The notes beneath the pieces are model-generated. The model worked only from the letters and a program-made list of their open reading frames with translations, had not been told where the DNA came from and did not search any database. Positions 1 through 19,618 of a stretch of DNA of 19,618 bases are shown one piece after another. Position numbers and translations under genes: made by a program. The stretch is from a virus (taxonomy: Duplodnaviria; Heunggongvirae; Uroviricota; Caudoviricetes). Numbering within the stretch: position 1 is the first letter of the stretch; each line of letters starts with the position of its first letter. The stretch lies in the IMG/VR virus record IMGVR_UViG_2684622669_000001, positions 1-19,618 of that record. One strand, given 5' to 3'.

Positions 1-1
1 C

Positions 2-55
2 CAAACAGCACTGAGAACGCTTCAGGAATACATCGGGACGCAATGCCTTCGATGA
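2..55 (+). CDS. Possible 3' end of a spanin (Rz-like) gene, partial (start outside window)
   Basis: Frame-2 translation from the window edge reads QTALRTLQEYIGTQCLR* with a stop at 53-55. The Cys-containing C-terminus resembles the lambda Rz end (...QKYINEQCR) as I recall it. Only 17 codons are visible. Confidence 0.25.
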   Translation, partial: QTALRTLQEYIGTQCLR

Positions 56-228
56 TAGCGATAATTTTACTCATCATCCTTCACATCTGGCTCTGTAGAC
101 AGGATGGTGATCACTTCTGGAGTGAATCCAGATTAAACATCTCATTGCTGATGCTTGATATTGAGCATCTGGCGCGCGGTAAGGGGCTGCGTTGAGATAA
201 GAGCCAGTCATCACAAACACCAGGATTT

Positions 229-256
229 AGCCTCGCATTCGCGGGGCTTTTTTATA
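229..256 (+). terminator. Intrinsic terminator candidate
   Basis: agcctcgc(229-236) / attc loop / gcggggct(241-248) gives an 8-bp stem with one G-U pair, followed directly by tttttt (249-254). Confidence 0.5.
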
Positions 257-400
257 TCTGCAACAAACGCGCTTCACACGCGCGACTTATGAACACAGAA
301 CCTTTCAGGATGACCCTTGAGGATGCCTGTTTGGTGATCGGTGCCTTTCTGTGGGCCGGAATCCTGTGTGACAAGGTTCATCACTAAAAGGTGAGCACTG

Positions 401-943
401 ATGAATTATCCAACTATCGTTAACGGCATCGATTTCCGAGATCTGATTTTTGTGGCAAACAACGATCCGGTTACAGATTCTTTTATGGTGGCAAAAGCAT
501 TTGGAAAGCTGCCGAAGAACGTAGTTCGTGACATTGAACGAACCATAGAAGCTTGCCCTCCTGAGTTTGATACAAAGCTCAACTTTGAGCTTTGCTATAA
601 AAACAATGAGTTACAGAATGGTAAGCCGCAAAAATTCTACCGTCTCCGCAAGGATGGGTTGATGCTTTTGGTTATGTCCTACACCAAAAAAGAAGCAATG
701 CGTATCAAAATTGCTTACATCAACGCATTTAACTGGATGTACGCCATGCTTCAGGTTGGTCATCGTCAATTTGAAGAAGAGAGAAATGCCGTAATGCTGG
801 AGTACATGAAAGAGAAGGATGTTGCCAGCATGTCAGGTCGCCTGCTCAATCGCTGGGGAAAAATTAAGAAGCCTCAGCTACTGGCGAGAATTGAACGCCT
901 TGAACAGCACGGGCAAACCGTAATCCCCGGACTCACTAATTAA
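401..943 (+). CDS. Rha-family phage regulatory protein
   Basis: 180-aa ORF with SD aaaggtga 6 nt upstream of ATG. The N-terminal segment ...VTDSFMVAKAFGKLPKNVVRDIERTIE... and the later ...YRLRKDGLMLLVMSYTKKEAMRIKIAYINAFN... match the Rha (Phage_pRha) pattern as I recall it. Confidence 0.7.
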   Translation: MNYPTIVNGIDFRDLIFVANNDPVTDSFMVAKAFGKLPKNVVRDIERTIEACPPEFDTKLNFELCYKNNELQNGKPQKFYRLRKDGLMLLVMSYTKKEAMRIKIAYINAFNWMYAMLQVGHRQFEEERNAVMLEYMKEKDVASMSGRLLNRWGKIKKPQLLARIERLEQHGQTVIPGLTN

Positions 944-1101
944 CAGCAGTACCACGAAGCAACCCAAGCCAGTAAGTGGGGAAATAACACTGGCAGCCAC
1001 TGAAAGATGAACCTCCAGCCTTATGGCAAAAAAGATTCTTTGTGGTGGCGGACTGATGGAAAGACATCCTAATCAAGCAACCACTCTACAGGGTCATAAT
1101 T

Positions 1102-1473
1102 ATGAACGACCAGCAAATCGAAAAAGAAATCGTTGAGAAAGGCAAAACGGCACCGCGCGTTACGCCAGACCATATCGAAGGCATTATTGCTCAGGAGGCA
1201 TATTTCACAGCAGAAGATGGTGCCTTTGGCAAAGCCATAAAAGCGAAACATACTGGCGGAGAGGTAAACTACCAGCCGCACGAATCACTTTCTCTGCTGA
1301 CGTTCTGCGTCCTGGTGCTGCGCAACGGCTTCACCGTCACCGGAGAAAGCGCCTGTGCAAGTCCGGAAAATTTTGATGCAGAAATTGGTCGGAAGATTGC
1401 CAGACAGAATGCTGTAAACAAAATCTGGATGCTCGAAGGTTACTTGCTGAAGCAGAAGCTAAGCGAACAGTAG
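1102..1473 (+). CDS. Phage protein, N4 Gp49 / Sf6 Gp66-like family (tentative)
   Basis: 123-aa ORF directly upstream of the terminase module. The motif ...LSLLTFCVLVLRNGFTVTGESACASPENFDAEIGRKIARQNA... matches my recollection of this family. The family call is from memory. Confidence 0.5.
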   Translation: MNDQQIEKEIVEKGKTAPRVTPDHIEGIIAQEAYFTAEDGAFGKAIKAKHTGGEVNYQPHESLSLLTFCVLVLRNGFTVTGESACASPENFDAEIGRKIARQNAVNKIWMLEGYLLKQKLSEQ

Positions 1474-1576
1474 TTATTACAAAAGCCATTCCCTACAGAG
1501 TGGCTTTGATAATGGCTTATACCCTACACGGGATAACTTAACTGATATCCCTTTTAACGGATAAACGGAGCCAACA

Positions 1577-1819
1577 ATGGCGGAGATTATTCCCATGACT
1601 GAAGAACAGAAATTCCAGTTAGAGATTTACAAACTGGTCATGAACCAGAACGCAGCCGCGGAGGAAGCATTTCAATTCATTGGCACTGACGTACTGAAGC
1701 TTGAGCTATTCAAAATTCACTTCCAGTCAGGCGGCGCTAATTCAGATATCACGACCCGCACTATCGAAGCGGTGCGTAAATCGAAGGAAGCGTTAGACCT
1801 GTTCACTACCGGAGCATAA
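1577..1819 (+). CDS. Hypothetical small phage protein
   Basis: 80-aa ORF, SD acggag 6 nt upstream of ATG. Its stop lies 2 nt before the terS start, suggesting it is co-transcribed with the terminase genes. Confidence 0.55.
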   Translation: MAEIIPMTEEQKFQLEIYKLVMNQNAAAEEAFQFIGTDVLKLELFKIHFQSGGANSDITTRTIEAVRKSKEALDLFTTGA

Positions 1820-1821
1820 AC

Positions 1822-2262
1822 ATGGCGCGCCCAACAAAGTATCAAGAGGCGTATGCCGAACAGGCACGCAAACTGTGCTTGCTGGGCTACACCGATGCAG
1901 AGCTTGCTGATTTCTTCGAAGTTAGTGAGTCAACTATTAACAAGTGGAAGCTTGATTATCCTGAGTTTTCGGAGTCCATAAAAAAGGGTAAGGCCGTCGC
2001 TGATGCAGAAGTTAGTGACCGTCTTTATCAACGCGCTATGGGCTTCGTGGCTCCAGACATCGATATTCGTGTTATTGAAAACAGAATTGTCGAAACTCCG
2101 CTTGAGAAGTATTACCCGCCTGATACAACCGCCGCCATCTTCTGGCTTAAGAACCGACAGAAGGATAAATGGCGCGACAAGGTTGATCACGAGCTAACAG
2201 GCAAAGACGGCGGCGCAATCCAGATTGAAACATCACCGATGAGCACTCTATTCGGAAAATGA
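1822..2262 (+). CDS. Terminase small subunit (Sf6 gp1-like)
   Basis: 146 aa. The N-terminal HTH-like segment and the C-terminal ...GKDGGAIQIETSPMSTLFGK match the Sf6-type small terminase as I recall it. The stop overlaps the terL start (ATGA). Confidence 0.85.
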   Translation: MARPTKYQEAYAEQARKLCLLGYTDAELADFFEVSESTINKWKLDYPEFSESIKKGKAVADAEVSDRLYQRAMGFVAPDIDIRVIENRIVETPLEKYYPPDTTAAIFWLKNRQKDKWRDKVDHELTGKDGGAIQIETSPMSTLFGK

Positions 2263-3674
2263 CCTCGATTAATCCTATCTTTGAACCGTTCATTGAGGCG
2301 CATCGCTACAAAGTCGCCAAAGGCGGTCGAGGTAGCGGTAAGTCATGGGCAATTGCGAGACTGCTTGTTGAAGCGGCGCGTCGTCAGCCAGTGCGTATTC
2401 TCTGCGCTCGTGAACTGCAAAACAGTATCAGCGATTCGGTAATCCGGTTGCTTGAAGACACCATCGAGCGTGAAGGGTATACGGCTGAGTTTGAAATTCA
2501 GCGCTCCATGATTCGTCATCTCGGAACGAATGCTGAGTTCATGTTCTACGGCATCAAAAACAACCCGACGAAGATTAAATCGCTCGAAGGCATTGATATC
2601 TGCTGGGTGGAGGAAGCGGAAGCGGTAACGAAGGAATCATGGGATATCCTGATACCAACCATCCGCAAGCCATTTTCCGAAATATGGGTGAGCTTCAACC
2701 CGAAAAACATCCTCGACGATACCTATCAGCGATTCGTTGTAAATCCTCCCGATGATATTTGCCTGCTGACGGTGAACTACACCGACAACCCGCATTTTCC
2801 TGAAGTTCTCCGTCTGGAGATGGAAGAGTGTAAACGCAGAAATCCGACACTGTATCGTCACATCTGGCTTGGTGAGCCGGTAAGCGCAAGTGATATGGCA
2901 ATCATCAAACGAGAATGGCTTGAAGCTGCAACCGATGCGCACAAGAAACTCGGATGGAAAGCGAAAGGCGCTGTTGTCTCTGCGCATGACCCATCAGATA
3001 CAGGGCCAGATGCTAAAGGTTATGCATCGCGTCACGGTTCGGTAGTTAAGCGCATTGCCGAAGGTCTGCTGATGGACATCAACGAGGGTGCTGACTGGGC
3101 TACTTCGCTGGCAATTGAAGACGGCGCTGACCATTACCTGTGGGATGGTGATGGCGTCGGTGCGGGCCTACGCAGACAGACAACGGAAGCGTTCTCCGGC
3201 AAGAAAATCACCGCCACGATGTTCAAGGGCAGCGAATCGCCATTCGATGAAGATGCGCCTTATCAGGCCGGAGCATGGGCTGATGAAGTCGTGCAGGGAG
3301 ACAACGTCCGCACTATTGGCGATGTTTTCCGCAATAAGCGAGCGCAATTCTATTACGCGCTGGCTGACAGGCTGTATCTGACATATCGGGCGGTTGTTCA
3401 CGGTGAGTATGCAGACCCAGACGACATGCTGAGTTTCGACAAAGAAGCGATAGGCGAGAAGATGCTGGAGAAGCTGTTTGCAGAACTTACGCAGATTCAG
3501 CGCAAATTCAATAACAACGGGAAGCTGGAGCTTATGACTAAGGTCGAAATGAAGCAGAAGCTCGGTATTCCATCTCCTAACCTGGCTGATGCGCTGATGA
3601 TGTGTATGCATTGCCCGGAGTCGGCTGCGCAACCCGACTATTCCAGTTACTCAATTCCTTGTGGTGTAGGTTGA
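2259..3674 (+). CDS. Terminase large subunit (ATPase/nuclease)
   Basis: 471 aa. Walker-A-like VAKGGRGSGKSW near the N-terminus, acidic motif ICWVEEAEAV. Size and position match P22/Sf6-type TerL. Confidence 0.95.
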   Translation: MTSINPIFEPFIEAHRYKVAKGGRGSGKSWAIARLLVEAARRQPVRILCARELQNSISDSVIRLLEDTIEREGYTAEFEIQRSMIRHLGTNAEFMFYGIKNNPTKIKSLEGIDICWVEEAEAVTKESWDILIPTIRKPFSEIWVSFNPKNILDDTYQRFVVNPPDDICLLTVNYTDNPHFPEVLRLEMEECKRRNPTLYRHIWLGEPVSASDMAIIKREWLEAATDAHKKLGWKAKGAVVSAHDPSDTGPDAKGYASRHGSVVKRIAEGLLMDINEGADWATSLAIEDGADHYLWDGDGVGAGLRRQTTEAFSGKKITATMFKGSESPFDEDAPYQAGAWADEVVQGDNVRTIGDVFRNKRAQFYYALADRLYLTYRAVVHGEYADPDDMLSFDKEAIGEKMLEKLFAELTQIQRKFNNNGKLELMTKVEMKQKLGIPSPNLADALMMCMHCPESAAQPDYSSYSIPCGVG

Positions 3675-3675
3675 T

Positions 3676-5874
3676 ATGGCAGAAAAAAAGATGACTGACT
3701 GGCATCGCAAGGTGCTGTGCAACTTTGATAATGCCTGGTCAGCAACGCAGGATATGCGTGAGCAGATTATTGAGGCTCAACGTTTCGTCCGGGTATCCGG
3801 CGCACAGTGGGAAGGCAGCACAAACGCTGGTTACTCATTTGATGAAGGCAGGTTTGAGCATTACCCGCGCTTTGAACTGAATAAGATTGCCCGTGAATGT
3901 GATCGCATCATTGGCGAGTATCGACAGAATCGCATCAGCGTTAAATTCAGGCCGAAGGATGACAAGGCATCGGAAGCGTTAGCCGAAAAGATGAACGGCA
4001 AATTCCGCGCTGACTATCAGGAAACATCAGGTGGCGAAGCGTGTGATAACGCATTTGATGATGCTGTAACGGGCGGATTCGGTTGTTTCCGCATGTGTGC
4101 CGATTACGAAGATGAAATGGACCCAAGTAACGAGCAGCGACGCATCAGCATTCTTCCTGTTTACGACCCGGCGACATGCGTCTTCTTCGATCAGGACAGC
4201 AAACAATATGACCGCTCTGATGCTATGTGGGCTATGGAAATGTTCTCCATGACGCCTAAAGCGTTCGAGGCTGAATACCCTGATTCCATTGCGGCAAGCC
4301 TTTCTCGGGATGACACTGGTACTCAGTATGACTGGTCAACGCCTGACGCCATCTATGTTGGACGTTACTACGAAGTTCGCATAGAGAAGGTGAAGCTCAC
4401 GGCGTGGCGCAACCCTGTTAGCGGAGAAACGGCAATCTATGATGAAGAGCAAATCAAAGATATTGTCGACGAGCTGACCGATGGTGCATTCGAACTGATT
4501 GGCGAGAGAACGGTGAAGAAACGCCGAGTTTATTGCGGTCTTCTTTCTGGCGCTGAATGGCTGGAAGAACCGAAGCGTATTCCTGGCGAACATATTCCTC
4601 TCATCCCGGTATATGGGCGTCGCTCATTTGTTGATAATCAGGAGCGAATCGAAGGCCACGCAGCAAAAGCGATGGATGCACAGCGTCTTGAGAACCTGAT
4701 GGTTTCCATGATTGCAGATAACGCTACTCAGGCTGGCGGTGATGGCATTCCTATCGTGGATGTTGATTTCATTCCCGGCCCATTAATGAATCACTGGGCA
4801 GAGAGGAATAAGAAAAGACCTGCAGTTCTTCCTATGACCAGCAAGAAGGACAAAAACGGAACAGTCATTTCAGAAGCTCAGGTTGCTGGCTGGACACCTC
4901 CGACACAAATGCCGCCAGCTCTTGCCGGGCTATTGCAGTACACCGGAACGGCTATTCAGCAAATTACAGGTGCGTCGCAGCTTGAGAACATGCCGAGCAA
5001 CGTCGCTACTGATACCGTTGATAGCATTTTTAACCGGATGGACACGCAGTCCTATATCTACATGGACAACATGGCTAAATCTATGCGTCGCGCTGGCGTT
5101 GTGTGGCTTTCTATGGCGCGTGAAGTCTATGGCAGCGATACGCCGATGCGTATCGTTAATGAGGACGGCAGCGATGACGTGGCGCTGATGACTGGTGAAG
5201 TGGTTGACCGTCAGACAGGGCAGGTTATCGCGCTTAACGACCTTTCGCAGGGTAACTATGAAGTGACTGTCGATGTCGGTCAGTCGTTCGCTACTCGCCG
5301 TGATGCAACGGTTAAGTCGTTACTTTCCATGCTGGCACTTATCCCACCAGGAACGCCGAAGCACGACCTTGTATCGTCGATGATTCTCGACAATATGGAC
5401 GGCGAAGGGATGGACGACCTGAAAGAATACAACCGCAATCAGTTGCTTCTGTCTGGAGTTATCAAGCCGAGAACACCAGAAGAACAGCAGATGGTTGAGC
5501 AGGCGAAACAACAACAGGCCAGTCAGCCAGATCCGGCTATGGTTGCAGCGCAAGGTCAGCTTCTTGCAGGTCAGGCTGAATTGCAGAAAGCGCAGAACGA
5601 GCAGGCAGCCATTCAGGTTAAAGCATTCCAGGCACAGACTGATGCTCAGGTTGCAGCGGCAAACGTTGTGAAAATCCTCGCATCTGCCGATAGCCAGCAG
5701 AAATCTGATATCCGCGAGGCTCTGAAACTGCTCGGACAGTTCCAGCAACAGCAAGGAGACAATGCCCGTGCTGATGCAGAGCTTGTCCTGAAAAGTCAGG
5801 CACAGGGTCATGCGCAGCGCATGGACATCAGCAGCATCCTGCAAAAATCAACTCAGCAACAACCACAGCAGTAA
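3676..5874 (+). CDS. Portal protein (P22 gp1-like) with C-terminal Gln/Ala-rich helical extension
   Basis: 732 aa (P22 portal is about 725 aa). Starts 1 nt after the terL stop. The last ~130 residues are Q/A-rich, as in the P22 portal barrel. Confidence 0.9.
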   Translation: MAEKKMTDWHRKVLCNFDNAWSATQDMREQIIEAQRFVRVSGAQWEGSTNAGYSFDEGRFEHYPRFELNKIARECDRIIGEYRQNRISVKFRPKDDKASEALAEKMNGKFRADYQETSGGEACDNAFDDAVTGGFGCFRMCADYEDEMDPSNEQRRISILPVYDPATCVFFDQDSKQYDRSDAMWAMEMFSMTPKAFEAEYPDSIAASLSRDDTGTQYDWSTPDAIYVGRYYEVRIEKVKLTAWRNPVSGETAIYDEEQIKDIVDELTDGAFELIGERTVKKRRVYCGLLSGAEWLEEPKRIPGEHIPLIPVYGRRSFVDNQERIEGHAAKAMDAQRLENLMVSMIADNATQAGGDGIPIVDVDFIPGPLMNHWAERNKKRPAVLPMTSKKDKNGTVISEAQVAGWTPPTQMPPALAGLLQYTGTAIQQITGASQLENMPSNVATDTVDSIFNRMDTQSYIYMDNMAKSMRRAGVVWLSMAREVYGSDTPMRIVNEDGSDDVALMTGEVVDRQTGQVIALNDLSQGNYEVTVDVGQSFATRRDATVKSLLSMLALIPPGTPKHDLVSSMILDNMDGEGMDDLKEYNRNQLLLSGVIKPRTPEEQQMVEQAKQQQASQPDPAMVAAQGQLLAGQAELQKAQNEQAAIQVKAFQAQTDAQVAAANVVKILASADSQQKSDIREALKLLGQFQQQQGDNARADAELVLKSQAQGHAQRMDISSILQKSTQQQPQQ

Positions 5875-5964
5875 TTAACCCATAACGTGCAATGGCTGTC
5901 TTTATGAGGCCAGGCACCCTATTGCCTTCCGATGGGCTGAACATCGAGTAAACAGGGGTAACAA

Positions 5965-6858
5965 ATGGACCAGATGGCAGAAAACACACCAGAAGTTGAA
6001 ATCGAAACCGACGCGTCAGAGCAGATTCCTGATGATGTCGAACTGGCTGAAGAAGTCGAAACAGAAGATGGCAGTGAGTCCTCCGGCAATGATGCAGAGG
6101 AAGCTACTGAAACTGATGACGACGAATCAGAACAGGAATTCTACTTTGGTGACGAAAAGCTGGATTCGCCAACCAGCGAAGATAGCGCAGAGCATGGACT
6201 GGTAAAACACCTGCGCAAGACGATTAAAGAGAAAGACCGCGAGCTGAAAGAGCTGATGCGTCAGTCTCAGAAACCCGTCGAGCAGCAGCCGGTAATCACT
6301 CAACCACCGAGAATGCCAAAACTGGACGATGAGGACATCGGTTTCGATGAAGAAATCTACCAGCAACGCATGGCTAAGTGGGCAGAGGATAACGGCAAGT
6401 ACCAGCAACAGGAGATGGCTCGCAAGCAGAAGGAGCAGGAGCTTCAGGCTGCCTATCAAGAGCGATTATCCAAATATCAGCAACGTGTTAAGGCCCTCAA
6501 AGTTCCTGGCTATCAGGAAGCTGAGCAGGCCGTACTCGAGGAAATCCCCATCGAGACACAAAACGCGATCCTGTTTGAGTCAGAGAAGCCGGAAATCGTT
6601 GTTCTGGCGCTCGGTCGCAACGCTGAACTGCGCAAGCAACTGGCAGAAGCTACCAACCCCGTAGCAATTGGTCGTCTGCTGGAACGTATCGAATCGAAGG
6701 CCAGAATCATGCCAAAAGCAAAAACCACGGCAGCCACAACCCCGACAGTTAAGGGGAGCAACGGCGCAGTAATCAATAACCTCGACAAACTGAAAGCCAA
6801 GGCGCTGGAAACTGGTGACTGGACGCCGTATTTCGCCGCTAAAAAGGCAAAAAAATAA
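5965..6858 (+). CDS. Scaffolding protein
   Basis: 297 aa (P22 gp8 is about 303 aa). Sits between portal and coat. Highly acidic N-terminus and Q/K/E-rich helical remainder. SD cagggg. Confidence 0.75.
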   Translation: MDQMAENTPEVEIETDASEQIPDDVELAEEVETEDGSESSGNDAEEATETDDDESEQEFYFGDEKLDSPTSEDSAEHGLVKHLRKTIKEKDRELKELMRQSQKPVEQQPVITQPPRMPKLDDEDIGFDEEIYQQRMAKWAEDNGKYQQQEMARKQKEQELQAAYQERLSKYQQRVKALKVPGYQEAEQAVLEEIPIETQNAILFESEKPEIVVLALGRNAELRKQLAEATNPVAIGRLLERIESKARIMPKAKTTAATTPTVKGSNGAVINNLDKLKAKALETGDWTPYFAAKKAKK

Positions 6859-6876
6859 CCTATCGGAGCATTAAGC

Positions 6877-8130
6877 ATGGCTAACCAATTAGCAAAAGAC
6901 CTTGAAATCATGTTCGAAAACTACGTTGAAGGCTTTGAGGCCGCCTGCGTAGTTTCCCGTAACGCTAAAAAATTCCGTCCCGGTGATACAGCAATGCAGC
7001 GAGCAGGTGATGTTCTGTATCGTCAGCAGCATTACCACATGAATATTGAGGAAGGCCTCGACCTCAGCAGCAAAACGCCAACAGCACTGGTTCAGCGCCT
7101 TGTTCCTTCTGTGTTCAAGGAGCCGAAAAACATTCTGTACACTCTGGATGCGCGTGAAATGCGTGACCCGGAACATAAAACTGAAGCTGGTCGCGCCGCA
7201 GGTATGCGCCTTGCTGCACAGATTGACTCTGACCTGATTTCCATGGTCACGCAGCGTGCTACTAACGTGATCACAATGTCTGACTCAACCACAGGTACAC
7301 AGGGCCGTGATTTGTGGAACTGTGCGGCAGGTATTGATGCCACCATGACGGCGATTGGTGTACCTCAGGGTATCAACCGTCGCTCTTTCTGGAACCCCTT
7401 CAACTACAAAGACCTTGCTGGCGAGCTTGGTCACCGTGCCTACGCTCAGGGCGCAACCCTGACAGCATACGAAAAAGCGCAGATCCCTCCGGTTGCTTCC
7501 TTTGATAGCTACAAGACCGATATTTCTGGTCGATTACCGAAAGGAAGCGCTGAATCCTTGACAGTATCAGGCCAACCTGAACACAAGGTTGAAGCGAAAG
7601 ATTTAAATGGTATGCCAGTTGATAACCGACAGGGGACTATTACGGTATCTGCATCTGGCTTGCAGGTTGGTGATGCGTTCACCATTGCCGGTGTGAATTC
7701 CGTACACCAGATCACAAAAGATACCACCGGGCAACCGCAGGTATTCCGTGTTCTGGCTGTTAGCGGAACTACCGTAACAATCTCTCCAAAGATTCTCCCT
7801 GTTGAAAATGCCGATGTTGCGAGTCGTCCATATGCAAACGTCGATGCCAAACCGGCAGCATCAGCAGCAATCACCATTCTCAACAAGAACGCAGCACCTG
7901 CTAACCTGTTCTGGGCTGATGGTTCTGTTGAGCTGATGTACGGCAAACTGGCGTTCCCGACTGGTCAGGGTCCACAGGTAATGACAGCAACCACCGAGCA
8001 GGGCGCTACGCTGATCATGTCTTACGCCTTCGACCACATCAAAGGTGTAACCACTGCGCGTTTCACCACCCTGTACGGTTGCTCTGTACTTGTTCCTGAA
8101 TATACGGGCATCGTTATTGCCGGGCAGTAA
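6877..8130 (+). CDS. Major capsid (coat) protein, P22 gp5-like
   Basis: 417 aa. Segments NAKKFRPGDTAMQRAGDVLY and ILNKNAAPANLFWADGSVELMYGKLAFP parallel P22 coat (KAKKYTPPAASMQRSS..., [26 protein letters not shown]) from memory. SD ggag. Confidence 0.9.
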   Translation: MANQLAKDLEIMFENYVEGFEAACVVSRNAKKFRPGDTAMQRAGDVLYRQQHYHMNIEEGLDLSSKTPTALVQRLVPSVFKEPKNILYTLDAREMRDPEHKTEAGRAAGMRLAAQIDSDLISMVTQRATNVITMSDSTTGTQGRDLWNCAAGIDATMTAIGVPQGINRRSFWNPFNYKDLAGELGHRAYAQGATLTAYEKAQIPPVASFDSYKTDISGRLPKGSAESLTVSGQPEHKVEAKDLNGMPVDNRQGTITVSASGLQVGDAFTIAGVNSVHQITKDTTGQPQVFRVLAVSGTTVTISPKILPVENADVASRPYANVDAKPAASAAITILNKNAAPANLFWADGSVELMYGKLAFPTGQGPQVMTATTEQGATLIMSYAFDHIKGVTTARFTTLYGCSVLVPEYTGIVIAGQ

Positions 8131-8136
8131 TTTTGG

Positions 8137-8157
8137 TGGGGCTTCGGCCCCATTTTT
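8137..8157 (+). terminator. Intrinsic terminator/attenuator after the coat gene
   Basis: tggggc (8137-8142) / ttcg loop / gcccca (8147-8152), followed by ttttt (8153-8157). Begins 7 nt after the coat stop codon. Confidence 0.6.
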
Positions 8158-8171
8158 ATTGGGAGAAGATA

Positions 8172-8360
8172 ATGGCACGAACAATGCTCTATAAGCCGGG
8201 CAACATGATCACCTGTGGTCAGTTTGCTGTCGATTACATCATTGTTGATGACGAAGAAGTTAAATCTCACCTGAAAAAAGGTTGGGTAAAAACTCCTGAA
8301 GAAACCGCAACGAAGCAAAAAGTGGCTAAGGCGGAAGAAGATGGCGAAAACGAAGGGTGA
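8172..8360 (+). CDS. Hypothetical small protein between coat and gp4-like genes
   Basis: The track ORF 8133-8360 is trimmed to the ATG at 8172, which has SD gggagaag upstream and lies after the terminator hairpin. 62 aa; its end overlaps the next gene. Confidence 0.5.
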   Translation: MARTMLYKPGNMITCGQFAVDYIIVDDEEVKSHLKKGWVKTPEETATKQKVAKAEEDGENEG

Positions 8361-8802
8361 TCTCGTTCTAAAGGCTTTACGAAAAGCCGGGCTGTATTCC
8401 AATGCCACGTTGACAGATGCCGACCCTCAGGCAATTGAAGATGCCATTAATGACCTCGAAGACATGATGGCAGCATGGCAGGCGAAAGGTATCGAGCTTG
8501 GATATCAGTTTGCTAATACAGAAAACGGCATCATGCCGTTACCTGACGATGATTCAGGTATCCCTGCATGGGCAAATGATGGCGTCGCTTTGAAACTCGC
8601 TGTGCAAGTGTGCATGGATAACGTCATTCAGCCGTCAGACGCTCTCCTTACCGCTGCTGACAGTGCATATCAAACAATCTGTATCGCTTTAACCAAAATA
8701 CCACCACTTGAGCGGCGAAATGACATGCCTCGCGGTAGTGGTAACAAAAGCGCGTTTACGTGGAATCGGTTTTACATCGAGAAAGATGATCCGAGTACGT
8801 GA
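8341..8802 (+). CDS. Head-completion / tail accessory protein (P22 gp4-like)
   Basis: 153 aa. KTKGDLVLKALRK, ATLTDADPQ, DLEDMMAAW and MPRGSGN parallel P22 gp4 motifs from memory. Synteny supports the call. Confidence 0.85.
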   Translation: MAKTKGDLVLKALRKAGLYSNATLTDADPQAIEDAINDLEDMMAAWQAKGIELGYQFANTENGIMPLPDDDSGIPAWANDGVALKLAVQVCMDNVIQPSDALLTAADSAYQTICIALTKIPPLERRNDMPRGSGNKSAFTWNRFYIEKDDPST

Positions 8803-8811
8803 GGTGAATAA

Positions 8812-10230
8812 ATGCCGATTCAGCAACTTCCGCTTATGAAAGGTGTCGGCAAAGACTTCCGAAACGCCGACTATATCGACTATCTGCCAGTGAATATGCT
8901 GGCTACACCCAAAGAAATCCTCAACAGCAGCGGATATCTTCGCTCATTCCCGGGCATTGCCAAACGTTCTGATGTGAATGGTGTATCGCGCGGCGTCGAG
9001 TACAACATGGCGCAGAATGCTGTTTATCGCGTGTGTGGTGGCAAGCTCTACAAAGGGGAAAGTGAAGTCGGTGACGTCGCCGGAAGTGATCGTGTATCAA
9101 TGGCGCATGGTCGGACATCACAGGCGATAGGTGTTAATGGTCAACTGGTCGAATACCGCTATGATGGCACGGTTAAAACCGTCTCAAACTGGCCTACTGA
9201 CAGCGGATTCACACAGTACGAGTTAGGTTCAGTTCGCGACATTACGCGCTTACGTGGGCGTTATGCGTGGTCAAAAGACGGCACTGATTCATGGTTTATC
9301 ACTGACCTTGAAGACGAATCGCATCCTGACCGCTACAGCGCACAATATCGCGCAGAATCGCAGCCGGACGGCATCATCGGTATCGGGACATGGCGAGACT
9401 TCATCGTCTGCTTTGGTTCATCGACTATTGAATATTTTTCCCTGACAGGTGCAACCACCGTTGGTGCCGCTTTGTATGTCGCACAGCCATCGCTGATGGT
9501 GCAGAAAGGCATTGCCGGAACTTACTGCAAAACGCCGTTTGCTGATTCGTATGCGTTCATCAGCAATCCGGCAACAGGTGCGCCGTCTGTGTATATCATC
9601 GGCTCTGGTCAGGTATCACCAATCGCCAGCGCGAGCGTTGAGAAAATCCTCCGCTCCTACACTGCTGATGAACTGGCTGATGGCGTGATGGAGTCTCTGC
9701 GCTTTGATGCTCATGAGTTGCTGATTATCCACCTTCCTCGCCATGTTCTCGTGTACGACGCATCTTCAAGCGCCAATGGTCCGCAATGGTGTGTACTGAA
9801 AACAGGCTTGTATGACGATGTGTACCGCGCTATCGACTTCATTTACGAAGGAAATCAGATAACGTGCGGCGATAAGCTGGAATCGGTTATCGGCAAATTG
9901 CAGTTCGATATCAGCAGCCAGTACGACAAGCAACAGGAACACCTGTTGTTTACTCCGTTGTTCAAAGCGGATAACGCAAGAGTGTTCGACCTTGAGGTTG
10001 AATCTTCAACTGGCGTTGCGCAGTACGCTGACCGCCTGTTCCTCTCTGCAACCACTGACGGAATCAATTACGGACGTGAGCAGATGATTGAACAGAATGA
10101 ACCGTTCGTTTACGACAAACGTGTTTTGTGGAAGCGAGTAGGGCGCATCAGGAAAAATGTCGGTTTCAAATTGCGCGTTATCACGAAGTCACCTGTAACT
10201 CTGTCTGGCGCTCAGATAAGGATTGAGTAA
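8812..10230 (+). CDS. Tail accessory / hub protein (P22 gp10-like)
   Basis: 472 aa, the same length as P22 gp10. The N-terminus [49 protein letters not shown] is near-identical to my recollection of gp10. SD gaggtga. Confidence 0.9.
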
Positions 10231-10931
10231 TGGCGGATTCGAATCTCAATACACCTGTTATTGTTCAGGCGACGCGGCTCGATACATCAGTCCTTCCACG
10301 CAATATCTTCTCGCAGTCATATCTGCTGTACGTTATTGCACAGGGTGCTGATGTTGGTAACGTGGCTAACAAAGCCAACGAGGCAGGACAGGGCGCTTAT
10401 GATGCACAAGTCAGGAACGATGAGCAGGATGTGATTCTCGATGACCACGATGCAAGAATCACCGCAAACACAAAAGCGATAAATCTCCTTGAGGTCAGGT
10501 TAACAACCGCCGAAGGGAAGATAGTCGTACTGCGTAGCGATGTTGATTACTTGCTGGATGAGGTTATCGATATTCAGGCGCATCTTGTCACTGTTGACAA
10601 AAGACTGGAGGGCGTAGAAAGCGATGTATCTGACATTAAGAGTGATTACGTATCGAAAACCGTAACCGAATCGCAGTCTCTTGCGTCACCACTGAATGTA
10701 AAAACATCATATTCAGTTGATGGAATTCAGGTTGTTGGAGCAAGAAATACCGGATGGACTGCAGCCACAGGTACGCCACTTCTTGGCTCATTCAACGCTA
10801 ACCAGTCATACACTGTCGGCACTACGTACACACAATCCGAAGTCGCAGCTCTCGCTACAGGTTTGCAGCAGGCGCGGCAGCGTATTCTGGCGCTTGAAAC
10901 GGCACTTAGATTACATGGGCTGATTGACTGA
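10230..10931 (+). CDS. Tail needle (P22 gp26-like), trimeric coiled-coil plug
   Basis: 233 aa, the same length as P22 gp26. The N-terminus [39 protein letters not shown] and the C-terminal ...[19 protein letters not shown]... match gp26 from memory. TAATG overlap with the upstream gene. Confidence 0.9.
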
Positions 10932-11386
10932 TGATTACATTCAAACCAACGCGAAACATCGACCTGATAGAAGCAGTCGGAAATCACCCTGACATTATCG
11001 CCGGGAGCAACAACGGTGATGGATACGACTACAAACCTGATTGCCGTTACTTTGAGGTGAACGTGCACGGGCAGTTCGGCGGCATTGTTTACTATCAGGA
11101 GATTCAGCCGCTGACATTCGATTGCCACGCCATGTACCTGCCAGAGGTTCGCGGCTTCAGCAAGGAAATCGGGCTGGCGTTCTGGCGATACATTCTGATT
11201 AACACCACCGTTCAGTGCGTCACATCGTTCGCTGCACGCAAATTCCGCCACGGTCAGATGTATTGCGCAATGATTGGCCTTAATCGTGTAGGAACCATCA
11301 AGAAATACTTCAAAGGCGTGGATGACGTGACGTTTTACAGCGCCACACGCGAAGAACTAATCGACTTCCTGAATCACGGGAGATAG
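10931..11386 (+). CDS. gp14-like virion/ejection-associated protein (by synteny)
   Basis: 151 aa. Occupies the gene-14 position of the P22 order, with a TGATG overlap to the needle gene. Assignment is by position, not by sequence recollection. Confidence 0.6.
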   Translation: MITFKPTRNIDLIEAVGNHPDIIAGSNNGDGYDYKPDCRYFEVNVHGQFGGIVYYQEIQPLTFDCHAMYLPEVRGFSKEIGLAFWRYILINTTVQCVTSFAARKFRHGQMYCAMIGLNRVGTIKKYFKGVDDVTFYSATREELIDFLNHGR

Positions 11387-11388
11387 CC

Positions 11389-12081
11389 ATGTTATATGCA
11401 TTTACGCTGGGCAGAAAACTGCGCGGCGAGGAACCTTATTGCCCTGAAAAAGGCGGGAAAGGTGGCAGTTCTGATAAAAGCGCAAAGTATGCCGCAGAAG
11501 CTCAGAAGTATGCCGCAGACCTGCAAAATAAGCAGTTCAACACCATCATGAACAACCTGAAGCCGTTTACTCCTCTGGCTGATAAGTATCTCGGCAGCCT
11601 CGAGAACTTATCGTCTCTGGAAGGGCAAGGTCAGGCACTTAACCAGTATTACAACTCTCAGCAGTACAAAGATCTTGCTGGTCAGGCTCGCTATCAGAGT
11701 CTGGCGGCAGCGGAAGCAACAGGTGGATTGGGTTCCACCGCAACCAGTAATCAGTTAGCAACAATCGCACCAACGCTTGGTCAGCAATGGCTATCTGGAC
11801 AAATGAACAATTACAACAACCTGGCAAATATCGGTCTTGGCGCTCTTCAGGGGCAGGCAAACGCCGGGCAAACATATGCCAACAACATGAGTCAGATTTC
11901 ACAGCAAAGCGCGGCGCTGGCTGCGGCAAACGCCAACCGACCGTCAGCATTGCAGCAGGGGGTTAGTGGTGCTGCATCCGGTGCGCTTTTGGGTGGTGGC
12001 ATAGCCAGTGCTCTCGAGCTATCAACTCCGTGGGGTGCTGGTATCGGTGCTGGTCTTGGTCTGCTTGGCTCGTTGTTTTAA
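11389..12081 (+). CDS. Ejection (internal virion) protein, P22 gp7-like
   Basis: 230 aa (P22 gp7 is about 229 aa). Q/N/A/G-rich low-complexity protein with a Gly-rich hydrophobic C-terminus (GGGIASALELSTPWGAGIGAGLGLLGSLF). SD gggaga. Confidence 0.7.
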   Translation: MLYAFTLGRKLRGEEPYCPEKGGKGGSSDKSAKYAAEAQKYAADLQNKQFNTIMNNLKPFTPLADKYLGSLENLSSLEGQGQALNQYYNSQQYKDLAGQARYQSLAAAEATGGLGSTATSNQLATIAPTLGQQWLSGQMNNYNNLANIGLGALQGQANAGQTYANNMSQISQQSAALAAANANRPSALQQGVSGAASGALLGGGIASALELSTPWGAGIGAGLGLLGSLF

Positions 12082-12091
12082 GGGGTAATCA

Positions 12092-13441
12092 ATGGCTACG
12101 TGGCAACAGGGTATTAATTCTGGTGGTTTTCTGGCTGGCATCGGTACGCAAAATGAGAATGCGCCAAAGGCAAGCGACATTAACGCAACGCTTGGTCTGA
12201 TCCGCGAAAACAATGAGTTGGCTCGCTCAGGTGCAAATAACGTTGGTCTGACCGCGTTACGTGGTCTGGCTGGAGTTGCTGATATTTATAAGCAGGAACA
12301 GCAACAGAAAGCGATTAATGCGTTCAATAAGGTTCATGCTGATGCATGGGCTTCTGGTGATCCATCGGGACTATTTAAGTTTGCCAAGGAAAATCCAGCG
12401 TTTGTTGCGCAGGCACAACAGGCGTTTTCCGGTCTTAATGAGCAGCAACGCAACGATATGGGCGATTTAGCCATGAGAGCTAACGTCGCTCTTTCTCAGG
12501 GACCGGAAGCCTACAGTAAATTCATTACTGACAACAAGGACAGGTTAAATCGCGTTGGCGCTAATGCTGACTGGATGATTCAGACAGGTATCCAGAATCC
12601 AGAGCAGCTATCACACATGCTGACTACTATGTCTCTCGGTGCGCTTGGACCAGAAAAGGCGTTTGCTGTTCAGGATAAGATGGTTGGTCGCCAGCAGGAG
12701 CAGCAAAGAATTAAAGAAACCATTCGCAATAATGACATGACGAATGCGAGGGCTATTAGGGGTCAGGATCTTTCCTATAAGGCTCAAATGGCAAGACTGA
12801 ATCACGACAAGTATGTGTTTAAGCAGTCACAGGCGGCCCTTGAAAGAGCAGGACAACTTCAGGATATGGATGTTTTGTCTCTTAACTCACAGATAGCAGC
12901 GACGGGAATTGATCCGCTAACCGGTAAAGCTGCAACGTCAGCCAGAATGTCTCAGGCTAAGAGATGGCTTGATGGCAACAATAATTACAACAATGCGTTA
13001 ATTACTGGTGAGCGAGGGATAGAGAAAATTGATTCTTTGCTTGGTAAGAAGGAGCTTGAAGGTATTGGTCGCTTCGAAGGAAGAAATATAGATGGCTTCA
13101 CAAGTGCTGAAGGGCTTGCAAACCGTAATGCGATAGAAGAATTAAAGTCGGGGGCGTTTGTCCAGAACGTGCAGACTATGCGAGGTATGGGTAGCCTCTC
13201 CAATGCTGAAGGCCAAAAACTGGAAAACCTGATCGCGAAACTCGATATAACACAGCCTGAAGAGGTCGTCAGAAAACAGTTATCTGAAATCCGATCGCAA
13301 TATTCTGTATTTCAAAAGGTTGCAGCAAGGGAGGCTGAATCAATGGGATATAGTTCATCAGGTTATGACACATATGTTAGTGAGCGAAAATCAGGAAGCG
13401 ACAGCAATAAGTCCGGTTTCTCGTCTTTATGGGGTGATTAA
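12092..13441 (+). CDS. Ejection protein, P22 gp20-like
   Basis: 449 aa (P22 gp20 is about 471 aa). Position in the operon; SD aagggg. Confidence 0.7.
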
Positions 13442-15609
13442 TGGCTAAAGCATGGAAAGATGTTATCGCTTCTCCACAGTATCAGGCGTTAACTGAAGAA
13501 CAGAAAGCACAGGCTCAAGCGCAATATTTTGATGAGGTTGTTGCCCCTAAGGCTGGTGACAAATGGGCTGAAGCAAGAGATCAGTTTTATGCAGCATACC
13601 CTCCGCCTCAGCAGCAGAAAGAAGAACCATCATTGATGCAACAAGCTGGCGATTGGCTCACTGGTGGTCAAAGTGCAGGGCAAATTGCAGAACAGGCTGG
13701 TCGTGGTCTGGTAAACATACCATTTGACGTATTGCAGGGTGGCGCAAGTCTGATTAATGCAATCAGCCAGGGGCTTGGTGGCCCCAAGGTTTTGGATGAT
13801 GTTTATCGCCCTGTCGATCGACCGACAGACCCTTGGGCGCAAGCCGGTGAAACATTTGGGGGGTATCTCCTGCCAATTGGCACAGCGGCAAAAGCTGCTG
13901 GAGCGACAGCAAAGCTCGCAGGAGACATCGGTTCCGCAGGAAACATGATTGCAGGTTCTCTTGCTGATGCTGCAAATCAGGAGGGCGATTTTGCACAAAA
14001 TGCTGCCATTAATGGTGGTATCAATATTGGTGCTCAGGGGATACTTTCTGGGGCTGGAAGGATCTTAACCTCTAAATCACCTCAAGTTCTTGGTGGCGGG
14101 GCAATAAATTCCGCTGCTGATGTTTCGAAAATGGCAAAGTCTGGTACAGGAAGAGAGATTATTGCCAGACAGTCAGCTAATGTGTCAGACGAAATAGCAA
14201 AAGCAGCAGATACTGCTGGAATAGATATCAACGCATTAACTCCTGGCATGAGATCAGGTAGTCGTGGTCTTGCTCAGGCGGAGGGGATTCTGGCGTCAAA
14301 GCCCGGAATTACACAGGATGCACACACCAAAGCATTCAGTGAAATAGAGTCGAAATTTAACTCAGCATTGGATGAGTTTGGGGCTGAAGCAGGAACTGCA
14401 TCAGAAAAAAGTGCAGCCATAAAACAAAGGGTTTTGGCAAGTATTGATAAAATGAAAAATTCAGAAAAGGCCGCATGGGATAGCGTCCGCTCCACGATTC
14501 CTGACGCAAAGGCCAGAATGTCAAACCTGAACGCTACAATTCAGGGTGATATTTTGGCTGGCATGCCGCTAACTCCTGAGATGAAACAATTCGCATCTGC
14601 TTATGCTAAAACTGGTAAAAAAGGAATCACGTTTGATGCCATGAAGGCATGGCGAAGTAAACTTGCTGACGCAGAGCAGAAGTATATAAGGTCTGGTGAG
14701 GCAAATACGGCAAGGCGCATGGCTGAGCTTCGTGATGCAGCAACGGAAGATATGCGCATAATGGCTCAAAATGGCGGTTTTCTTGATGACTGGCAAAAAG
14801 CTAATGATCTGTCAAAGGCAAGATTTACAGCACAAGAACAGGCTGAAGCAGCGTTTGGTAGAGACCTTGCAACTGATCAGTTGGTAACTAATGGATCTAA
14901 GGCGTTACAGGGTTCAGCAAAAAGTGGAACAGGTCAGTTCCATAAAATAATAAGCGCCCTACCTGAGTCGGAACGCGCGCCAGCAATTGCATCAATATTA
15001 CAAGATGCAATGTCGCAAGGGGTACGCGGAGGTAAGTCTGAAGAGGCTGGAATTAAGCATATCGCGACTATTCTTACCCCACAAAACGTGAAGGCAATTA
15101 GTCGATATTCTCCAGAACTTGGCAGGATTACAAGTTCATACGGAGAACTTGCACGAGCAGCAACAAAGCCACTTCGATATGTTGAACAGACAGGGCGATC
15201 TATGCCAGCCATTAGCACTCTTGAGAATGGCCTTCATCCAGTTTTAGAGAGCGCATTGTCTGGCGCTTTTAGAACTACTGGCACTATCGCAGGGTTCTCT
15301 GGAGGAGGCGTTATTGGAGCAATAGCGGGTGGCGCTGCAGGTGGGGCAATTGATGCAATGGCAAAAGGAGCGATAGCGAAATTATCCGCAACTAGAAGCG
15401 GTCGTTACGCTATTGAAAAGGCTGTTCAAGAGGCAACAAAGGCAGTTAAGGTTGGGGCAAGTGATGGCGCATTAGCGGCGGCGGAACGCAGATTTATGGC
15501 AAATAAGGCCGCCGTAAAAGCAATACGCGAGGCACTAGGAAACGAAGAGTTCCAGCGTTTAGCAAGAGCTGGAATTGTGGCATCGCTAAGCGGAATGGCA
15601 CAGGAGTAA
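13441..15609 (+). CDS. Ejection protein, P22 gp16-like (longer than P22 gp16)
   Basis: 722 aa, last gene of the virion operon, TAATG overlap with the upstream gene. Gly/Ala-rich hydrophobic segment near the C-terminus ([30 protein letters not shown]). Confidence 0.7.
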
Positions 15610-15939
15610 TTAGTCATCCATGGATGGATTGAGCTTATCTCGTGTTGATGTGGCAATTTTCCCAACATTTTTCAACCAAGATTTTAAGAAGGATATGTCG
15701 TCCTTAATATCATGAATATCCTCATTCTTTATACGATCAACCTTATCCTCTAAGCTCTCTATAGAACGCTCAATGCTAGACAGAGAGATTTTTAAGTCCC
15801 CTTGCTCACGTTCCAGTGAGGATTTGAGAGCACAATATTCGTTTTCTAGAATTCCTATTTTTTTTGTTAGAGAGTGCATTCGATACTCATACACCAAACC
15901 AGAAACGACTAATGCAGCCAACAGAAACCATTCAAGCAC
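15610..15939 (-). CDS. Hypothetical membrane-anchored coiled-coil protein (accessory gene)
   Basis: The track ORF 15610-16155(-) is trimmed to the in-frame GTG at 15937-15939, which has a perfect SD aaggagg 5 nt upstream. Predicted product has an N-terminal hydrophobic helix (LEWFLLAALVVSGLVYEY) then a heptad-like charged region. Stop abuts the gp16-like stop. AT-rich. Confidence 0.5.
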   Translation of the reverse strand: MLEWFLLAALVVSGLVYEYRMHSLTKKIGILENEYCALKSSLEREQGDLKISLSSIERSIESLEDKVDRIKNEDIHDIKDDISFLKSWLKNVGKIATSTRDKLNPSMDD

Positions 15940-15969
15940 ACCAACCTCCTTAGTTTTGAACAGGATACC

Positions 15970-16335
15970 ATGAAAAAAGTTAACATTGGAAACGTACCAA
16001 AGATGCTCGTTCCGCTCTTTGAGAGCGGTACAATTGTGTTTTGTAGAGACTTTCCAGAATGGCAACGCCTGCATCAAAAACTTGGCGTTGACGTGCATGA
16101 CTCGGACGCCAACGGAGCGTCTCATACAATGAGTAGCGAGAATGGTGTTTTGCATGTGATAGGCGTGTTCAATGGCAAACTATCTACTATTGCCCATGAG
16201 TGCGCTCACATGGCATTCGATATCTGCTCAAGGGTAGGTGTTGATGTTGAACTAGGAAGAGCCAACGAGACTTACTGCTACTTAATGAGCAGGCTTGTTG
16301 AGTTCTGCGAGCGACATATCAAAAAGCCGGAGTGA
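15970..16335 (+). CDS. Hypothetical HExxH-motif protein (putative minimal zincin-like metallopeptidase)
   Basis: 121 aa, SD agga 4 nt upstream of ATG. Contains IAHECAHMAFD (HExxH) with a downstream Glu in NETYCY, the gluzincin spacing. Stop codon sits in the loop of a terminator hairpin. Confidence 0.6.
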   Translation: MKKVNIGNVPKMLVPLFESGTIVFCRDFPEWQRLHQKLGVDVHDSDANGASHTMSSENGVLHVIGVFNGKLSTIAHECAHMAFDICSRVGVDVELGRANETYCYLMSRLVEFCERHIKKPE

Positions 16336-16343
16336 CCCGGCTT
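16324..16343. terminator. Bidirectional terminator between convergent accessory genes
   Basis: aagccgg (16324-16330) / agtgac / ccggctt (16337-16343). Flanked by aaaaa upstream and a T-rich stretch downstream, so both strands get a U-tract. Confidence 0.5.
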
Positions 16344-16348
16344 GATTA

Positions 16349-16528
16349 TTACTTTTTGCTGTCTGGAGTTCGCTTATCCAATACCCAGCCATGACCTGGC
16401 TTTGTTGTTGGTGGAAGCCTTTCGTTGTCCTTGACGGTTGCAAAATTGTCTTTCTTACCGCCGCGTGGGCCAACTTCTTGGTATATTCCGCCGTTTTTTC
16501 CTGTGTTTTCACCTGGTTTTTTCGCCAT
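16349..16528 (-). CDS. YjzC-like small protein (tentative family call)
   Basis: The track ORF 16349-16543(-) is trimmed to the second ATG (16526-16528), which has SD gagg 6 nt upstream. The 59-aa product MAKKPGENTGKNGGIYQEVGPRGG...ERLPPTTKPGHGWVL fits the YjzC pattern as recalled. Confidence 0.45.
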   Translation of the reverse strand: MAKKPGENTGKNGGIYQEVGPRGGKKDNFATVKDNERLPPTTKPGHGWVLDKRTPDSKK

Positions 16529-16610
16529 GATATACCTCAACATATACCCGTTATTGGGCGATTAAATATTGATCTCATTTTATAAGTAGTCAATATGGTC
16601 CAAAAAAGGC

Positions 16611-16645
16611 AAAAATTAACCCACCTTCAGGTGGGTTTTTTGTTT
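16611..16645. terminator. Bidirectional intrinsic terminator overlapping the 3' end of the Mnt-like gene
   Basis: aacccacc (16618-16625) / ttca / ggtgggtt (16630-16637), then tttttgttt on + and aattttt on the minus side. The Mnt-like stop codon (16627-16629) is in the loop. Confidence 0.6.
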
Positions 16646-16947
16646 AGCAGTTCTCTCAACTTTTCGTTCTGCTCTCTGAACTTTTCCTGTATTTCTTTTT
16701 GCATGGCGATAACCTGGGCTTGAAGTTGAACTAGCGCATCAACATTTAGCGGAACCGAGACGCTGTTGATTTTATCTGCTATTTCCCCGAGTGTATTTTC
16801 TGCATTCAAGGCATCTTCCAGTATCTGAACAATCTCTGAGTTCATTGATCTGCCGTTACGTTTGGCTCGTTCAGCTATAGCATCCCGCATTCCTGCAGGA
16901 AGCCTGATATTGAACCTATCCATTTCATGACTAGGGAACTTGCTCAT
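16627..16947 (-). CDS. Mnt/Arc-family ribbon-helix-helix repressor (Mnt-like paralogue 1) with extended C-terminal coiled coil
   Basis: 106 aa. FNIRLPAGMRDAIAERAKRNGRSMNSEIVQILEDAL matches the Arc/Mnt RHH motif (P22 Mnt: FNFRMPMEVREKLKFRAEANGRSMNSELLQIVQDAL, from memory). SD gagg. Divergent from the Arc-like gene. Confidence 0.8.
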   Translation of the reverse strand: MSKFPSHEMDRFNIRLPAGMRDAIAERAKRNGRSMNSEIVQILEDALNAENTLGEIADKINSVSVPLNVDALVQLQAQVIAMQKEIQEKFREQNEKLRELLNKKPT

Positions 16948-16989
16948 ATGACCTCAACGTAAAGATGTTCGCTAAACAATAGCACCAAC

Positions 16990-17029
16990 TTGACATCAAA
17001 ATAAATGGTGTTAAATTGGTTCTAGAACC
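16990..17029 (+). promoter_or_regulatory. Candidate rightward promoter (-35 TTGACA, -10 TAAATT) with overlapping palindromic operator
   Basis: TTGACA at 16990-16995, a 16-nt spacer, then TAAATT at 17012-17017. Perfect 12-bp palindrome GGTTCTAGAACC at 17018-17029, inside a 21-bp near-palindrome AATTGGTTCTAGAACCAAGTT (17014-17034). Confidence 0.45.
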
Positions 17030-17058
17030 AAGTTGGCATCATTGTGGGAGGATTACTT

Positions 17059-17232
17059 ATGAAAGATGTGCTTTACACAGGTCGTAAAAGTCAAAGTTTC
17101 CAGCTTCGTTTGCCAGCGCGAATGAAGGAGGAGATTAGACGTGTTGCTGAAATGGATGGAATTTCTATCAACTCTGCGATTGTGCAGCGACTGGCTAAAA
17201 GCCTGAGAGAGGAAAGAGCTAATGCCCAGTAA
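17059..17232 (+). CDS. Arc-like ribbon-helix-helix repressor
   Basis: The track ORF is trimmed to the ATG at 17059, with SD gggagg 7 nt upstream. 57 aa. FQLRLPARMKEEIRRVAEMDGISINSAIVQRL parallels P22 Arc (FNLRWPREVLDLVRKVAEENGRSVNSEIYQRV, from memory). Confidence 0.75.
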   Translation: MKDVLYTGRKSQSFQLRLPARMKEEIRRVAEMDGISINSAIVQRLAKSLREERANAQ

Positions 17233-17312
17233 AAATAGTGAAGCCCGGCAGTGCGTGAACACAAACCGGGCCTCTATGTCAGTAACCGTATGCAAGGAAA
17301 CTAACATGAATA
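17233..17312 (-). ncRNA. Candidate sar-like antisense RNA opposite the antirepressor ribosome-binding site (hypothetical)
   Basis: Minus-strand -10-like hexamers just inside the ant-like start (TACAAT = + 17312-17317; TATAAT = + 17328-17333). Minus-strand GC hairpin 17243-17272 followed by a U-rich stretch in the arc-ant spacer. Analogy to P22 sar RNA. Confidence 0.25.
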
Positions 17313-17932
17313 TTGTAGCAAAATCAGATTATAACTTCCACGGAGTTGAATTGGTGCCCACCCGTGATATGCATGGTGTTTGGTTTACATCATCTAATAT
17401 TGCATCTGCACTTAAATACGCAAATAGTCGTGCAGTAACAATGATTTATAACAAGTATAGCGATGAGTTTAGCGCCGGAATGACTCAGGTACTCGAAGTG
17501 AGTACCTCAGGAAATTATCGCAAAAAAGTGCGTGTTTTCTCACTACGCGGTGCCCACCTAATCGCGATGTTTGCTCGCACTCAGGTAGCCAAAGAGTTCC
17601 GCCGCTGGGTGCTGGATATTTTGGATCGGCAGGCAGAATGCTCACCGATTGCAAAACAGTTTACTGACGAAGAACTGGTTAATCTCTGCTACTTACAATT
17701 GTGGATGGAGAAGAGTCAACAAATGTGCAAACACATCTACCCAGGAATGAAGCAAATTGGTTCTGAGCTTTCAGGAAGGATTTACGATATTGCATATGAG
17801 ACTCGCTACATGTCAGAAGAAACCAAGAAATCACTTCTTCGTGAAATGAAGAATCTTGATACCAACAATTTTGTCGTAAAGAACGCTCAGCCAATGCTGG
17901 CAAAACTGCGCGGCGAGGAATGGATTCATTGA
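17306..17932 (+). CDS. Antirepressor-like protein (Bro-N / P22 antirepressor N-terminal-like domain)
   Basis: The track ORF 17222-17932 is trimmed to the ATG at 17306, with SD aagga 6 nt upstream. 208 aa. ...FSLRGAHLIAMFARTQVAKEFRRWVLDIL... is typical of Bro-N/antirepressor N-domains. Position after arc mirrors P22 arc-ant. Confidence 0.7.
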   Translation: MNIVAKSDYNFHGVELVPTRDMHGVWFTSSNIASALKYANSRAVTMIYNKYSDEFSAGMTQVLEVSTSGNYRKKVRVFSLRGAHLIAMFARTQVAKEFRRWVLDILDRQAECSPIAKQFTDEELVNLCYLQLWMEKSQQMCKHIYPGMKQIGSELSGRIYDIAYETRYMSEETKKSLLREMKNLDTNNFVVKNAQPMLAKLRGEEWIH

Positions 17933-17950
17933 TTGGTGCGCCGGACTGCG

Positions 17951-18026
17951 CAAAAAGAAAACCGCCAGTGTGCTGCTGGCGGCCTATGTCACACACTTAC
18001 TACCACATAAGGAATGCCTAATGACT
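17951..18026 (-). ncRNA. Second candidate antisense RNA with its own minus-strand terminator (hypothetical)
   Basis: Stem ccgccag (17962-17968) / ctggcgg (17976-17982). On the minus strand it is followed directly by GTTTTCTTTTTG (rc of 17951-17961); the + strand has no T-tract. Minus-strand promoter-like GTGACA-17 nt-TACATT inside the first codons of the 18021 gene. Confidence 0.25.
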
Positions 18027-18746
18027 TTTAAGAATGTAGCAAACATCGGATCCGTTGTCACGGATAAAACCATTGACAGCCAAAGTCTTCTGATGATGGT
18101 TAATGAAGCTCGCAAGTTATGTGGAGAGCCATCAGTACGTAACAACAAATTCATCGAGAAAATTGAGGATGAATTGGAAGGCGAGACCTACACAAAAAGT
18201 GTAGGTCGGAAAAACGGGGCTGACATTGATGTTATCTCCATGACTATCAAGCAGGCGCTTCGTGTTGCTGCTCGCGAATCTAAAGCAGTTCGCCGAACAC
18301 TTGTAGACAAACTTGAAAGTATGCAGGAAGCGCACATTAAAAGCGGTAAATCAGCGAGTGGACTTGTTGAGTATCGTCAAGCGCGAACATTGAAAATGAC
18401 GGTTGAAGCTGTTACCAATCTGTTCGATCTGATGCCAAATCTTGCGCCGGAGGCAAAGCAGACAGCGGCAGCAAGTATAATCAACCCGCTCGTTGGTTTT
18501 AATGCAATACCTCTTCCGGCAATAGAAGAGCATTACTACTCAGCAGGGGAGGTTGCAGAGCAGCTTGGAGTAACGGCCAACAAGATTGGTCGCATTGCTA
18601 ACGCAAACAACCTCAAAACTGAGCAGTACGGGAAGTTCTTCCTGGATAAATCTGCGCATTCCAGCAAACAGGTGGAAGCGTTCCGCTACAATGAGGAAGG
18701 TGTTAAAGCACTACAACACCTGATTCATGGGAGTAATGTTGCATAA
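18021..18746 (+). CDS. Second antirepressor-like / phage regulatory protein (Rha/ORF6N-like N-terminus, KilAC-like C-terminus; tentative)
   Basis: The track ORF 17970-18746 is trimmed to the ATG at 18021, with SD aaggaa 6 nt upstream. 241 aa. The N-terminal region (TIDSQSLLMMVNEARKLCG...) is Rha/ORF6N-like and the C-terminal region (YYSAGEVAEQLGVTANKIGRIANANNL...) is KilAC-like. Domain calls are from memory. Confidence 0.55.
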   Translation: MTFKNVANIGSVVTDKTIDSQSLLMMVNEARKLCGEPSVRNNKFIEKIEDELEGETYTKSVGRKNGADIDVISMTIKQALRVAARESKAVRRTLVDKLESMQEAHIKSGKSASGLVEYRQARTLKMTVEAVTNLFDLMPNLAPEAKQTAAASIINPLVGFNAIPLPAIEEHYYSAGEVAEQLGVTANKIGRIANANNLKTEQYGKFFLDKSAHSSKQVEAFRYNEEGVKALQHLIHGSNVA

Positions 18747-18967
18747 TGGCAAAGAAAAAATATGGCATTATGCCGCCAAGAATCAAAGGAAGAGCCAGGG
18801 TAAAAGGCGATGCTGGAAGGTATCACATTCTTGGAGTTCTGTGGCATGAGAGAGCTTTAATTTTAAGTAGACCTCATGGGTACATTGAAAAGGTATCTAT
18901 AGATAGAGTAGAGATTCTTCCCCTTACACCTGAAGAAGAAGAAACGTACGGACTTTTTGATAACTAA
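18746..18967 (+). CDS. Hypothetical small basic protein, translationally coupled to the upstream gene
   Basis: 73 aa. Start ATG overlaps the upstream stop (TAATG). Followed by a strong terminator. Confidence 0.45.
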   Translation: MAKKKYGIMPPRIKGRARVKGDAGRYHILGVLWHERALILSRPHGYIEKVSIDRVEILPLTPEEEETYGLFDN

Positions 18968-18973
18968 CCAGCT

Positions 18974-19004
18974 AAACCCGCTTAATCGCGGGTTTTTTCT
19001 TTTC
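18974..19004 (+). terminator. Intrinsic terminator ending the rightward accessory operon
   Basis: aaacccgc (18974-18981) / ttaatc / gcgggttt (18988-18995), followed by ttt and cttttc. The minus-strand Mnt-like stop codon (18982-18984) is in the loop. Confidence 0.6.
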
Positions 19005-19239
19005 TAAGGATATCAGCCGCAACTTCTTTTACTCGCTCCGAGATTAATGAGGCCAACCTCTCTTCTTCATCACGATACCCGCTTACAGGTGATGGTTTGG
19101 AGAGTGATTCTTCCATCGTAGCCACAATTTCGGAATTGATAGACCTGTTATTCATTTTTGCACGCTGCTTAATCTTAGCGTGCAACTCGTGCGTAAGCCT
19201 CAAGTGGAACTGCGCCTCATCGTATTTGCTGTACATCAT
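18982..19239 (-). CDS. Mnt-like ribbon-helix-helix repressor (paralogue 2, closest to P22 Mnt)
   Basis: The track ORF 18982-19320(-) is trimmed to ATGATG at 19234-19239, with SD gagg 5 nt upstream. 85 aa. QFHLRLTHELHAKIKQRAKMNNRSINSEIV...SKPSPVSGYRDEEERLA parallels P22 Mnt (...NGRSMNSELL...SKPSPVTGYRNDAERLA, from memory). Confidence 0.8.
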   Translation of the reverse strand: MMYSKYDEAQFHLRLTHELHAKIKQRAKMNNRSINSEIVATMEESLSKPSPVSGYRDEEERLASLISERVKEVAADILRKEKTRD

Positions 19240-19371
19240 CAATGCCTCACCAAATGGGTGGAATGGCATCGTAAAACCTACTGTACAAATCAACAATCGT
19301 ACCATTTCGGTATGCAACAAACATCAACCGTAGCCATGCTGCGGCGATTCCTTGTATCTGGAGCAAATTAA

Positions 19372-19530
19372 ATGACAGACATTACAGCCAATGTGATCGT
19401 ATCGATGCCTTCGCAACTCTTCACTATGGCGCGTTCTTTTAAAGCTGTAGCTAATGGCAAAATTTATATCGGTAAAATTGATACTGACCCAGTAAATCCA
19501 GAAAACCAGATTCAGGTTTATGTAGAGAAC
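19372..19530 (+). pseudogene. Tailspike gene, N-terminal head-binding domain only (interrupted by IS2)
   Basis: [53 protein letters not shown] matches the conserved P22/Sf6/HK620 tailspike N-terminus. After codon 53 the reading frame enters an IS end and no longer resembles tailspike. Confidence 0.85.
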
Positions 19531-19618
19531 TGGATTTGCCCCTATATTTCCAGACACCTGTTATCACTTAACCCATTACTGGCCTGCTGCCGCAGATATT
19601 CCCGTGGCGAGCGATAAC
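19531..19618 (-). mobile_element. IS2 (IS3 family) terminal inverted repeat and 3' end of the transposase gene, partial (continues beyond window)
   Basis: TGGATTTGCCCCTATATTTCCAGACACCTGTTATCACTTAACCC matches the IS2 terminal inverted repeat as recalled. The minus-strand translation of 19545-19618 gives ...[24 protein letters not shown], typical of an IS3-family OrfB C-terminus. Confidence 0.8.
19542..19618 (-). CDS. IS2 transposase OrfB C-terminal fragment (partial, 5' part outside window)
   Basis: Minus-strand frame ends with stop TAG (+ 19542-19544) after ...[26 protein letters not shown]. This ending is characteristic of IS3-family transposases. Confidence 0.7.

Follow-up and report, generated by a model that had tools for sequence, protein, structure and literature searches.

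Do the three small genes that lie where gene 16 meets the immunity I (immI) region of this prophage form a new defence cassette, or are they genes already known from other phages? The window, meaning the whole 19,618-nucleotide stretch analysed (IMG/VR record IMGVR_UViG_2684622669_000001), carries them at 15610-16528 as hkcB, hkcC and hkcD (Table 1). The original prediction, made from the sequence alone, had described an unclassified cassette with a membrane-anchored coiled-coil protein on the minus strand, a divergent HExxH gene and a YjzC-like mini-gene convergent with the latter. Strands, sizes and the HExxH motif all hold in the list of open reading frames, and the divergent starts, put at about 30 bp apart, are separated by exactly 30 bp. 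The assignment to accessory (moron) genes at the gene 16/immI junction, with the membrane protein gene in the superinfection-exclusion (sieA) slot, also stands.

Table 1. Features of the three-gene interval and its borders in the window.
Feature	Position	Strand	Basis or remark
Gene 16 homologue (722-aa DNA-ejection protein, HK620 type)	13441..15609	+	ORF list
DNA conservation island over the gene 16/hkcB tail-to-tail junction	15459..15668		Sequence comparison
hkcB, 109 aa	15610..15939	-	ORF list; phrog_5962, E = 1.9e-61
Divergent intergenic region, 30 bp	15940..15969		Holds hkcB and hkcC ribosome-binding sites
hkcB ribosome-binding site, AAGGAGG	15945-15951	-	Base-for-base as P22 sieA
hkcC ribosome-binding site, AGGA	15962-15965	+	Within the divergent gap
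Putative PsieA counterpart, would drive hkcB	15970..16000	-	P22-pbi annotation; inside first 31 nt of hkcC
hkcC, 121 aa	15970..16335	+	ORF list; phrog_1365
Hairpin terminator, hkcC/hkcD	16324..16343		hkcC stop codon in loop; T-run on minus (hkcD) strand alone
hkcD/orf59a, 59 aa, basic, pI 9.9	16349..16528	-	phrog_3202
Predicted sigma-70-like hkcD promoter (TTGACT, 17 nt, AATATT)	16565..16593	-	Conserved in differing contexts
Hairpin terminator, end of mnt-like gene (tMNT in HK620)	16618..16637		Right-hand similarity limit to HK620/P22

The genes are not unclassified, however. hkcB, hkcC and hkcD/orf59a are catalogued genes of the HK620/P22 "ant moron", and the interval holds no new element. 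It is 97.3% identical at the nucleotide level over 1,244 bp to hkcB-hkcC-hkcD of HK620 (AF335538), where the genes have the same order and orientation right behind gene 16 and 98% identity at the protein level. P22 hkcC and orf59a share 96.8% nucleotide identity and 98% protein identity with the window, and the P22 similarity begins at the hkcB start codon. The "sieA/hkcC" of P22 had been cited as something different, whereas the HExxH gene is P22's own hkcC. Gene order and orientation agree with the HK620/P22 ant moron, between the homologues of gene 16 and gene 9. In P22, sieA-hkcC-orf59a is a segment within the ant moron (PMC2629481; PMC10461980), and hkcB, hkcC and hkcD have been published as parts of the moron with "unknown function".

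The surroundings are those of an HK620-like phage on the left and differ from it on the right. Identity of the gene 16 product is 94.9% with HK620 gp16 and 71-75% with its epsilon34 and CUS-3 counterparts, while the part shared with P22-type gp16 spans only residues ~45-209. Gene 16 had been taken for the last virion gene, but the tailspike gene comes after the moron, starting at 19372. To the right, HK620 retains only mnt and ant remnants, whereas the immunity region here is intact and enlarged, comprising a mnt-like gene, arc, two antirepressor-like genes and a further Arc-like gene. No Rfam RNA family was found in 15000-19618. Scans of the three proteins against Pfam, NCBIfam and PADLOC gave no significant family apart from a sub-threshold YjzC match, in keeping with the original prediction, which could place neither of the first two in a characterised defence or exclusion family. 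The single PADLOC-DB 2.0 match, of HkcB to DpdH (E = 0.002, 16 bits), was judged to be coiled-coil noise; HkcC and HkcD gave none.

Horizontal acquisition had been suggested from a GC content of about 35% against about 50% in the virion genes. This contrast was overstated, with measured values of 43.2% for the cassette and 49.2% for the virion genes. By gene, GC is 37.9% in hkcB, 45.9% in hkcC and 46.7% in hkcD; hkcB is the sole outlier, within the lowest 0.4% of 330-bp windows.

The co-occurrence of the genes was counted in 5,426 complete E. coli genomes, in which hkcB was found in 82, hkcC-hkcD in 113 and the whole block in 33. Carriers of hkcB that lack hkcC are epsilon34, CUS-3, SEN22, 611R6 and ~49 E. 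coli genomes; hkcC is present but hkcB absent in P22, ~50 further phage records and ~80 E. coli genomes. Breakpoints of the mosaic between hkcB and hkcC fall at the two start codons. Hence hkcB and hkcC-hkcD are two independently shuffling modules and not one defence cassette, and the conserved pairing is that of hkcC with hkcD, not with hkcB. The original reading, a membrane protein and a metallopeptidase-like protein expressed together from the prophage for superinfection exclusion, abortive infection or anti-defence, draws on the adjacency of the genes, the divergent hkcB and hkcC starts, the sieA position and the presence of the whole block in HK620 as well as those 33 genomes. It is very unlikely indeed, and largely refuted by the co-occurrence data: each of the two genes occurs without the other, with mosaic joints exactly between them, hkcC runs in the late-operon direction, and PADLOC gave no match.

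The hkcB module sits in the place of P22 sieA. Promoter region, ribosome-binding site, spacer and GTG start (at 15939) are common to hkcB and P22 sieA, and past the start codon there is no similarity. The sequence of the putative PsieA counterpart is identical in the window, P22, HK620 and an ST131 prophage. Good Shine-Dalgarno sequences had been claimed for both divergent genes; this is true of hkcB, where AAGGAGG lies at a 5-nt spacer, while hkcC has only the weaker AGGA. As judged in silico, hkcB has one moron feature, the conserved region annotated as PsieA, and lacks a terminator; it adjoins the gene 16 stop codon with zero intergenic bases.

A census of the slot was made on 80 IMG/VR contigs with 98-99% identical hkcC, recording the gene that starts 30 nt to its left. 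At least 11 unrelated proteins occupy this position, namely a 161-aa lipoprotein (18 contigs), SieA (13), a 129-aa secreted protein (12), another 109-aa protein with membrane anchor and coiled coil (9), a 75-aa membrane protein (8), HkcB (6) and five more types. The 161-aa protein, found in ST131, was considered as a divergent SieA and rejected, being a lipoprotein with a lipobox and no SieA motif. All 11 occupants have a strongly hydrophobic segment, mostly at or near the N-terminus, and a hydrophobicity threshold of 2.0 is met by 10 of them compared with 0 of 23 other window genes. Such segments are of the kind expected of a signal peptide or membrane anchor, which points to the hkcB slot as one for a prophage-expressed envelope protein.

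HkcB itself fits the membrane-anchored coiled coil of the original prediction in part. Residues 2-17 are hydrophobic (Kyte-Doolittle 15-aa mean 2.16; the 19-residue mean is 1.48, as the stretch is short), but the heptad pattern over residues ~22-100 is modest, with the same a/d occupancy in 76 of 2000 shuffles. The C-terminal ~45 residues are highly conserved. SieA proteins (types A-C) exclude superinfecting P22-like phages by blocking entry of their DNA. That of P22, 164 aa long, crosses the inner membrane with several helices, has a cytoplasmic FnRYPnEAnnFNK motif and is of proven exclusion activity (PMC10461980), and HkcB is unlike it in having 109 aa, a single anchor and a coiled coil. BLASTP gave no alignment between the two at E <= 100, and HkcB has neither the motif nor multiple membrane helices in a test in which P22 SieA was positive for both. 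By its position, HkcB is possibly a SieA-like exclusion factor.

HkcB could instead serve the phage's own cycle, for example together with HK620-type gp16 during assembly or DNA delivery, or as a membrane protein of the lysis or spanin-like kind. Its neighbour is always an HK620-type gene 16, and the junction recurs in many E. coli prophages at ~82% identity; the island over it is 80-97% identical to epsilon34 and CUS-3, against 40-60% in the flanks on either side. HK620-type gene 16 is also found, and works, without hkcB in other prophages, so the linkage is perhaps just recombination history. There are faint matches of HkcB to Rz-like spanin and XhlA profiles, but at E = 0.05-0.07 they are far from significance, and the predicted topology, N-terminus out and bulk inside, is the reverse of an inner-membrane spanin. 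Moreover, hkcB is antisense to the late operon and has expression signals in common with sieA and at least nine other unrelated envelope proteins. A role of HkcB in the phage's own cycle is considered very improbable.

The second module begins with hkcC, the product of which belongs to a family (phrog_1365) of 559 representative clusters at 50% identity. The motif, HECAH in this protein (16195-16209), is present as HExxH in 63 of 63 diverse family members (23-73% identity), among which G49, H76, E77, H80 and E100 are invariant. A conserved Glu follows the second His by ~20 residues, at two adjacent spacings, in 57 of the 63 and by exactly 20 in the window protein (Glu100, 16267-16269). In the AlphaFold2 model (pLDDT 88.7), a beta-sheet precedes two long helices, residues 71-89 and 100-116, that bear the HExxH and the Glu. 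Compared with predicted viral structures, the model gave 27 matches at E <= 1e-3, among them models named SprT-like, metalloprotease or IrrE.

Neither PDB profile searches nor Foldseek returned a significant match of HkcC to a solved structure. The weak matches are all zincins (myroilysin at E = 0.015; SPRTN at the top of the Foldseek search against PDB); in the PDB-sequence profile search, a close HkcC alignment found nothing and a broad one only marginal zincin matches. The window protein has no Pfam match, and its 63 relatives include one SprT-like (PF10263) match at E = 1e-4 and none to PF06114; PADLOC over the same relatives gave scattered single matches, none of them consistent. Divergent relatives used as single-protein locus queries returned almost nothing among viral contigs, and a literature search on SprT-like proteins, prophages and anti-defence found nothing relevant. 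From motif and model, HkcC appears to be a gluzincin-type HExxH zincin-like protein. With the SprT-like/Spartan (PF10263) and ImmA/IrrE M78 families it shares a HExxH on a long helix, preceded by a small beta-sheet, and a Glu that follows after ~20 residues on the next helix. The third ligand of SprT is His, whereas that of HkcC is predicted to be Glu; ImmA/ImmR has an adjacent helix-turn-helix repressor, and HkcC has none. Minigluzincins are another minimal group of metallopeptidases with HExxH plus Glu.

The third gene, hkcD, had been called YjzC-like. Its Pfam match is indeed weak (PF14168, E = 1.3e-3, 19.4 bits, under the 25-bit gathering threshold), yet HkcD aligns cleanly over its full length with eight PF14168-positive proteins, keeping the G..Y.E.GPRGG and PPT positions. 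G6, G14, E18, G20-P21-R22-G23 and P39 are invariant in this alignment, and P40 and T41 almost invariant. UniRef names homologues at 76-80% identity "YjzC family protein". By this alignment, HkcD is a member of the family, which is named for Bacillus subtilis YjzC; it differs in being phage-borne and paired with a zincin gene. The predicted structure (pLDDT 86.3) is all-beta with three strands. A PDB-sequence profile search with HkcD found nothing, and no functional literature on the YjzC family was found by a term search swamped by unrelated acronyms and strain names.

The convergent pair is mobile as a unit and occurs in late operons of long-tailed as well as short-tailed (P22-like) prophages, in some of them between the tail tube and tape-measure genes. 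Of the 15 distinct HkcC sequences with >=59% identity to the window, 14 have a convergent HkcD close by. Identities of HkcC and HkcD drop in parallel (98/98, 61/80, 60/76, 43/61 and 43/55 percent). The linkage has exceptions: hkcD is missing from ~12% of near-identical hkcC loci, HkcD homologues are also present without HkcC, and in a paralogous HkcC clade, located between lysis and terminase genes, 10 of 11 sequences have no HkcD partner. A 122-aa neighbour of hkcD in S. bongori was rejected as an HkcC relative, having no HExxH and giving no alignment.

The two genes of the pair differ in their predicted expression signals. The hairpin between them is kept in six unrelated genomic contexts with compensatory changes. 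The original prediction had it as a bidirectional terminator, of which the convergence and the hairpin hold; a symmetric function was rejected, since a good T-run is found only on the hkcD strand. Conservation of the hkcD promoter element and 5' untranslated region extends to P22, Rosenbergiella, Klebsiella oxytoca, Morganella and metagenomes, where the flanking genes differ, and the commonest right-hand mosaic breakpoint, at ~16590-16600, lies just past this promoter. With its own conserved promoter and terminator, hkcD has the predicted layout of a classic moron. For hkcC, no conserved promoter of its own was found across the compared contexts, and in two prophages a terminator lies directly upstream. 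Promoter-like matches in the region are not above the count in shuffled sequence; one sigma-70-like match inside hkcB (15824-15852) was rejected as the driver of hkcC, as the match count equals the shuffle expectation and P22 has other sequence in its place. The orientation of hkcC is invariably that of the late operon. Given this orientation and the lack of a conserved promoter, hkcC is probably not expressed from the prophage, and prophage expression of the HExxH gene, as first proposed, is improbable.

The explanation preferred here takes the interval, in an HK620-like prophage of the P22 family, as the left-hand portion of the ant moron, made of two independently recombining modules, hkcB and hkcC-hkcD; as a whole it is advanced tentatively. 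HkcB would be a product of the lysogen, held in the inner membrane by its N-terminus, with the coiled coil placed in the cytoplasm by the positive-inside rule. By analogy with SieA, it may act at the envelope on an incoming phage, the most plausible mode being a disturbance of the DNA-delivery channel that the ejection proteins build. hkcD would be expressed from the prophage, and hkcC solely from antiterminated late transcription. HkcC, as a putative small zinc metallopeptidase with HExxH and a Glu 20 residues on, could then remove or counteract the basic HkcD, or something HkcD acts on, at lytic onset, and late transcription running antisense through hkcD may silence that gene simultaneously.

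This would resemble ImmA/ImmR and IrrE/DdrO, protease-plus-substrate switches of mobile elements, in which a small HExxH metalloprotease gene lies beside a small protein whose removal alters the state of the element. Their partner is a helix-turn-helix repressor, whereas that of hkcC is a beta-protein from a convergent gene, and cleavage here is hypothetical. In its strongest form, the proposal makes the sieA slot a hotspot for a dozen or more unrelated exclusion or envelope-modifying factors, perhaps each matched to an ejection-protein type, and hkcC-hkcD an unrecognised two-part switch moving between types of phage; a YjzC-type effector would be expressed from the prophage, and a late miniature zinc protease would remove it, sparing lytic growth. 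Both halves holding jointly is unlikely.

HkcC could also be a lytic-cycle protease for counter-defence or host takeover, cleaving a host protein such as an immunity factor or, in the manner of SprT/Spartan-type proteases, one bound to DNA, with hkcD an unrelated moron that shares the terminator. This is unlikely. The size of the family, the late-operon orientation of all members and the clade without HkcD partner agree with it, as do structural relatives of HkcC in several other phages, some of which we take to be lytic; hkcD was shown in none of them. Against it, the pair is kept down to 43% HkcC identity in different prophage types with the proteins diverging in step, HkcC matches no known anti-defence or defence model, and a host target cannot be named. 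The tight linkage and mobility of the pair would suit a phage-triggered toxin-antidote or abortive-infection system as well, in which the small basic protein checks a potentially harmful protease or vice versa. An S. bongori prophage adds to this, with a Panacea-domain gene, a marker of toxin-antitoxin systems, among the cargo of the same moron and a HigB/HTH pair elsewhere in the region. Such a system is nevertheless quite improbable: the co-directional, co-transcribed type II toxin-antitoxin layout is absent, hkcC and hkcD being convergent and, as predicted, separately transcribed with a terminator between them; each can occur alone, and there were zero PADLOC matches. That one or more of the reading frames are non-functional leftovers of mosaic recombination is barely credible. 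The region is in rapid flux, and degraded mnt/ant remnants adjoin it in HK620, but homologues of each of the three proteins are intact and of conserved length down to 40-50% identity and keep invariant motifs, and the structures of HkcC and HkcD are predicted with confidence.

P22 is a long-standing model phage, and hkcB, hkcC and orf59a/hkcD have been carried in P22-family genomes as genes of "unknown function" since ~2001. The analysis turns three anonymous ORFs into specific, cheaply testable hypotheses; if these fail, the region is ordinary moron cargo. The sieA position emerges as a hypervariable slot for envelope proteins. With only one of its at least 11 occupants characterised, it could yield new exclusion mechanisms against DNA delivery by short-tailed phages. 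hkcC becomes a member of a very large family of miniature zincins, and the hkcC-hkcD pair, with its probably opposite expression logic, could open the first route to a function for the widespread YjzC family.

The window spans a P22-family prophage's late region: a Rha-like gene, genes for terminase, portal, coat and ejection proteins, an immunity I region and the beginning of the tailspike gene. The three small genes of the original prediction are real and are laid out as it described, and the stop codons of hkcB and of gene 16, which encodes a DNA-ejection protein, abut with 0 bases between them. They had been regarded as unclassified; however, a megablast search of phage records found HK620 to be 97.3% identical across window 15400-16643, with the matching genes annotated as hkcB, hkcC and 'may encode HkcD'. 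In P22 and about 50 relatives the match begins at window 15937, with the same hkcC and orf59a (the hkcD of P22) and with sieA in place of hkcB. The epsilon34 genome paper, which names the region the 'ant moron' and describes it as being in rapid flux, includes hkcC, 59a and hkcB among its genes without known function and has late-promoter transcription continuing across the moron and on into the tailspike gene (PMC2629481). The PHROG families of hkcB (5962), hkcC (1365) and hkcD (3202) are all annotated as unknown function. Given these matches, the published listing and the PHROG membership, the three genes are previously catalogued, uncharacterised ORFs, and what is added here are concrete hypotheses about them that can be put to the test. 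Searches of Pfam, NCBIfam and PADLOC with the three proteins gave no significant match, in agreement with the original prediction, which could place the first two of them in no characterised defence or exclusion family. The proposed GC contrast was too strong: the three genes have 43.2% GC vs 49.2% in the virion genes, and hkcB (37.9%) is the sole outlier.

Features of the window, with their strand and main properties
Feature	Position	Strand	Description
Rha-family regulator	401-943		Phage_pRha + ORF11CD3 domains; upstream of terminase genes
N4 Gp49/Sf6 gene 66 family protein	1102-1473		upstream of terminase genes
hkcB	15610-15939	minus	109 aa; GTG start at 15939, AAGGAGG + 5-nt spacer before GTG
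hkcC	15970-16335	plus	121 aa; HECAH at 16195-16209
hairpin	16324-16343		between hkcC and hkcD
hkcD	16349-16528	minus	59 aa; ATG at 16528, same start as in homologues
Mnt-like Arc-domain repressor	in 16627-19320		106 aa; long C-terminal tail
arc gene	in 16627-19320
Antirepressor	in 16627-19320		236 aa; Bro-N + P22AR_C domains
Two proteins	in 16627-19320		258 aa and 73 aa; no family
Second Arc-domain gene	18982-19320	minus

The three genes also do not behave as one cassette. hkcB was found in 82 and hkcC-hkcD in 113 of 5,426 complete E. coli genomes, vs only 33 with the entire block, and the points where matches break off, query positions 328-334 and 361, coincide with the two start codons. hkcB occurs without hkcC in epsilon34, CUS-3, SEN22, 611R6 and E. 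coli EC28; P22 and numerous E. coli prophages have hkcC-hkcD without hkcB. The idea of a novel three-gene defence cassette was thus only partly right: the genes exist, but they were already known as uncharacterised ORFs and do not form a single unit.

The slot left of hkcC that is occupied by sieA in P22 and by hkcB here was located by aligning the window with HK620, P22 and one ST131 prophage. Starting inside hkcC and running leftwards to the end of the ribosome-binding site (CTAAGGAG, minus strand), all four are identical; the spacer and GTG are common to the window, HK620 and P22, the ST131 lipoprotein gene starting with ATG, and directly past the start codon the sequences are unrelated. 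The annotated P22 sieA promoter lies within the common stretch, in the 31 nt at the 5' end of hkcC. In 80 viral contigs with hkcC 98-99% identical, the gene with its start 30 nt to the left of hkcC was then recorded. The occupants were a 161-aa lipoprotein (18 contigs), SieA (13), a 129-aa secreted protein (12), a second protein of 109 aa that has an anchor and a coiled coil and is not related to HkcB (9), a 75-aa membrane protein (8), HkcB (6), and proteins of 106 aa (5), 62 aa (4), 68 aa (2), 149 aa (2) and 99 aa (1). In every previously unclassified occupant, these classes being checked individually, the GTG start is at the same distance. All 11 types carry a strongly hydrophobic segment (Kyte-Doolittle 15-residue mean of at least 1.77, and at least 2.0 in 10 of 11), and none of 23 other window genes reaches a mean of 2.0. 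The slot is therefore a hypervariable site for envelope proteins. SieA, its only studied occupant, is an inner-membrane protein that stops DNA delivery (PMC10461980). In two IMG/VR contigs (L114, L090) the occupant is the second 109-aa protein (MLEIVVLALGISCC...), which has the length and build of HkcB, an N-terminal anchor followed by a coiled coil; no BLASTP alignment with HkcB was obtained at E <= 100.

HkcB itself shows no similarity to SieA. Residues 2-17 are hydrophobic. Positive charges are absent ahead of this stretch and come after it at R20, K26 and K27, so that most of the protein is probably cytoplasmic under the positive-inside rule; a heptad pattern is present. The C-terminal ~45 residues hardly vary, even between homologues with only 50% overall identity. 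In the metagenomic proteins P0054 and P0055 this stretch is joined to a different, non-hydrophobic N-terminal half, so that it may work as a functional module of its own. All hkcB genes examined directly adjoin a gene 16 of the HK620 type (708-722 aa, at least 71% identical), and at the junction (15459-15668) DNA identity reaches a peak of 80-97%. The examined phages bearing sieA or the lipoprotein, P22 and the ST131 prophage, have a P22-type gp16 (609-614 aa); HK620-type gene 16 is also found without hkcB. By BLASTP, CUS-3 gp16 (L007 2822-4981) is 75% identical to the window gp16 (13441-15609), at odds with the SieA preprint, in which CUS-3 and HK620 gp16 are just 26% identical (PMC10461980).

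Around these genes, the immunity I region (16627-19320) is enlarged. The tailspike gene starts at 19372 with a P22-type head-binding N-terminus and is cut after about codon 53 (window 19531-19618) by a sequence beginning TGGATTTGCCCCTATATTTCC, which we take to resemble an IS2 end; similarity to related prophages ends at window 19530. A query of 13000-19618 matched 4,702 of 5,426 E. coli genomes, at a median of 3 places each. The site at 401-943 and 1102-1473 is where other P22-like phages carry an hkcC paralogue, which is absent there in the window. Further cargo in or near the same moron was seen in fetched loci L035 (4052-4919), L010 (2987-3955), L008 (1376-2344) and L016 (10241-11854), namely a Panacea-domain protein with a partner gene, a P63C-domain protein and a SNIPE/T5orf172 nuclease-like protein, and this cargo suggests that the region gathers conflict-related genes.

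An exhaustive profile search placed HkcC in a family of 559 representative clusters, nearly all of 110-140 aa. In a set of 63 diverse members (23-73% identity to the window HkcC), the only invariant residues are G49, H76, E77, H80 and E100; HExxH occurs in all 63, and a conserved Glu about 20 residues past the second His (exactly 20 in the window HkcC) in 57. The AlphaFold2 model (pLDDT 88.7) consists of a small beta-sheet and one short helix, then two long helices bearing HExxH and the Glu. One relative touches Pfam SprT-like. Predicted viral structures gave 27 matches at E <= 1e-3 (TM-scores up to 0.82) that span a wide phage range, a few of them named SprT-like, metalloprotease or IrrE. These results lead us to classify HkcC as a miniature zincin from a large phage family that has no name, with putative catalysis judged from the invariant motif. 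Four cysteines (residues 25, 78, 86 and 103, one inside HECAH), invariant in a close subfamily of 17 sequences and not in the wider family, may form a second metal site or provide redox control.

HkcD is basic (pI 9.9) and aligns over its full length with proteins scoring as Pfam YjzC, with G6, G14, E18, the G20-P21-R22-G23 run and P39 invariant and P40 and T41 nearly so. It is predicted to be a three-stranded beta protein (pLDDT 86.3); a profile search of PDB sequences found no structure for the family, and no functional literature was found. HkcC relatives at 43-63% identity have a 59-61-aa HkcD homologue convergent within ~15 bp in every context looked up. The pair lies between tail tube and tape-measure genes in Rosenbergiella, Klebsiella oxytoca and metagenomic prophages, and is also convergent in Morganella, Proteus, Xenorhabdus and Pasteurellaceae genomes. 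Across all fetched loci, the HkcD partner accompanies 14 of the 15 distinct HkcC sequences that have >=59% identity. The exceptions are important. hkcD is lost, with the break at the hairpin, in ~12% of the near-identical hkcC loci, at least one of which bears a small two-helix membrane protein in its place. At L039 2880-3642, where hkcD is absent beside a near-identical hkcC, the minus strand encodes two proteins, one of 74 aa with two membrane helices and one of 105 aa with a signal peptide. In the paralogous clade sited between lysis genes and terminase (epsilon34 gp70, ST64T Orf-129), 10 of 11 sequences have no HkcD partner, and HkcD homologues are also found alone.

Upstream of hkcD, a TTGACT-17-AATATT element (16565-16593) and the leader after it are kept in contexts with different flanking genes, and the commonest right-hand breakpoint is just past this promoter-like element. 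The hairpin is retained with compensatory changes and has the hkcC stop codon in its loop; its T-run is on the hkcD strand only, contrary to the bidirectional terminator first proposed. hkcC lacks a conserved promoter, and every family member seen runs in the late-operon direction. From these signals, hkcD is inferred to be a moron expressed from the prophage, and hkcC to be a late gene. Two long-tailed Klebsiella-type prophages carry an intrinsic terminator (CCTCGC...GCGGGGTTTTTTT; L016 about 5970-6000, L018 about 5965-6000) ~25 nt ahead of the hkcC start, so that hkcC there is probably reachable only by antiterminated late transcription.

HkcC could be read in two ways. As a late protease, it would remove or counteract the HkcD made by the prophage; in the main rival, which appears less likely, it would be a lytic-cycle protease against a host protein, with hkcD merely adjacent. 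Support is good for the identity of the genes, their division into two separable modules, the slot shared with sieA, the conservation of the hkcC-hkcD pair and the zincin motif. The full proposal, in which this architecture would combine HkcB as a SieA-like envelope factor with HkcC as a late protease acting against HkcD, is advanced tentatively as a real possibility.

Follow-up and report, generated by a model that had tools for sequence, protein, structure and literature searches.

The hkcB locus

The window, i.e. the whole stretch of 19,618 nucleotides analysed here (IMG/VR virus record IMGVR_UViG_2684622669_000001), comprises the late operon and the ant moron of a P22-like (Lederbergvirus), HK620-like prophage, and its positions 15400-16643 are 97% identical to coliphage HK620. 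The feature at 15610-15939 is hkcB of this prophage, a genuine gene with a GTG start at 15939 (Table 1). Within the ant moron, it lies between gene 16 and the tailspike gene/immI genes, on the strand opposite to the late operon, and is convergent to and directly abuts a gene 16 of the HK620 type. The GenBank record of HK620 (AF335538; protein AAK28903/NP_112088) has hkcB at the same coordinates and RefSeq PGAP gives an identical call (WP_000895335.1); open reading frame, start and gene name were made public in 2001 (GenBank HK620).

The encoded protein matches the PHROG 5962 profile with E = 1.9e-61 over positions 2-109 of 109 and is thus a full-length member of the HkcB family. Its closest named relative, HkcB of HK620, is 98-99% identical (98.2% by tblastn) and has the same length, start and gene 16-abutting position, whereas the surrounding morons differ, mnt, arc and ant being mere remnants in HK620 and intact in the window. 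The proteins of phage epsilon34 (gp14) and CUS-3 (HkcB) share 50% identity with HkcB of the window and are alike in architecture. The family has no assigned function and was recorded as 'unknown function' (PMC2629481). In the literature searched, which assigns no role to hkcB and mentions the gene only under this label, we found no experiment on function, expression or localisation of HkcB. A paper on Tai tail-assembly interference mentions HK620 and has no bearing on the hkcB locus.

Table 1 Features of the hkcB locus and of the encoded protein, with positions in the window
Feature	Position	Strand	Description and evidence
Gene 16	13441..15609	+	HK620-type ejection/DNA-transfer protein, 722 aa; convergent neighbour of hkcB
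hkcB coding sequence	15610..15939	-	GTG start 15939-15937, TAA stop 15612-15610, 330 nt, 109 aa; sequence read, HK620 and RefSeq annotation, PHROG 5962, dN/dS
DNA motif TCCAYGGATGGATT	15617..15630		Gene 16/hkcB junction; overlaps the 12-bp palindrome CATCCATGGATG (15615-15626)
Conserved C-terminal module	15622..15747	-	Residues 65-106: D68 R69 E73 D74 H76 D80 ... W88 x K90 N91 V92 G93 x I95 A96 x S98 T99 R100; alignments
Heptad-repeat (predicted coiled-coil) helix	15631..15858	-	Residues 28-103; 3-4 hydrophobic spacing, one-residue register shift near residues 71-75; heptad analysis, shuffles, AlphaFold2
Predicted N-terminal hydrophobic membrane anchor (LEWFLLAALVVSGLVYEY)	15883..15936	-	Residues 2-19; hydropathy, kept in six family members
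85-bp upstream region	15940..16024	-	Equivalent of P22 PsieA promoter and leader; 83/85 identical to P22, 82/85 to HK620
Shine-Dalgarno sequence AAGGAGG	15945..15951	-	5 nt (TTGGT) 5' of the hkcB GTG

Start codon and reading frame

An earlier, sequence-only reading of this DNA had held that the long open reading frame ending at 15610 would overlap an HExxH gene on the opposite strand, and that an in-frame GTG preceded by AAGGAGG instead gives a product of 109 aa. Both statements stand. The long frame (15610-16155, minus strand, 181 aa) overlaps the HExxH gene at 15970-16335 (plus strand), which is hkcC, by 186 nt. Comparison of the start region covered 61 IMG/VR loci, and all 58 that were resolvable carry the GTG together with the Shine-Dalgarno sequence; the block AACTAAGG(A/G)GGTTGGTGTG is kept in P22 sieA, HK620, epsilon34 and CUS-3. 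In L005 and L006, the two remotest homologues (35% and 26% identity, respectively), an ATG stands at the aligned start position. When hkcB was compared with homologues of 36-67% identity, dN/dS ratios of 0.14-0.41 were obtained, which mark it as a coding gene under purifying selection. What the earlier reading presented as a reassignment of the start is not new, the same start being given already for hkcB of HK620 (AAK28903) and in WP_000895335.1.

That the true product is nevertheless the 181-aa protein, for which it can be said that the frame stays open up to an ATG at 16155 and that over-extended versions of 134 to 179 aa exist in databases (134 aa in the automatic annotation of vB_EcoP-611R6, 171-179 aa in database clusters; P0005, P0027 and P0028), is extremely unlikely and was rejected, since the 72-codon extension consists of the antisense of hkcC and of translated promoter and leader and is neither conserved nor homologous among hkcB loci having different upstream neighbours, the unrelated sieA is preceded by the same open extension, the PHROG profile is 109 positions long, and the ATG of the distant homologues falls at the short start.

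Architecture of HkcB

HkcB is predicted to consist of an N-terminal hydrophobic anchor, a long heptad-repeat helix and a conserved distal module with the motif W-x-x-N-V-G, and these elements also characterise the family. The mean Kyte-Doolittle hydropathy over 15 residues is 2.16 for residues 2-16 and does not exceed 0.49 beyond residue 25. In each of the six family members examined, the N-terminus carries a hydrophobic stretch 15 to about 19 residues long, although their sequences have diverged. None of the members has a lysine or arginine before the anchor, and two to three such residues follow within 15 residues after it; by the positive-inside rule this weakly favours an N-out/C-in orientation, in which case the coiled coil would be cytoplasmic. 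A cleavable signal peptide or a lipoprotein was ruled out as there is neither a positively charged n-region nor a lipobox cysteine, and for the same reason the segment is taken as an anchor rather than a cleaved signal.

The tail places 16 L/I/V/M residues at the a/d core positions of the heptads compared to 11.3 +/- 1.0 in shuffled sequences, none of 300 shuffles reaching 16. When five homologues were checked likewise, the anchor was found in all of them and a comparably significant heptad pattern in four; in the most distant one, L006, the pattern is weak and its count was reached by 18 of 300 shuffles. AlphaFold2 modelled residues 2-103 as one continuous helix with a mean pLDDT of 84. The single N-terminal transmembrane helix and the heptad-rich tail proposed in the sequence-only reading are thus borne out by hydropathy, the a/d residue count and the model, all of which are predictions. 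An N-terminal transmembrane segment combined with a coiled coil is a common and non-specific architecture. The best-conserved part of the protein are the distal 40 or so residues, with a dN/dS of 0.16-0.27 for the C-terminal half; W88, N91, V92 and G93 are invariant across the family alignment, which includes the homologues of 26-35% identity. Taken jointly, the identity of the gene, its start site and this architecture can be regarded with high confidence as correct.

Distribution and database searches

Searches with HkcB in Pfam, NCBIfam and PADLOC yielded only sub-threshold coiled-coil noise. The sole match among the PADLOC-DB defence models was DpdH (E = 0.002, 16 bits, zero significant stretches). 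A profile search of the PDB returned GCN4, keratin and designed coiled coils, all with E >= 0.02, and a fold search of BFVD with the single-helix model gave no match. Across the libraries searched, we found no similarity in sequence or fold to any characterised exclusion, immunity or defence protein.

Relatives are few. A search of 5.8 billion proteins matched 26, and an exhaustive HMMER search of 1.84 billion representatives had 10 matches, about six of these being either true family members or truncated, over-extended or frameshifted forms of such, and the remainder long coiled-coil proteins or a fusion partner; in a scan restricted to one genome per species, no relative turned up. As hosts, the sources name E. 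coli, Salmonella enterica and Klebsiella aerogenes, and L005 stems from assembly GCA_030005655.1. Of 5426 complete E. coli genomes, 82 (about 1.5%) carry type-1 hkcB, among them that of strain CU568-3, labelled O25:H4. From these searches, the family appears to be tiny and confined to P22-like prophages.

Expression signals shared with sieA

In P22, the position between genes 16 and 9 is occupied by the superinfection exclusion gene sieA, and hkcB lies in the corresponding place of a P22-like prophage behind what seem to be signals of the PsieA type. The slot, the strand, the Shine-Dalgarno sequence and the GTG are common to the two genes, P22 sieA being annotated from this same GTG. Upstream, window and P22 are identical in 118 of 120 bases, including 83 of the proximal 85. 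The alignment of the window, HK620 and P22 is near-identical through AAGGAGGTTGGTGTG, i.e. up to and including the start codon, and homology is lost directly thereafter. This break behind a common upstream region, Shine-Dalgarno sequence and GTG identifies hkcB as a cassette swapped into the sieA slot; judged from the alignment, the two genes alternate as cassettes behind a single set of expression signals. Among the 62 hkcB loci examined, none had a SieA motif or a tblastn match to SieA, and the two genes are mutually exclusive in this set.

The 'P sieA' promoter annotated in P22-pbi is situated 31-61 nt upstream of sieA and maps to 15970-16000 in the window, where it falls inside the 5' end of the opposite-strand gene hkcC. 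In P22, sieA with its 85 bp of upstream DNA, placed in single copy at galK, conferred an at least 10^7-fold exclusion, and transcription of sieA was low in lysogens and upregulated on induction (Leavitt et al. 2024, PMC10883804). A consensus scan of the region upstream of hkcB found no minus-strand promoter, and -35 and -10 hexamers were not assigned with confidence; the promoter hexamers are weak and even for P22 no more than 'putative'.

Homologues in other phages retain parts of these signals. The hkcB homologue of epsilon34 keeps the proximal 45 nt of the leader (43/45 identical) and CUS-3 keeps only AACTAAGGGGGTTGGTGTG, so that in both the Shine-Dalgarno/start block is preserved amid otherwise different upstream contexts. 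In CUS-3, hkcB is the last gene of a co-oriented mnt operon, and in L005 and L008 the homologue is likewise co-oriented with and downstream of an mnt-like gene. As mnt is a repressor gene, its expression in the prophage is expected. In all arrangements, hkcB is on the strand of prophage-expressed moron genes (sieA, orf59a, mnt) and antisense to the late operon. Homology thus lends good support to the proposal of the sequence-only reading that the gene has its own promoter, namely through the strand arrangements and an upstream region which matches, in 83 of 85 positions, the P22 fragment sufficient for SieA function; expression of hkcB in the prophage from its own PsieA-type promoter is considered likely.

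The junction with gene 16 and other occupants of the slot

The hkcB stop codon adjoins the TAA of gene 16 (15607-15609) with a gap of 0 nt. The same gap was found in 56 of 57 IMG/VR loci, in the records of HK620, CUS-3 and epsilon34 and in L008-L010, and gaps of 3-4 nt occur in L005 and L006. Gene 16 at every such IMG/VR locus encodes the C-terminal tail ...GIVASLSG(M/I).Q(E/D). No terminator was found between the two genes by consensus scan, as the sequence-only reading had noted along with the abutting stop codons, and RNA folding of 15585-15665 was no better than that of shuffled sequences (z = 0.9 and 0.3 on the two strands). A terminator or a structured RNA at the junction was ruled out on these grounds.

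The motif TCCAYGGATGGATT occurs in several differing contexts 3' of HK620-type gene 16, either as a non-coding remnant (L096, L110 and L135) or in another reading frame (L005); L099 retains only CCATGGATGG, and L009 and CUS-3 have point variants.

The gene hkcB is accessory: it is missing from moron-less phages with the same gp16 type (CurroJimenez_Bas106, Louie, Huey and Dewey), and the slot holds other genes in 25 of the 80 IMG/VR loci whose gp16 has this C-terminus. These include lipoproteins just 3' of gene 16 on the late strand (L096, L135), a convergent lipoprotein where gp16 has the variant tail ...SGMNEYE (L109), a different one-TM protein that uses the same PsieA leader and GTG (L099), and a cytosolic protein of 140 aa (L110). 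The bias of these occupants towards envelope proteins was counted in favour of an exclusion function.

We also considered whether the HkcB type co-evolves with the variable C-terminal region of gp16 and rejected this idea; recombinants are frequent, 11 of 31 type-1 HkcB loci carrying a CUS-3-like gp16 segment (-300 to -60), and only the last 60 residues of gp16, which are conserved everywhere, are linked to HkcB. As the types do not co-vary, there is no signal of co-evolution with the presumed target, and adjacency alone would suffice to explain why hkcB is tightly linked to gene 16.

Comparison with SieA and other membrane proteins

By sequence comparison, HkcB is not a homologue of SieA. No BLASTP alignment with P22 SieA was obtained at E <= 100, and a regular-expression search for the C-terminal SieA motif FxRYPxEAxxFNK was negative in HkcB and positive in the P22 control. 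Both are small membrane proteins of P22-like prophages, the inner membrane location being experimental for SieA and predicted for HkcB, but they differ in length (109 aa for HkcB, 164 aa for SieA), in the long coiled coil, which SieA lacks, and in the distance to gene 16 (0 nt for hkcB, 22 nt for sieA in P22). HkcB contains a single hydrophobic segment, with no 15-residue Kyte-Doolittle mean above 0.49 outside residues 1-25, whereas three transmembrane helices are predicted for SieA of type A and four for types B and C (transmembrane counts from PMC10883804).

With respect to other families, the combination of an N-terminal transmembrane anchor and a coiled-coil helix in a protein of similar size is known from i-spanins of the lambda Rz type, FtsB/FtsL and YhcB/ZapG. 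An i-spanin is encoded in a lysis cassette and has an o-spanin partner, whereas hkcB is in the ant moron and has no such partner. Among the spanin models, only P2_Rz1 appeared, below threshold (E = 0.052; 13.7 bits against a cutoff of 27), and an i-spanin identity was rejected on location, antisense to the late operon in the ant moron. Models of the DivIC, FtsB and YhcB families gave no match with HkcB at E <= 1.

HK97 gp15, T4 Sp and lactococcal Sie2009 are small single-pass exclusion or immunity proteins of phages or prophages, N-terminally anchored and encoded as morons, which act at DNA entry. Their resemblance to HkcB is architectural only, and no sequence relationship to proteins of this type was detected in any library searched; to our knowledge, they have not been described as long coiled coils.

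Possible function of HkcB

The explanation put forward here is that HkcB would be transcribed in the lysogen from the PsieA-type promoter, insert into the inner membrane through its N-terminal anchor and oligomerise via the coiled coil, and that it would then block DNA delivery by superinfecting P22-like phages, as the non-homologous SieA does. At the inner membrane, the conserved distal module or the transmembrane segment may interfere with the ejection-protein conduit formed by gp16/gp20. As a whole, this chain of steps from lysogenic expression to exclusion by a membrane-anchored oligomer is a serious candidate held somewhat tentatively; an exclusion function as such is our best guess among the readings, and a tentative one. 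It is possible, if rather doubtful, that HkcB represents a second, structurally unrelated class of injection-blocking proteins in P22-like phages, which would use the signals of sieA in lineages with HK620-type gp16; the protein would in that case be a single-pass coiled coil of the inner membrane, and its distal module would disable the conduit of the ejection proteins. The idea of exclusion is strengthened by the position of hkcB in the sieA slot down to the start codon and by the lack of sieA in all 62 hkcB loci. Moreover, only partial sensitivity to SieA of types A and B has been reported for the ejection proteins of HK620 (PMC10883804), and another excluder could thus have its place in this lineage. 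The exclusion reading rests on genomic context and on a non-specific architecture, and if the soluble domain of HkcB is cytoplasmic, a direct block of a periplasmic conduit is less obvious.

Much of the same evidence, namely that on expression and localisation, would equally suit a prophage-expressed inner-membrane protein with another task in lysogenic conversion, e.g. in the envelope, in cell division or in fitness, comparable to YhcB/ZapG or FtsB/FtsL. The ant moron is a region of rapid flux with genes of non-identical functions (PMC2629481), the occupants of the slot are heterogeneous and include the cytosolic protein of L110, and the HkcB type is independent of gp16 variation, all of which fits such a role. 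We nevertheless regard it as unlikely, because hkcB replaces a proven exclusion gene exactly at promoter and start codon, the family is limited to P22-like prophages and always found beside an ejection-protein gene, and the division-protein models mentioned above do not match.

An effect after injection is less probable again. HkcB would in this case be a membrane-anchored effector or sensor of abortive infection or defence which lets injection proceed and aborts phage development, for example by depolarising the membrane once a phage component is sensed. Such systems are common in prophage morons, P22 itself having SieB, a cytoplasmic soluble domain would be compatible with this role, and the activity of the sieA-type promoter rises on induction of P22 (PMC10883804), but DpdH is the only and not a credible PADLOC match, and a single helix of 109 aa contains no recognisable effector domain.

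A role in the lytic cycle of the phage itself, in expression of gp16 or tailspike or in handling of the ejection proteins, or selection on the junction DNA as such, could account for the constant tail-to-tail arrangement with gene 16 and for the survival of TCCAYGGATGGATT where hkcB has been replaced. It is very unlikely in view of purifying selection on the entire protein, the presence of synonymous changes upstream of the junction, the antisense orientation to the late operon, the absence of hkcB from related phages with the same gp16 type, and the lack of significant RNA structure at the junction.

Significance

To the existing annotation, the present analysis adds the base-level evidence that hkcB and sieA are exchanged as cassettes, the architecture of the family with its C-terminal module, and the description of the junction with gene 16. 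HkcB is best filed among the small prophage-encoded membrane moron proteins, as a candidate exclusion protein. Should it exclude no phages, the finding would be reduced to a correctly annotated hypothetical moron gene. P22 SieA is among the few exclusion proteins with a known target, the gp16/gp20 DNA-delivery conduit, and HkcB, a non-homologous protein on the same signals, is a candidate for convergently evolved injection blocking that can be tested directly. It also provides a means of probing the poorly understood inner-membrane step in podovirus DNA delivery, especially for ejection proteins of the HK620 type. If the exclusion reading is true, a second exclusion class could account for the exclusion, by prophages, of phages like HK620 that largely evade SieA of types A and B.

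Gene calls, chimeras and leader variants of hkcB

The gene for the predicted membrane-anchored coiled-coil protein HkcB, which adjoins gene 16, is over-extended to 134-179 aa in several public annotations and gene calls, namely L014 5101-5505 of phage vB_EcoP-611R6 and the database proteins P0005, P0027 and P0028. These calls begin at upstream ATG codons, which lie in the antisense of the gene neighboring hkcB on its upstream side or of the promoter. A different situation is found for the database proteins P0022 and P0023 (L158 1-321), which are chimeras joined at 'DKV': the N-terminal 60 residues are non-hydrophobic, unrelated to HkcB and common to P0035, and the C-terminal part corresponds to the conserved last 45 residues of HkcB. 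The chimeric gene still adjoins gene 16. The two proteins stem from two short metagenomic contigs only, which do not tell whether genuine recombination or faulty assembly produced the fusion. Variation also occurs in the leader, as in two of the IMG/VR hkcB loci (L017-L077) the block consisting of Shine-Dalgarno sequence and spacer, GGAGGTTG, is tandemly duplicated directly upstream of the GTG start codon; these loci form the upstream class 'ACTAAGGAGGTTGGAGGTTGGTGTG'.

The neighboring gene hkcC and the immI region

At the DNA level, hkcC (Table) shares about 97% identity with the stretch of P22 that separates sieA from orf59a. Its product matches PHROG 1365 (E = 1.8e-39), which is labeled as of unknown function, and no family was found for it in Pfam, NCBIfam or PADLOC. 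The gene has the same orientation as the late operon, and its ATG start codon falls within the opposite-strand equivalent of PsieA, the promoter of P22 sieA. A sigma-70-like site located about 118 nt upstream of this ATG could provide hkcC with a separate promoter and lead to transcription that converges or overlaps with that of hkcB; the count of such sites in the region lies within the range expected from shuffled sequences. Whereas only remnants of the immI region are present in HK620, the prophage studied here possesses an apparently intact one.

Features of the prophage and of locus L099 discussed in the text
Feature	Location	Strand	Remarks
Junction motif TCCAYGGATGGATT with overlapping 12-bp palindrome CATCCATGGATG	15615-15630		At the junction of gene 16 and hkcB
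Sigma-70-like site TTGAGA-17-TAGAAT	15824-15852	+	10/12 matches; inside hkcB coding sequence, opposite strand
hkcC	15970-16335	+	121 aa; HECAH (HExxH) motif
immI: Mnt/Arc-family protein	within 16627-19320		106 aa (P22 Mnt shorter, 83 aa)
immI: Arc	within 16627-19320		62 aa
immI: ORF at ant position	within 16627-19320		236 aa
immI: additional ORF	within 16627-19320		258 aa
L099 slot protein	18-542 nt after gene-16 stop	-	About 148 aa; one TM segment; differs from HkcB

Comparison of gp16 of CUS-3 and HK620

The ejection protein gp16 was compared by global alignment of the products of 13441-15609 of the prophage, L003 3822-5981 (CUS-3) and L001 1042-3210 (HK620). The proteins of CUS-3 and HK620 share 78% identity overall, with 92% in the N-terminal 300 aa and 64% in the C-terminal 150 aa, most differences being located in the C-terminal third. 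This identity has been given as only 26% (PMC10883804), and the published inference that gp16 alone is behind the partial SieA resistance of HK620 (PMC10883804) may need re-examination.

The gene 16/hkcB junction and its alternative cassettes

Among the loci examined, TCCAYGGATGGATT follows the gene-16 stop codon in several cases in which gp16 has the HK620-type tail and the sequence further downstream differs; it was not found downstream of gp16 genes with other tails. Within hkcB the motif is coding and read as NPSMDD*, in L005 it is read in another frame as ESIRG*, and in L096, L135 and L110, where hkcB is replaced, it persists in a noncoding vestige 35 or 21 nt long. Only CCATGGATGG is kept of it in L099, and point variants occur in L009 and CUS-3. 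RNA folding of the motif revealed no significant structure. It may be a mere remnant or linkage effect, or else a selected element.

Other cassettes fill the hkcB slot adjoining HK620-type gene 16 in L099, L096, L109 and L135. The slot gene of L099 is preceded by a leader translating as 'GILHKTKEVGV' and by a GTG, both common to hkcB, and those of L096, L109 and L135 encode lipoproteins with the lipobox LSGC or LAGC. The slot beside HK620-type gene 16 thus appears to be a hotspot for morons whose products are directed to the envelope.

Follow-up and report, generated by a model that had tools for sequence, protein, structure and literature searches.

The analyzed window, a stretch of 19,618 nucleotides covering positions 1 to 19,618 of the IMG/VR virus record IMGVR_UViG_2684622669_000001, belongs to a P22-like (Lederbergvirus-type) phage or prophage of E. 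coli. Its left part carries genes for a Rha-like regulator, small and large terminase, portal, scaffold, coat, connector and ejection proteins, and the ejection-protein block closes with an HK620-type gene 16 of 722 aa. Gene 16 is followed by hkcB on the minus strand, hkcC on the plus strand, and a small gene convergent with hkcC. To the right of this cassette lie a complete immI region (Mnt, Arc, Ant) and then a second anti-repressor. The coding sequence of hkcC, which encodes a zincin-like protein of PHROG 1365, occupies 15970..16335 (+), with an ATG start and 121 codons plus the stop in the ORF listing. A ribosome-binding site, AGGA, is read at 15962..15965 (+), 4 nt 5' of the ATG. The position, start codon and length of this ORF in the initial annotation, together with the two peptides quoted there, IAHECAHMAFD and NETYCY, agree exactly with the ORF listing.

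The divergent left neighbour hkcB (15610..15939, -; 109 aa; phrog_5962, named after the HK620 annotation) stands in place of P22 sieA and lies outside the conserved cassette. Its mechanical ORF is longer, 181 aa at 15610-16155 (-), and overlaps the first 186 nt of hkcC; phrog_5962 matches residues 73-181 only. The start of hkcB is the GTG at 15939, and the product has a hydrophobic N-terminus followed by a coiled-coil-like region. In the P22-pbi record the sieA promoter is annotated at 2501-2531, corresponding to window 15970-16000 and lying inside the first 31 nt of the hkcC ORF, so that the start of hkcC would also serve as promoter for the divergent gene. The homology between P22 and HK620 starts at window 15931, just inside hkcB.

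On the right side, the immI genes of the window are found at 16627-16947 (-), 17044-17232 (+), 17222-17932 (+) and 17970-18746 (+). The window Mnt has 106 aa (an Arc-like RHH domain plus a longer C-terminal part) versus 83 aa in P22, and the window Ant has 236 aa (Bro-N plus P22_AR_C) versus 300 aa in P22. The second anti-repressor-like gene (258 aa, phrog_1726) directly follows Ant. Between mnt and the promoter of the small convergent gene, orf59a, lies a GC-rich hairpin with a perfect 8-bp stem (16618-16637), AACCCACC-TTCA-GGTGGGTT; it is flanked by T-runs on either side and would insulate orf59a from mnt transcription. This hairpin is annotated as tMNT in HK620, whereas the P22 annotation puts t-mnt after orf59a.

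Comparison of the region 15500-16643 with phage HK620 gave 97% DNA identity, and the ORF is annotated there as hkcC, "unknown" (HK620 HkcC accession AAK28904). With the same region as query, the DNA matches to P22-type phages start at query positions 432-438 and stop at 1144. They delimit a mosaic module at 15931..16643 that comprises hkcC, a hairpin, and the partner gene with its promoter, and is common to P22 and some 70 relatives among the Salmonella P22-type phages with about 97% DNA identity. HkcC shows 98% aa identity to a 121-aa ORF in Salmonella phage P22, which is unannotated in the P22 records AF527608, BK000583 and NC_002371; only the sieA promoter and the mnt terminator are given there. 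HK620 hkcC and the P22 ORF are the same gene in the same slot, between gene 16 with hkcB or sieA on one side and orf59a with mnt on the other. Unlike in HK620, from which the immI region has been lost, the cassette in the window adjoins this region in complete form (mnt, arc, ant).

The 713-bp module is present in 113 of 5426 complete E. coli genomes, and in all E. coli matches listed the NCBI pipeline labels its hkcC "hypothetical protein". A search with a 7-sequence alignment matched 80 near-identical loci in IMG/VR. In the literature, hkcC and orf59a are both of the unknown-function genes in the P22 "ant moron" (PMC2629481, PMC4837284). The published statements on hkcC, phrog_1365 and orf59a found in our literature search give "unknown function" only, and the literature on SprT-like anti-defence and phage zinc proteases adds no function for hkcC beyond that. 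Thus hkcC is a known and named gene, and its family, PHROG 1365, is catalogued but unannotated, without a Pfam or NCBIfam model.

The partner gene (orf59a in P22, "HkcD" in HK620) is located at 16349..16528 (-) and encodes 59 aa plus the stop; the mechanical ORF reaches 16543. A GC-rich hairpin at 16324..16343 includes the hkcC stop codon and the greater part of the 13 nt that separate the two genes. The HK620 annotation labels it a bidirectional terminator and the P22 annotation t-mnt, and an equivalent hairpin occurs in all ten cassette loci examined. The partner has its own sigma-70-like promoter, TTGACT-17-AATATT, at 16565..16593 (-), followed by a conserved GCCCAATA element. Promoter and element are retained in 8/10 cassette loci on unrelated phage backbones, and the promoter is absent from the stand-alone copies of the YjzC-like gene. 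In full, the element 3' of the promoter reads AATATTTAATC-GCCCAATA with a repeated CAATA, which could be an operator or a 5'-UTR element.

The partner protein matches phrog_3202 at 1.3e-31. Its match to the YjzC model PF14168 (E=0.0017, 19.1 bits) falls under the cut-off of 25, while more distant homologues carry PF14168 and close ones are named "YjzC family protein" in UniRef. Judged by these similarities, the partner probably belongs to, or borders on, the YjzC family. The AlphaFold2 model of the partner is a folded three-stranded beta-domain (pLDDT 87). A convergent partner lies 5-16 nt from hkcC, with a hairpin between the two, in 11 of the 13 intact loci of the hkcC clade (43-100% identity). 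The cassette is kept at HkcC identities of only 43-63% in Rosenbergiella, Klebsiella, Xenorhabdus, Proteus, a Pasteurellaceae genome and metagenomic prophages, on podovirus as well as siphovirus backbones. The partner is more conserved than HkcC (75-82% versus 55-63%). As far as found, the hkcC/orf59a cassette is undescribed in the literature. Neither the name hkcC nor this pairing of genes figured in the initial annotation.

The partner is missing beside the zincin genes of the Orf129 clade, of mEp-type and N4-like phages and of other members, and many other mobile elements have a YjzC-like gene and no zincin. The dependence between hkcC and its partner runs one way. In HK620 (AF335538, 2850-3044, -) the partner gene has an in-frame TAG at the codon of the invariant Glu (..GGIYQ*VGPRGG..) with hkcC intact, which reflects either a pseudogene in this phage or an error in the sequence record.

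The HExxH motif of HkcC is encoded at 16195..16209 (+) by the codons H76-E77-C78-A79-H80, and a second motif, N99-E100-T-Y-C-Y104, at 16264..16281 (+), with N99-E100 at 16264-16269. H76 and H80 are proposed as zinc ligands, E77 as the catalytic base and E100 as the third ligand, on the grounds of sequence conservation and the structure model. Y104 is a conserved Tyr one helical turn beyond E100. The initial annotation had placed the third ligand about 22 residues downstream; the Glu that it pointed to is the right one, and the count is corrected here, since E100 lies 20 residues past H80 with 19 residues intervening. In thermolysin the corresponding residues are H142, H146 and N165-E166, with the spacing HExxH-x19-NE, which is exactly the spacing in HkcC.

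Taken alone, the HExxH of a single sequence says little: two were seen in the window against 1.2 expected from its 39,232 six-frame codons, one of them in a non-coding frame, and the motif in HkcC by itself is within chance expectation. It is the invariance across the family that places the motif far above chance. An alignment of 137 sequences, 25-45% identical to HkcC, keeps H76 in every sequence and E77, H80, E100 and G49 in 136 each, with Y104 in 128/137 and N99 in 100/137. The motif residues are retained in epsilon34 gp70 / ST64T Orf-129 (39% identity) and in E. coli phage mEp044, and are also intact in the distant homologue of the Pseudomonas N4-like phage phCDa (30% identity). The caveat in the initial annotation that the motif could be coincidental is effectively ruled out by this family-wide invariance at H76, E77, H80 and E100.

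HkcC matches phrog_1365 at E=1.8e-39, with residues 1-121 aligned to profile positions 3-120 of 127, and PHROG 1365 is also matched by all 131 aligned relatives. An exhaustive profile search retrieved 515 cluster representatives at E<=0.001, nearly all of them single-domain proteins of 110-130 aa. The family is found across phages of Enterobacterales, Pasteurellaceae, Pseudomonas and Ralstonia, and its conservation is full-length. Some members have a long Lys/Ala/Glu-rich C-terminal tail (mEp044 3001-3582; P0066, P0073, P0136 and P0158), which ends in a conserved ..YVPRxxx[FY]KR[GW] in mEp044, P0066 and P0073. It may be a DNA-binding or targeting tail, and it is absent from HkcC.

The AlphaFold2 model of HkcC, built from a 20-sequence alignment, has a pLDDT of 88.7 and a pTM of 0.83. 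Its elements are, in order, strands 11-13 and 21-25, helix 28-37, a hairpin of strands 49-56 and 59-66, helix 71-88 and helix 100-116. The HExxH motif sits in helix 71-88, and E100 opens helix 100-116. A minimal zincin consists of a sheet with a backing helix, an active-site helix and a "glutamate helix", and the predicted order of secondary structure in HkcC is that of such a minimal zincin. The signature of gluzincins, a third-ligand Glu 18-30 residues past the second His on the next helix, is found in HkcC at the level of sequence and secondary structure. The model also bears out the earlier statement that the protein has no signal peptide, because an N-terminal hydrophobic segment is absent and residues 11-25 form core beta-strands.

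Searches of known structures and families point in the same direction with little strength. Foldseek against the PDB returned nothing at E<=0.001, and the match of top probability (0.44) was human SPRTN. Among the predicted viral structures in BFVD, 26 matches were obtained at E<=0.001, from many unrelated phages (Ralstonia, Erwinia, Achromobacter, Eggerthella, crAss-like). Most BFVD matches are unnamed; those with names (E from 6.5e-5 to 0.04) include "SprT-like", "Metalloprotease", "IrrE protein" and one "Putative nucleotidyltransferase". A PDB profile search with 131 sequences gave nine matches at E<=10, all marginal and all to zinc metallopeptidases, of which the best, myroilysin at E=0.01, spans the N-terminal strands through the HExxH. 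The same search with a small alignment returned only noise, and Pfam and NCBIfam scans of HkcC gave only spurious weak lantibiotic matches. The weak sequence and structure matches thus fall on metallopeptidases, and the similarity to solved structures is not significant.

We consider it fairly probable that HkcC is a catalytically competent, minimal cytoplasmic metallohydrolase of the zincin type, most likely a gluzincin-type zinc endopeptidase. The earlier description as a compact cytoplasmic gluzincin-like protein holds for the signature, which is now backed by its invariance, a confident model and weak metallopeptidase matches, and it is plausible for the fold and the metal site. We infer zinc binding and peptidase activity from these features as follows. 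H76 and H80, one turn apart on helix 71-88, and E100, with which the following helix opens, would jointly hold a zinc ion, and E77 would act as general base and activate the zinc-bound water. Y104 may help to stabilise the transition state or may position E100. The beta-hairpin 49-66, just before the active-site helix, could accommodate the substrate as an additional strand. What speaks most for catalysis over mere binding is that the catalytic Glu, E77, is so strictly retained.

On the evidence of sequence and model, the HkcC family would be a new, unclassified member family of the zincins, which carries the gluzincin signature and falls outside the SprT-like and M78 families. Like the gluzincins of clan MA(E) (thermolysin M4, M1 aminopeptidases), HkcC has the HExxH helix and then an Asn-preceded Glu on the next helix. 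However, it displays no detectable sequence similarity and no significant structural similarity to any solved member, and its family is phage-borne. The minigluzincins proabylysin and projannalysin are archaeal proteins of roughly 100 aa, and HkcC resembles them in its minimal size. The ImmA/IrrE anti-repressor proteases (M78) share with HkcC the HExxH and a downstream Glu, and they are likewise small, cytoplasmic, borne on mobile elements and near repressor genes; unlike them, members of the hkcC family lie far from any repressor in most phages. The M78 kinship that the initial annotation had proposed to look for did not appear: the Pfam listing for the 131 members, 25 families in all, does not include Peptidase_M78 (PF06114), and the structure matches to BFVD proteins named IrrE are marginal (E=0.035-0.042).

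Wherever it was examined in temperate phages, the zincin gene has the same direction as the late genes. In P22-type phages hkcC lies between gene 16 and mnt, on the path of late transcription to the tailspike gene. Five siphovirus prophages have an hkcC homologue with the tail-tube or chaperone genes on one side and the tape-measure gene on the other. The zincin gene of the Orf129 clade is located between the lysis cassette and the small terminase, and that of mEp044 after the lysozyme gene. The N4-like phages have theirs in a short divergent block beside the terminase genes. No conserved promoter was found upstream of hkcC in the cassette loci compared. Given its late-gene orientation and the lack of a conserved upstream promoter, the simplest inference is that hkcC is expressed late by read-through, and HkcC would be made in the cytoplasm alongside the late proteins. 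The gene is present or absent among P22-like phages (PMC2629481). Thus hkcC is an accessory gene of the moron type, probably made late in lytic growth by read-through.

The P22-like phages ST160, SE1Spa, Phi75, UAB_Phi20, ST-32 and SW-70 have two zincin paralogues. One is hkcC in the ant moron. The second is of the Orf129 type, about 38% identical to hkcC, with the lysis genes to one side of it and the terminase or dec gene to the other. Two paralogues in one phage suggest different specificities. The window has no Orf129-type paralogue upstream of its terminase.

The roles put forward in the initial annotation, namely cleavage of host or phage regulators, abortive infection and anti-defence, found no direct support. 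The defence models of PADLOC-DB returned 0 families for HkcC at E<=1. Superinfection exclusion of the SieA type was considered as a function of HkcC and rejected, because in P22 SieA alone suffices for exclusion (PMC10883804). Only a loose order can be given to the candidate substrates. First, as a rather speculative choice, comes the YjzC-like partner or a target common to both proteins, DNA-bound proteins come second with lower expectation, and the third is a host factor that HkcC would bind or cleave as an anti-host function.

In its own clade, the zincin gene usually forms a cassette with the gene of the convergent YjzC-family small beta-protein, which has its own promoter, and the conserved arrangement suggests that the two products may interact or may share a target. 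One reading of this arrangement takes HkcC and its partner as an antagonistic pair separated in time. The partner, made in the lysogen, would be either the substrate that late HkcC removes at the lytic switch or the inhibitor of leaky HkcC. The persistence of the convergent partner and shared hairpin in 11/13 intact loci agrees with it, as do the restriction of the conserved partner promoter to cassette loci, the higher conservation of the partner than of HkcC, and the prediction of a folded beta-domain for the partner. A precedent is the pair of a phage-derived metzincin and its TIMP-like inhibitor in Listeria, which shares with the present case a metalloprotease gene of phage origin kept with a small partner gene (PMC8235301). 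The metzincin of Listeria is secreted, and XRE regulators control it jointly with its inhibitor (PMC8235301), whereas the products of hkcC and orf59a would both be cytoplasmic and their genes are convergent. The interrupted partner gene beside an intact hkcC in HK620 argues against a strict antidote relationship. The zincin genes without a partner and the solitary YjzC-like genes also count against the pair, and tight physical linkage could by itself hold together two genes separated by 13 nt. We therefore regard the antagonistic pair as rather unlikely.

To the same tentative degree, hkcC and orf59a might constitute a hitherto undescribed kind of module, in which two genes are separated by phase. 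If this were true, the lysogen would make the YjzC-like protein from the partner's own promoter, and the protein would serve in conversion, exclusion or stress. Transcription of the zincin would be confined to the late operon, and the zincin would be a dedicated protease of the partner or would be restrained by it. A prophage function would then be erased, or a protease unleashed, exactly at lytic commitment, and the cassette would move as a unit between podovirus and siphovirus late operons.

A second alternative holds that HkcC is a DNA-dependent protease of the SprT/Wss1 type, acting on DNA-bound proteins and, for example, clearing host or defence proteins before packaging. HkcC has in common with SprT-like proteins, Wss1 and SPRTN a small zincin domain with weak local similarity around the active-site helix. 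The SprT-like model PF10263 was matched below threshold by 33/131 relatives (best E 1e-4), SPRTN was the top-probability Foldseek match in the PDB, and two BFVD neighbours are named SprT-like. The Lys/Arg-rich C-terminal tails of several members could bind DNA, and the late-operon position is often beside terminase genes. However, the two matches to PF10263 that were inspected (12.1 and 15.8 bits against a gathering threshold of 25.6) are confined to the HExxH helix at profile positions 63-96, and HkcC itself does not match the model at E<=1. Alignment of the HkcC family by hhalign gave no match to E. coli SprT, whether SprT entered as one sequence or as a profile of 19; the profile comparison gave a probability of 11% over an unrelated segment, which is a weak negative as the SprT profile is narrow (>=73% identity). 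The third zinc ligand of E. coli SprT is a His about 13 residues past the HExxH, in an HG.EW motif, and H95-G96 is invariant in the SprT alignment. By contrast, the third ligand proposed for HkcC is a Glu, and none of the 137 sequences has a conserved His at positions 81-99. A zinc-ribbon or DNA-binding module is absent from HkcC, which also has no basic tail. An SprT-like relationship, named as a check in the initial annotation, is thus not borne out, and we take a DNA-dependent protease of this type to be decidedly unlikely.

A third alternative leaves the zincin-like fold without proteolysis: HkcC would act by binding, as a stoichiometric inhibitor of a host or defence protein, or would hydrolyse a non-peptide substrate. 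No peptidase family membership was found in Pfam, in NCBIfam or by hhalign against SprT, and hkcC is an accessory gene in hypervariable moron positions, typical of anti-host factors (PMC2629481). Set against this, E77, which would be needless for mere metal binding or as a scaffold, is kept almost without exception, and we hold this alternative to be very unlikely. Finally, the idea that the motif is a coincidence in a non-functional ORF, which could draw on the roughly one HExxH per window expected by chance, on the P22 records AF527608, BK000583 and NC_002371, where only a promoter and a terminator are shown, and on the overlap of the 5' end with the annotated sieA promoter, has a negligible probability and is effectively refuted by the family data, in which 515 cluster representatives reach E<=0.001, conservation extends over the full length and the motif is invariant, together with a confident structure model and a ribosome-binding site.

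The preferred reading, a minimal gluzincin-type endopeptidase, bears on P22 and HK620, which are model phages, yet their hkcC is unnamed or missing in the reference annotations. It makes HkcC the type member of a large family, with over 500 clusters at 50% identity and a gluzincin site that is strictly conserved, and provides a hypothesis that can be tested by mutation. To our knowledge, few phage-encoded cytoplasmic proteases have defined targets. Possible targets of a late-expressed protease are host defences that respond to late proteins, factors of lysogeny, and proteins bound to DNA ahead of packaging. The pairing with the YjzC-like protein gives the first candidate partner for HkcC and a first functional handle on the uncharacterised YjzC family.

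The context of the family outside the lambdoid and P22-like phages is heterogeneous, as judged from two distant members. One of them (L093, 7001-7423, +) adjoins the methylase and specificity pair of a type I restriction-modification system at 4624-6940 (-), and the other, in the region L006 622-2637, is located downstream of ParB-like and AAA-ATPase genes.

Follow-up and report, generated by a model that had tools for sequence, protein, structure and literature searches.

The stretch of DNA analysed here (the window, 19,618 nucleotides) comes from an E. coli P22-like prophage and carries two Mnt-like repressor genes in the interval that separates its DNA-injection gene from its tailspike gene. 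This raises the question of what two repressors of one family do in a single control region, for which the first-pass annotation had proposed either a duplicated circuit or separate Mnt control of two antirepressors.

Gene content and layout of the region

The ORF list and family searches recovered all six ORFs at their noted coordinates (Table 1). Three code for Arc/Mnt-type ribbon-helix-helix (RHH) proteins, an identity upheld by Pfam Arc (73.1 bits for Mnt1 against a cut-off of 20.4; the other two scores are in Table 1), and two belong to antirepressor-type families (Bro-N/P22_AR_C, PHROG), which bears out the earlier description of an immI-like region. It also holds that Mnt2 is the repressor nearest to P22 Mnt (47% identity, 73/83 residues covered, C-terminal domain included) and that it adjoins gene 9 with no ant between them. 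By this alignment Mnt2 is a true, full-length homologue of P22 Mnt, while the match of Mnt1 to the same protein is limited to the RHH part (20/37 residues); the Arc-like protein is identical to P22 Arc at 18/43 residues. Mnt1 and Mnt2 have just the RHH domain in common and come from different lineages, which speaks against a duplicated circuit.

We read the region as a variant, arisen by recombination, of the classic P22 immI region, and reject a new kind of circuit. It is likely to be a recombinant "ant moron", in which, as we think probable, two known kinds of regulatory module stand side by side: an antirepressor cassette with its repressor, and a lone Mnt repressor. The left module (16618-18995, the immI-type cassette) and the right one (18974-19371, Mnt2) would then, with fair confidence, be independent. 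[quoted passage not shown]

Table 1. Features of the region, with positions in the window
Feature	Position	Strand	Basis
Bidirectional intrinsic terminator, over mnt1 3' end	16618..16637	.	Terminator scan, comparison with P22
Mnt1, 106 aa	16627..16947	-	Pfam Arc 1.6e-20, PHROG 1287
Inverted repeat around Pant, ACAATAGCACCAACTTG ... CAAGTTGGCATCATTGT, second candidate operator pair	16976..17045	.	Repeat search
Pant-like promoter, TTGACA, 16 nt, TAAATT, TG extended -10	16990..17017	+	Promoter scan
Perfect 16-bp palindrome TTGGTTCTAGAACCAA, candidate operator	17016..17031	.	Overlaps -10/+1 of Pant
Arc-like RHH protein, 57 aa, opens rightward operon	17059..17232	+	Pfam Arc 8.3e-12, 45.2 bits
Predicted sar-type antisense RNA facing ant1 RBS and start codon	17236..17306	-	Covariance model
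Ant1, Bro-N + P22_AR_C antirepressor-family protein, 208 aa	17306..17932	+	Pfam; PHROG 245
Candidate sar-type promoter TGcTACAAT	17320-17312	-	Layout like P22 Psar
Candidate second antisense RNA facing ant2 start	17949..18061	-	Promoter and minus-strand terminator scans
Ant2	18021..18746	+	PHROG 1726, AF2 model
orf73, small ORF translationally coupled to ant2	18746..18967	+	ORF list
Bidirectional terminator, common to ant operon and convergent mnt2	18974..18995	.	Terminator scan
Mnt2, 85 aa	18982..19239	-	Pfam Arc 55.8 bits
Candidate Pmnt2: -35 TTGTTG (19296-19291), 17 nt, -10 TACGAT (19273-19268)	19268..19296	-	Read from sequence
E2, candidate Mnt2 operator, 17 bp: CGTACCATTTCGGTATG (core TACC-N5-GGTA)	19298..19314	.	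Alignment with P22-type Omnt palindromes
Gene 9 (tailspike) 5' end, head-binding domain, IS-interrupted	19372..19530	+	ORF list

The antirepressor cassette

As in P22 immI, the slot between gene 16 and gene 9 is occupied by a leftward RHH gene, putatively for a maintenance repressor, divergent from a strong promoter that has a palindromic candidate operator at -10/+1; an Arc-type RHH gene comes first in the operon, a predicted sar-type antisense RNA faces the ant start, and the same terminator is embedded where the leftward repressor gene ends, near-identical to the one at the P22 mnt 3' end by direct sequence comparison. Unlike in P22, Mnt1 in the mnt slot has only the RHH domain in common with P22 Mnt, the true Mnt homologue is at the far end by gene 9, and two antirepressor-type genes and a small ORF replace the single ant.

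Mnt1 shares 88.7% identity with the RHH repressor in the Arc-Ant cassette of Stx phages, and a single-sequence, low-confidence AF2 model contains a helix over residues 69-102. It is an RHH repressor with a long C-terminal helix, and putatively the maintenance repressor that acts on the left promoter. This Pant-like promoter matches 10/12 positions and is the sole plus-strand site that the promoter scan found within 16300-19618. The palindrome overlapping it has no second copy in the window, even when as many as 3 mismatches are tolerated, and is placed as Omnt is in P22, and from this position we infer that it is the operator of Mnt1; all operator assignments in the region are positional. Promoter-flanking repeats analogous to the inverted repeat around Pant occur in the SPN3UB and Stx cassettes, although its core CCAASTTGG, taken alone, is not above chance. 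The Arc-like protein is 58% identical to the Arc-like proteins of those cassettes.

Ant1 matches PHROG 245 ("anti-repressor Ant") at 7e-53 and resembles P22 Ant in the C-terminal domain only (29% identity to residues 206-274). Its true start is probably 17306 and not the in-frame ATG 17222 of the ORF list. The ribosome-binding region of ant1 faces the sar-type RNA, for which a custom covariance model was built on sar sequences from P22, CUS-3, SPN3UB and an Stx phage. The model matches 17236-17306(-) over its full length (28 bits, E about 6e-4, a rough E-value), the best and sole match with E below 1 in the 82 kb searched; the RNA has a fold z of -7.0, and compensatory changes are seen across homologues in 5 of its 14 stem pairs. 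The Rfam sar model gave no match reaching the window; at the arc-ant junctions of SPN3UB and the Stx phage it scores 48 bits (above the gathering score) and 29.5 bits, respectively.

Ant2 resembles P22 Ant nowhere and has no sequence match in Pfam, NCBIfam or PDB. It matches PHROG 1726 ("anti-repressor") at 2e-102, most of its 2045 homologues being labelled "hypothetical". Its AF2 model (pLDDT 71.8) matches viral "antirepressor / KilAC / KilA / Rha" models in BFVD (Foldseek E 3.5e-8 to 1e-3), and its C-terminal winged-HTH weakly resembles RacA/MerR (E 0.16). A function can be given at class level only: Ant2 is a phage regulator with two domains, of the antirepressor / KilA / Rha-KilAC type. 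The orf73 start codon begins on the last base of the Ant2 stop codon (TAATG); the orf73 product matches PHROG 4977, a family with no assigned function, and accompanies Ant2 in most relatives but not all.

What marks the second antisense RNA as a candidate is a promoter-like site (GTGACA-17-TGcTACATT, 18061-18033) together with a terminator: the transcript would run from about 18026 to 17950, ending at the hairpin 17985-17959 followed by TTTTCTTTTT. Its fold z is only -1.2 overall; a repeat search found the motif TGCTACAWT common to the antisense promoters at ant1 and ant2.

Mnt2 beside the tailspike gene

The genes mnt2 and gene 9 are divergent with 132 bp between them, and homology of the latter to gene 9 of P22 and HK620 stops at 19530. 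This adjacency is standard in the well-studied relatives ST64T, L, ST104, SE1 and Sf101. In the "mnt-only" ant morons of these phages and of IME10 (Villafane et al. 2008, PMC2629481; phage L, PMC8022706), mnt likewise diverges from gene 9 at a distance of 132-135 bp, with conserved blocks upstream and an Omnt-like element at an equal position; the window differs from them in that a complete antirepressor cassette adjoins the Mnt2 module. Two annotated mnt genes are found in CUS-3. The spacing and sequence blocks are kept in VSe13, Sf101, IME10, SE1 and ST64T, and the "lone" mnt genes of ST64T, L, SE1 and Sf101 are orthologous to mnt2.

E2 aligns with the perfect SE1/ST64T palindrome AAGACCACCGTGGTCTT, which is itself similar to P22 Omnt (AGGTCCACGGTGGACCT). 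In ST64T and SE1 the reading arm is Q-F-N-L-R and the operator GACCAC-C-GTGGTC, against Q-F-H-L-R and TACC-N5-GGTA here. An E2 site lies 58-64 nt from the Mnt2-type gene in 76 IMG/VR contigs, and there too the module neighbours gene 9. Candidate Pmnt2 is weak by consensus and below the promoter-scan threshold, and it aligns with P22 Pmnt (TTGAGA-17-TATCAT).

Mnt2 and its upstream DNA might be all that is left, decaying and without function, of an earlier immI region that lost its arc and ant genes by deletion. An arc or ant gene is indeed absent after Mnt2, no strong sigma-70 promoter was found in the mnt2-gene 9 spacer of the window, ST64T or Sf101, real remnants occur in the same region of HK620 and P22, and the paper on phage L leaves the "remnant" reading open (PMC8022706). 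However, the mnt2 ORF is intact in all relatives examined, and its dN/dS against the VSe13 orthologue is 0.03 (dN 0.026, dS 0.98); DNA homology to VSe13 begins at the terminator 18974..18995. The 53-nt block 19255-19307, which encloses candidate Pmnt2, is 100% identical to VSe13 although synonymous sites have diverged (third codon positions 67%), and the exact E2 is kept beside Mnt2-type proteins that are just 63-69% identical. The right module is under strong purifying selection, and we regard decay as highly improbable.

Exchange of modules among relatives

At least 80% of 16600-19380 is present in 19 of 5426 complete E. coli genomes, strain 55989 among them (a prophage with identical layout, about 96% identity), so the layout is no accident of the window. 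Comparison of immI regions among relatives, as had been suggested, upheld the layout as one that recurs in E. coli, and showed a mosaic of two modules in place of a duplicated circuit. The left repressor/operator part is swapped among E. coli relatives, while Ant1-Ant2-orf73-Mnt2 is constant, with 95-99% identity across the changing left modules; this block occurs in 54 of the 5426 genomes, but this Mnt1 N-terminus, operator and Arc in only 19. In JEP4 the block with gene 9 is kept at 98%, but Mnt1 gives way to an HTH repressor labelled "C2-like", and another, small RHH-like ORF stands in for the Arc-like protein. XB2 has another RHH with its own, different palindrome at the position of the Pant operator. 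The JEP4 and 55989 prophage regions are annotated with generic names only.

The cassette also occurs outside the P22-like late operon. The Stx2a-converting phage WGPS6 has the same unit, an RHH gene (106 aa) divergent from an Arc-like (57 aa)-Ant pair, and the Salmonella phage SPN3UB has an RHH gene divergent from an Arc-like gene, an Ant1 homologue (94% identical DNA), a second antirepressor and a small ORF, the last two unrelated to Ant2 and orf73. Across these cassettes the RHH protein measures 106-108 aa. These cassettes sit among siphovirus tail genes, differ in N-terminal arm and operator, and have no Mnt2 module. The difference between Mnt1 and its Stx homologue is confined to the N-terminal DNA-reading arm, and DNA identity ends there; arm, operator and Arc therefore travel together. 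The left module is mobile and self-contained. CUS-3, a P22-like E. coli phage, has its two annotated mnt genes, ant and sar in the same region, but there the mnt genes are in tandem, both divergent from a single ant and with no arc, whereas those of the window flank the ant operon in separate modules.

The two Mnt-like proteins could nevertheless share the work, Mnt1 controlling Ant1 and Mnt2 controlling Ant2, or Mnt2 could be a second lock on the ant operon. Mnt2 is adjacent to and convergent with ant2-orf73, the block from Ant1 to Mnt2 is inherited together (in JEP4 too) while left modules vary, and prophages of the XB2 type have a truncated left RHH gene, a pseudogene, with the ant genes and Mnt2 intact. 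In those prophages Pant may be kept off by something else, and as an alternative the co-inheritance could mean that Mnt2 is functionally tied to the ant genes through an unrecognised site. Against shared work, the plus-strand promoter scan found no sense promoter upstream of ant2, between ant1 and ant2, each left-module variant comes with its own repressor and palindrome, and searches of the window and of the JEP4 genome (39 kb) found no E2-like site other than the single copy beside mnt2, although exact or 3-mismatch searches can miss degenerate sites that RHH proteins bind. Mnt2 with E2 is moreover mostly found with no ant gene: any Ant cassette is absent in 53 of the 76 contigs, and Sf101, ST64T and SE1 agree. 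A division of labour is for us very unlikely, and the separate Mnt control proposed earlier is not supported. Since its module adjoins gene 9 mostly with no ant and each genome has a single copy of its operator, control of Ant1 or Ant2 by Mnt2 is improbable.

Proposed regulation

The reading that we favour, and hold to be probable as a whole, is as follows. In the lysogen, Mnt1, made leftward, would bind the palindrome over -10/+1 of the strong Pant and keep arc-like, ant1, ant2 and orf73 silent. In a newly entered cell that lacks Mnt1, Pant would fire, and the Arc-like protein would build up until it shuts Pant down again. The sar homologue at ant1 and the second candidate at ant2 would pair with the ribosome-binding regions and limit translation, and the job of Ant1 and Ant2 would be to bind CI/C2-type repressors made by resident prophages and put them out of action. 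The right module would be the counterpart of the P22 Pmnt/Omnt region minus arc-ant and the strong Pant, and the reach of Mnt2 would be local, taking in its own promoter and possibly transcription that runs into gene 9, but neither Ant1 nor Ant2.

A more specific job for Mnt2, compatible with the two-module reading, would be to regulate the tailspike gene: from E2, which lies 58 bp ahead of gene 9, the bound protein would repress a Pant-derived rightward promoter or block read-in in the lysogen. The adjacency to gene 9 and the spacing are constant in all relatives, with or without ant genes, the spacer aligns with P22 Pmnt/Pant/Omnt (-35-like ATGGCA/TCGGCA, a -10-like element and the operator), and for P22 it has been suggested that the ant moron affects tailspike levels (PMC2629481). 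We consider this role unlikely, as the rightward promoter is degenerate and the scan found none in the window, ST64T or Sf101. Gene 9 also belongs to the late operon, transcribed by antiterminated polymerase, which is rarely stopped by repressors. Finally, extra DNA lies between E2 and the tailspike start in JEP4 (about 190 bp) and in L038, where an HNH endonuclease gene is inserted.

Gene layout and genomic setting

The DNA of the window is that of an E. coli prophage of the P22-like kind (Lederbergvirus), and the six ORFs considered here lie between gene 16 and the tailspike gene (gene 9), as listed in the table. The same slot has been named the "ant moron" by Villafane et al., who describe rapid flux with ten types among sixteen genomes (PMC2629481). 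The flanks are P22/HK620-like: homologues of hkcC and orf59a/HkcD are found on the left side, while on the right the final 56 bp upstream of gene 9 are 96% identical to P22. HK620 has just ~0.5 kb between these flanks. Of 5426 complete E. coli genomes, 19 have the full layout, strain 55989 among them, as do 6 IMG/VR contigs. To the left of Mnt1, a minus-strand ORF matches PHROG 5962 with its C-terminal 109 residues, and no sieA homologue was found there (15610-16543). The Ant1 ORF in the ORF list begins at an upstream in-frame ATG (17222); the ATG at 17306 is preceded by AAGGAA and is the start given in RefSeq for strain 55989. The Ant2 stop and the orf73 start share one base.

Features of the region between gene 16 and gene 9 (the six ORFs are from the ORF list and the sequence)
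Feature	Position	Strand	Length	Remark
Gene 16	13441-15609			left border of the slot
ORF matching PHROG 5962	15610-16155	-		left of Mnt1
HK620 hkcC homologue	15970-16335	+		left of Mnt1
P22 orf59a/HkcD homologue	16349-16543	-		left of Mnt1
Mnt1	16627-16947	-	106 aa	RHH repressor
Pant palindrome	17016-17031		16 bp	overlaps Pant -10/+1
Arc-like	17059-17232	+	57 aa	RHH repressor
Putative sar-like RNA	17236-17306	-		between arc and ant
Ant1	17306-17932	+	208 aa	P22AR-C domain
Ant2	18021-18746	+	241 aa	antirepressor at class level
orf73	18746-18967	+	73 aa	
Mnt2	18982-19239	-	85 aa	RHH repressor
E2	19298-19314		17 bp	candidate Mnt2 operator
Tailspike gene (gene 9)	start 19372	+		truncated

The tailspike ORF ends after 81 codons, and its homology to intact tailspike genes stops at 19530. 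The last ~90 bp of the window (19526-19618) belong to the end of an IS3-family element that occurs in multiple copies: 4332 of the 5426 E. coli genomes have it, and a genome may contain as many as 41. Since the ORF is cut by this element, the prophage probably lacks a working tailspike and is defective.

Repressor and antirepressor families

The hallmark of the Arc/Mnt RHH proteins is a beta-strand/helix/helix arrangement with the pattern F-x-L/I-R ... N-x-R-S-x-N-S-E. The first-pass annotation had placed three such repressors and two antirepressor-like genes in this region. The three repressors are confirmed, as Mnt1, Arc-like and Mnt2 score 73.1, 45.2 and 55.8 bits against Pfam Arc (PF03869, gathering score 20.4), and the alignment to P22 Mnt and Arc that the annotation had suggested shows that all three share the invariant F, R, A, S, N, S columns. 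Mnt2 is also, as had been stated, the closest to P22 Mnt, with 47% identity over nearly the full length (residues 4-76 of 83 aa), C-terminal tetramerisation domain included, whereas the BLASTP alignment of Mnt1 is confined to the RHH part (residues 12-48). The C-terminal 55 residues of Mnt1 are unrelated to P22 Mnt and are predicted, with low confidence, to form one long helix (single-sequence model). By sequence, Mnt2 is the sole one of the three that belongs to the Mnt family. Arc-like has 42% identity to P22 Arc over 43 residues. A toxin-antitoxin reading, raised by a HicB Pfam match and one "HicB antitoxin" annotation, was rejected: the match covers the RHH domain only, and there is no toxin gene.

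Of the two antirepressor-like genes, Ant1 carries Bro-N and P22AR-C domains (Pfam) and resembles P22 Ant in the C-terminal P22AR-C domain only (29% over 69 aa). Ant2 shows no similarity to P22 Ant (E 59) and no match in Pfam, NCBIfam or PDB sequence searches. It falls in PHROG 1726 ("anti-repressor"), and its structure model resembles those of viral antirepressor, KilAC, KilA and Rha proteins; a Foldseek search of the PDB returned only a weak C-terminal winged-HTH resemblance (E 0.16). As Ant2 has no curated family and is placed by its PHROG and by model matches, its label denotes resemblance at class level. P22 Ant binds and inactivates repressors of the C2/CI type; the immC region of the present prophage falls outside the window.

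The left module and its exchangeable specificity

The left module, a complete and mobile cassette of the immI type, consists of Mnt1, the strong rightward promoter Pant and the genes Arc-like-Ant1-Ant2-orf73. Pant (TTGACA-16-TAAATT with TG, 10/12) is the sole plus-strand promoter-like site in 16300-19618, and Arc-like is the first ORF downstream of it. Its -10/+1 region is overlapped by a perfect 16-bp palindrome, TTGGTTCTAGAACCAA, at the position matching that of Omnt in P22, and an inverted repeat flanks the promoter, with analogous repeats in the SPN3UB and Stx cassettes. The palindrome occurs once in the window, where no second copies of the operator candidates (E1, E2 and the Pant palindrome) were found; the short core CCAASTTGG is not more frequent there than expected by chance and was for this reason not relied on alone. 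The geometry of Mnt1 is that of P22 mnt: it is read leftward, divergent from Pant-arc-ant, with the palindrome at -10/+1. The left module would be functionally analogous to P22 immI, with Mnt1 taking the position of mnt as the putative maintenance repressor of Pant and Arc-like acting, on the P22 pattern, as a putative delayed feedback repressor; the palindrome and the flanking repeat are candidate sites for either protein. The 3' terminator of Mnt1 is nearly identical to that of P22 mnt, while the remainder of the gene is unrelated. Both mnt-like genes end within their own bidirectional terminator hairpin (16605-16645 and 18975-19002), as P22 mnt does, the stems being formed by the last codons (KKPT* and KTRD*). 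The promoter scan found no sense promoter upstream of ant2, and the hairpin in the ant1-ant2 spacer has no T-run on the plus strand, which points most simply to co-transcription of Ant2 and orf73 from Pant.

A unit made of an RHH gene (106-108 aa) divergent from an Arc-like gene (57 aa) and an antirepressor gene is also placed between tail genes in Stx2a phages, and in the Salmonella siphovirus SPN3UB it is followed by a second antirepressor and a small ORF; this cassette is mobile between the late operons of podoviruses and siphoviruses. Mnt1 and its Stx homologue differ only in the N-terminal DNA-reading arm, and the DNA identity ends exactly there. Among the E. coli relatives, Ant1-Ant2-orf73-Mnt2 is kept in 54 genomes while the left parts vary: 19 genomes have the same RHH repressor, operator and Arc as the window, XB2 combines another RHH repressor with a palindrome of its own, ATGACATCAtggTGATGTCAT, in the corresponding position, and JEP4 has an HTH repressor. 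Given this variation and the break in DNA identity at the arm, the repressor arm, the operator and the first gene behave as one exchangeable specificity unit. Their joint exchange is the signature of a cognate repressor-operator pair. In the swapping of antirepressor control modules, the repressor arm thus travels together with operator and Arc.

Homology breakpoints among the relatives are found at ~16901 (within the N-terminal arm of Mnt1), ~17059 (start codon of Arc-like) and ~17226 (Arc stop/sar terminator), and look like preferred recombination joints for specificity swapping. The annotation of XB2-type prophages (L013, 2925-3077) gives the left RHH repressor as a pseudogene truncated at its C-terminus, next to intact Arc-like, Ant1, Ant2, orf73 and Mnt2. 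The HTH repressor of JEP4 is followed by a 57-aa ORF (L001, 3834-4007) that aligns weakly to Arc-type proteins (R-x-V-R-F ... R-S-I-Q-A-E-I), so this HTH-controlled variant may retain an Arc-like first gene.

Putative antisense RNAs opposite ant1 and ant2

In P22, translation of Ant is limited by sar, an RNA of 68-69 nt that is transcribed from the other strand and spans the start of ant. The Rfam sar model (RF00262, gathering score 43) gives 97.8 bits for P22, 84.6 for CUS-3, 48 for the SPN3UB arc-ant1 junction and 29.5 for the Stx cassette, and finds nothing in the window with an E-value limit of 10; other weak Rfam matches in the window (SymR, Phe_leader and others, E ~1-9) were dismissed as chance or terminator matches. 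A covariance model of our own, built from these four sar RNAs, has a full-length match on the minus strand between arc and ant (28 bits, E ~6e-4 as a rough value), which is its only match in the window with E below 1. The matched strand is predicted to fold into a pair of hairpins, with a T-run after the second (fold z = -7.0), and 5 of the 14 pairs of the terminator stem have changed on both sides across homologues. A candidate antisense promoter lies within the first ant codons, with an extended -10 TGcTACAAT (TGcTATACT in P22 Psar). The layout at ant1 matches that of P22 sar, namely a minus-strand RNA of ~70 nt with a 5' stem-loop over the ant RBS and a terminator hairpin, and the putative RNA thus has the structural features of a sar between arc and ant.

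The first codons of ant2 contain the same minus-strand motif (TGcTACATT with -35 GTGACA). Opposed to this motif in the ant1-ant2 spacer is a textbook minus-strand terminator (17985-17959, then TTTTCTTTTT), which has no other obvious use because mnt2 ends at its own terminator (18974-18995). From this pairing of motifs only, we propose a candidate second sar-like RNA opposite ant2. If true, there would be one antisense-RNA brake for each antirepressor gene, making the two antirepressors independently tunable after transcription.

The Mnt2 module beside the tailspike gene

Mnt2 is directly divergent from the tailspike gene with no ant between them, exactly as first noticed. The same adjacency is found across 132-135 bp in ST64T, L, ST104, SE1, Sf101, IME10 and VSe13, and is the normal arrangement in such relatives (PMC2629481; PMC8022706). 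When the spacers are aligned, the block nearest mnt contains the ribosome-binding site and a weak Pmnt-type promoter (TTGTTG-17-TACGAT in the window, TTGTGG-17-TATGAT in ST64T; TTGAGA-17-TATCAT for P22 Pmnt). Beyond this block there is a 17-bp element, which in SE1 and ST64T is perfectly palindromic, AAGACCACCGTGGTCTT, and closely resembles Omnt of P22, AGGTCCACGGTGGACCT. Its counterpart in the window, CGTACCATTTCGGTATG (E2), is symmetric at only 5 of 8 positions and is considered a candidate operator. The reading arm varies in step with the element, being H-F-N-F-R in P22, Q-F-N-L-R in ST64T/SE1 and Q-F-H-L-R in the window.

For phages such as L and ST64T, the literature has asked if their lone mnt still works as a gene or is only a remnant. 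Comparison of Mnt2 with its VSe13 orthologue gives a dN of 0.026 and a dS of 0.98; third codon positions are 67% identical, and a 53-nt spacer block (19255-19307) is 100% identical. This strong purifying selection and the invariant upstream block argue for a functional lone mnt; Mnt2 would thus be a working gene with a single local candidate binding site. A scan of IMG/VR for E2 returned 120 loci, 76 of which have a Mnt2-type gene 58-64 nt away (the 44 others are unrelated to Mnt2). In nearly all of those 76 that extend far enough, the N-terminus of gene 9 is on the other side of E2, and 53 are contigs without any Ant cassette.

As for what Mnt2 might control, E2 is single-copy both in the window and in the complete JEP4 genome, and no copy is present at the left Pant. 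Downstream of the candidate operator lies gene 9, neither arc nor ant, so Mnt2 is without the defining feature of P22 Mnt, control of an adjacent arc-ant operon. The two explanations that had been offered for the paired Mnt-like genes, a duplicated circuit or separate control of the two antirepressors, are both disfavoured, since the operator of Mnt2 is away from the ant promoter and the module usually occurs without any ant gene. Its retention by selection in dozens of antirepressor-less phages would suggest a job other than ant control. That Mnt2 and its operator form a distinct conserved module with such a job, in addition to two antisense brakes on the ant operon, is put forward tentatively, and we consider it possible but doubtful as a whole. 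One such job could be to gate, in the lysogen, the transcription that enters the tailspike gene and the genes for lysogenic conversion. In none of the window, ST64T and Sf101 did the promoter scan detect a strong promoter reading rightward into gene 9, which weakens the idea that a relic of Pant drives the tailspike gene; gating of gene 9 by Mnt2 is rated unlikely. A role in trans-immunity, with Mnt2 repressing Pant of superinfecting relatives, is not favoured because a phage whose arc-ant genes are preceded by E2 was not found.

Some IMG/VR contigs have ~0.6 kb between E2 and gene 9, and this stretch was considered as a possible Mnt2-controlled gene. The candidate was rejected for L038, where the insert (7458-8000) is an HNH-type homing-endonuclease gene on the opposite strand, located right where the tailspike gene begins, and gene 9 has a new start codon. 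A gap of ~0.6 kb from E2 to the N-terminus of the tailspike is also seen in L063, L070, L081, L083, L088, L096 and L120. Other contigs (L019, L023, L042, L050, L071, L082 and L122) carry two exact 16-nt copies of the E2 pattern exactly 515 bp apart with no Mnt2-type gene; these pairs look like a repeated element unrelated to the Mnt2 module.

Relation to known immI regions

The region represents a new arrangement within a well-known system, built from modules which each occur elsewhere. The first-pass description of an expanded immI-like region is confirmed as an observation, and its interpretation is partly supported; on its question of whether the arrangement is standard in well-studied relatives, the mnt-gene 9 adjacency is. 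CUS-3 already has an ant moron annotated with two mnt genes. The layout sits in annotated public genomes and, as far as our searches show, has not been described as such in the literature. In the E. coli P22-like prophages where it recurs, including that of 55989, it is annotated generically ("Arc family DNA-binding protein" three times), and likely roles can now be assigned. The parts that we single out are the conserved lone-Mnt module beside the tailspike gene and the possible pair of antisense RNAs. Antirepressors such as P22 Ant and those of the Gifsy phages act broadly across prophages and are able to cross-induce co-resident ones (PMC3121763). Such broad action is a plausible reason for carrying two antirepressors, and cross-induction would make a two-antirepressor operon in pathogenic E. 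coli practically relevant to prophage induction.

A possible trace of an Ant2-type gene is also found in P22 itself. Between the ant terminator and gene 9, P22 has a 32-bp fragment (L002, 6078-6109) with 29 of 32 positions identical to the Ant2 coding sequence (window 18177-18208), flanked by a direct repeat of AAAATTCACCGTAGCCA. Given this fragment, P22 immI appears to descend from an ancestor with an Ant2-type gene next to gene 9.

Follow-up and report, generated by a model that had tools for sequence, protein, structure and literature searches.

The 111-bp interval at positions 16948-17058 is, judged by its sequence, an immI-type divergent control region of a P22-like E. coli prophage, and the conserved unit within it is probably an 11-bp dyad, ACC-N5-GGT, rather than the longer palindrome that had been proposed as the operator. 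The proposed feature is real and functional-looking; the operator unit must be drawn differently, and the Mnt-like protein encoded next to the interval is its probable binder. We consider it rather probable that the Mnt-like protein acts in this bidirectional region on an array of ACC/GGT boxes and shuts off the promoter of the antirepressor gene ant. All positions refer to the window, the whole stretch of 19,618 nucleotides that was analysed.

Prophage setting and flanking genes

Of 5426 complete E. coli genomes, 13 contain prophages that share 99.4-99.6% identity with the window; one of these genomes is E. coli 55989, where the matching copy (99.4% identity) is a P22-like prophage adjoining tRNA-Arg/intS. 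The gene order in the E. coli 55989 prophage runs from the capsid, needle and ejection genes through mnt-like, arc-like and ant to the tailspike gene. On the left of the interval, the mnt-like gene (16627-16947, minus strand) encodes a 106-aa RHH repressor; on the right, the arc-like gene (17059-17232, plus strand) encodes a 57-aa RHH protein with the beta-strand SFQLRLP. Both products carry the Pfam Arc (RHH) domain (1.6e-20 and 8e-12, respectively), which bears out the original prediction that divergent Mnt-like and Arc-like starts flank the interval. The Shine-Dalgarno sequence of the arc-like gene, GGGAGG (17046-17051, plus strand), is located 7 nt before its ATG at 17059. Further to the right, ant (17306-17932, plus strand) has Bro-N and P22AR_C domains and is annotated as an antirepressor in E. 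coli 55989. With the arc-like gene preceding it, ant would be the cargo under control of the promoter region.

The Mnt-like protein consists of an N-terminal arm, a beta-strand of sequence DRFNIRLP and a long C-terminal helix. When the protein was compared with solved structures, AmrZ was the top match, and Arc and Mnt were also among the best. A single-sequence AF2 model with an overall pLDDT of 66 placed helices at residues 18-30, 36-62 and 69-102. The C-terminal helix 69-102 had a pLDDT of ~83 in this single-sequence, monomer model, which suggests that it is compatible with an oligomerisation domain, and no more.

Conserved columns among relatives with the same recognition strand

From phage records, one genome per species and viral contigs, we obtained 23 distinct control regions that lie beside a repressor with the strand DRFN[IV]RLP. 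A megablast of phage records matched nothing but the repressor gene body, in Stx phages, and the control region was recovered by a more distant search. Among the relatives, Salmonella phage Oslo and Klebsiella phage KP12 share ~76% identity with the window across the region. Invariant in all 23 were TAGCACC.ACTTGACA (16980-95), A17003, T17006, TG (17009-10), AAA.TGG (17013-19), TAG (17023-25), CCA (17028-30) and TTG (17033-35). Many of the 23 relatives share ancestry, and the invariance is therefore partly inheritance. In addition, the -35 and -10 elements overlap the putative repressor boxes described below, so that part of the conservation may reflect the promoter alone.

Predicted promoters

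The predicted rightward, Pant-like promoter has a -35 hexamer TTGACA at 16990-16995 (plus strand), which was found by the promoter scan and is invariant in 23 of 23 relatives, and an extended -10 element TGTTAAATT at 17009-17017 (plus strand). In the extended -10 element, TG at 17009-10 is invariant and TAAATT at 17012-17017 is nearly so. With a 16-nt spacer between TTGACA and TAAATT, the two hexamers match the consensus at 10 of 12 positions, in addition to the upstream TG. A consensus -35 with a -10-like hexamer had been predicted here and is indeed present, aimed at arc-ant. In the window as a whole, the promoter scan found 2 sites versus 2.5 in shuffled sequences, which is no excess; the rightward promoter is credible because TTGACA, TG and the -10 are invariant or nearly invariant in 23 distinct relatives. 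The transcription start of arc-ant is predicted at 17024 (plus strand), 7 nt after the -10 hexamer, and from there the consensus-like promoter, presumed to be strong, would drive the arc-like gene and ant. A LexA-controlled antirepressor promoter was also considered, but 16948-17058 contains no SOS box (CTGT-N8-ACAG, up to 1 mismatch).

The leftward, Pmnt-like promoter is most likely the extended -10 element TGCTATTGT at 16976-16984 (minus strand), and it is predicted to be weaker than the rightward one and to start transcription near 16969 (minus strand). The promoter scan did not list it, owing to a poor -35. Its TG and -10 positions 1, 2 and 6 are invariant in the 23 relatives and its -10 positions 4-5 vary among them, giving a TAnnnT pattern. 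In control regions beside other Mnt-like alleles, the corresponding position is occupied by TACAAT or TATACT.

The 16-bp palindrome and its variation

A perfect 16-bp palindrome, TTGGTTCTAGAACCAA, occupies 17016-17031 and extends from about -8 to about +8 with respect to the rightward promoter; it is the sole copy in the window. It covers the predicted start site of that promoter, in line with the original suggestion that a repressor bound there would block open-complex formation. The palindrome had been described as one of 12 bp; this sequence, GGTTCTAGAACC, is present at 17018-17029, but it is the core of TTGGTTCTAGAACCAA and its length was understated, the symmetry being perfect over 16 bp. 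Perfect palindromes of at least 12 bp number 7 in the window versus 5.3 expected. One of 16 bp is expected 0.35 times per window, and at least one occurred in 29% of Markov simulations. For the 111-bp intergenic region, our own arithmetic gives an expectation of ~0.002. The window-wide significance of the palindrome is weak, and it is non-random only through its placement and its conservation.

The palindrome is composed of two inverted TAGAACCAA units with a common central TA. The sequence TAGNACCAA has three copies in 19.6 kb (0.48 expected window-wide), and all of them fall within 16980-17031, at 16980-88 (plus strand), 17023-31 (plus strand) and 17016-24 (minus strand). The palindrome TTGGTTCTAGAACCAA can thus be read as the last two of these copies, inverted and with the TA in common.

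Among the relatives, the inner positions of the palindrome, 17020-22 and 17026-27, are variable columns, and TTCTAGAA is replaced by TTTTAGAA, TTGTAGAA, TTCTAGTA, AGCTAGTA, CACTAGAA or TTGTAGCA. Next to the invariant central T-A, the three inner pairs are disrupted in 4, 5 and 6 of the 17 sequences compared. The covariation of the palindrome was 0.135, versus 0.144 in shuffled controls, so there is no compensatory excess. G17025 is invariant, and its symmetry partner C17022 varies. The perfect 16-mer is confined to some lineages, namely the E. coli clade, phage Oslo and L089. Because the inner positions drift without compensation, perfect symmetry is not the conserved feature.

The same variation bears on whether the symmetry acts at the RNA level, as a hairpin in a read-through transcript serving as an attenuator, processing site or terminator. 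The segment 17000-17062 does fold at -17.5 kcal/mol, with z = -3.7 against shuffled sequences. The predicted start, however, lies inside the palindrome, so that the arc-ant mRNA would have only its 3' half, and the pairs show none of the compensatory excess expected of a conserved stem. There is no T-run after the palindrome, and the terminator scan, which detected a bidirectional terminator at 16618-37 (both strands) standing upstream, lists nothing at the palindrome itself. Searches of Rfam, including the sar-like RNA, gave no match at the gathering score, and the weak matches are noise. We regard an RNA hairpin as extremely improbable.

Proposed repressor boxes and dyads

The interval contains a second kind of symmetry, in which short ACC and GGT boxes are separated by an A/T-rich linker. 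The best example, dyad R (TAG-A-ACC-AAGTT-GGC, 17023-17037), has an ACC-N5-GGY core at 17027-37, about +4 to +14 of the rightward promoter. This core can be written as ACCAAGTTGG(C/T); the window version is ACCAAGTTGGC, and the relatives read ACCAAGTTGGT or TACCAAGTTGGTA. The C at 17037 in the window weakens the dyad, and the other distinct relatives that we collected all have T or A there. From the -10 to the centre of dyad R, at 17032, the distance is 15 nt, exactly as for P22 Omnt; for the palindromes of other alleles it is 14-16 nt.

A partial copy, dyad L (TAG-C-ACC-AACTT-GAC, 16980-16994, with ACC-AACTT-GAC at 16984-94), is found 43 bp upstream of dyad R, and its right half is the -35 hexamer. 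The segments 16981-97 and 17024-40 form a direct repeat with 14 matches in 17 positions. Between the two dyads lies half-dyad M (GTT-AAATT-GGT, 17010-17020), which is over the -10. Only its right-hand GGT box is good, and the TGG at 17017-19 never varies; G-T combinations make up most of the "pairs" of M, which is therefore no true palindrome. The inverted repeats CCAACTTG (16985-92) and CAAGTTGG (17029-36), which had been predicted to flank the palindrome, are present, but they are not mere brackets: they are the cores of dyad L and dyad R. The spacing between successive boxes is 8, 9 and 8 bp with alternating orientation, and sister alleles have four boxes at exactly 8 bp. The 8-bp arrays of the sister alleles suggest several dimers aligned along the promoter.

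We also searched the window for other copies of ACCAANTTGGT, allowing up to 2 mismatches, and found 8 matches versus 8.6 expected. Among these near-matches, only 19249-59 is in an interesting place.

If the 16-bp palindrome were the complete operator, one Mnt-like tetramer would sit symmetrically about 17023/17024 and the repeat CAAGTTGG would be incidental. The site is unique in the window, its symmetry is perfect, and the predicted start falls exactly within it. The relatives show no variation in its outer TTGG and CCAA, the perfect 16-mer recurs in phage Oslo and L089, which are separate lineages, and a wider imperfect dyad of 40 bp has the same centre. The broken inner pairs and the invariance of G17025 opposite a variable C17022 argue against such an operator, and so does the spacing. 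Two inverted 3-bp boxes with a 5-bp linker are found in ACC-AAGTT-GGC, whereas the palindrome reads GGT-N6-ACC; the linker is N5 in the AmrZ operator, in the P22 Omnt core TCC-N5-GGA and in the other alleles. Furthermore, the other alleles all have their palindrome 8-9 bp further downstream and none at this centre, and the present locus has one downstream too. Nor would such an operator account for the invariant TTG at 17033-35 or for the upstream copy. We therefore think it unlikely that the palindrome is the complete operator.

The conserved unit is more probably the 11-bp dyad ACC-N5-GGT. All three downstream boxes are invariant, and conservation alone would fit a pairing of GGT (17018) with ACC (17027) over N6 or of ACC (17027) with GGY (17035) over N5 alike. 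We read ACC-N5-GGT as the unit for the R-N-R allele, to which the window belongs, because the K-V-R and K-T-R alleles use GGC-N5-GCC of the AmrZ type, although a linker longer by one base pair is conceivable.

Covariation of the dyads with the Mnt-like allele

The dyads beside other Mnt-like alleles differ with the recognition strand of the repressor. The strand ERFTVRMP is accompanied by GCATCA-N3-TGATGC, DKFTVRFP by GGCAA-N-TTGCC, EKFVVRFP by GGCAT-A-ATGCC, DKFMLRFP by GTCAC-G-GTGAC, and the P22-like strand PVFNLRMP by CCCCAC-G-GTGGGG. In each allele that is not of the P22 type, the centre of the main dyad is 14-16 nt beyond the -10, and a less perfect copy covers the -35, 43-44 bp upstream. 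A third copy is present 16-18 bp upstream of the main one in ERFTVRMP, EKFVVRFP and DKFMLRFP, the alleles measured.

The Arc-like protein varies independently of these sequences. Its type SFQLR is paired with three of the listed Mnt-like types, and KTTLRY with two, so that one Arc-like type is found beside markedly different dyads. The R-N-R Mnt-like allele, in turn, retains TAGCACC.ACTTGACA, TGG, TAG, CCA and TTG beside four different Arc-like strands (SFQLR, VFNLR, QFSLR and RFTLN). Because the dyads track the Mnt-like allele and not the Arc-like allele, the likely binder is narrowed to the Mnt-like protein.

The part of the Mnt-like protein that matters can be delimited further. Residues 20-106 are identical in the window allele, the Stx-phage allele (K-N-R), L079 (K-V-R) and L006 (K-T-R), and only the arm and the beta-strand differ. 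Codons 1-19 of the mnt-like gene (16891-16947, minus strand) constitute a candidate specificity cassette, which by protein alignment is the sole difference among these four otherwise identical alleles, and each of the four has its own dyad. Since residues 20-106 are the same throughout, the dyads change only with 19 residues of the adjacent repressor. At the DNA level, the similarity to the Stx-phage alleles ends at 16901, just inside the mnt-like gene. An operator for one of the RHH repressors had been predicted in this interval. Its location holds, and the allele covariation favours the Mnt-like protein as its binder; the palindrome is probably not the operator unit.

The covariation also weighs against the Arc-like protein as the reader of the palindrome, a role in which it would repress the promoter of its own gene in the manner of P22 Arc. 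The target of P22 Arc is the same pair of promoters, where it recognises inverted TAGA boxes (PMC2724298), and the TCTAGA of the palindrome amounts to two overlapping TAGA boxes. Moreover, no alternative Arc-like site was found: when all 3-N5-3 dyads in 13 control regions were grouped by Arc-like type, none was common to a type, and in the K-M-R alleles the promoter spacer does not track the Arc-like type. The invariant parts of the palindrome nevertheless persist with four different Arc-like strands, and SFQLR loci with other Mnt-like alleles have nothing similar at this position. In P22, Oarc is in the promoter spacer and its boxes are 5 bp apart, not overlapping. The palindrome is thus very improbable as an Arc-like operator. 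The site of the Arc-like protein could overlap the Mnt-like boxes.

The prophage has a second mnt-like gene at 18982-19239 (minus strand), whose product has a Mnt-type C-terminus and might supply the repressor for the palindrome. Its C-terminal segment SKPSPVSGYR aligns with P22 Mnt, and in P22 a Mnt of that type binds at the Pant start. Its strand AQFHLRL, however, is unrelated to the covariation, the dyads track the N-terminus of the adjacent 106-aa protein, and in phage Oslo and the Klebsiella phages the palindrome region is retained, yet the 6 kb examined contain no gene of this kind. We consider a role of the second mnt-like gene at the palindrome highly improbable, and the adjacent Mnt-like protein remains the favoured binder.

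Proposed mechanism and meaning

The sequence anatomy of the interval, its conservation and its covariation with the Mnt-like allele can be combined in a model of repression by the Mnt-like protein. The operator would be an array of short ACC/GGT-type boxes, each beside an A/T-rich linker. Its parts would be the complete dyad ACC-AAGTT-GG(C/T) spanning +4 to +14, a GGT box over the end of the -10, and a partial dyad ACC-AACTT-GAC over the -35. The palindrome would represent two of these boxes flanking the start site and no separate operator. As to the presumed stoichiometry, the precedents of AmrZ and P22 Mnt suggest a dimer of dimers on each dyad, and Mnt-like tetramers would then cover the boxes from about -14 to +14 together with the partial dyad at -40 to -30.

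The direction of regulation that we infer is negative. If the rightward promoter is active and starts as predicted, occupancy over the -10, +1 and -35 would exclude RNA polymerase from it, and the antirepressor would be silent in the lysogen. The leftward extended -10 promoter would drive the mnt-like repressor gene, and the upstream regions of the two promoters would overlap. The upstream dyad is predicted to lie within the spacer of the leftward promoter, where its binding may provide autoregulation of the mnt-like gene.

A more far-reaching version of the model, possible though doubtful, would describe the locus as a mobile immunity module. The specificity unit would comprise the first 19 repressor codons and the adjoining control region, and the beta-strand would read DNA by a code in which R-N-R specifies ACC while K-V-R and K-T-R specify GGC. 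A multi-box array at -35, -10, +1 and +10 would replace a single Omnt, and the palindrome would be a genuine extra pairing mode.

If the model of repression by the Mnt-like protein is true, the prophage has an immI region of new immunity specificity, and this specificity would decide which superinfecting or co-resident phages can switch on the antirepressor. The natural allele series, with its exchange of residues 1-19 and a separate set of boxes for every allele, is a ready-made experiment on DNA reading by the RHH beta-strand, one that builds on the classic Arc/Mnt swaps and on the AmrZ structure. Our literature searches found work on P22, epsilon34 and AmrZ, and nothing on the R-N-R allele or on immI of E. 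coli 55989.

Comparison with known systems

A study of phage epsilon34 described the "ant moron" of P22-like phages as highly variable, with ten types in sixteen genomes, often comprising mnt, arc and ant homologues (PMC2629481). The window locus is one more ant moron type. The epsilon34 study compares gene content only, without operators or an allele series.

AmrZ of P. aeruginosa binds the amrZ1 site as a dimer of dimers, in which Lys18, Val20 and Arg22 read two GGC half-sites 5 bp apart (PDB 3QOQ; PMC3325190). AmrZ (108 aa) resembles the Mnt-like protein in size and in having an N-terminal arm and an RHH domain; the two may also share a C-terminal oligomerisation domain, although the C-terminal domain of AmrZ has no sequence similarity to that of the Mnt-like protein. 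The AmrZ operator GGC-N5-GCC has the same boxes and the same spacing as the K-V-R and K-T-R sister alleles, whereas the Mnt-like strand of the window is R-N-R with ACC/GGT boxes and that of AmrZ is K-V-R with GGC. AmrZ is a chromosomal global regulator and not a phage immunity gene.

Box arrays are also familiar from MetJ, whose RHH dimers bind arrays of short boxes with ~8-bp spacing. MetJ needs a corepressor, and its metboxes are direct tandem palindromes of 8 bp. The boxes of the window differ in that they alternate in orientation at 8, 9 and 8 bp, in contrast to the tandem direct boxes of MetJ.

The closest counterpart is immI of P22. The two loci are alike in gene order, in orientation and in their place between the ejection genes and the tailspike gene. 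In both, the two regulators are RHH proteins, a TTGACA promoter leads into arc-ant, and the dyad centre is 15 nt after the -10; the divergent promoters, which overlap in P22, are predicted to do so in the window as well. In the P22 sequence (X01916), Pant consists of TTGACA, a 17-nt spacer and TATATT, and the centre of Omnt AGGTCCACgGTGGACCT lies 15 nt past the -10. Inverted TAGA boxes form the Arc operator, which fills the Pant spacer, and Pmnt overlaps Pant in the opposite direction. P22 Arc represses both overlapping divergent promoters (PMC2724298).

The operator sequence had been predicted to differ from the P22 operators, and it does. Omnt AGGTCCACGGTGGACCT is absent from the window region, and the local dyad ACC-AAGTT-GGY is unrelated to it. 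The window spacer TCAAAATAAATGGTGT has no TAGA-N5-TCTA Arc boxes, whereas the P22 spacer contains them. P22 has no counterpart of the extra partial dyad copies that cover the -35 and the -10 in the window. The predicted leftward -10 of the window is outside the rightward -35, while that of P22 is inside the spacer, and the predicted starts are ~55 bp apart in the window versus ~37 bp in P22. The 106-aa Mnt-like repressor is 37% identical to P22 Mnt overall, with only the RHH part aligning and the C-terminus unrelated. In its predicted architecture, then, the locus differs from P22 by the extra partial copies, the missing TAGA boxes and another C-terminal domain of the repressor; it would represent a new specificity within the familiar immI class rather than a new kind of regulation.

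Results and Discussion

The similarity of the window to Stx-converting phages (96%) spans positions 16620-16901 and stops within the mnt-like gene (16627-16947, minus strand), which encodes the 106-amino acid RHH protein. It ends at a 12-bp palindrome, TTCCTGCAGGAA (16890-16901), which lies in the mnt-like gene directly past the beta-strand codons. The 19-codon specificity cassette, the part of the gene (codons 1-19) that varies between alleles otherwise identical in the protein body, has its recombination boundary at this point. The opposite recombinant is found in other E. coli genomes, in which the N-terminus, the operator and arc are the same and the C-terminus is different. A perfect 12-bp palindrome, TATCTATAGATA (18894-18905), is located inside a small ORF (18746-18967), and a palindrome of that length does not exceed chance expectation.

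The same mnt-like/arc-like/ant cassette was also observed in phages of unrelated types, embedded among their tail genes (loci L002, L003, L004 and L006). In Oslo and the Stx phages it adjoins tape-measure or minor-tail genes, and in E. coli LWY24 it sits amid baseplate genes. Because the same cassette occurs in the tail clusters of unrelated phage types, it behaves as a mobile moron and is not a P22-specific feature.

Within the control region, the last position of the main dyad (the predicted operator ACC-AAGTT-GGC, 17027-17037) is C in the window and T or A in all other distinct relatives collected, that is, the loci with the same Mnt-like recognition strand. With C at 17037, the dyad is only 9 bp long instead of the 11 bp of ACCAAGTTGGT. 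Immediately 5' of the -10 (about 17003-17010 in the window) is a motif, (C/A)AATG(G/A)TG, that recurs in the control regions of most alleles, regardless of which Mnt-like and Arc-like types they carry. The TG within this motif forms the extended -10; the remainder, which is conserved as well, may serve the leftward promoter as its -35 or represent a common binding site.

The mnt-like gene ends in a bidirectional terminator-like hairpin, AACCCACCTTCAGGTGGGTT (16618-16637), with T-runs on both strands, which would also halt rightward read-through into the control region. The arc-ant spacer (17233-17305) contains a stem, GCCCGG...CCGGGC, followed by a T-rich run on the minus strand, at the position that the antisense sar RNA occupies in P22. 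Rfam returned only a sub-threshold match to symR on the minus strand (E = 0.33). In other alleles, the motif AAAAA(T/C)AGCGAAGCCC recurs downstream of arc.

Head-to-head with the tailspike gene (start 19372) lies a second mnt-like RHH gene (18982-19239, minus strand; 85 amino acids, strand AQFHLRL), and 9 nt ahead of its start codon is a dyad of the ACC-N5-GGT type, CACC-AAATG-GGTG (19248-19260). This gene and its dyad could be what is left of another immI region; alternatively, the gene could be cross-regulated. The C-terminal half of the 85-amino acid protein (SKPSPVSGYRDEEERLA...) matches that of P22 Mnt, whereas the 106-amino acid Mnt-like protein does not share this half.

Follow-up and report, generated by a model that had tools for sequence, protein, structure and literature searches.

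The closest described counterpart of the locus studied here is sar of the Salmonella phage P22, a small RNA that represses translation of the antirepressor gene ant. Its mechanism goes back to Liao et al. (1987) and Wu et al. (1987), as both are cited in passages of PMC2629481 and PMC12111858; P22 sar was also the subject of Schaefer and McClure (1997), as cited in a passage of PMC2629481, and the RNA has been detected by sRNA-seq (PMC13397905). In the P22 annotation, sar, an RNA of about 68–69 nt, is entered as a misc_RNA of 70 nt that lies antisense in the arc–ant spacer; it is transcribed from a promoter within ant, and its terminator overlaps the arc stop codon. The annotated start, position 3091 of the P22 sequence used here (L002), is the base next to the ant ATG at 3092. 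Folding of P22 sar gave −29.5 kcal/mol (z −5.3) vs −21.0 kcal/mol (z −2.2) for the plus strand of the same interval.

The immI region of phages P1 and P7 controls icd–ant through c4, an RNA that is processed from the transcript of its own target and acts via short complementary boxes. Like the RNA predicted below, c4 is a small RNA that masks a ribosome-binding region and blocks translation of an antirepressor operon, but by description, the only basis on which we compared the two, it does not belong to the convergent cis-antisense RNAs, as the unit presented here would. OOP of lambda and P22, together with P22 sas and 23as (PMC13397905), are likewise short convergent phage RNAs that have an intrinsic terminator and tune lysis–lysogeny regulators. 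In contrast to the present unit, however, OOP lies across the 3′ end of cII, involves RNase III cleavage and covers no ribosome-binding site (RBS), and Rfam searches of the locus and of the window (the whole 19,618 nt stretch of viral DNA analysed here) gave no OOP-type homology. SymR (RF01809), finally, is a two-hairpin RNA of ∼77 nt that is antisense to the 5′ end and RBS of its target. Using cmscan, SymR could be aligned end-to-end to the minus strand of the window (17237–17308), yet at 21.2 bits (E 0.15), where 61 bits are needed for gathering, a chance-level resemblance in architecture and not membership. This and three miRNA families were the sub-threshold matches of the local Rfam search at E ≤ 10, and all were judged to be chance.

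The right end of the window is an immI region

At its right end, the window contains the 'ant moron' or immI region of an E. coli podovirus prophage that is P22-like (Lederbergvirus-type). This region is located between a large ejection-protein-like ORF that ends at 15609 and the head-binding N-terminus of a tailspike that starts at 19372. The order of its elements, i.e. mnt-like gene, Pant/operator, arc-like gene, spacer and ant-like gene, agrees with the annotated immI region of P22. The mnt-like gene (16627–16947, minus strand; Pfam Arc PF03869, E 1.6e-20) encodes an Arc-family repressor and is divergent from the arc–ant operon. Promoter scanning and inspection of the sequence identified a Pant-like promoter on the plus strand (16990–17031; TTGACA-16-TAAATT with a TG in front), which overlaps a perfect 16-bp palindrome, TTGGTTCTAGAACCAA, at 17016–17031 upstream of the arc-like gene. 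After the example of P22 Oarc/Omnt, this palindrome is likely to be the operator.

The arc-like gene (17059–17232, plus strand; PF03869, E 8.3e-12) encodes a ribbon-helix-helix repressor, lies 5′ of the spacer and ends with a TAA stop codon at 17230–17232. On the other side of the spacer, the ant-like antirepressor gene, which is the target of the predicted RNA, extends from its ATG at 17306 to a stop codon at 17932 (plus strand); its product matches the Bro-N (PF02498, E 9.5e-10) and P22_AR_C (PF10548, E 2.7e-14) domains. Two more plus-strand ORFs are found 3′ of the ant-like gene, followed by another Arc-family gene on the minus strand; Pfam assigns Arc domains to all three small repressors.

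A predicted antisense RNA in the arc–ant spacer

The original prediction placed three elements of a sar-like RNA on the minus strand of this locus: −10-like hexamers within the 5′ end of the ant-like gene, a GC-rich hairpin in the arc–ant spacer and a U-rich stretch behind it. We found all of them, namely the hexamers TACAAT (17317→17312) and TATAAT (17333→17328), a hairpin at 17240–17274, and the tail ACUAUUUUU (17239→17231). Together with the results presented below, these elements make it highly probable that the spacer harbours, on its minus strand, a diverged P22 sar homologue, which would start at G17305 from the sequence TGC-TACAAT, end at the hairpin and U-run, and repress translation of the ant-like mRNA.

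The predicted RNA (17229–17305, minus strand) would be ∼71–75 nt in length and extend from 17305 to about 17231–17235, as judged from its fold, the architecture of sar in Rfam and a covariance model match of 101.9 bits (see below). When a 73-nt minus-strand RNA from 17305 was folded, we obtained −33.3 kcal/mol, as compared with −16.2 ± 2.9 kcal/mol for shuffled sequences (z −5.9; 0/200 as good), and the MFE and centroid structures agreed on two hairpins. The first of these, the 5′ stem-loop (17278–17305), is formed by pairing of GUUAGU (17300–17305) with ACUGAC (17278–17283), and its loop holds the anti-Shine–Dalgarno (anti-SD) sequence UCCUU, the complement of AAGGA at 17294–17298. The second is the long GC-rich 3′ hairpin (17240–17274), a sar-type terminator stem of 10 + 4 bp, which is followed on the minus strand by the terminator tail (17231–17239); here the U-run is offset by 4 nt from the hairpin and lies over the TAA of the arc-like gene. 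From −1 to about −75, every base of the ant-like leader has its complement in the RNA, as it must by construction for a cis-antisense RNA. A leftward transcript of roughly 70–90 nt had been proposed to cover both the SD sequence and the start codon of the ant-like gene. This holds for the SD sequence; in contrast, the AUG would be left free, since an RNA starting at 17305 covers its target only up to −1.

The parallel with P22 sar that the original prediction had drawn is supported in several ways, i.e. by homology, covariation and G·U pairing specific to the minus strand (see below) as well as by the shared two-hairpin architecture. Both units are antisense loci in the arc–ant spacer of immI and have a −10 hexamer, putative in the window, in ant codons 3–4 after a TGC; both start one base before the ATG (a prediction in the case of the window) and leave the AUG itself uncovered. 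Likewise, both RNAs have a 5′ hairpin with an anti-SD loop and a long, G·U-rich terminator hairpin with a 4-nt loop, and their 3′ ends, as predicted in the case of the window, lie over the arc stop codon (AACUUU in P22). The two differ in that the terminator stem of P22 sar has 14 contiguous bp, whereas that of the window is interrupted by an internal loop. Moreover, the SD sequence is GGAG in P22 vs AAGGA in the window, with a corresponding difference in the anti-SD, and the target encodes the P22 Ant N-terminal sequence in one case and a Bro-N N-terminus in the other. The hosts are Salmonella and E. coli, respectively, and the RNA of the window is a prediction from sequence. The offset of the U-tract from the stem, originally raised as a point of doubt, is real, but we do not count it against the sar reading because it is a trait of the whole family and is found in the tail of authentic sar as well.

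A covariance model of the window-type spacer recovers P22 sar

Rfam did not recognize the locus: the whole window gave nothing at gathering thresholds, and the sar model RF00262 (gathering threshold 43 bits) had no match in 16900–17500 at E ≤ 10, whereas P22 sar, the positive control, scored 97.8 bits. RF00262 appears to be a narrow model, because its consensus tracks the P22 sequence almost base for base. A covariance model, R1, was built from 14 window-type spacers only. In the window, R1 has a single match, at 17229–17305 on the minus strand, in which all pairs are intact. When a 7 kb sequence including the P22 locus was searched, R1 recovered authentic sar at its annotated position (L002:3017–3091, minus strand) with 37.3 bits and E 3.2e-7. 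In this alignment none of the 20 pairs was flagged as non-canonical, and the small internal loop of the window type is deleted in P22. By eye, the P22 and window spacers agree in both ends of the long hairpin (GAAGCCC…GGGCUUC), in the 5′ stem on its 3′ arm, UUACUGACA, and in the start, AACATGAAT.

A pattern scan of viral contigs, followed by extraction, yielded 38 distinct spacers. These form a continuum from the P22 type to the window type, with intermediate subfamilies that bridge both. The recovery of P22 sar by R1 thus identifies the window element as a diverged sar homologue beyond the reach of the narrow Rfam model, and sequence comparison supports its classification as a previously unannotated member of the sar family that RF00262 fails to detect. 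No paper came up when full texts were searched for the sequence as RNA or DNA, and searches on sar, immI and P22-like phages returned papers on P22, epsilon34 and UAB_Phi20 only.

Covariation assigns the structure to the minus strand

When 29 sequences were aligned by MAFFT without fitting to a model, 96.7% of the cells were paired, as compared with 36–50% in slid controls. A model-fitted alignment of 94 matches (37 distinct) gave 99.1%, and 38 distinct sequences, obtained by adding further subfamilies through protein similarity to the ant-like gene, gave 97.7%, where it must be considered that fitting to the model inflates the paired percentages of the alignments concerned (A3 and A4). Among the 38 sequences, compensatory double changes were seen in 15 of the 20 pairs, including all six of the 5′ stem; 0/500 shuffles matched the observed values and slid controls reached ≤ 46%. 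Ten divergent spacer types were also folded independently. Each has a 5′ stem of 5–6 bp that begins with the predicted +1 G, an anti-SD sequence in the enclosed region, then a hairpin of 13–15 bp and a U-run (z −3.9 to −6.5).

An alternative explanation for such conservation would be a structure that works in the plus-strand arc–ant mRNA, e.g. as an intercistronic stabilizer, a processing site or a device for translational coupling, with no antisense RNA involved. The hairpin does form in the mRNA, but the plus-strand reading of the 73-nt interval reaches just −19.5 kcal/mol, its z-score of −1.95 is weak, and the hairpin is not followed by a U-run on this strand. The base changes point in the same direction: in the 37 distinct sequences, 164 cells are G·U combinations that pair on the minus strand only, vs two A·C cells that would pair on the plus strand only, and 99.1% of cells are paired on the minus strand vs 77.1% on the plus strand. 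Because of these G·U pairs, the antisense hairpins are more stable than their complements in the mRNA. By these sequence comparisons the conserved structure belongs unambiguously to the minus strand, and we consider a function in the mRNA instead of an antisense RNA to be extremely improbable.

A conserved extended −10 motif at a fixed distance from the predicted RNA start

The Psar-like element that we assign to the predicted RNA is the extended −10 sequence TGC-TACAAT on the minus strand (17312–17320), which overlaps ant codons 3–5. TACAAT itself, in codons 3–4, occupies the position of the TATACT −10 hexamer implied by the annotated interval of P22 Psar, and TGC precedes both. The predicted start, G17305 on the minus strand, lies 7 nt downstream of the −10 as in P22 sar, and in every subfamily the 5′ stem begins with its counterpart. 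On the minus strand, nearly all variants examined have the motif TGnTAnnnT even though the encoded residues differ; the forms seen are TGCTACAAT, TGCTATACT, TGCTACAGT, TGCTACACT, TGCTATAAT and TGCTAAACT, and a few variants have CGC, TTC, CTG or CGT where TGn is expected. A −35-like hexamer, GTGGAA (17336–17341, minus strand), can be proposed with a spacer of 18 nt; it is weak, reads TTGGAA in JEP4-type relatives, and overlaps a conserved F-H/Q-G protein motif such that the two constraints are inseparable. The weakness of the −35 elements had been noted as a reservation. The observation is correct, but it is accounted for by the extended −10.

In 36 unique ant 5′ ends, which were gathered by protein similarity and are hence unbiased for the codons tested, third-position entropy is 0 at codons 3, 4, 6 and 7 and 0.59 at codon 5, vs 1.5–1.9 bits at the invariant residues Pro18, Ser29, Ala33 and Ala35. 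Part of the low synonymous variation in ant codons 1–8 could reflect a constraint on translation initiation or a recent exchange of the cassette. In one ant module (L284) the ATG has moved by 3 nt and the −10 lies in codons 2–3, still at a distance of 7 nt from where the RNA 5′ stem begins; the constraint therefore tracks the RNA, not the reading frame. Hexamers alone are at chance level, since TGNTANNNT is not enriched across the window (32 observed vs 34.8 expected), and the motif counts only through its position and conservation.

The perfect TATAAT (17328–17333, minus strand), which the original prediction had listed as one of the −10-like hexamers, did not stand up as the conserved promoter. 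Most relatives have TGTAAT, TGAAAT, TTAACT or other forms here; the hexamer results from the synonymous choice of TAT or TAC at Tyr codon 9, with a third-position entropy of 1.81 bits. Sequence conservation indicates that it is probably not the conserved promoter, a role that falls to TACAAT with its TGC. One might still envisage that the antisense RNA starts at ∼17321 from TATAAT, instead of or alongside the TACAAT start, and covers the start codon with a length of ∼89 nt. The −10 would be perfect in the window, and such an RNA would keep the two hairpins behind a 14-nt 5′ tail (−35.1 kcal/mol, z −5.8). Given that the hexamer varies in most relatives, lacks a TGn extension, would have to be combined with CACCAA as −35 and has no counterpart in P22, this start appears unlikely.

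The simple σ70/terminator scan made no call at the sar-like site. The same scan also fails on authentic P22 Psar and on the sar terminator, and its silence is weightless for this reason. The missing promoter call would nevertheless suit the view that the hairpin is a mere leftward terminator or insulator, shielding the arc-like gene and Pant from antisense read-through, with no short RNA from within ant; the orientation of hairpin and U-run is right for leftward termination, too. Yet such a function leaves unexplained why a 5′ stem-loop begins exactly 7 nt from the conserved TGnTAnnnT, why all six pairs of this stem are compensated, and why the synonymous sites over the −10 are invariant. In addition, the P22 homologue has been defined as an RNA by experiment (misc_RNA in the annotation; sRNA-seq, PMC13397905). 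We rate a terminator without an RNA as very improbable.

Distribution, mosaicism and expected function

A 131-bp interval of the locus is present at ≥ 80% coverage in 70 of 5,426 complete E. coli genomes, e.g. SBF22 and 55989, and the sequence type of the window also occurs in many viral contigs. In the one RefSeq genome that was checked, that of E. coli 55989, no ncRNA or other RNA gene is annotated at the locus, where the predicted RNA would occupy 2672926–2673002 of NC_011748.1 on the plus strand of that record. Megablast and blastn searches against phage records returned the whole spacer from JEP4 only. The arc gene of JEP4 and of many contigs has been swapped exactly up to its stop codon and the U-run, while the spacer and the first ant codons are kept; the body of ant then diverges after about codon 12. 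Owing to these mosaic boundaries, the RNA gene and the 5′ end of ant can be regarded as moving as one unit.

In P22-like prophages, ant morons are often degraded, according to a passage of PMC2629481, and the window might accordingly hold a decaying, non-functional remnant of sar in a defective prophage. In contrast to this expectation, the arc-like, ant-like and mnt-like ORFs are all intact, the R1 match combines its high score with an intact partner at every pair, and compensatory substitutions are found in a sequence type as widespread as described above. A remnant is thus hardly to be reckoned with.

In the sar-like mechanism that we favour, modelled on P22 for the production of the RNA, its exact ends and the repression of translation, RNA polymerase would use the extended −10 TGC-TACAAT (17320→17312) within ant codons 3–5 and initiate at G17305, immediately ahead of the ant ATG. 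Transcription would terminate at the long hairpin and the U-run over the arc stop codon to give a product of ∼71–75 nt. By analogy with P22, this RNA would pair with ant-like mRNA originating either from Pant or from read-through of the late operon; read-through transcripts would be beyond repression by Arc and Mnt, and RNA control would be of particular importance for these. With its anti-SD UCCUU facing AAGGA (17294–17298), the RNA would occlude the RBS and hold down antirepressor synthesis.

Antirepressors turn prophages from lysogeny to lytic growth, and tight post-transcriptional control of their synthesis affects prophage stability and induction, including in pathogenic E. coli. If our reading is correct, the classic sar mechanism also holds for a subfamily of diverged sequence, found in many viral contigs and in at least 70 of 5,426 complete E. 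coli genomes, a subfamily that is invisible to RF00262 and for which no ncRNA is annotated in the RefSeq genome checked (E. coli 55989). In that case, our alignments and covariance model might serve as the seed of a broader sar family. Furthermore, the strand-specific G·U signature and the invariant synonymous sites would make this locus a testable case of an RNA gene and promoter overlapping the start of a protein-coding gene.

A putative second unit in the window and sar-like units elsewhere

Downstream of the ant-like gene, a second sar-like unit (17950–18026, minus strand) seems to cover the start of the next gene (ATG 18021). Its minus-strand elements comprise the promoter-like sequence GTGACA-17-TGC-TACATT (18061→18033), a predicted start near 18026, and a 10-bp hairpin (17985→17959) followed by UCUUUUU. 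In 28 unique relatives of the ATG-18021 gene, codons 5–7 always contain the motif TG[CT]TA[CA]A[TG]T despite varying residues. Every type among the relatives of the second unit has a hairpin and U-run on the minus strand, and the stem sequences of the types are mutually unrelated; a G·U on the minus strand is seen where the plus strand would have a mismatch. Rfam did not recognize the second unit, and R1 gave it 7.3 bits, a score at which it is no detectable sar homologue but an analogue only. We take it to be probably an antisense unit of its own, analogous to the first.

R1 also matched loci elsewhere. A sar homologue with 81.1 bits is found in an ant module between lambdoid tail genes (L284), and another, with 49.7 bits, belongs to a P4-like element (L283), where it lies opposite to the start of an Icd-like gene. 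The parts of the sar design are an extended −10 within the initial codons of the target gene, a 5′ hairpin that covers the RBS, and a G·U-rich terminator at the upstream stop codon. Because of the tandem units in the window, the ant modules among lambdoid tail genes and the Icd-like/P4-like units, this design could be a mobile regulatory cassette instead of a peculiarity of P22, a question on which we are evenly divided. A hairpin matching the P4-like/Icd-like unit is present in roughly 130 E. coli genomes, and one viral contig carries two sar-type units.

Sar-type units in other genomic settings

A search with R1, the covariance model made from 14 arc-ant spacers of the window type, returned a sar-homologous unit (49.7 bits) at L283:1204-1300, in the chromosome of E. 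coli CFSAN064035, where the host element is P4-like and carries a primase gene. This unit is oriented antisense to the 5′ end of an 'Icd-like' gene, the first codons of which contain the extended -10 element TGGTATGAT. About 130 complete E. coli genomes contain the matching hairpin, which is 86% identical across 51 bp.

Another sar homologue (81.1 bits) was found at L284:1500-1600, in a prophage of E. coli Res13-Lact-PEA14-20. Here, it belongs to an inserted module of Arc, a small ORF and antirepressor genes, with the lambda-like tail genes L and K on either side. Within this module, the ATG has moved by 3 nt, yet the -10 element is still located 7 nt from the 5′ stem of the RNA. Two sar-type units were present in a single viral contig, L017 (L017:1229-1301 and L017:4268-4344). 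One of them belongs to the window type; in the other, which precedes a different ant allele, the terminator hairpin is P22-type but the 5′ stem is another one (GUCGU/ACGAU).

Mosaic junctions in the window map to 17226-17232, precisely the stop codon/U-run with which the predicted RNA ends. Equivalent junction positions were seen in L001, L155 and other comparison sequences, and the upstream arc-like genes differ. The putative RNA gene and the 5′ end of ant behave as one exchange unit.

A second candidate antisense unit downstream of ant

We also noted a candidate sar-like antisense unit on the minus strand at window 17949-18061, spanning the RBS and the ATG (18021) of the gene that follows ant. 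Its predicted promoter (18061->18033, GTGACA-17-TGC-TACATT) would direct initiation near 18026, and the sequence UCUUUUU comes after a hairpin at 17985->17959. Among 28 unique relatives, the extended -10 element, which occupies codons 5-7, is invariant despite varying residues; a minus-strand hairpin with a U-run accompanies every type of this unit, and the stem sequences differ among types. Neither R1 nor Rfam recognized the minus strand of 17949-18061, and the unit therefore appears to constitute a family separate from sar.

Regulatory sites and repressor genes of the immI region

In the intergenic region from which the mnt-like and arc-like genes diverge, the -10 element of the Pant-like promoter is overlapped by a perfect palindrome of 16 bp, TTGGTTCTAGAACCAA (17016-17031), which is likely to be an Arc/Mnt-type operator. 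Just downstream of the mnt-like gene, the symmetric hairpin AACCCACCTTCAGGTGGGTT (16618-16637) is flanked by T-runs on both strands and resembles a bidirectional terminator. Directly upstream of the tailspike gene, the minus strand encodes a third Arc-family ribbon-helix-helix protein (18982-19320), such that the immI region of the window contains two minus-strand Arc-family repressors besides arc. The homologue of this gene in JEP4, a phage relative that shares the whole arc-ant spacer, is annotated as mnt.

Follow-up and report, generated by a model that had tools for sequence, protein, structure and literature searches.

The spacer between the antirepressor genes ant1 and ant2, together with the first codons of ant2, probably holds a small cis-encoded antisense RNA gene; we put the probability of this reading, drawn from sequence comparison, at about three in four. 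In its build this gene resembles sar of phage P22, and it constitutes a separate sequence family, termed here sar2-like. By analogy with sar, the predicted RNA of ~75 bases most likely blocks the translation of ant2. The DNA analyzed (the window) is a stretch of 19,618 nucleotides from a virus of the class Caudoviricetes, in which an arc-ant1-ant2 operon is flanked by the DNA-ejection genes and the tailspike gene, an arrangement shared with P22. The head of this operon is made up of a Pant-like promoter and an arc-like gene (16990..17232), and the coordinates of all features are collected in Table 1. A Pfam search with the target gene ant2 gave no match; its counterpart in phage JEP4 (MT740315) is annotated as 'KilA protein'.

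Table 1. Features of the arc-ant1-ant2 operon and of its two predicted antisense RNA genes (coordinates of the window).
Feature	Position	Strand	Basis
Pant-like promoter, TTGACA-16-TAAATT	16990-17017	+	sequence scan
arc-like gene	17059-17232	+	Pfam Arc, E = 8e-12
sar1, first predicted antisense RNA, in the arc-ant1 spacer	17235..17305	-	fold and P22 sar alignment
ant1, upstream gene, 208 aa	17306..17932	+	Bro-N and P22_AR_C domains
Predicted intrinsic terminator of the antisense RNA	17951..17985	-	stem, T-tract, covariation
Predicted antisense RNA (sar2-like), 75 nt	17952..18026	-	promoter, terminator and covariance model
Predicted 5' stem-loop of the antisense RNA	17988..18025	-	folding prediction
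ant2, target gene, 241 aa	18021..18746	+	PHROG 1726 'anti-repressor'
Extended -10 of the predicted promoter Psar2, TGC-TACATT	18033..18041	-	scan and conservation
-35 of the predicted promoter Psar2, GTGACA	18056..18061	-	scan and conservation

The ant1-ant2 spacer contains a hairpin located 35 nt upstream of ant2 (ATG at 18021). In plus-strand letters, its core consists of CCGCCAG (17962-17968), the loop tgtgctg (17969-17975) and CTGGCGG (17976-17982), so that on the minus strand 17982-17976 pairs with 17968-17962. Positions 17951-17961 read CAAAAAGAAAA on the plus strand and TTTTCTTTTTG on the minus strand, where they form the T-tract tail of a terminator. Since the plus-strand tail 3' of the stem, CCTATGTCAC, contains no T-tract, the hairpin does not qualify as a plus-strand intrinsic terminator. 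The earlier note had claimed that the U-tract exists on the minus strand only and that the hairpin is not the terminator of ant1, and both claims hold; the 12-mer that it gave as the T-tract comprises the real tract plus one base that belongs to the stem. A sequence scan of positions 15500-19618 ranked the minus-strand site 17985..17959 (10 pairs, 6 of them G-C, followed by TTTTCTTTTT) first among terminator-like sites, which are moderately enriched in the window (9 found versus 3.6 ± 2.1 expected).

The comparative set comprised ~200 related loci, and the hairpin was compared in ant2 relatives (60-100% identical) that came from Escherichia, Klebsiella, Serratia, Citrobacter, Proteus, Erwinia, Kluyvera and Buttiauxella. 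In these relatives the A-tract always lies 5' of the hairpin on the plus strand, and the T-rich tail is present in 24/24 aligned sequences. Five stem sequences occur with the pairing kept (CCGCCAG, CCGCCAA/TTGGCGG, GCCGATAG, GCCAATAG and CCAGCAG). Pairing is preserved in 99.1% of cells, with changes on both sides in 4 of the 9 pairs, a level reached by none of 500 shuffles, though shared ancestry of the loci makes this statistic overstate their independence. With its G+C-rich stem, its adjoining U-tract and a pairing maintained in evolution, the hairpin is a strong predicted intrinsic terminator on the minus strand. Alternatively, the structure could serve the plus-strand mRNA by stabilising the 3' end of a processed arc-ant1 transcript, by being cut by RNase III or by causing a pause between the two antirepressor genes, in which case the T-tract of the minus strand would be incidental. 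This would agree with a fold of the stem in plus-strand RNA as well (-18.3 kcal/mol for 17949-18026) and with its location shortly after the ant1 stop codon. We nevertheless regard a plus-strand role as highly improbable, because (i) the A-tract is conserved only on the 5' side, where a plus-strand hairpin has no use for it, (ii) three sequences (L078, L085 and L118) contain G-U pairs in the minus-strand reading that become A-C mismatches if read as plus-strand RNA, (iii) the hairpin moves with ant2-type genes and not with ant1, and (iv) the ant2 relatives of Stx phages, and also those of the L039 type, have a plus-strand terminator at the hairpin's place instead, a true one in the Stx phages, and lack, against expectation, the antisense promoter.

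The predicted promoter of the antisense RNA, Psar2, lies inside ant2. Read on the plus strand, its -35 hexamer is TGTCAC, that is, the third base of codon 12, Val13 (GTC) and the first two bases of Thr14; the TG (18041-18040) and the -10 hexamer TACATT (18038-18033) fall in codons 5-7. The two hexamers are separated by 17 nt, the whole promoter spans codons 5-14, and transcription is predicted to start (+1) with the A at 18026, 7 nt past the -10. As 9 of the 12 positions agree with the sigma-70 consensus, in addition to the TG, Psar2 is classed as a predicted sigma-70 promoter with an extended -10. Promoter-like sites occur in the window at chance level (7 found versus 7.2 ± 2.3 expected), so the match in this single sequence is weak evidence, and the significance of the predicted promoter rests on comparative data and not on the window alone.

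The comparison showed that (i) GTGACA-N17-TAnnnT with TGn is found in 42 of 44 distinct upstream sequences of ant2 relatives, its 17-nt spacer being fixed in length and represented by at least 11 different sequences, (ii) Val13 is encoded by GTC throughout, and codon 12 ends in T whichever of five amino acids it specifies, (iii) codons 5, 6 and 7 keep their third bases while the residues vary (N/T, L/V and A/S/T, respectively), and (iv) the A at +6 is constant across the codons ACT, AGT and CTT. Among 18 diverse genes, 14 of 238 third-codon positions are invariant, and six of these 14 coincide exactly with promoter sites (+1 A, -10, TG and -35; Fisher p = 7e-9, which again overstates independence, given the common ancestry of the loci); these six sites are often constant despite different amino acids. 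Given that the conserved promoter overlaps coding sequence, part of the constraint, at V13 and T14, could act at the level of the protein. A rival reading would be that the promoter-like match is a by-product of coding, that ant2 has no dedicated antisense promoter, and that the hairpin ends longer leftward transcripts coming from further right, possibly from the convergent Arc/Mnt-like gene at 18982-19239. The existence of this minus-strand gene downstream of ant2-orf73, a terminator at 18974-18995 with a clear T-tract on the plus strand only, and the chance-level match of Psar2 in the single sequence would fit such a scheme. It appears very unlikely, since the context downstream of ant2 varies among loci while the hairpin and the promoter motif persist, the invariance of third-codon bases at the +1, -10, TG and -35 sites across differing amino acids is unexplained by coding, and the edge of the mosaic module falls directly past the -35.

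Transcription from Psar2 to the terminator would produce an RNA fully complementary to the ant2 mRNA from ~-69 to +6, including the Shine-Dalgarno sequence (SD) AAGGAA (18009-18014) and the AUG (ATG at 18021-18023). A covariance model built in this analysis from the element's own relatives, R1, matches 17952-18026 on the minus strand with 85 bits and also detects, with 49.9 bits, an independent copy in Klebsiella phage klb_E. In every lineage the predicted RNA is 65-78 nt long and its coverage of SD and AUG is kept. Both the GTGACA-17-TACATT promoter claimed by the earlier note in the first codons of ant2, which is invariant at synonymous and at amino-acid-changing positions and has a fixed 17-nt spacer, and the leftward RNA of about 75 nt over the SD and start codon that it had proposed (18026-17952 in our prediction) are supported. 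The stretch between terminator and promoter is exchanged as a single mosaic module. At its 5' end, the RNA is predicted to form a stem-loop whose outer stem, GUCAU/GUGAC, encloses the anti-SD UUCCUU. Such a hairpin was predicted in 16/16 lineages tested (z from -0.75 to -4.25), that of the window being weakly supported (z = -0.75); the anti-SD lies within the apical loop in some lineages only and is partly paired in the clade of the window. The fold of the whole predicted RNA is not exceptional (z = -1.4), and covariation analysis with MAFFT, which was not structure-aware in this case, and RNAalifold recovered the terminator only.

We also considered a small protein encoded on the minus strand, with the hairpin as terminator of its gene. 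An open reading frame of 56 aa (17984-18154) stops 1 nt short of the hairpin and recurs in several close relatives. Its absence or very short length in L068, L074, L083, L086, L090, L091 and L118, an end point that moves between lineages, and a pattern typical of a chance frame antisense to a coding region make this reading barely credible, and the frame was rejected as a gene since it is not conserved. In the records of E. coli HS and phage JEP4, the features annotated at the site of the antisense RNA are protein-coding only. Our literature search found no report of a sar2-like RNA, and the element is not covered in a transcriptome paper on Salmonella prophages (PMC7067206).

A second predicted antisense RNA, sar1, occupies the spacer ahead of ant1. 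It folds into two hairpins (z = -6.2) and aligns with P22 sar, and the -10 of its promoter, TACAAT (17316-17311), lies within codons 2-4 of ant1; the promoter is conserved in 22/22 first-ant genes examined. At the position equivalent to sar1, the Rfam sar model matches two of the related loci, L086 and L088, with 45 bits against a threshold of 43. Judged by this alignment, sar1 is a relative of P22 sar. The further proposal of the earlier note, an antisense regulator for every antirepressor-like gene, is supported as a prediction, because a true sar relative precedes ant1. Rfam searches of the whole window and of sub-windows, with gathering and lenient thresholds, returned no credible family for either candidate RNA, the lenient matches (symR, Hrs13 and rseX) being at chance level. 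R1 matched neither the sar1 of the window nor P22 sar and therefore gave no sign of a common ancestry of the sar2-like RNA and sar. A TGACATAG(A)GGCC motif and the -10 region TTTGCTACA, which the two RNAs have in common, were considered as a sign of kinship and rejected as too short.

According to the mechanism that we propose, ant2 would have no promoter of its own and would be co-transcribed with arc and ant1. Rightward transcription from Pant would pass through the hairpin, and so would transcription from the late promoter if it crosses the region as in P22. Psar2 would fire leftward from the A at about 18026, giving an RNA of ~75 nt that would stop at the terminator in the ant1-ant2 spacer. 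By analogy with the action of sar on ant mRNA (summarised in PMC12197685), this RNA would pair with the ant2 mRNA and stop the initiation of translation, perhaps exposing the duplex to RNase III. A cis-antisense RNA closes only the ribosome-binding site (RBS) that it overlaps; therefore, a second antirepressor gene would need a second antisense RNA.

The RNA might also be made and have its main role elsewhere. Transcription from Psar2 and Pant is convergent over a distance of ~1 kb, so it could disturb Pant or late read-through into ant2 and the tailspike gene; alternatively, the RNA of a prophage could be a trans-acting immunity determinant against superinfecting phages with the same cassette. 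The immI-like location of the operon between DNA-ejection and tailspike genes, as in P22, would suit either function, and the trans role would be in line with a review that gives sar as trans-acting (PMC12197685) and with the several sequence classes of hairpin and 5' domain, which could define specificities. As a replacement for the repression of ant2 translation in cis, these functions are unlikely: the sole extended complementarity examined is that with the overlapped RBS and AUG, and the placement over SD and AUG in every lineage is predicted by translational control and unneeded for interference alone. Moreover, interference and trans functions are compatible with cis repression and do not represent true alternatives to it.

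The mosaicism of the region indicates that the element travels as a unit. Upstream, the mosaic joint falls at the A-tract, beyond which at least five different genes are found; between L123 (ORF6N type) and L156 (ant2 type), similarity extends only from the T-tract to just past TGTCAC. Among complete E. coli genomes, 46 contain the module with its full junction. In IMG/VR, 118 sites had the hairpin pattern and enough downstream sequence to be tested, and in 80 of them the downstream gene contains the antisense promoter within its first codons, the background of the promoter pattern being 0.3% of random 75-nt windows. The genes behind the cassette encode ORF6N, Phage_pRha, KilA-N or PHROG 1726 domains; it is joined to antirepressor genes of at least four different N-terminal domain families, which share a leader of 14-20 codons encoding the predicted promoter. 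In its sequence context, this unit, which reaches from the T-tract to the -35 over ~115 bp, behaves like a portable regulatory cassette. Neither this portability nor the precedent of P22 sar had been named in the earlier note.

It is tempting to speculate, though we hold it as a tentative and rather doubtful extension, that the ~115-bp segment is a self-contained 'RNA lock' that spreads horizontally and that phages could attach to any antirepressor gene following the first in an operon of the immI type. Its classes, which differ in the terminator stem (at least five), the 5' domain (several) and the promoter register (two, with +1 at +6 or at +15/+21), would then be RNA-based immunity specificities that silence the antirepressors of superinfecting relatives in trans. 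The class of a prophage would silence the matching antirepressor, much as c4 does between P1 and P7, and the leader of 14-20 residues in otherwise unrelated antirepressors would exist only to encode the antisense promoter.

The RNA sar is a textbook antisense RNA, hitherto viewed as one element belonging to one operon. The two-antirepressor operon of immI type, widespread in enterobacteria, carries two predicted antisense RNA genes, and the second family escapes every Rfam model. An older comment stated that 'ant morons' of the HS-1/CUS-3 type must control their antirepressors otherwise than P22 (PMC2629481); from the sequences compared here, they appear to use the logic of P22, and twice over. 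If expressed, the sar2-like RNAs would be a new family of phage small RNAs and would explain the N-terminal leader common to unrelated antirepressors. They would also suggest a rule, namely that an antirepressor gene under late read-through needs its own antisense RNA covering the RBS.

Several known antisense RNAs can be compared with the sar2-like element. The literature that we searched discusses sar for P22, epsilon34 and UAB_Phi20 only. In the immI region of P22, sar (RF00262, 68-69 nt) is encoded at 15021-15090 on the minus strand, ahead of the ant ATG at 15091, and Psar (15097-15125) lies within ant. Both RNAs are located between DNA-ejection and tailspike genes after an arc-like gene and run antisense to the RBS of their antirepressor gene. 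Each has an opposite-strand promoter, a predicted one in the sar2-like element, with a TGn extended -10 in the first codons of the target (TGCTATACT in P22 sar, TGCTACATT in the sar2-like element), and each has its terminator in the spacer upstream of the target, which rightward transcription traverses in P22 and would traverse here. They are also similar in size (68-70 nt for P22 sar, 75 nt for the sar2-like RNA). They differ in their start (at -1 in P22 sar, whereas the sar2-like RNA starts at +6 and covers the AUG) and in the terminator stem (14 bp, GAAGCCC, versus 7-10 bp, CCGCCAG). P22 Ant has P22_AR_N and P22_AR_C domains and ant2 has no P22_AR domains; in addition, the sar2-like RNA is the second antisense RNA in one operon, beside a true sar relative that serves ant1. 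RF00262, which scores 97.8 bits on P22 as a positive control, did not match the window at its gathering threshold (43 bits), nor with E <= 10 over 16400-19100 or over the 151-nt stretch 17930-18080. At the level of sequence and structure models, there is no detectable relationship between the sar2-like RNA and P22 sar.

The c4 RNA of P1 and P7 (immI), which shuts off expression of the icd/ant antirepressor genes, is likewise a small RNA that controls the synthesis of an antirepressor near its RBS; it pairs around the ribosome-binding site and is the determinant of immunity specificity (PMC12197685). The ant genes of P1-like plasmids and ant2 share a stretch of 80 nt with 77-78% identity. c4 arises by processing of the transcript that also carries its target, with which it pairs through short loops, being neither fully complementary to it nor transcribed from the opposite strand. 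In contrast, the sar2-like element has its own predicted promoter and terminator on the opposite strand. None of the Rfam searches of the window matched c4, and no Rfam family reached threshold. The OOP RNA of lambda, sas of P22 and the gene 23 antisense RNA are also short cis-antisense RNAs of temperate phages that have their own promoter and intrinsic terminator and tune a regulator of the lysis-lysogeny decision. They differ from the sar2-like element in that they overlap the 3' end or the interior of their targets instead of the RBS, operate by RNase III cleavage or by a translational switch, and have no promoter in the first codons of the target.

The window represents late-region DNA of a P22-like (Lederbergvirus) phage or prophage; among isolated phages in the collection, Escherichia phage JEP4 is nearest (98% identity over 17226-19100). 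Its immI-type region is bordered by the DNA-ejection genes on one side and by the tailspike gene, which starts at 19372, on the other, and comprises an operon of an arc-like gene and two antirepressor genes, ant1 and ant2, flanked by two Arc/Mnt-like ribbon-helix-helix genes. The first of these is divergent from Pant, like mnt in P22, and is followed by a strong hairpin (16618-16637) with T-tracts on both sides, probably a bidirectional terminator; the second is convergent to the operon, directly ahead of the tailspike gene. The terminator of the operon resembles the ant terminator of P22. In every locus examined the order is mnt-like gene (minus strand), arc, (sar), first ant, (second RNA), second ant. 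A stretch of about 80 nt within ant2 (18069-18150) matches the ant/KilAC antirepressor gene carried by many P1-like E. coli plasmids at 77-78% identity (167 plasmid matches), a possible sign of exchange between the immI regions of P22-like and P1-like elements.

Features of the immI-type region in the window
Feature	Position	Strand	Remarks
Arc/Mnt-like ribbon-helix-helix gene	16627-16947	minus	
Pant-like promoter	16990-17017		TTGACA-16-TAAATT
arc-like gene	17059-17232		heads the operon; Pfam Arc, E = 8e-12
sar1 (predicted antisense RNA) including promoter	17235-17316	minus	two hairpins, z = -6.2; terminator GAGGCCCGG...CCGGGCTTC, then ACTATTTTT
ant1	17306-17932		Bro-N + P22_AR_C
ant2	18021-18746		PHROG 1726 'anti-repressor'; no Pfam match
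73-codon ORF	between ant2 and the terminator		
Terminator	18974-18995	plus	strong hairpin; ends the ant operon ahead of the tailspike gene
Second Arc/Mnt-like gene	18982-19239	minus	

Ahead of ant2, the stem CCGCCAG (17962-17968) pairs with CTGGCGG (17976-17982) and, as the earlier note had read it, a T-tract, TTTTCTTTTTG (17961-17951), follows on the minus strand only, the plus-strand tail being CCTATGTCAC. This hairpin is the top terminator-like site in a scan of 15500-19618. On its ant1 side the T-tract is adjoined by a small extra hairpin, GCGCCGGACTGCGC (17937-17951), which is part of the ant1-linked flank and is missing where another gene precedes the antisense cassette. On the minus strand, GTGACA (18061-18056), a 17-nt spacer with TGC at its end and TACATT (18038-18033) fall within ant2 codons 5-14 and form the predicted promoter, Psar2. 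As the A at 18026 is the seventh base past the -10, the predicted transcript, here called the second RNA, extends from 18026 to about 17952 (75 nt) and spans the ant2 AUG and the SD AAGGAA (18009-18014). In the window alone the promoter match is no better than chance (7 promoter-like sites in the scan versus 7.2 expected) and the fold of the whole RNA is ordinary (z = -1.4), so the case must rest on comparison. A 56-codon minus-strand ORF was rejected as the gene since it is not conserved.

Relatives of ant2 were collected from IMG/VR (80 loci), one-genome-per-species contigs (34 loci) and isolated phages. Except for the L039-L043 group and the Stx-phage type, all enterobacterial relatives with at least 60% identity carry an A-tract and hairpin 30-40 nt ahead of the ATG, with lineage-specific stem sequences (CCGCCAG; CCGCCAA with TTGGCGG; GCCGATAG; GCCAATAG; CCAGCAG). 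When 24 distinct predicted RNAs were aligned, 99.1% of cells were paired, both partners had changed in 4 of 9 pairs, the 7 core pairs were intact in every sequence, and the observed pairing values were reached by 0 of 500 shuffles. L078, L085 and Klebsiella phage klb_E each have one minus-strand G-U pair that would be an A-C mismatch in a plus-strand RNA; therefore, the minus-strand RNA is the folded molecule. That the hairpin functions in the plus-strand mRNA, an outcome that the earlier note held to be refuting if this were its only role, is barely credible, as both this asymmetry and the position of the A-tract contradict it. The predicted second RNAs measure 65-78 nt in all lineages and consist of a 5' hairpin followed by the terminator, which is consistent with the proposed leftward RNA of about 75 nt over the SD and start codon. 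In 16 of the 16 lineages tested, the fold of their 5' domain is better than that of shuffled sequence (z -0.75 to -4.25); in the predicted folds the anti-SD lies in the apical loop in some lineages only and is partly paired in the window's clade. The modelled 5' hairpin is plausible but unproven.

The two exceptions, L117 1440-1500 (Stx2a phage F451; about 62% identity to ant2) and L039-L043 (92%), lie outside an immI-type operon and have a different N-terminus; a plus-strand terminator, AATCCTCGC...GCGGGGATTTCTTTT, is found upstream and the antisense promoter is missing. The cassette therefore goes with the operon context rather than with the protein.

The promoter-like elements, correctly placed by the earlier note in the first codons of ant2, proved invariant across relatives: GTGACA-N17-TAnnnT, with TGn before TAnnnT, occurs in 42 of 44 distinct sequences, and the spacer, in at least 11 different sequences, is 17 nt long throughout. 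Among 18 diverse genes, 14 of 238 third-codon positions are invariant, and six of these belong to codons 2, 5, 6, 7, 12 and 13 (Fisher p = 7e-9, which overstates independence given that the sequences are related by descent). The six correspond exactly to the predicted A at +1, two bases of the -10, the G in the TG of the extended -10 and two bases of the -35, and at several of these codons the base is fixed even though the amino acid differs (GCA/ACA/TCA at codon 7; GTT/TCT/ACT/GCT/ATT at codon 12; ACT/AGT/CTT at codon 2). Since the adjacent codons 3, 4, 8-11, 14 and 15 vary freely, this is not merely a slow-evolving stretch.

The genes upstream of the hairpin are unlike between loci, with at least five unrelated flanks, and similarity starts at the A-tract. 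A scan of IMG/VR for AAAACCGCCAG-N5-8-CTGGCGG yielded at least 120 loci. Among the matches listed, an ORF starts 22-54 nt downstream in 98 of 120, and [GT][TC]GACA-N17-TGnTAnnnT occurs on the opposite strand within the first codons of that ORF at 80 of the 118 sites where the downstream sequence was long enough for the test, against a rate of 0.3% in 75-nt windows drawn at random from these loci. Downstream lie genes of the PHROG 1726 type, ORF6N, Phage_pRha (with a KilAC or ant2-like C-terminus) and KilA-N + KilAC families, the last not being among the 80 because its -35 is ATGACA. In each family the Pfam domain begins at residue 15-25 and the leader of 14-20 residues before it holds the promoter. 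Between L123 (ORF6N) and L156 (ant2 type), similarity is confined to the segment from the T-tract through the base past TGTCAC, with unrelated flanks on both sides; the inherited and exchanged unit is therefore the antisense RNA gene, from terminator to -35. A longer antisense transcript, coming from a downstream minus-strand gene and ended by the hairpin, is highly improbable, as it leaves unexplained both the invariance of the promoter and the persistence of the hairpin where the downstream context differs. In ORF6N-type second antirepressors starting MQQS... (L126, L121, L192 and others), the antisense promoter, TCGACA-17-TGCTACATT, lies 9 or 15 nt deeper in the gene, which puts the predicted +1 at +15 or +21 and would extend the RNA over the first 5-7 codons as well.

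Altogether, these comparisons establish the anatomy, conservation, strand and modularity of the second RNA gene, and we put at about three in four the probability that the window holds a sar-like antisense RNA gene that represses ant2. Psar2 would fire, the second RNA would accumulate and, by analogy with sar (PMC12197685), it would occupy the SD and AUG of ant2 and block translation. The scan detected no promoter of its own for ant2, and the operon is placed, as in P22, on the path that late transcription must take to the tailspike gene (PMC2629481; PMC12111858). Arc/Mnt-type repression of Pant would not silence ant2 mRNA arising from read-through, and an antisense RNA would act solely on the RBS it overlaps; these points would account for a second RNA. 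It may have extra roles in transcriptional interference or trans-immunity.

The arc-ant1 spacer contains a sequence that is related to P22 sar but has diverged from it. The -10 of sar1, TACAAT, lies within ant1 codons 2-4, and promoter and 5' end align with those of P22 (TTGCTACAATATTCAT/GTTAGTTT versus TTGCTATACTATTCAT/GTTGGTTT). The Rfam sar model, RF00262, misses the window's own sar1, a copy too divergent for it; at the equivalent position it scores above threshold (43 bits) in L086 (45.2 bits) and L088 (44.6 bits), and below it in six more loci. The -10 followed by nTTCAT-G is kept in 22 of 22 first-ant genes examined, irrespective of family. First antirepressor genes of several types start M-[NKST]-x-[IVL]-[ASTQ] (window 17306-17320; L002 15091-15105; 21 related loci), and this common N-terminus is the coding footprint of the opposite-strand Psar -10 (TAYAMT) plus nTTCAT-G. 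The suggestion that every antirepressor gene comes with an antisense regulator of its own thus gains support at the sequence level, with a sar relative before ant1, the second RNA before ant2 and a constant order in the loci examined. About 1 kb downstream of ant2, L060 4159-4250 gives sub-threshold Rfam sar matches on both strands (39.2 and 33.6 bits), and could be either a further element of the sar type or a terminator that is palindromic.

The mechanism class is already known, and the literature searched mentions just the single sar of P22-type immI regions; as far as searched, there is no earlier description of the sequence family of the second RNA, of two such RNAs in tandem or of a portable cassette. 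The 2008 epsilon34 genome paper (PMC2629481) described the HS-1/CUS-3-type 'ant morons' as carrying putative antirepressor genes, apparently without arc, whose control must differ. E. coli HS has the same junction (98.7% identity), with no RNA gene in its annotation there; a 57-codon 'hypothetical protein' (L239 1710-1883) is annotated where the window has the arc-like gene, and ant2 is interrupted by an IS3-family element (L239 2672-4473), with the upstream antisense cassette intact.

In the annotated P22 genome, sar (15021-15090, minus strand) is transcribed from a promoter inside ant (15097-15125; ATG at 15091) and its terminator is located in the arc-ant spacer, the same layout as that of the second RNA and ant2. 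RF00262 scores 97.8 bits on P22, and finds no match in 17930-18080 even at E <= 10. Reciprocally, R1, a covariance model built from ant2-linked RNAs, scores 85 bits on the window, also finds JEP4 and reaches 49.9 bits on an independent copy in Klebsiella phage klb_E; it gives no match to P22 sar or the arc-ant1 spacer. By sequence the second RNA fails membership of the RF00262 family, yet by analogy it would work like sar.

Follow-up and report, generated by a model that had tools for sequence, protein, structure and literature searches.

Does a prophage whose virion genes look complete still possess a usable tailspike when the gene for that protein breaks off at the very edge of the available sequence, and what has become of the part that cannot be seen? 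This question is raised by a 19,618-bp stretch of DNA (the window), which makes up all of contig BBWB01000045.1 in draft assembly GCA_001515025.1; a second extract of the BBWB01000045.1 record (L005) is identical to window positions 9372–19618. An earlier note on this DNA described a tailspike gene interrupted by the insertion sequence IS2, with the body of the protein either at least one IS length away from its start or deleted.

By gene order, the prophage in the window is P22-like, with a predicted Lederbergvirus-type morphogenetic module. The canonical P22 order of terminase, portal, scaffold, coat, gp4, gp10, gp26, gp14, gp7, gp20, gp16, immI, and tailspike was found, and the Pfam matches ran in order through Terminase_3, P22_portal, P22_CoatProtein, P22_Tail-4, and Phage_stabilise, followed by P22_gp7, Inj_translocase, Phage_P22_gp16, Arc, and Bro-N/P22_AR_C. 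The virion genes upstream of the tailspike (terminase, portal, coat, gp4, and gp10) are full-length, and so are the ejection-protein genes gp7, gp20, and gp16. The first full open reading frame (ORF) of the contig, at 401–943, codes for a regulatory protein of the Rha type that carries an ORF11CD3 domain, and it is located upstream of both terminase genes (small and large).

The tailspike gene stands at its usual place past the ejection-protein genes and the immunity (immI) region, a layout shared with P22 and Sf6. Its ATG is at 19372, and the plus-strand stub at 19372–19530 covers codons 1–53 of a P22-type tailspike. It encodes roughly half of the head-binding domain, which has about 110 residues and anchors the trimeric tailspike to the tail. 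Residues 1–53 matched profile positions 1–53 of the 113 positions of Pfam Head_binding (PF09008) with an E value of 1.3e-27. They also aligned end to end with the tailspike N-termini of P22 gp9 and Sf6 gp14 (PF09008; 1LKT, 2XC1, 7SG7): in the PDB, stub residues 1–53 paired with residues 1–53 of Sf6 gp14 (7sg7) and of the P22 tailspike (2xc1), and the alignments spanned residues 1–53 for 8tvr and 6–53 for 1lkt. Unlike P22 gp9 and Sf6 gp14, the window copy ends at residue 53 of this roughly 110-residue domain. In a search of 5,426 complete E. coli genomes, the sequence on the prophage side of the junction was up to 97.9% identical to intact genes annotated "phage tailspike / head-binding domain", and the homology to intact E. 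coli prophage tailspikes ended at query position 331, which is window position 19530, in every such match. The profile match and the end of homology both bear out the earlier note in placing the break after codon 53.

Where a complete head-binding domain followed by a receptor-binding or enzymatic body would be expected, the frame leaves the tailspike after residue 53 and continues as a chimeric 81-aa ORF on the plus strand (19372–19617), in which 53 tailspike residues are joined to 28 residues read from IS2 and the stop codon (19615–19617) lies inside the element. Judged by its reading frame, the tailspike within the window is a gene fragment (pseudogene). The exact 81-aa chimera is present on 5 contigs of public assemblies. 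The 28-residue tail read from the IS2 right end recurs as the C-terminus of many unrelated chimeric ORFs (proteins P0107, P0114, and P0074), and P0074 has part of it twice; the tail is a protein-level signature for spotting in-frame IS2 insertions in any gene.

The 88 bases beyond the stub, 19531–19618, are the right end of IS2 on the minus strand, cut by the contig end. The right terminal inverted repeat, starting TGGATTTGCCCC, lies exactly at the boundary, and OrfB (rve/DDE) reads inward from this end, only its last 24 codons and stop lying in the window. The segment shows 100% identity to copies in many E. coli records carrying the annotation "IS3-like element IS2 family transposase", with 1,130 records reaching at least 99% identity, and it matches base for base the first 88 positions of the complete 1,331-bp IS2 in another split tailspike locus (L001). 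The 24-residue minus-strand translation is identical to the OrfB C-terminus of complete 1,331-bp IS2 copies. Both the inverted repeat abutting the stub and the minus-strand transposase C-terminus, as the earlier note had read them, are confirmed by these identities. Set against IS2 as it is known (IS3 family; 1,331 bp, OrfA and OrfB, programmed frameshift, 5-bp duplication), the visible 88 of the 1,331 bases show no difference. A sigma-70-like promoter scan of 18700–19618 gave no site, hence none linking IS2 to the Arc-like gene next to the stub, and the idea of an outward promoter at the junction driving that gene was dropped.

The contig thus terminates 88 bases inside IS2. A multi-copy repeat is the usual place for short-read assemblies to break, and the query from this end had a median of 3 and up to about 42 matching places per E. 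coli genome; the break at 19618 is explained by the assembler having stopped at multi-copy IS2.

The far side of the same junction could be read on another molecule. When a large protein collection was queried with the 81-aa chimera, a one-residue variant (V49A) was recovered on the complete 5.17-Mb chromosome OZ039565.1 (locus L006), in which the junction is identical to that of the window and the prophage backbone is different. In L006, IS2 occupies 10160–11490 (1,331 bp), AGAAC flanks it on both sides, and the tailspike restarts exactly at codon 54 (EDGSHVPVSQ...). Its OrfB scored 713 bits against NCBIfam NF006918 "IS2 transposase TnpB" (cut-off 597), and its OrfA scored 276 bits against NF006928 (NCBIfam IS2 TnpA), also above the cut-off. 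When the element and one AGAAC copy were removed in silico, a continuous ORF of 981 aa resulted. Downstream of the element, the stretch with the tailspike remainder, neuO, and int is 99.3% identical to the siaK1-neuO-int region of the K1 phage CUS-3, and the restored 981-aa product is, by its sequence, a CUS-3-type endosialidase tailspike. A reading of L006 as a stub accompanied by a second complete tailspike gene proved wrong; the gene caller had begun the remainder at an internal ATG. The other IS end, the 5-bp duplication, and the tailspike remainder that the earlier note had sought beyond position 19618 were therefore all found at this same junction in L006, and not on the window contig. 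By analogy with L006, the AGAAC at 19526–19530 of the window would be the 5 bp duplicated beyond IS2. The partner contig of the window itself was not found: the downstream 892-aa truncated ORF occurred exactly on one contig only, that of L006, the truncated tailspike forms sitting within a 3,581-member protein cluster. The sequence GGGGGCCAGTCTAAGAAC is proposed as the query for the far-side partner among the other BBWB01 contigs.

Three further IS2-split tailspikes lie in complete genomes, each with a 1,331-bp element in the same orientation as in the window: after codon 81 in L001 (duplication CCAAG, restored ORF 623 aa), after codon 86 in L020 (CTGTG, 708 aa), and within codon 241 in L019 (ATTGT, 825 aa). 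Together with L006, all four fully resolved cases are simple insertions with a perfect 5-bp duplication and a remainder that restores a full-length ORF. For the window, a copy of IS2, an IS3-family element whose copy-out/paste-in transposition and 5-bp repeats have been described (PMC3299598), would have transposed into the tailspike of an otherwise intact-looking P22-like E. coli prophage, entering at the codon 53/54 boundary in the orientation that sets its transposase genes antisense to the tailspike. The remaining part of the 1,331-bp element, the second AGAAC, and the tailspike from codon 54 onward would then lie on another contig of the draft assembly. A simple insertion of this kind, with the remainder one IS length away as L006 indicates for the unseen side, is very probably what happened.

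The other outcome named in the earlier note, deletion of the remainder, would call for a second step, in which recombination between IS2 copies, by deletion or inversion, took the rest of the gene away or moved it elsewhere and left the stub alone beside the prophage. The contig does end inside IS2, the many matching places per genome would supply many recombination partners, and rearrangements mediated by IS elements are documented in E. coli (PMC5009759). Yet the resolved cases, four out of four, are simple, with matching 5-bp duplications and intact remainders, so that for the window tailspike separation by one IS length is much likelier than deletion, which we regard as improbable. The rest of the virion module in the window also looks undamaged, suggesting a young lesion. 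Simple insertion is accordingly retained as the explanation, and the lesion looks recent as well as simple, since the other virion genes are full-length and in the canonical P22 order.

A chimeric contig end, in which an intact tailspike was wrongly joined to IS2 reads during assembly, has in its favour that the window is a short-read draft contig stopping in a repeat. The identical junction nucleotide nevertheless occurs in independent assemblies with different flanking SNPs, and one of these is a complete chromosome with a proper 5-bp duplication at the junction. An artefact would hardly hit the same nucleotide repeatedly, one that coincides exactly with base 1 of the IS2 right inverted repeat, and the likelihood of such an error is very small indeed; a genuine insertion is the reading followed below.

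The recurrence of the junction raises the further question of whether IS2 prefers this site. The junction nucleotide and the orientation are identical in three backgrounds, namely the window, L003/L004 (a pair of assemblies with 99.99% mutual identity), and L006, whose backbones are 92–98% identical and whose immunity regions are unrelated or only 82% identical. Their 159-bp stubs differ pairwise at 6–8 positions, nearly all of them synonymous third positions, and several of these differences coincide with sites that are polymorphic in intact genes. Four complete genomes, all of which share the Clp-Arc-Arc-Ant neighbourhood of L006, have uninterrupted tailspike genes of 981 aa to which the L006 stub, V49A included, is 100% identical; the unoccupied site is thus known to exist, and the differences between alleles are older than the insertion. 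A further example of the empty site is given by CP082774.1 (L016 6060–6260). On these comparisons, the case for at least two independent IS2 insertions at the codon-53 phosphodiester is good, and a third is likely.

The competing account is that a single ancestral insertion spread by recombination to the three prophages, without independent hits on a hot spot. P22-like phages are highly mosaic, the IS2 copies of L003 and L006 are identical over 611 bp, and L003 was found by an exact-protein look-up that was able to return only synonymous variants, an ascertainment bias. However, the stub difference nearest to the junction lies only 6 nt away between the window and the others and 13 nt away between L003 and L006, which leaves too little homology for a crossover, and the L006 allele persists intact in the four genomes with the same neighbouring genes. 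The IS2 end of the window is also a different variant, which departs from L003/L006 at 2 of its 88 bases and agrees with L001 throughout, and the backbones stand 2–8% apart with unrelated immunity regions. Spread from one ancestor is thus the less likely account, at perhaps one chance among several, and independent insertion is preferred.

Seven events in the same orientation and reading frame were counted: IS2 follows codon 53 in three of them, and codons 61, 81, 86, and 99 in a single one each. Uniform choice would place three at one of 110 in-frame positions with a probability of about 0.003, a rough figure, as the query favoured chimeras like itself and the exact-protein look-up was able to return only synonymous variants. 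With some reserve, we lean towards the view that the codon 53/54 phosphodiester (...GTNGAG-AGAAC-GAAGAC, AGAAC being duplicated) may be a site- and orientation-specific hot spot for IS2, hit independently in at least two and probably three prophages. If this is true, IS2 would be a recurrent and predictable inactivator of tailspikes in P22-like phages, and the codon-53/54 site would offer a natural system for studying IS2 target choice. As a clue to IS2 target preference, the recurrent site is modest but testable, and it has no bearing on long-standing open questions. As to what might guide the element, intrinsically curved targets have been suggested as an IS2 preference (PMC3299598); a 40-bp composition profile of the empty site displayed no convincing abrupt shift at the target. 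The 9-mer AGATTCAGG at 19508–19516 matches the IS2 left inverted repeat, and target mimicry by this 9-mer was rejected as the cause of the preference: such a match has a probability of about 0.02 by chance, and it is not conserved in L003 despite the same insertion.

The consequence for the phage can be judged from P22, whose gene 9 mutants form DNA-filled particles that do not adsorb unless tailspike is added. Following this biology, no tail-binding tailspike would be made from the interrupted gene, and the induced prophage would yield DNA-filled particles without tailspikes that are unable to adsorb. The 53-residue fragment with its 28-residue nonsense tail would presumably be incapable of anchoring to the tail, and any products from downstream starts would be without the head-binding domain. 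The prophage is most likely unable to build infectious particles, and it should be scored as defective in this respect although its virion gene set looks complete. For the lesion to be reversed, the element would have to excise precisely or the prophage would have to recombine with another P22-like phage; a compatible tailspike could also come in trans from a further P22-like prophage resident in the cell.

How common such lesions are can be seen from the complete genomes. Among about 1,000 complete E. coli genomes with the tailspike N-terminus, IS2 was found near the start of a related tailspike in six cases in the same orientation and in three in the opposite orientation. RefSeq labels such genes "phage tailspike protein, incomplete" beside "IS3 family transposase". 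These pseudogenes are like the window in the element and in the gene family, and they are simple insertions with a 5-bp duplication, as is predicted for the window; unlike the window, they carry IS2 after codons 81 and 86 or within codon 241 in the same orientation, or, in three cases, in the opposite orientation. The codon-53 junction itself is absent from the complete RefSeq E. coli genomes and was not matched in species-representative genomes, and IMG/VR gave zero matches for the right junction, for the left junction with the duplication, or for the opposite orientation. Four metagenome junction matches were rejected as unrelated IS2-like insertion sites that merely follow GARAAY. Literature on CUS-3 or P22-like tailspikes interrupted by IS elements yielded no description of the codon-53 lesion, searches by accession of the three assemblies carrying the junction yielded no paper, and the paper on LF82 "Gally" reports no IS in the tailspike. 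The lesion is in kind an ordinary one, as the element, the gene, and this type of prophage damage are all known already; tailspike::IS2 lesions contribute to prophage decay repeatedly, though on a minor scale. In two metagenome contigs (L011/L012), a tailspike is split by IS2 after codon 99 (stub 4001–4297, chimeric ORF 4001–4384), and the prophage is a heavily deleted P22-like remnant with a terminase fragment almost adjoining gp16; damage of the same type is seen here at an older, decayed stage.

The prophage of OZ039565.1 is CUS-3-like, with a K1 endosialidase tailspike, neuO, and int at argW (L006 11491–15400), and an endosialidase gene split by IS2 in a CUS-3-type prophage may be of interest to researchers of K1 capsule variation. 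Among its intact relatives (L016–L018, about 9100–10114), the neuO acyltransferase gene is annotated with lengths of 336 and 840 nt. The neuO gene has known phase-variable heptanucleotide repeats, and the differing lengths fit such repeats.

The region between the antirepressor and the tailspike also merits description. The earlier note placed the insertion right next to a Mnt-like gene and the control region. An Arc/Mnt-type ribbon-helix-helix gene on the minus strand (18982–19269; Pfam Arc, 5.9e-15) does adjoin the stub, divergent from the tailspike and outside the lesion; it has weak HicB and FitA-like ribbon-helix-helix matches too, and relatives annotate an "Arc family DNA-binding protein" at its position. 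The actual mnt-arc-ant immunity region lies at about 16627–17932 and comprises a minus-strand Arc-family gene (16627–16947), a 57-aa Arc, and an antirepressor with Bro-N + P22_AR_C architecture (17222–17932); the gene at 18982–19269 is an extra Arc-family gene separate from it.

Between the antirepressor and this extra gene, the ORFs at 17970–18746 (258 aa) and 18746–18967 (73 aa) had no Pfam match; both are kept in relatives, where they are annotated as hypothetical (e.g., L002 4819–5768). A strong terminator-like hairpin at 18974–18995 (AAACCCGC-TTAATC-GCGGGTTT, followed by a T run) separates the plus-strand 73-aa ORF from the convergent Arc-like gene on the minus strand. From the antirepressor through the second Arc gene (17226–19384), the window shares 98% identity with Escherichia phage JEP4, an isolated phage. 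This similarity stops 13 nt into the tailspike ORF, suggesting a mosaic joint directly at the start of the tailspike.
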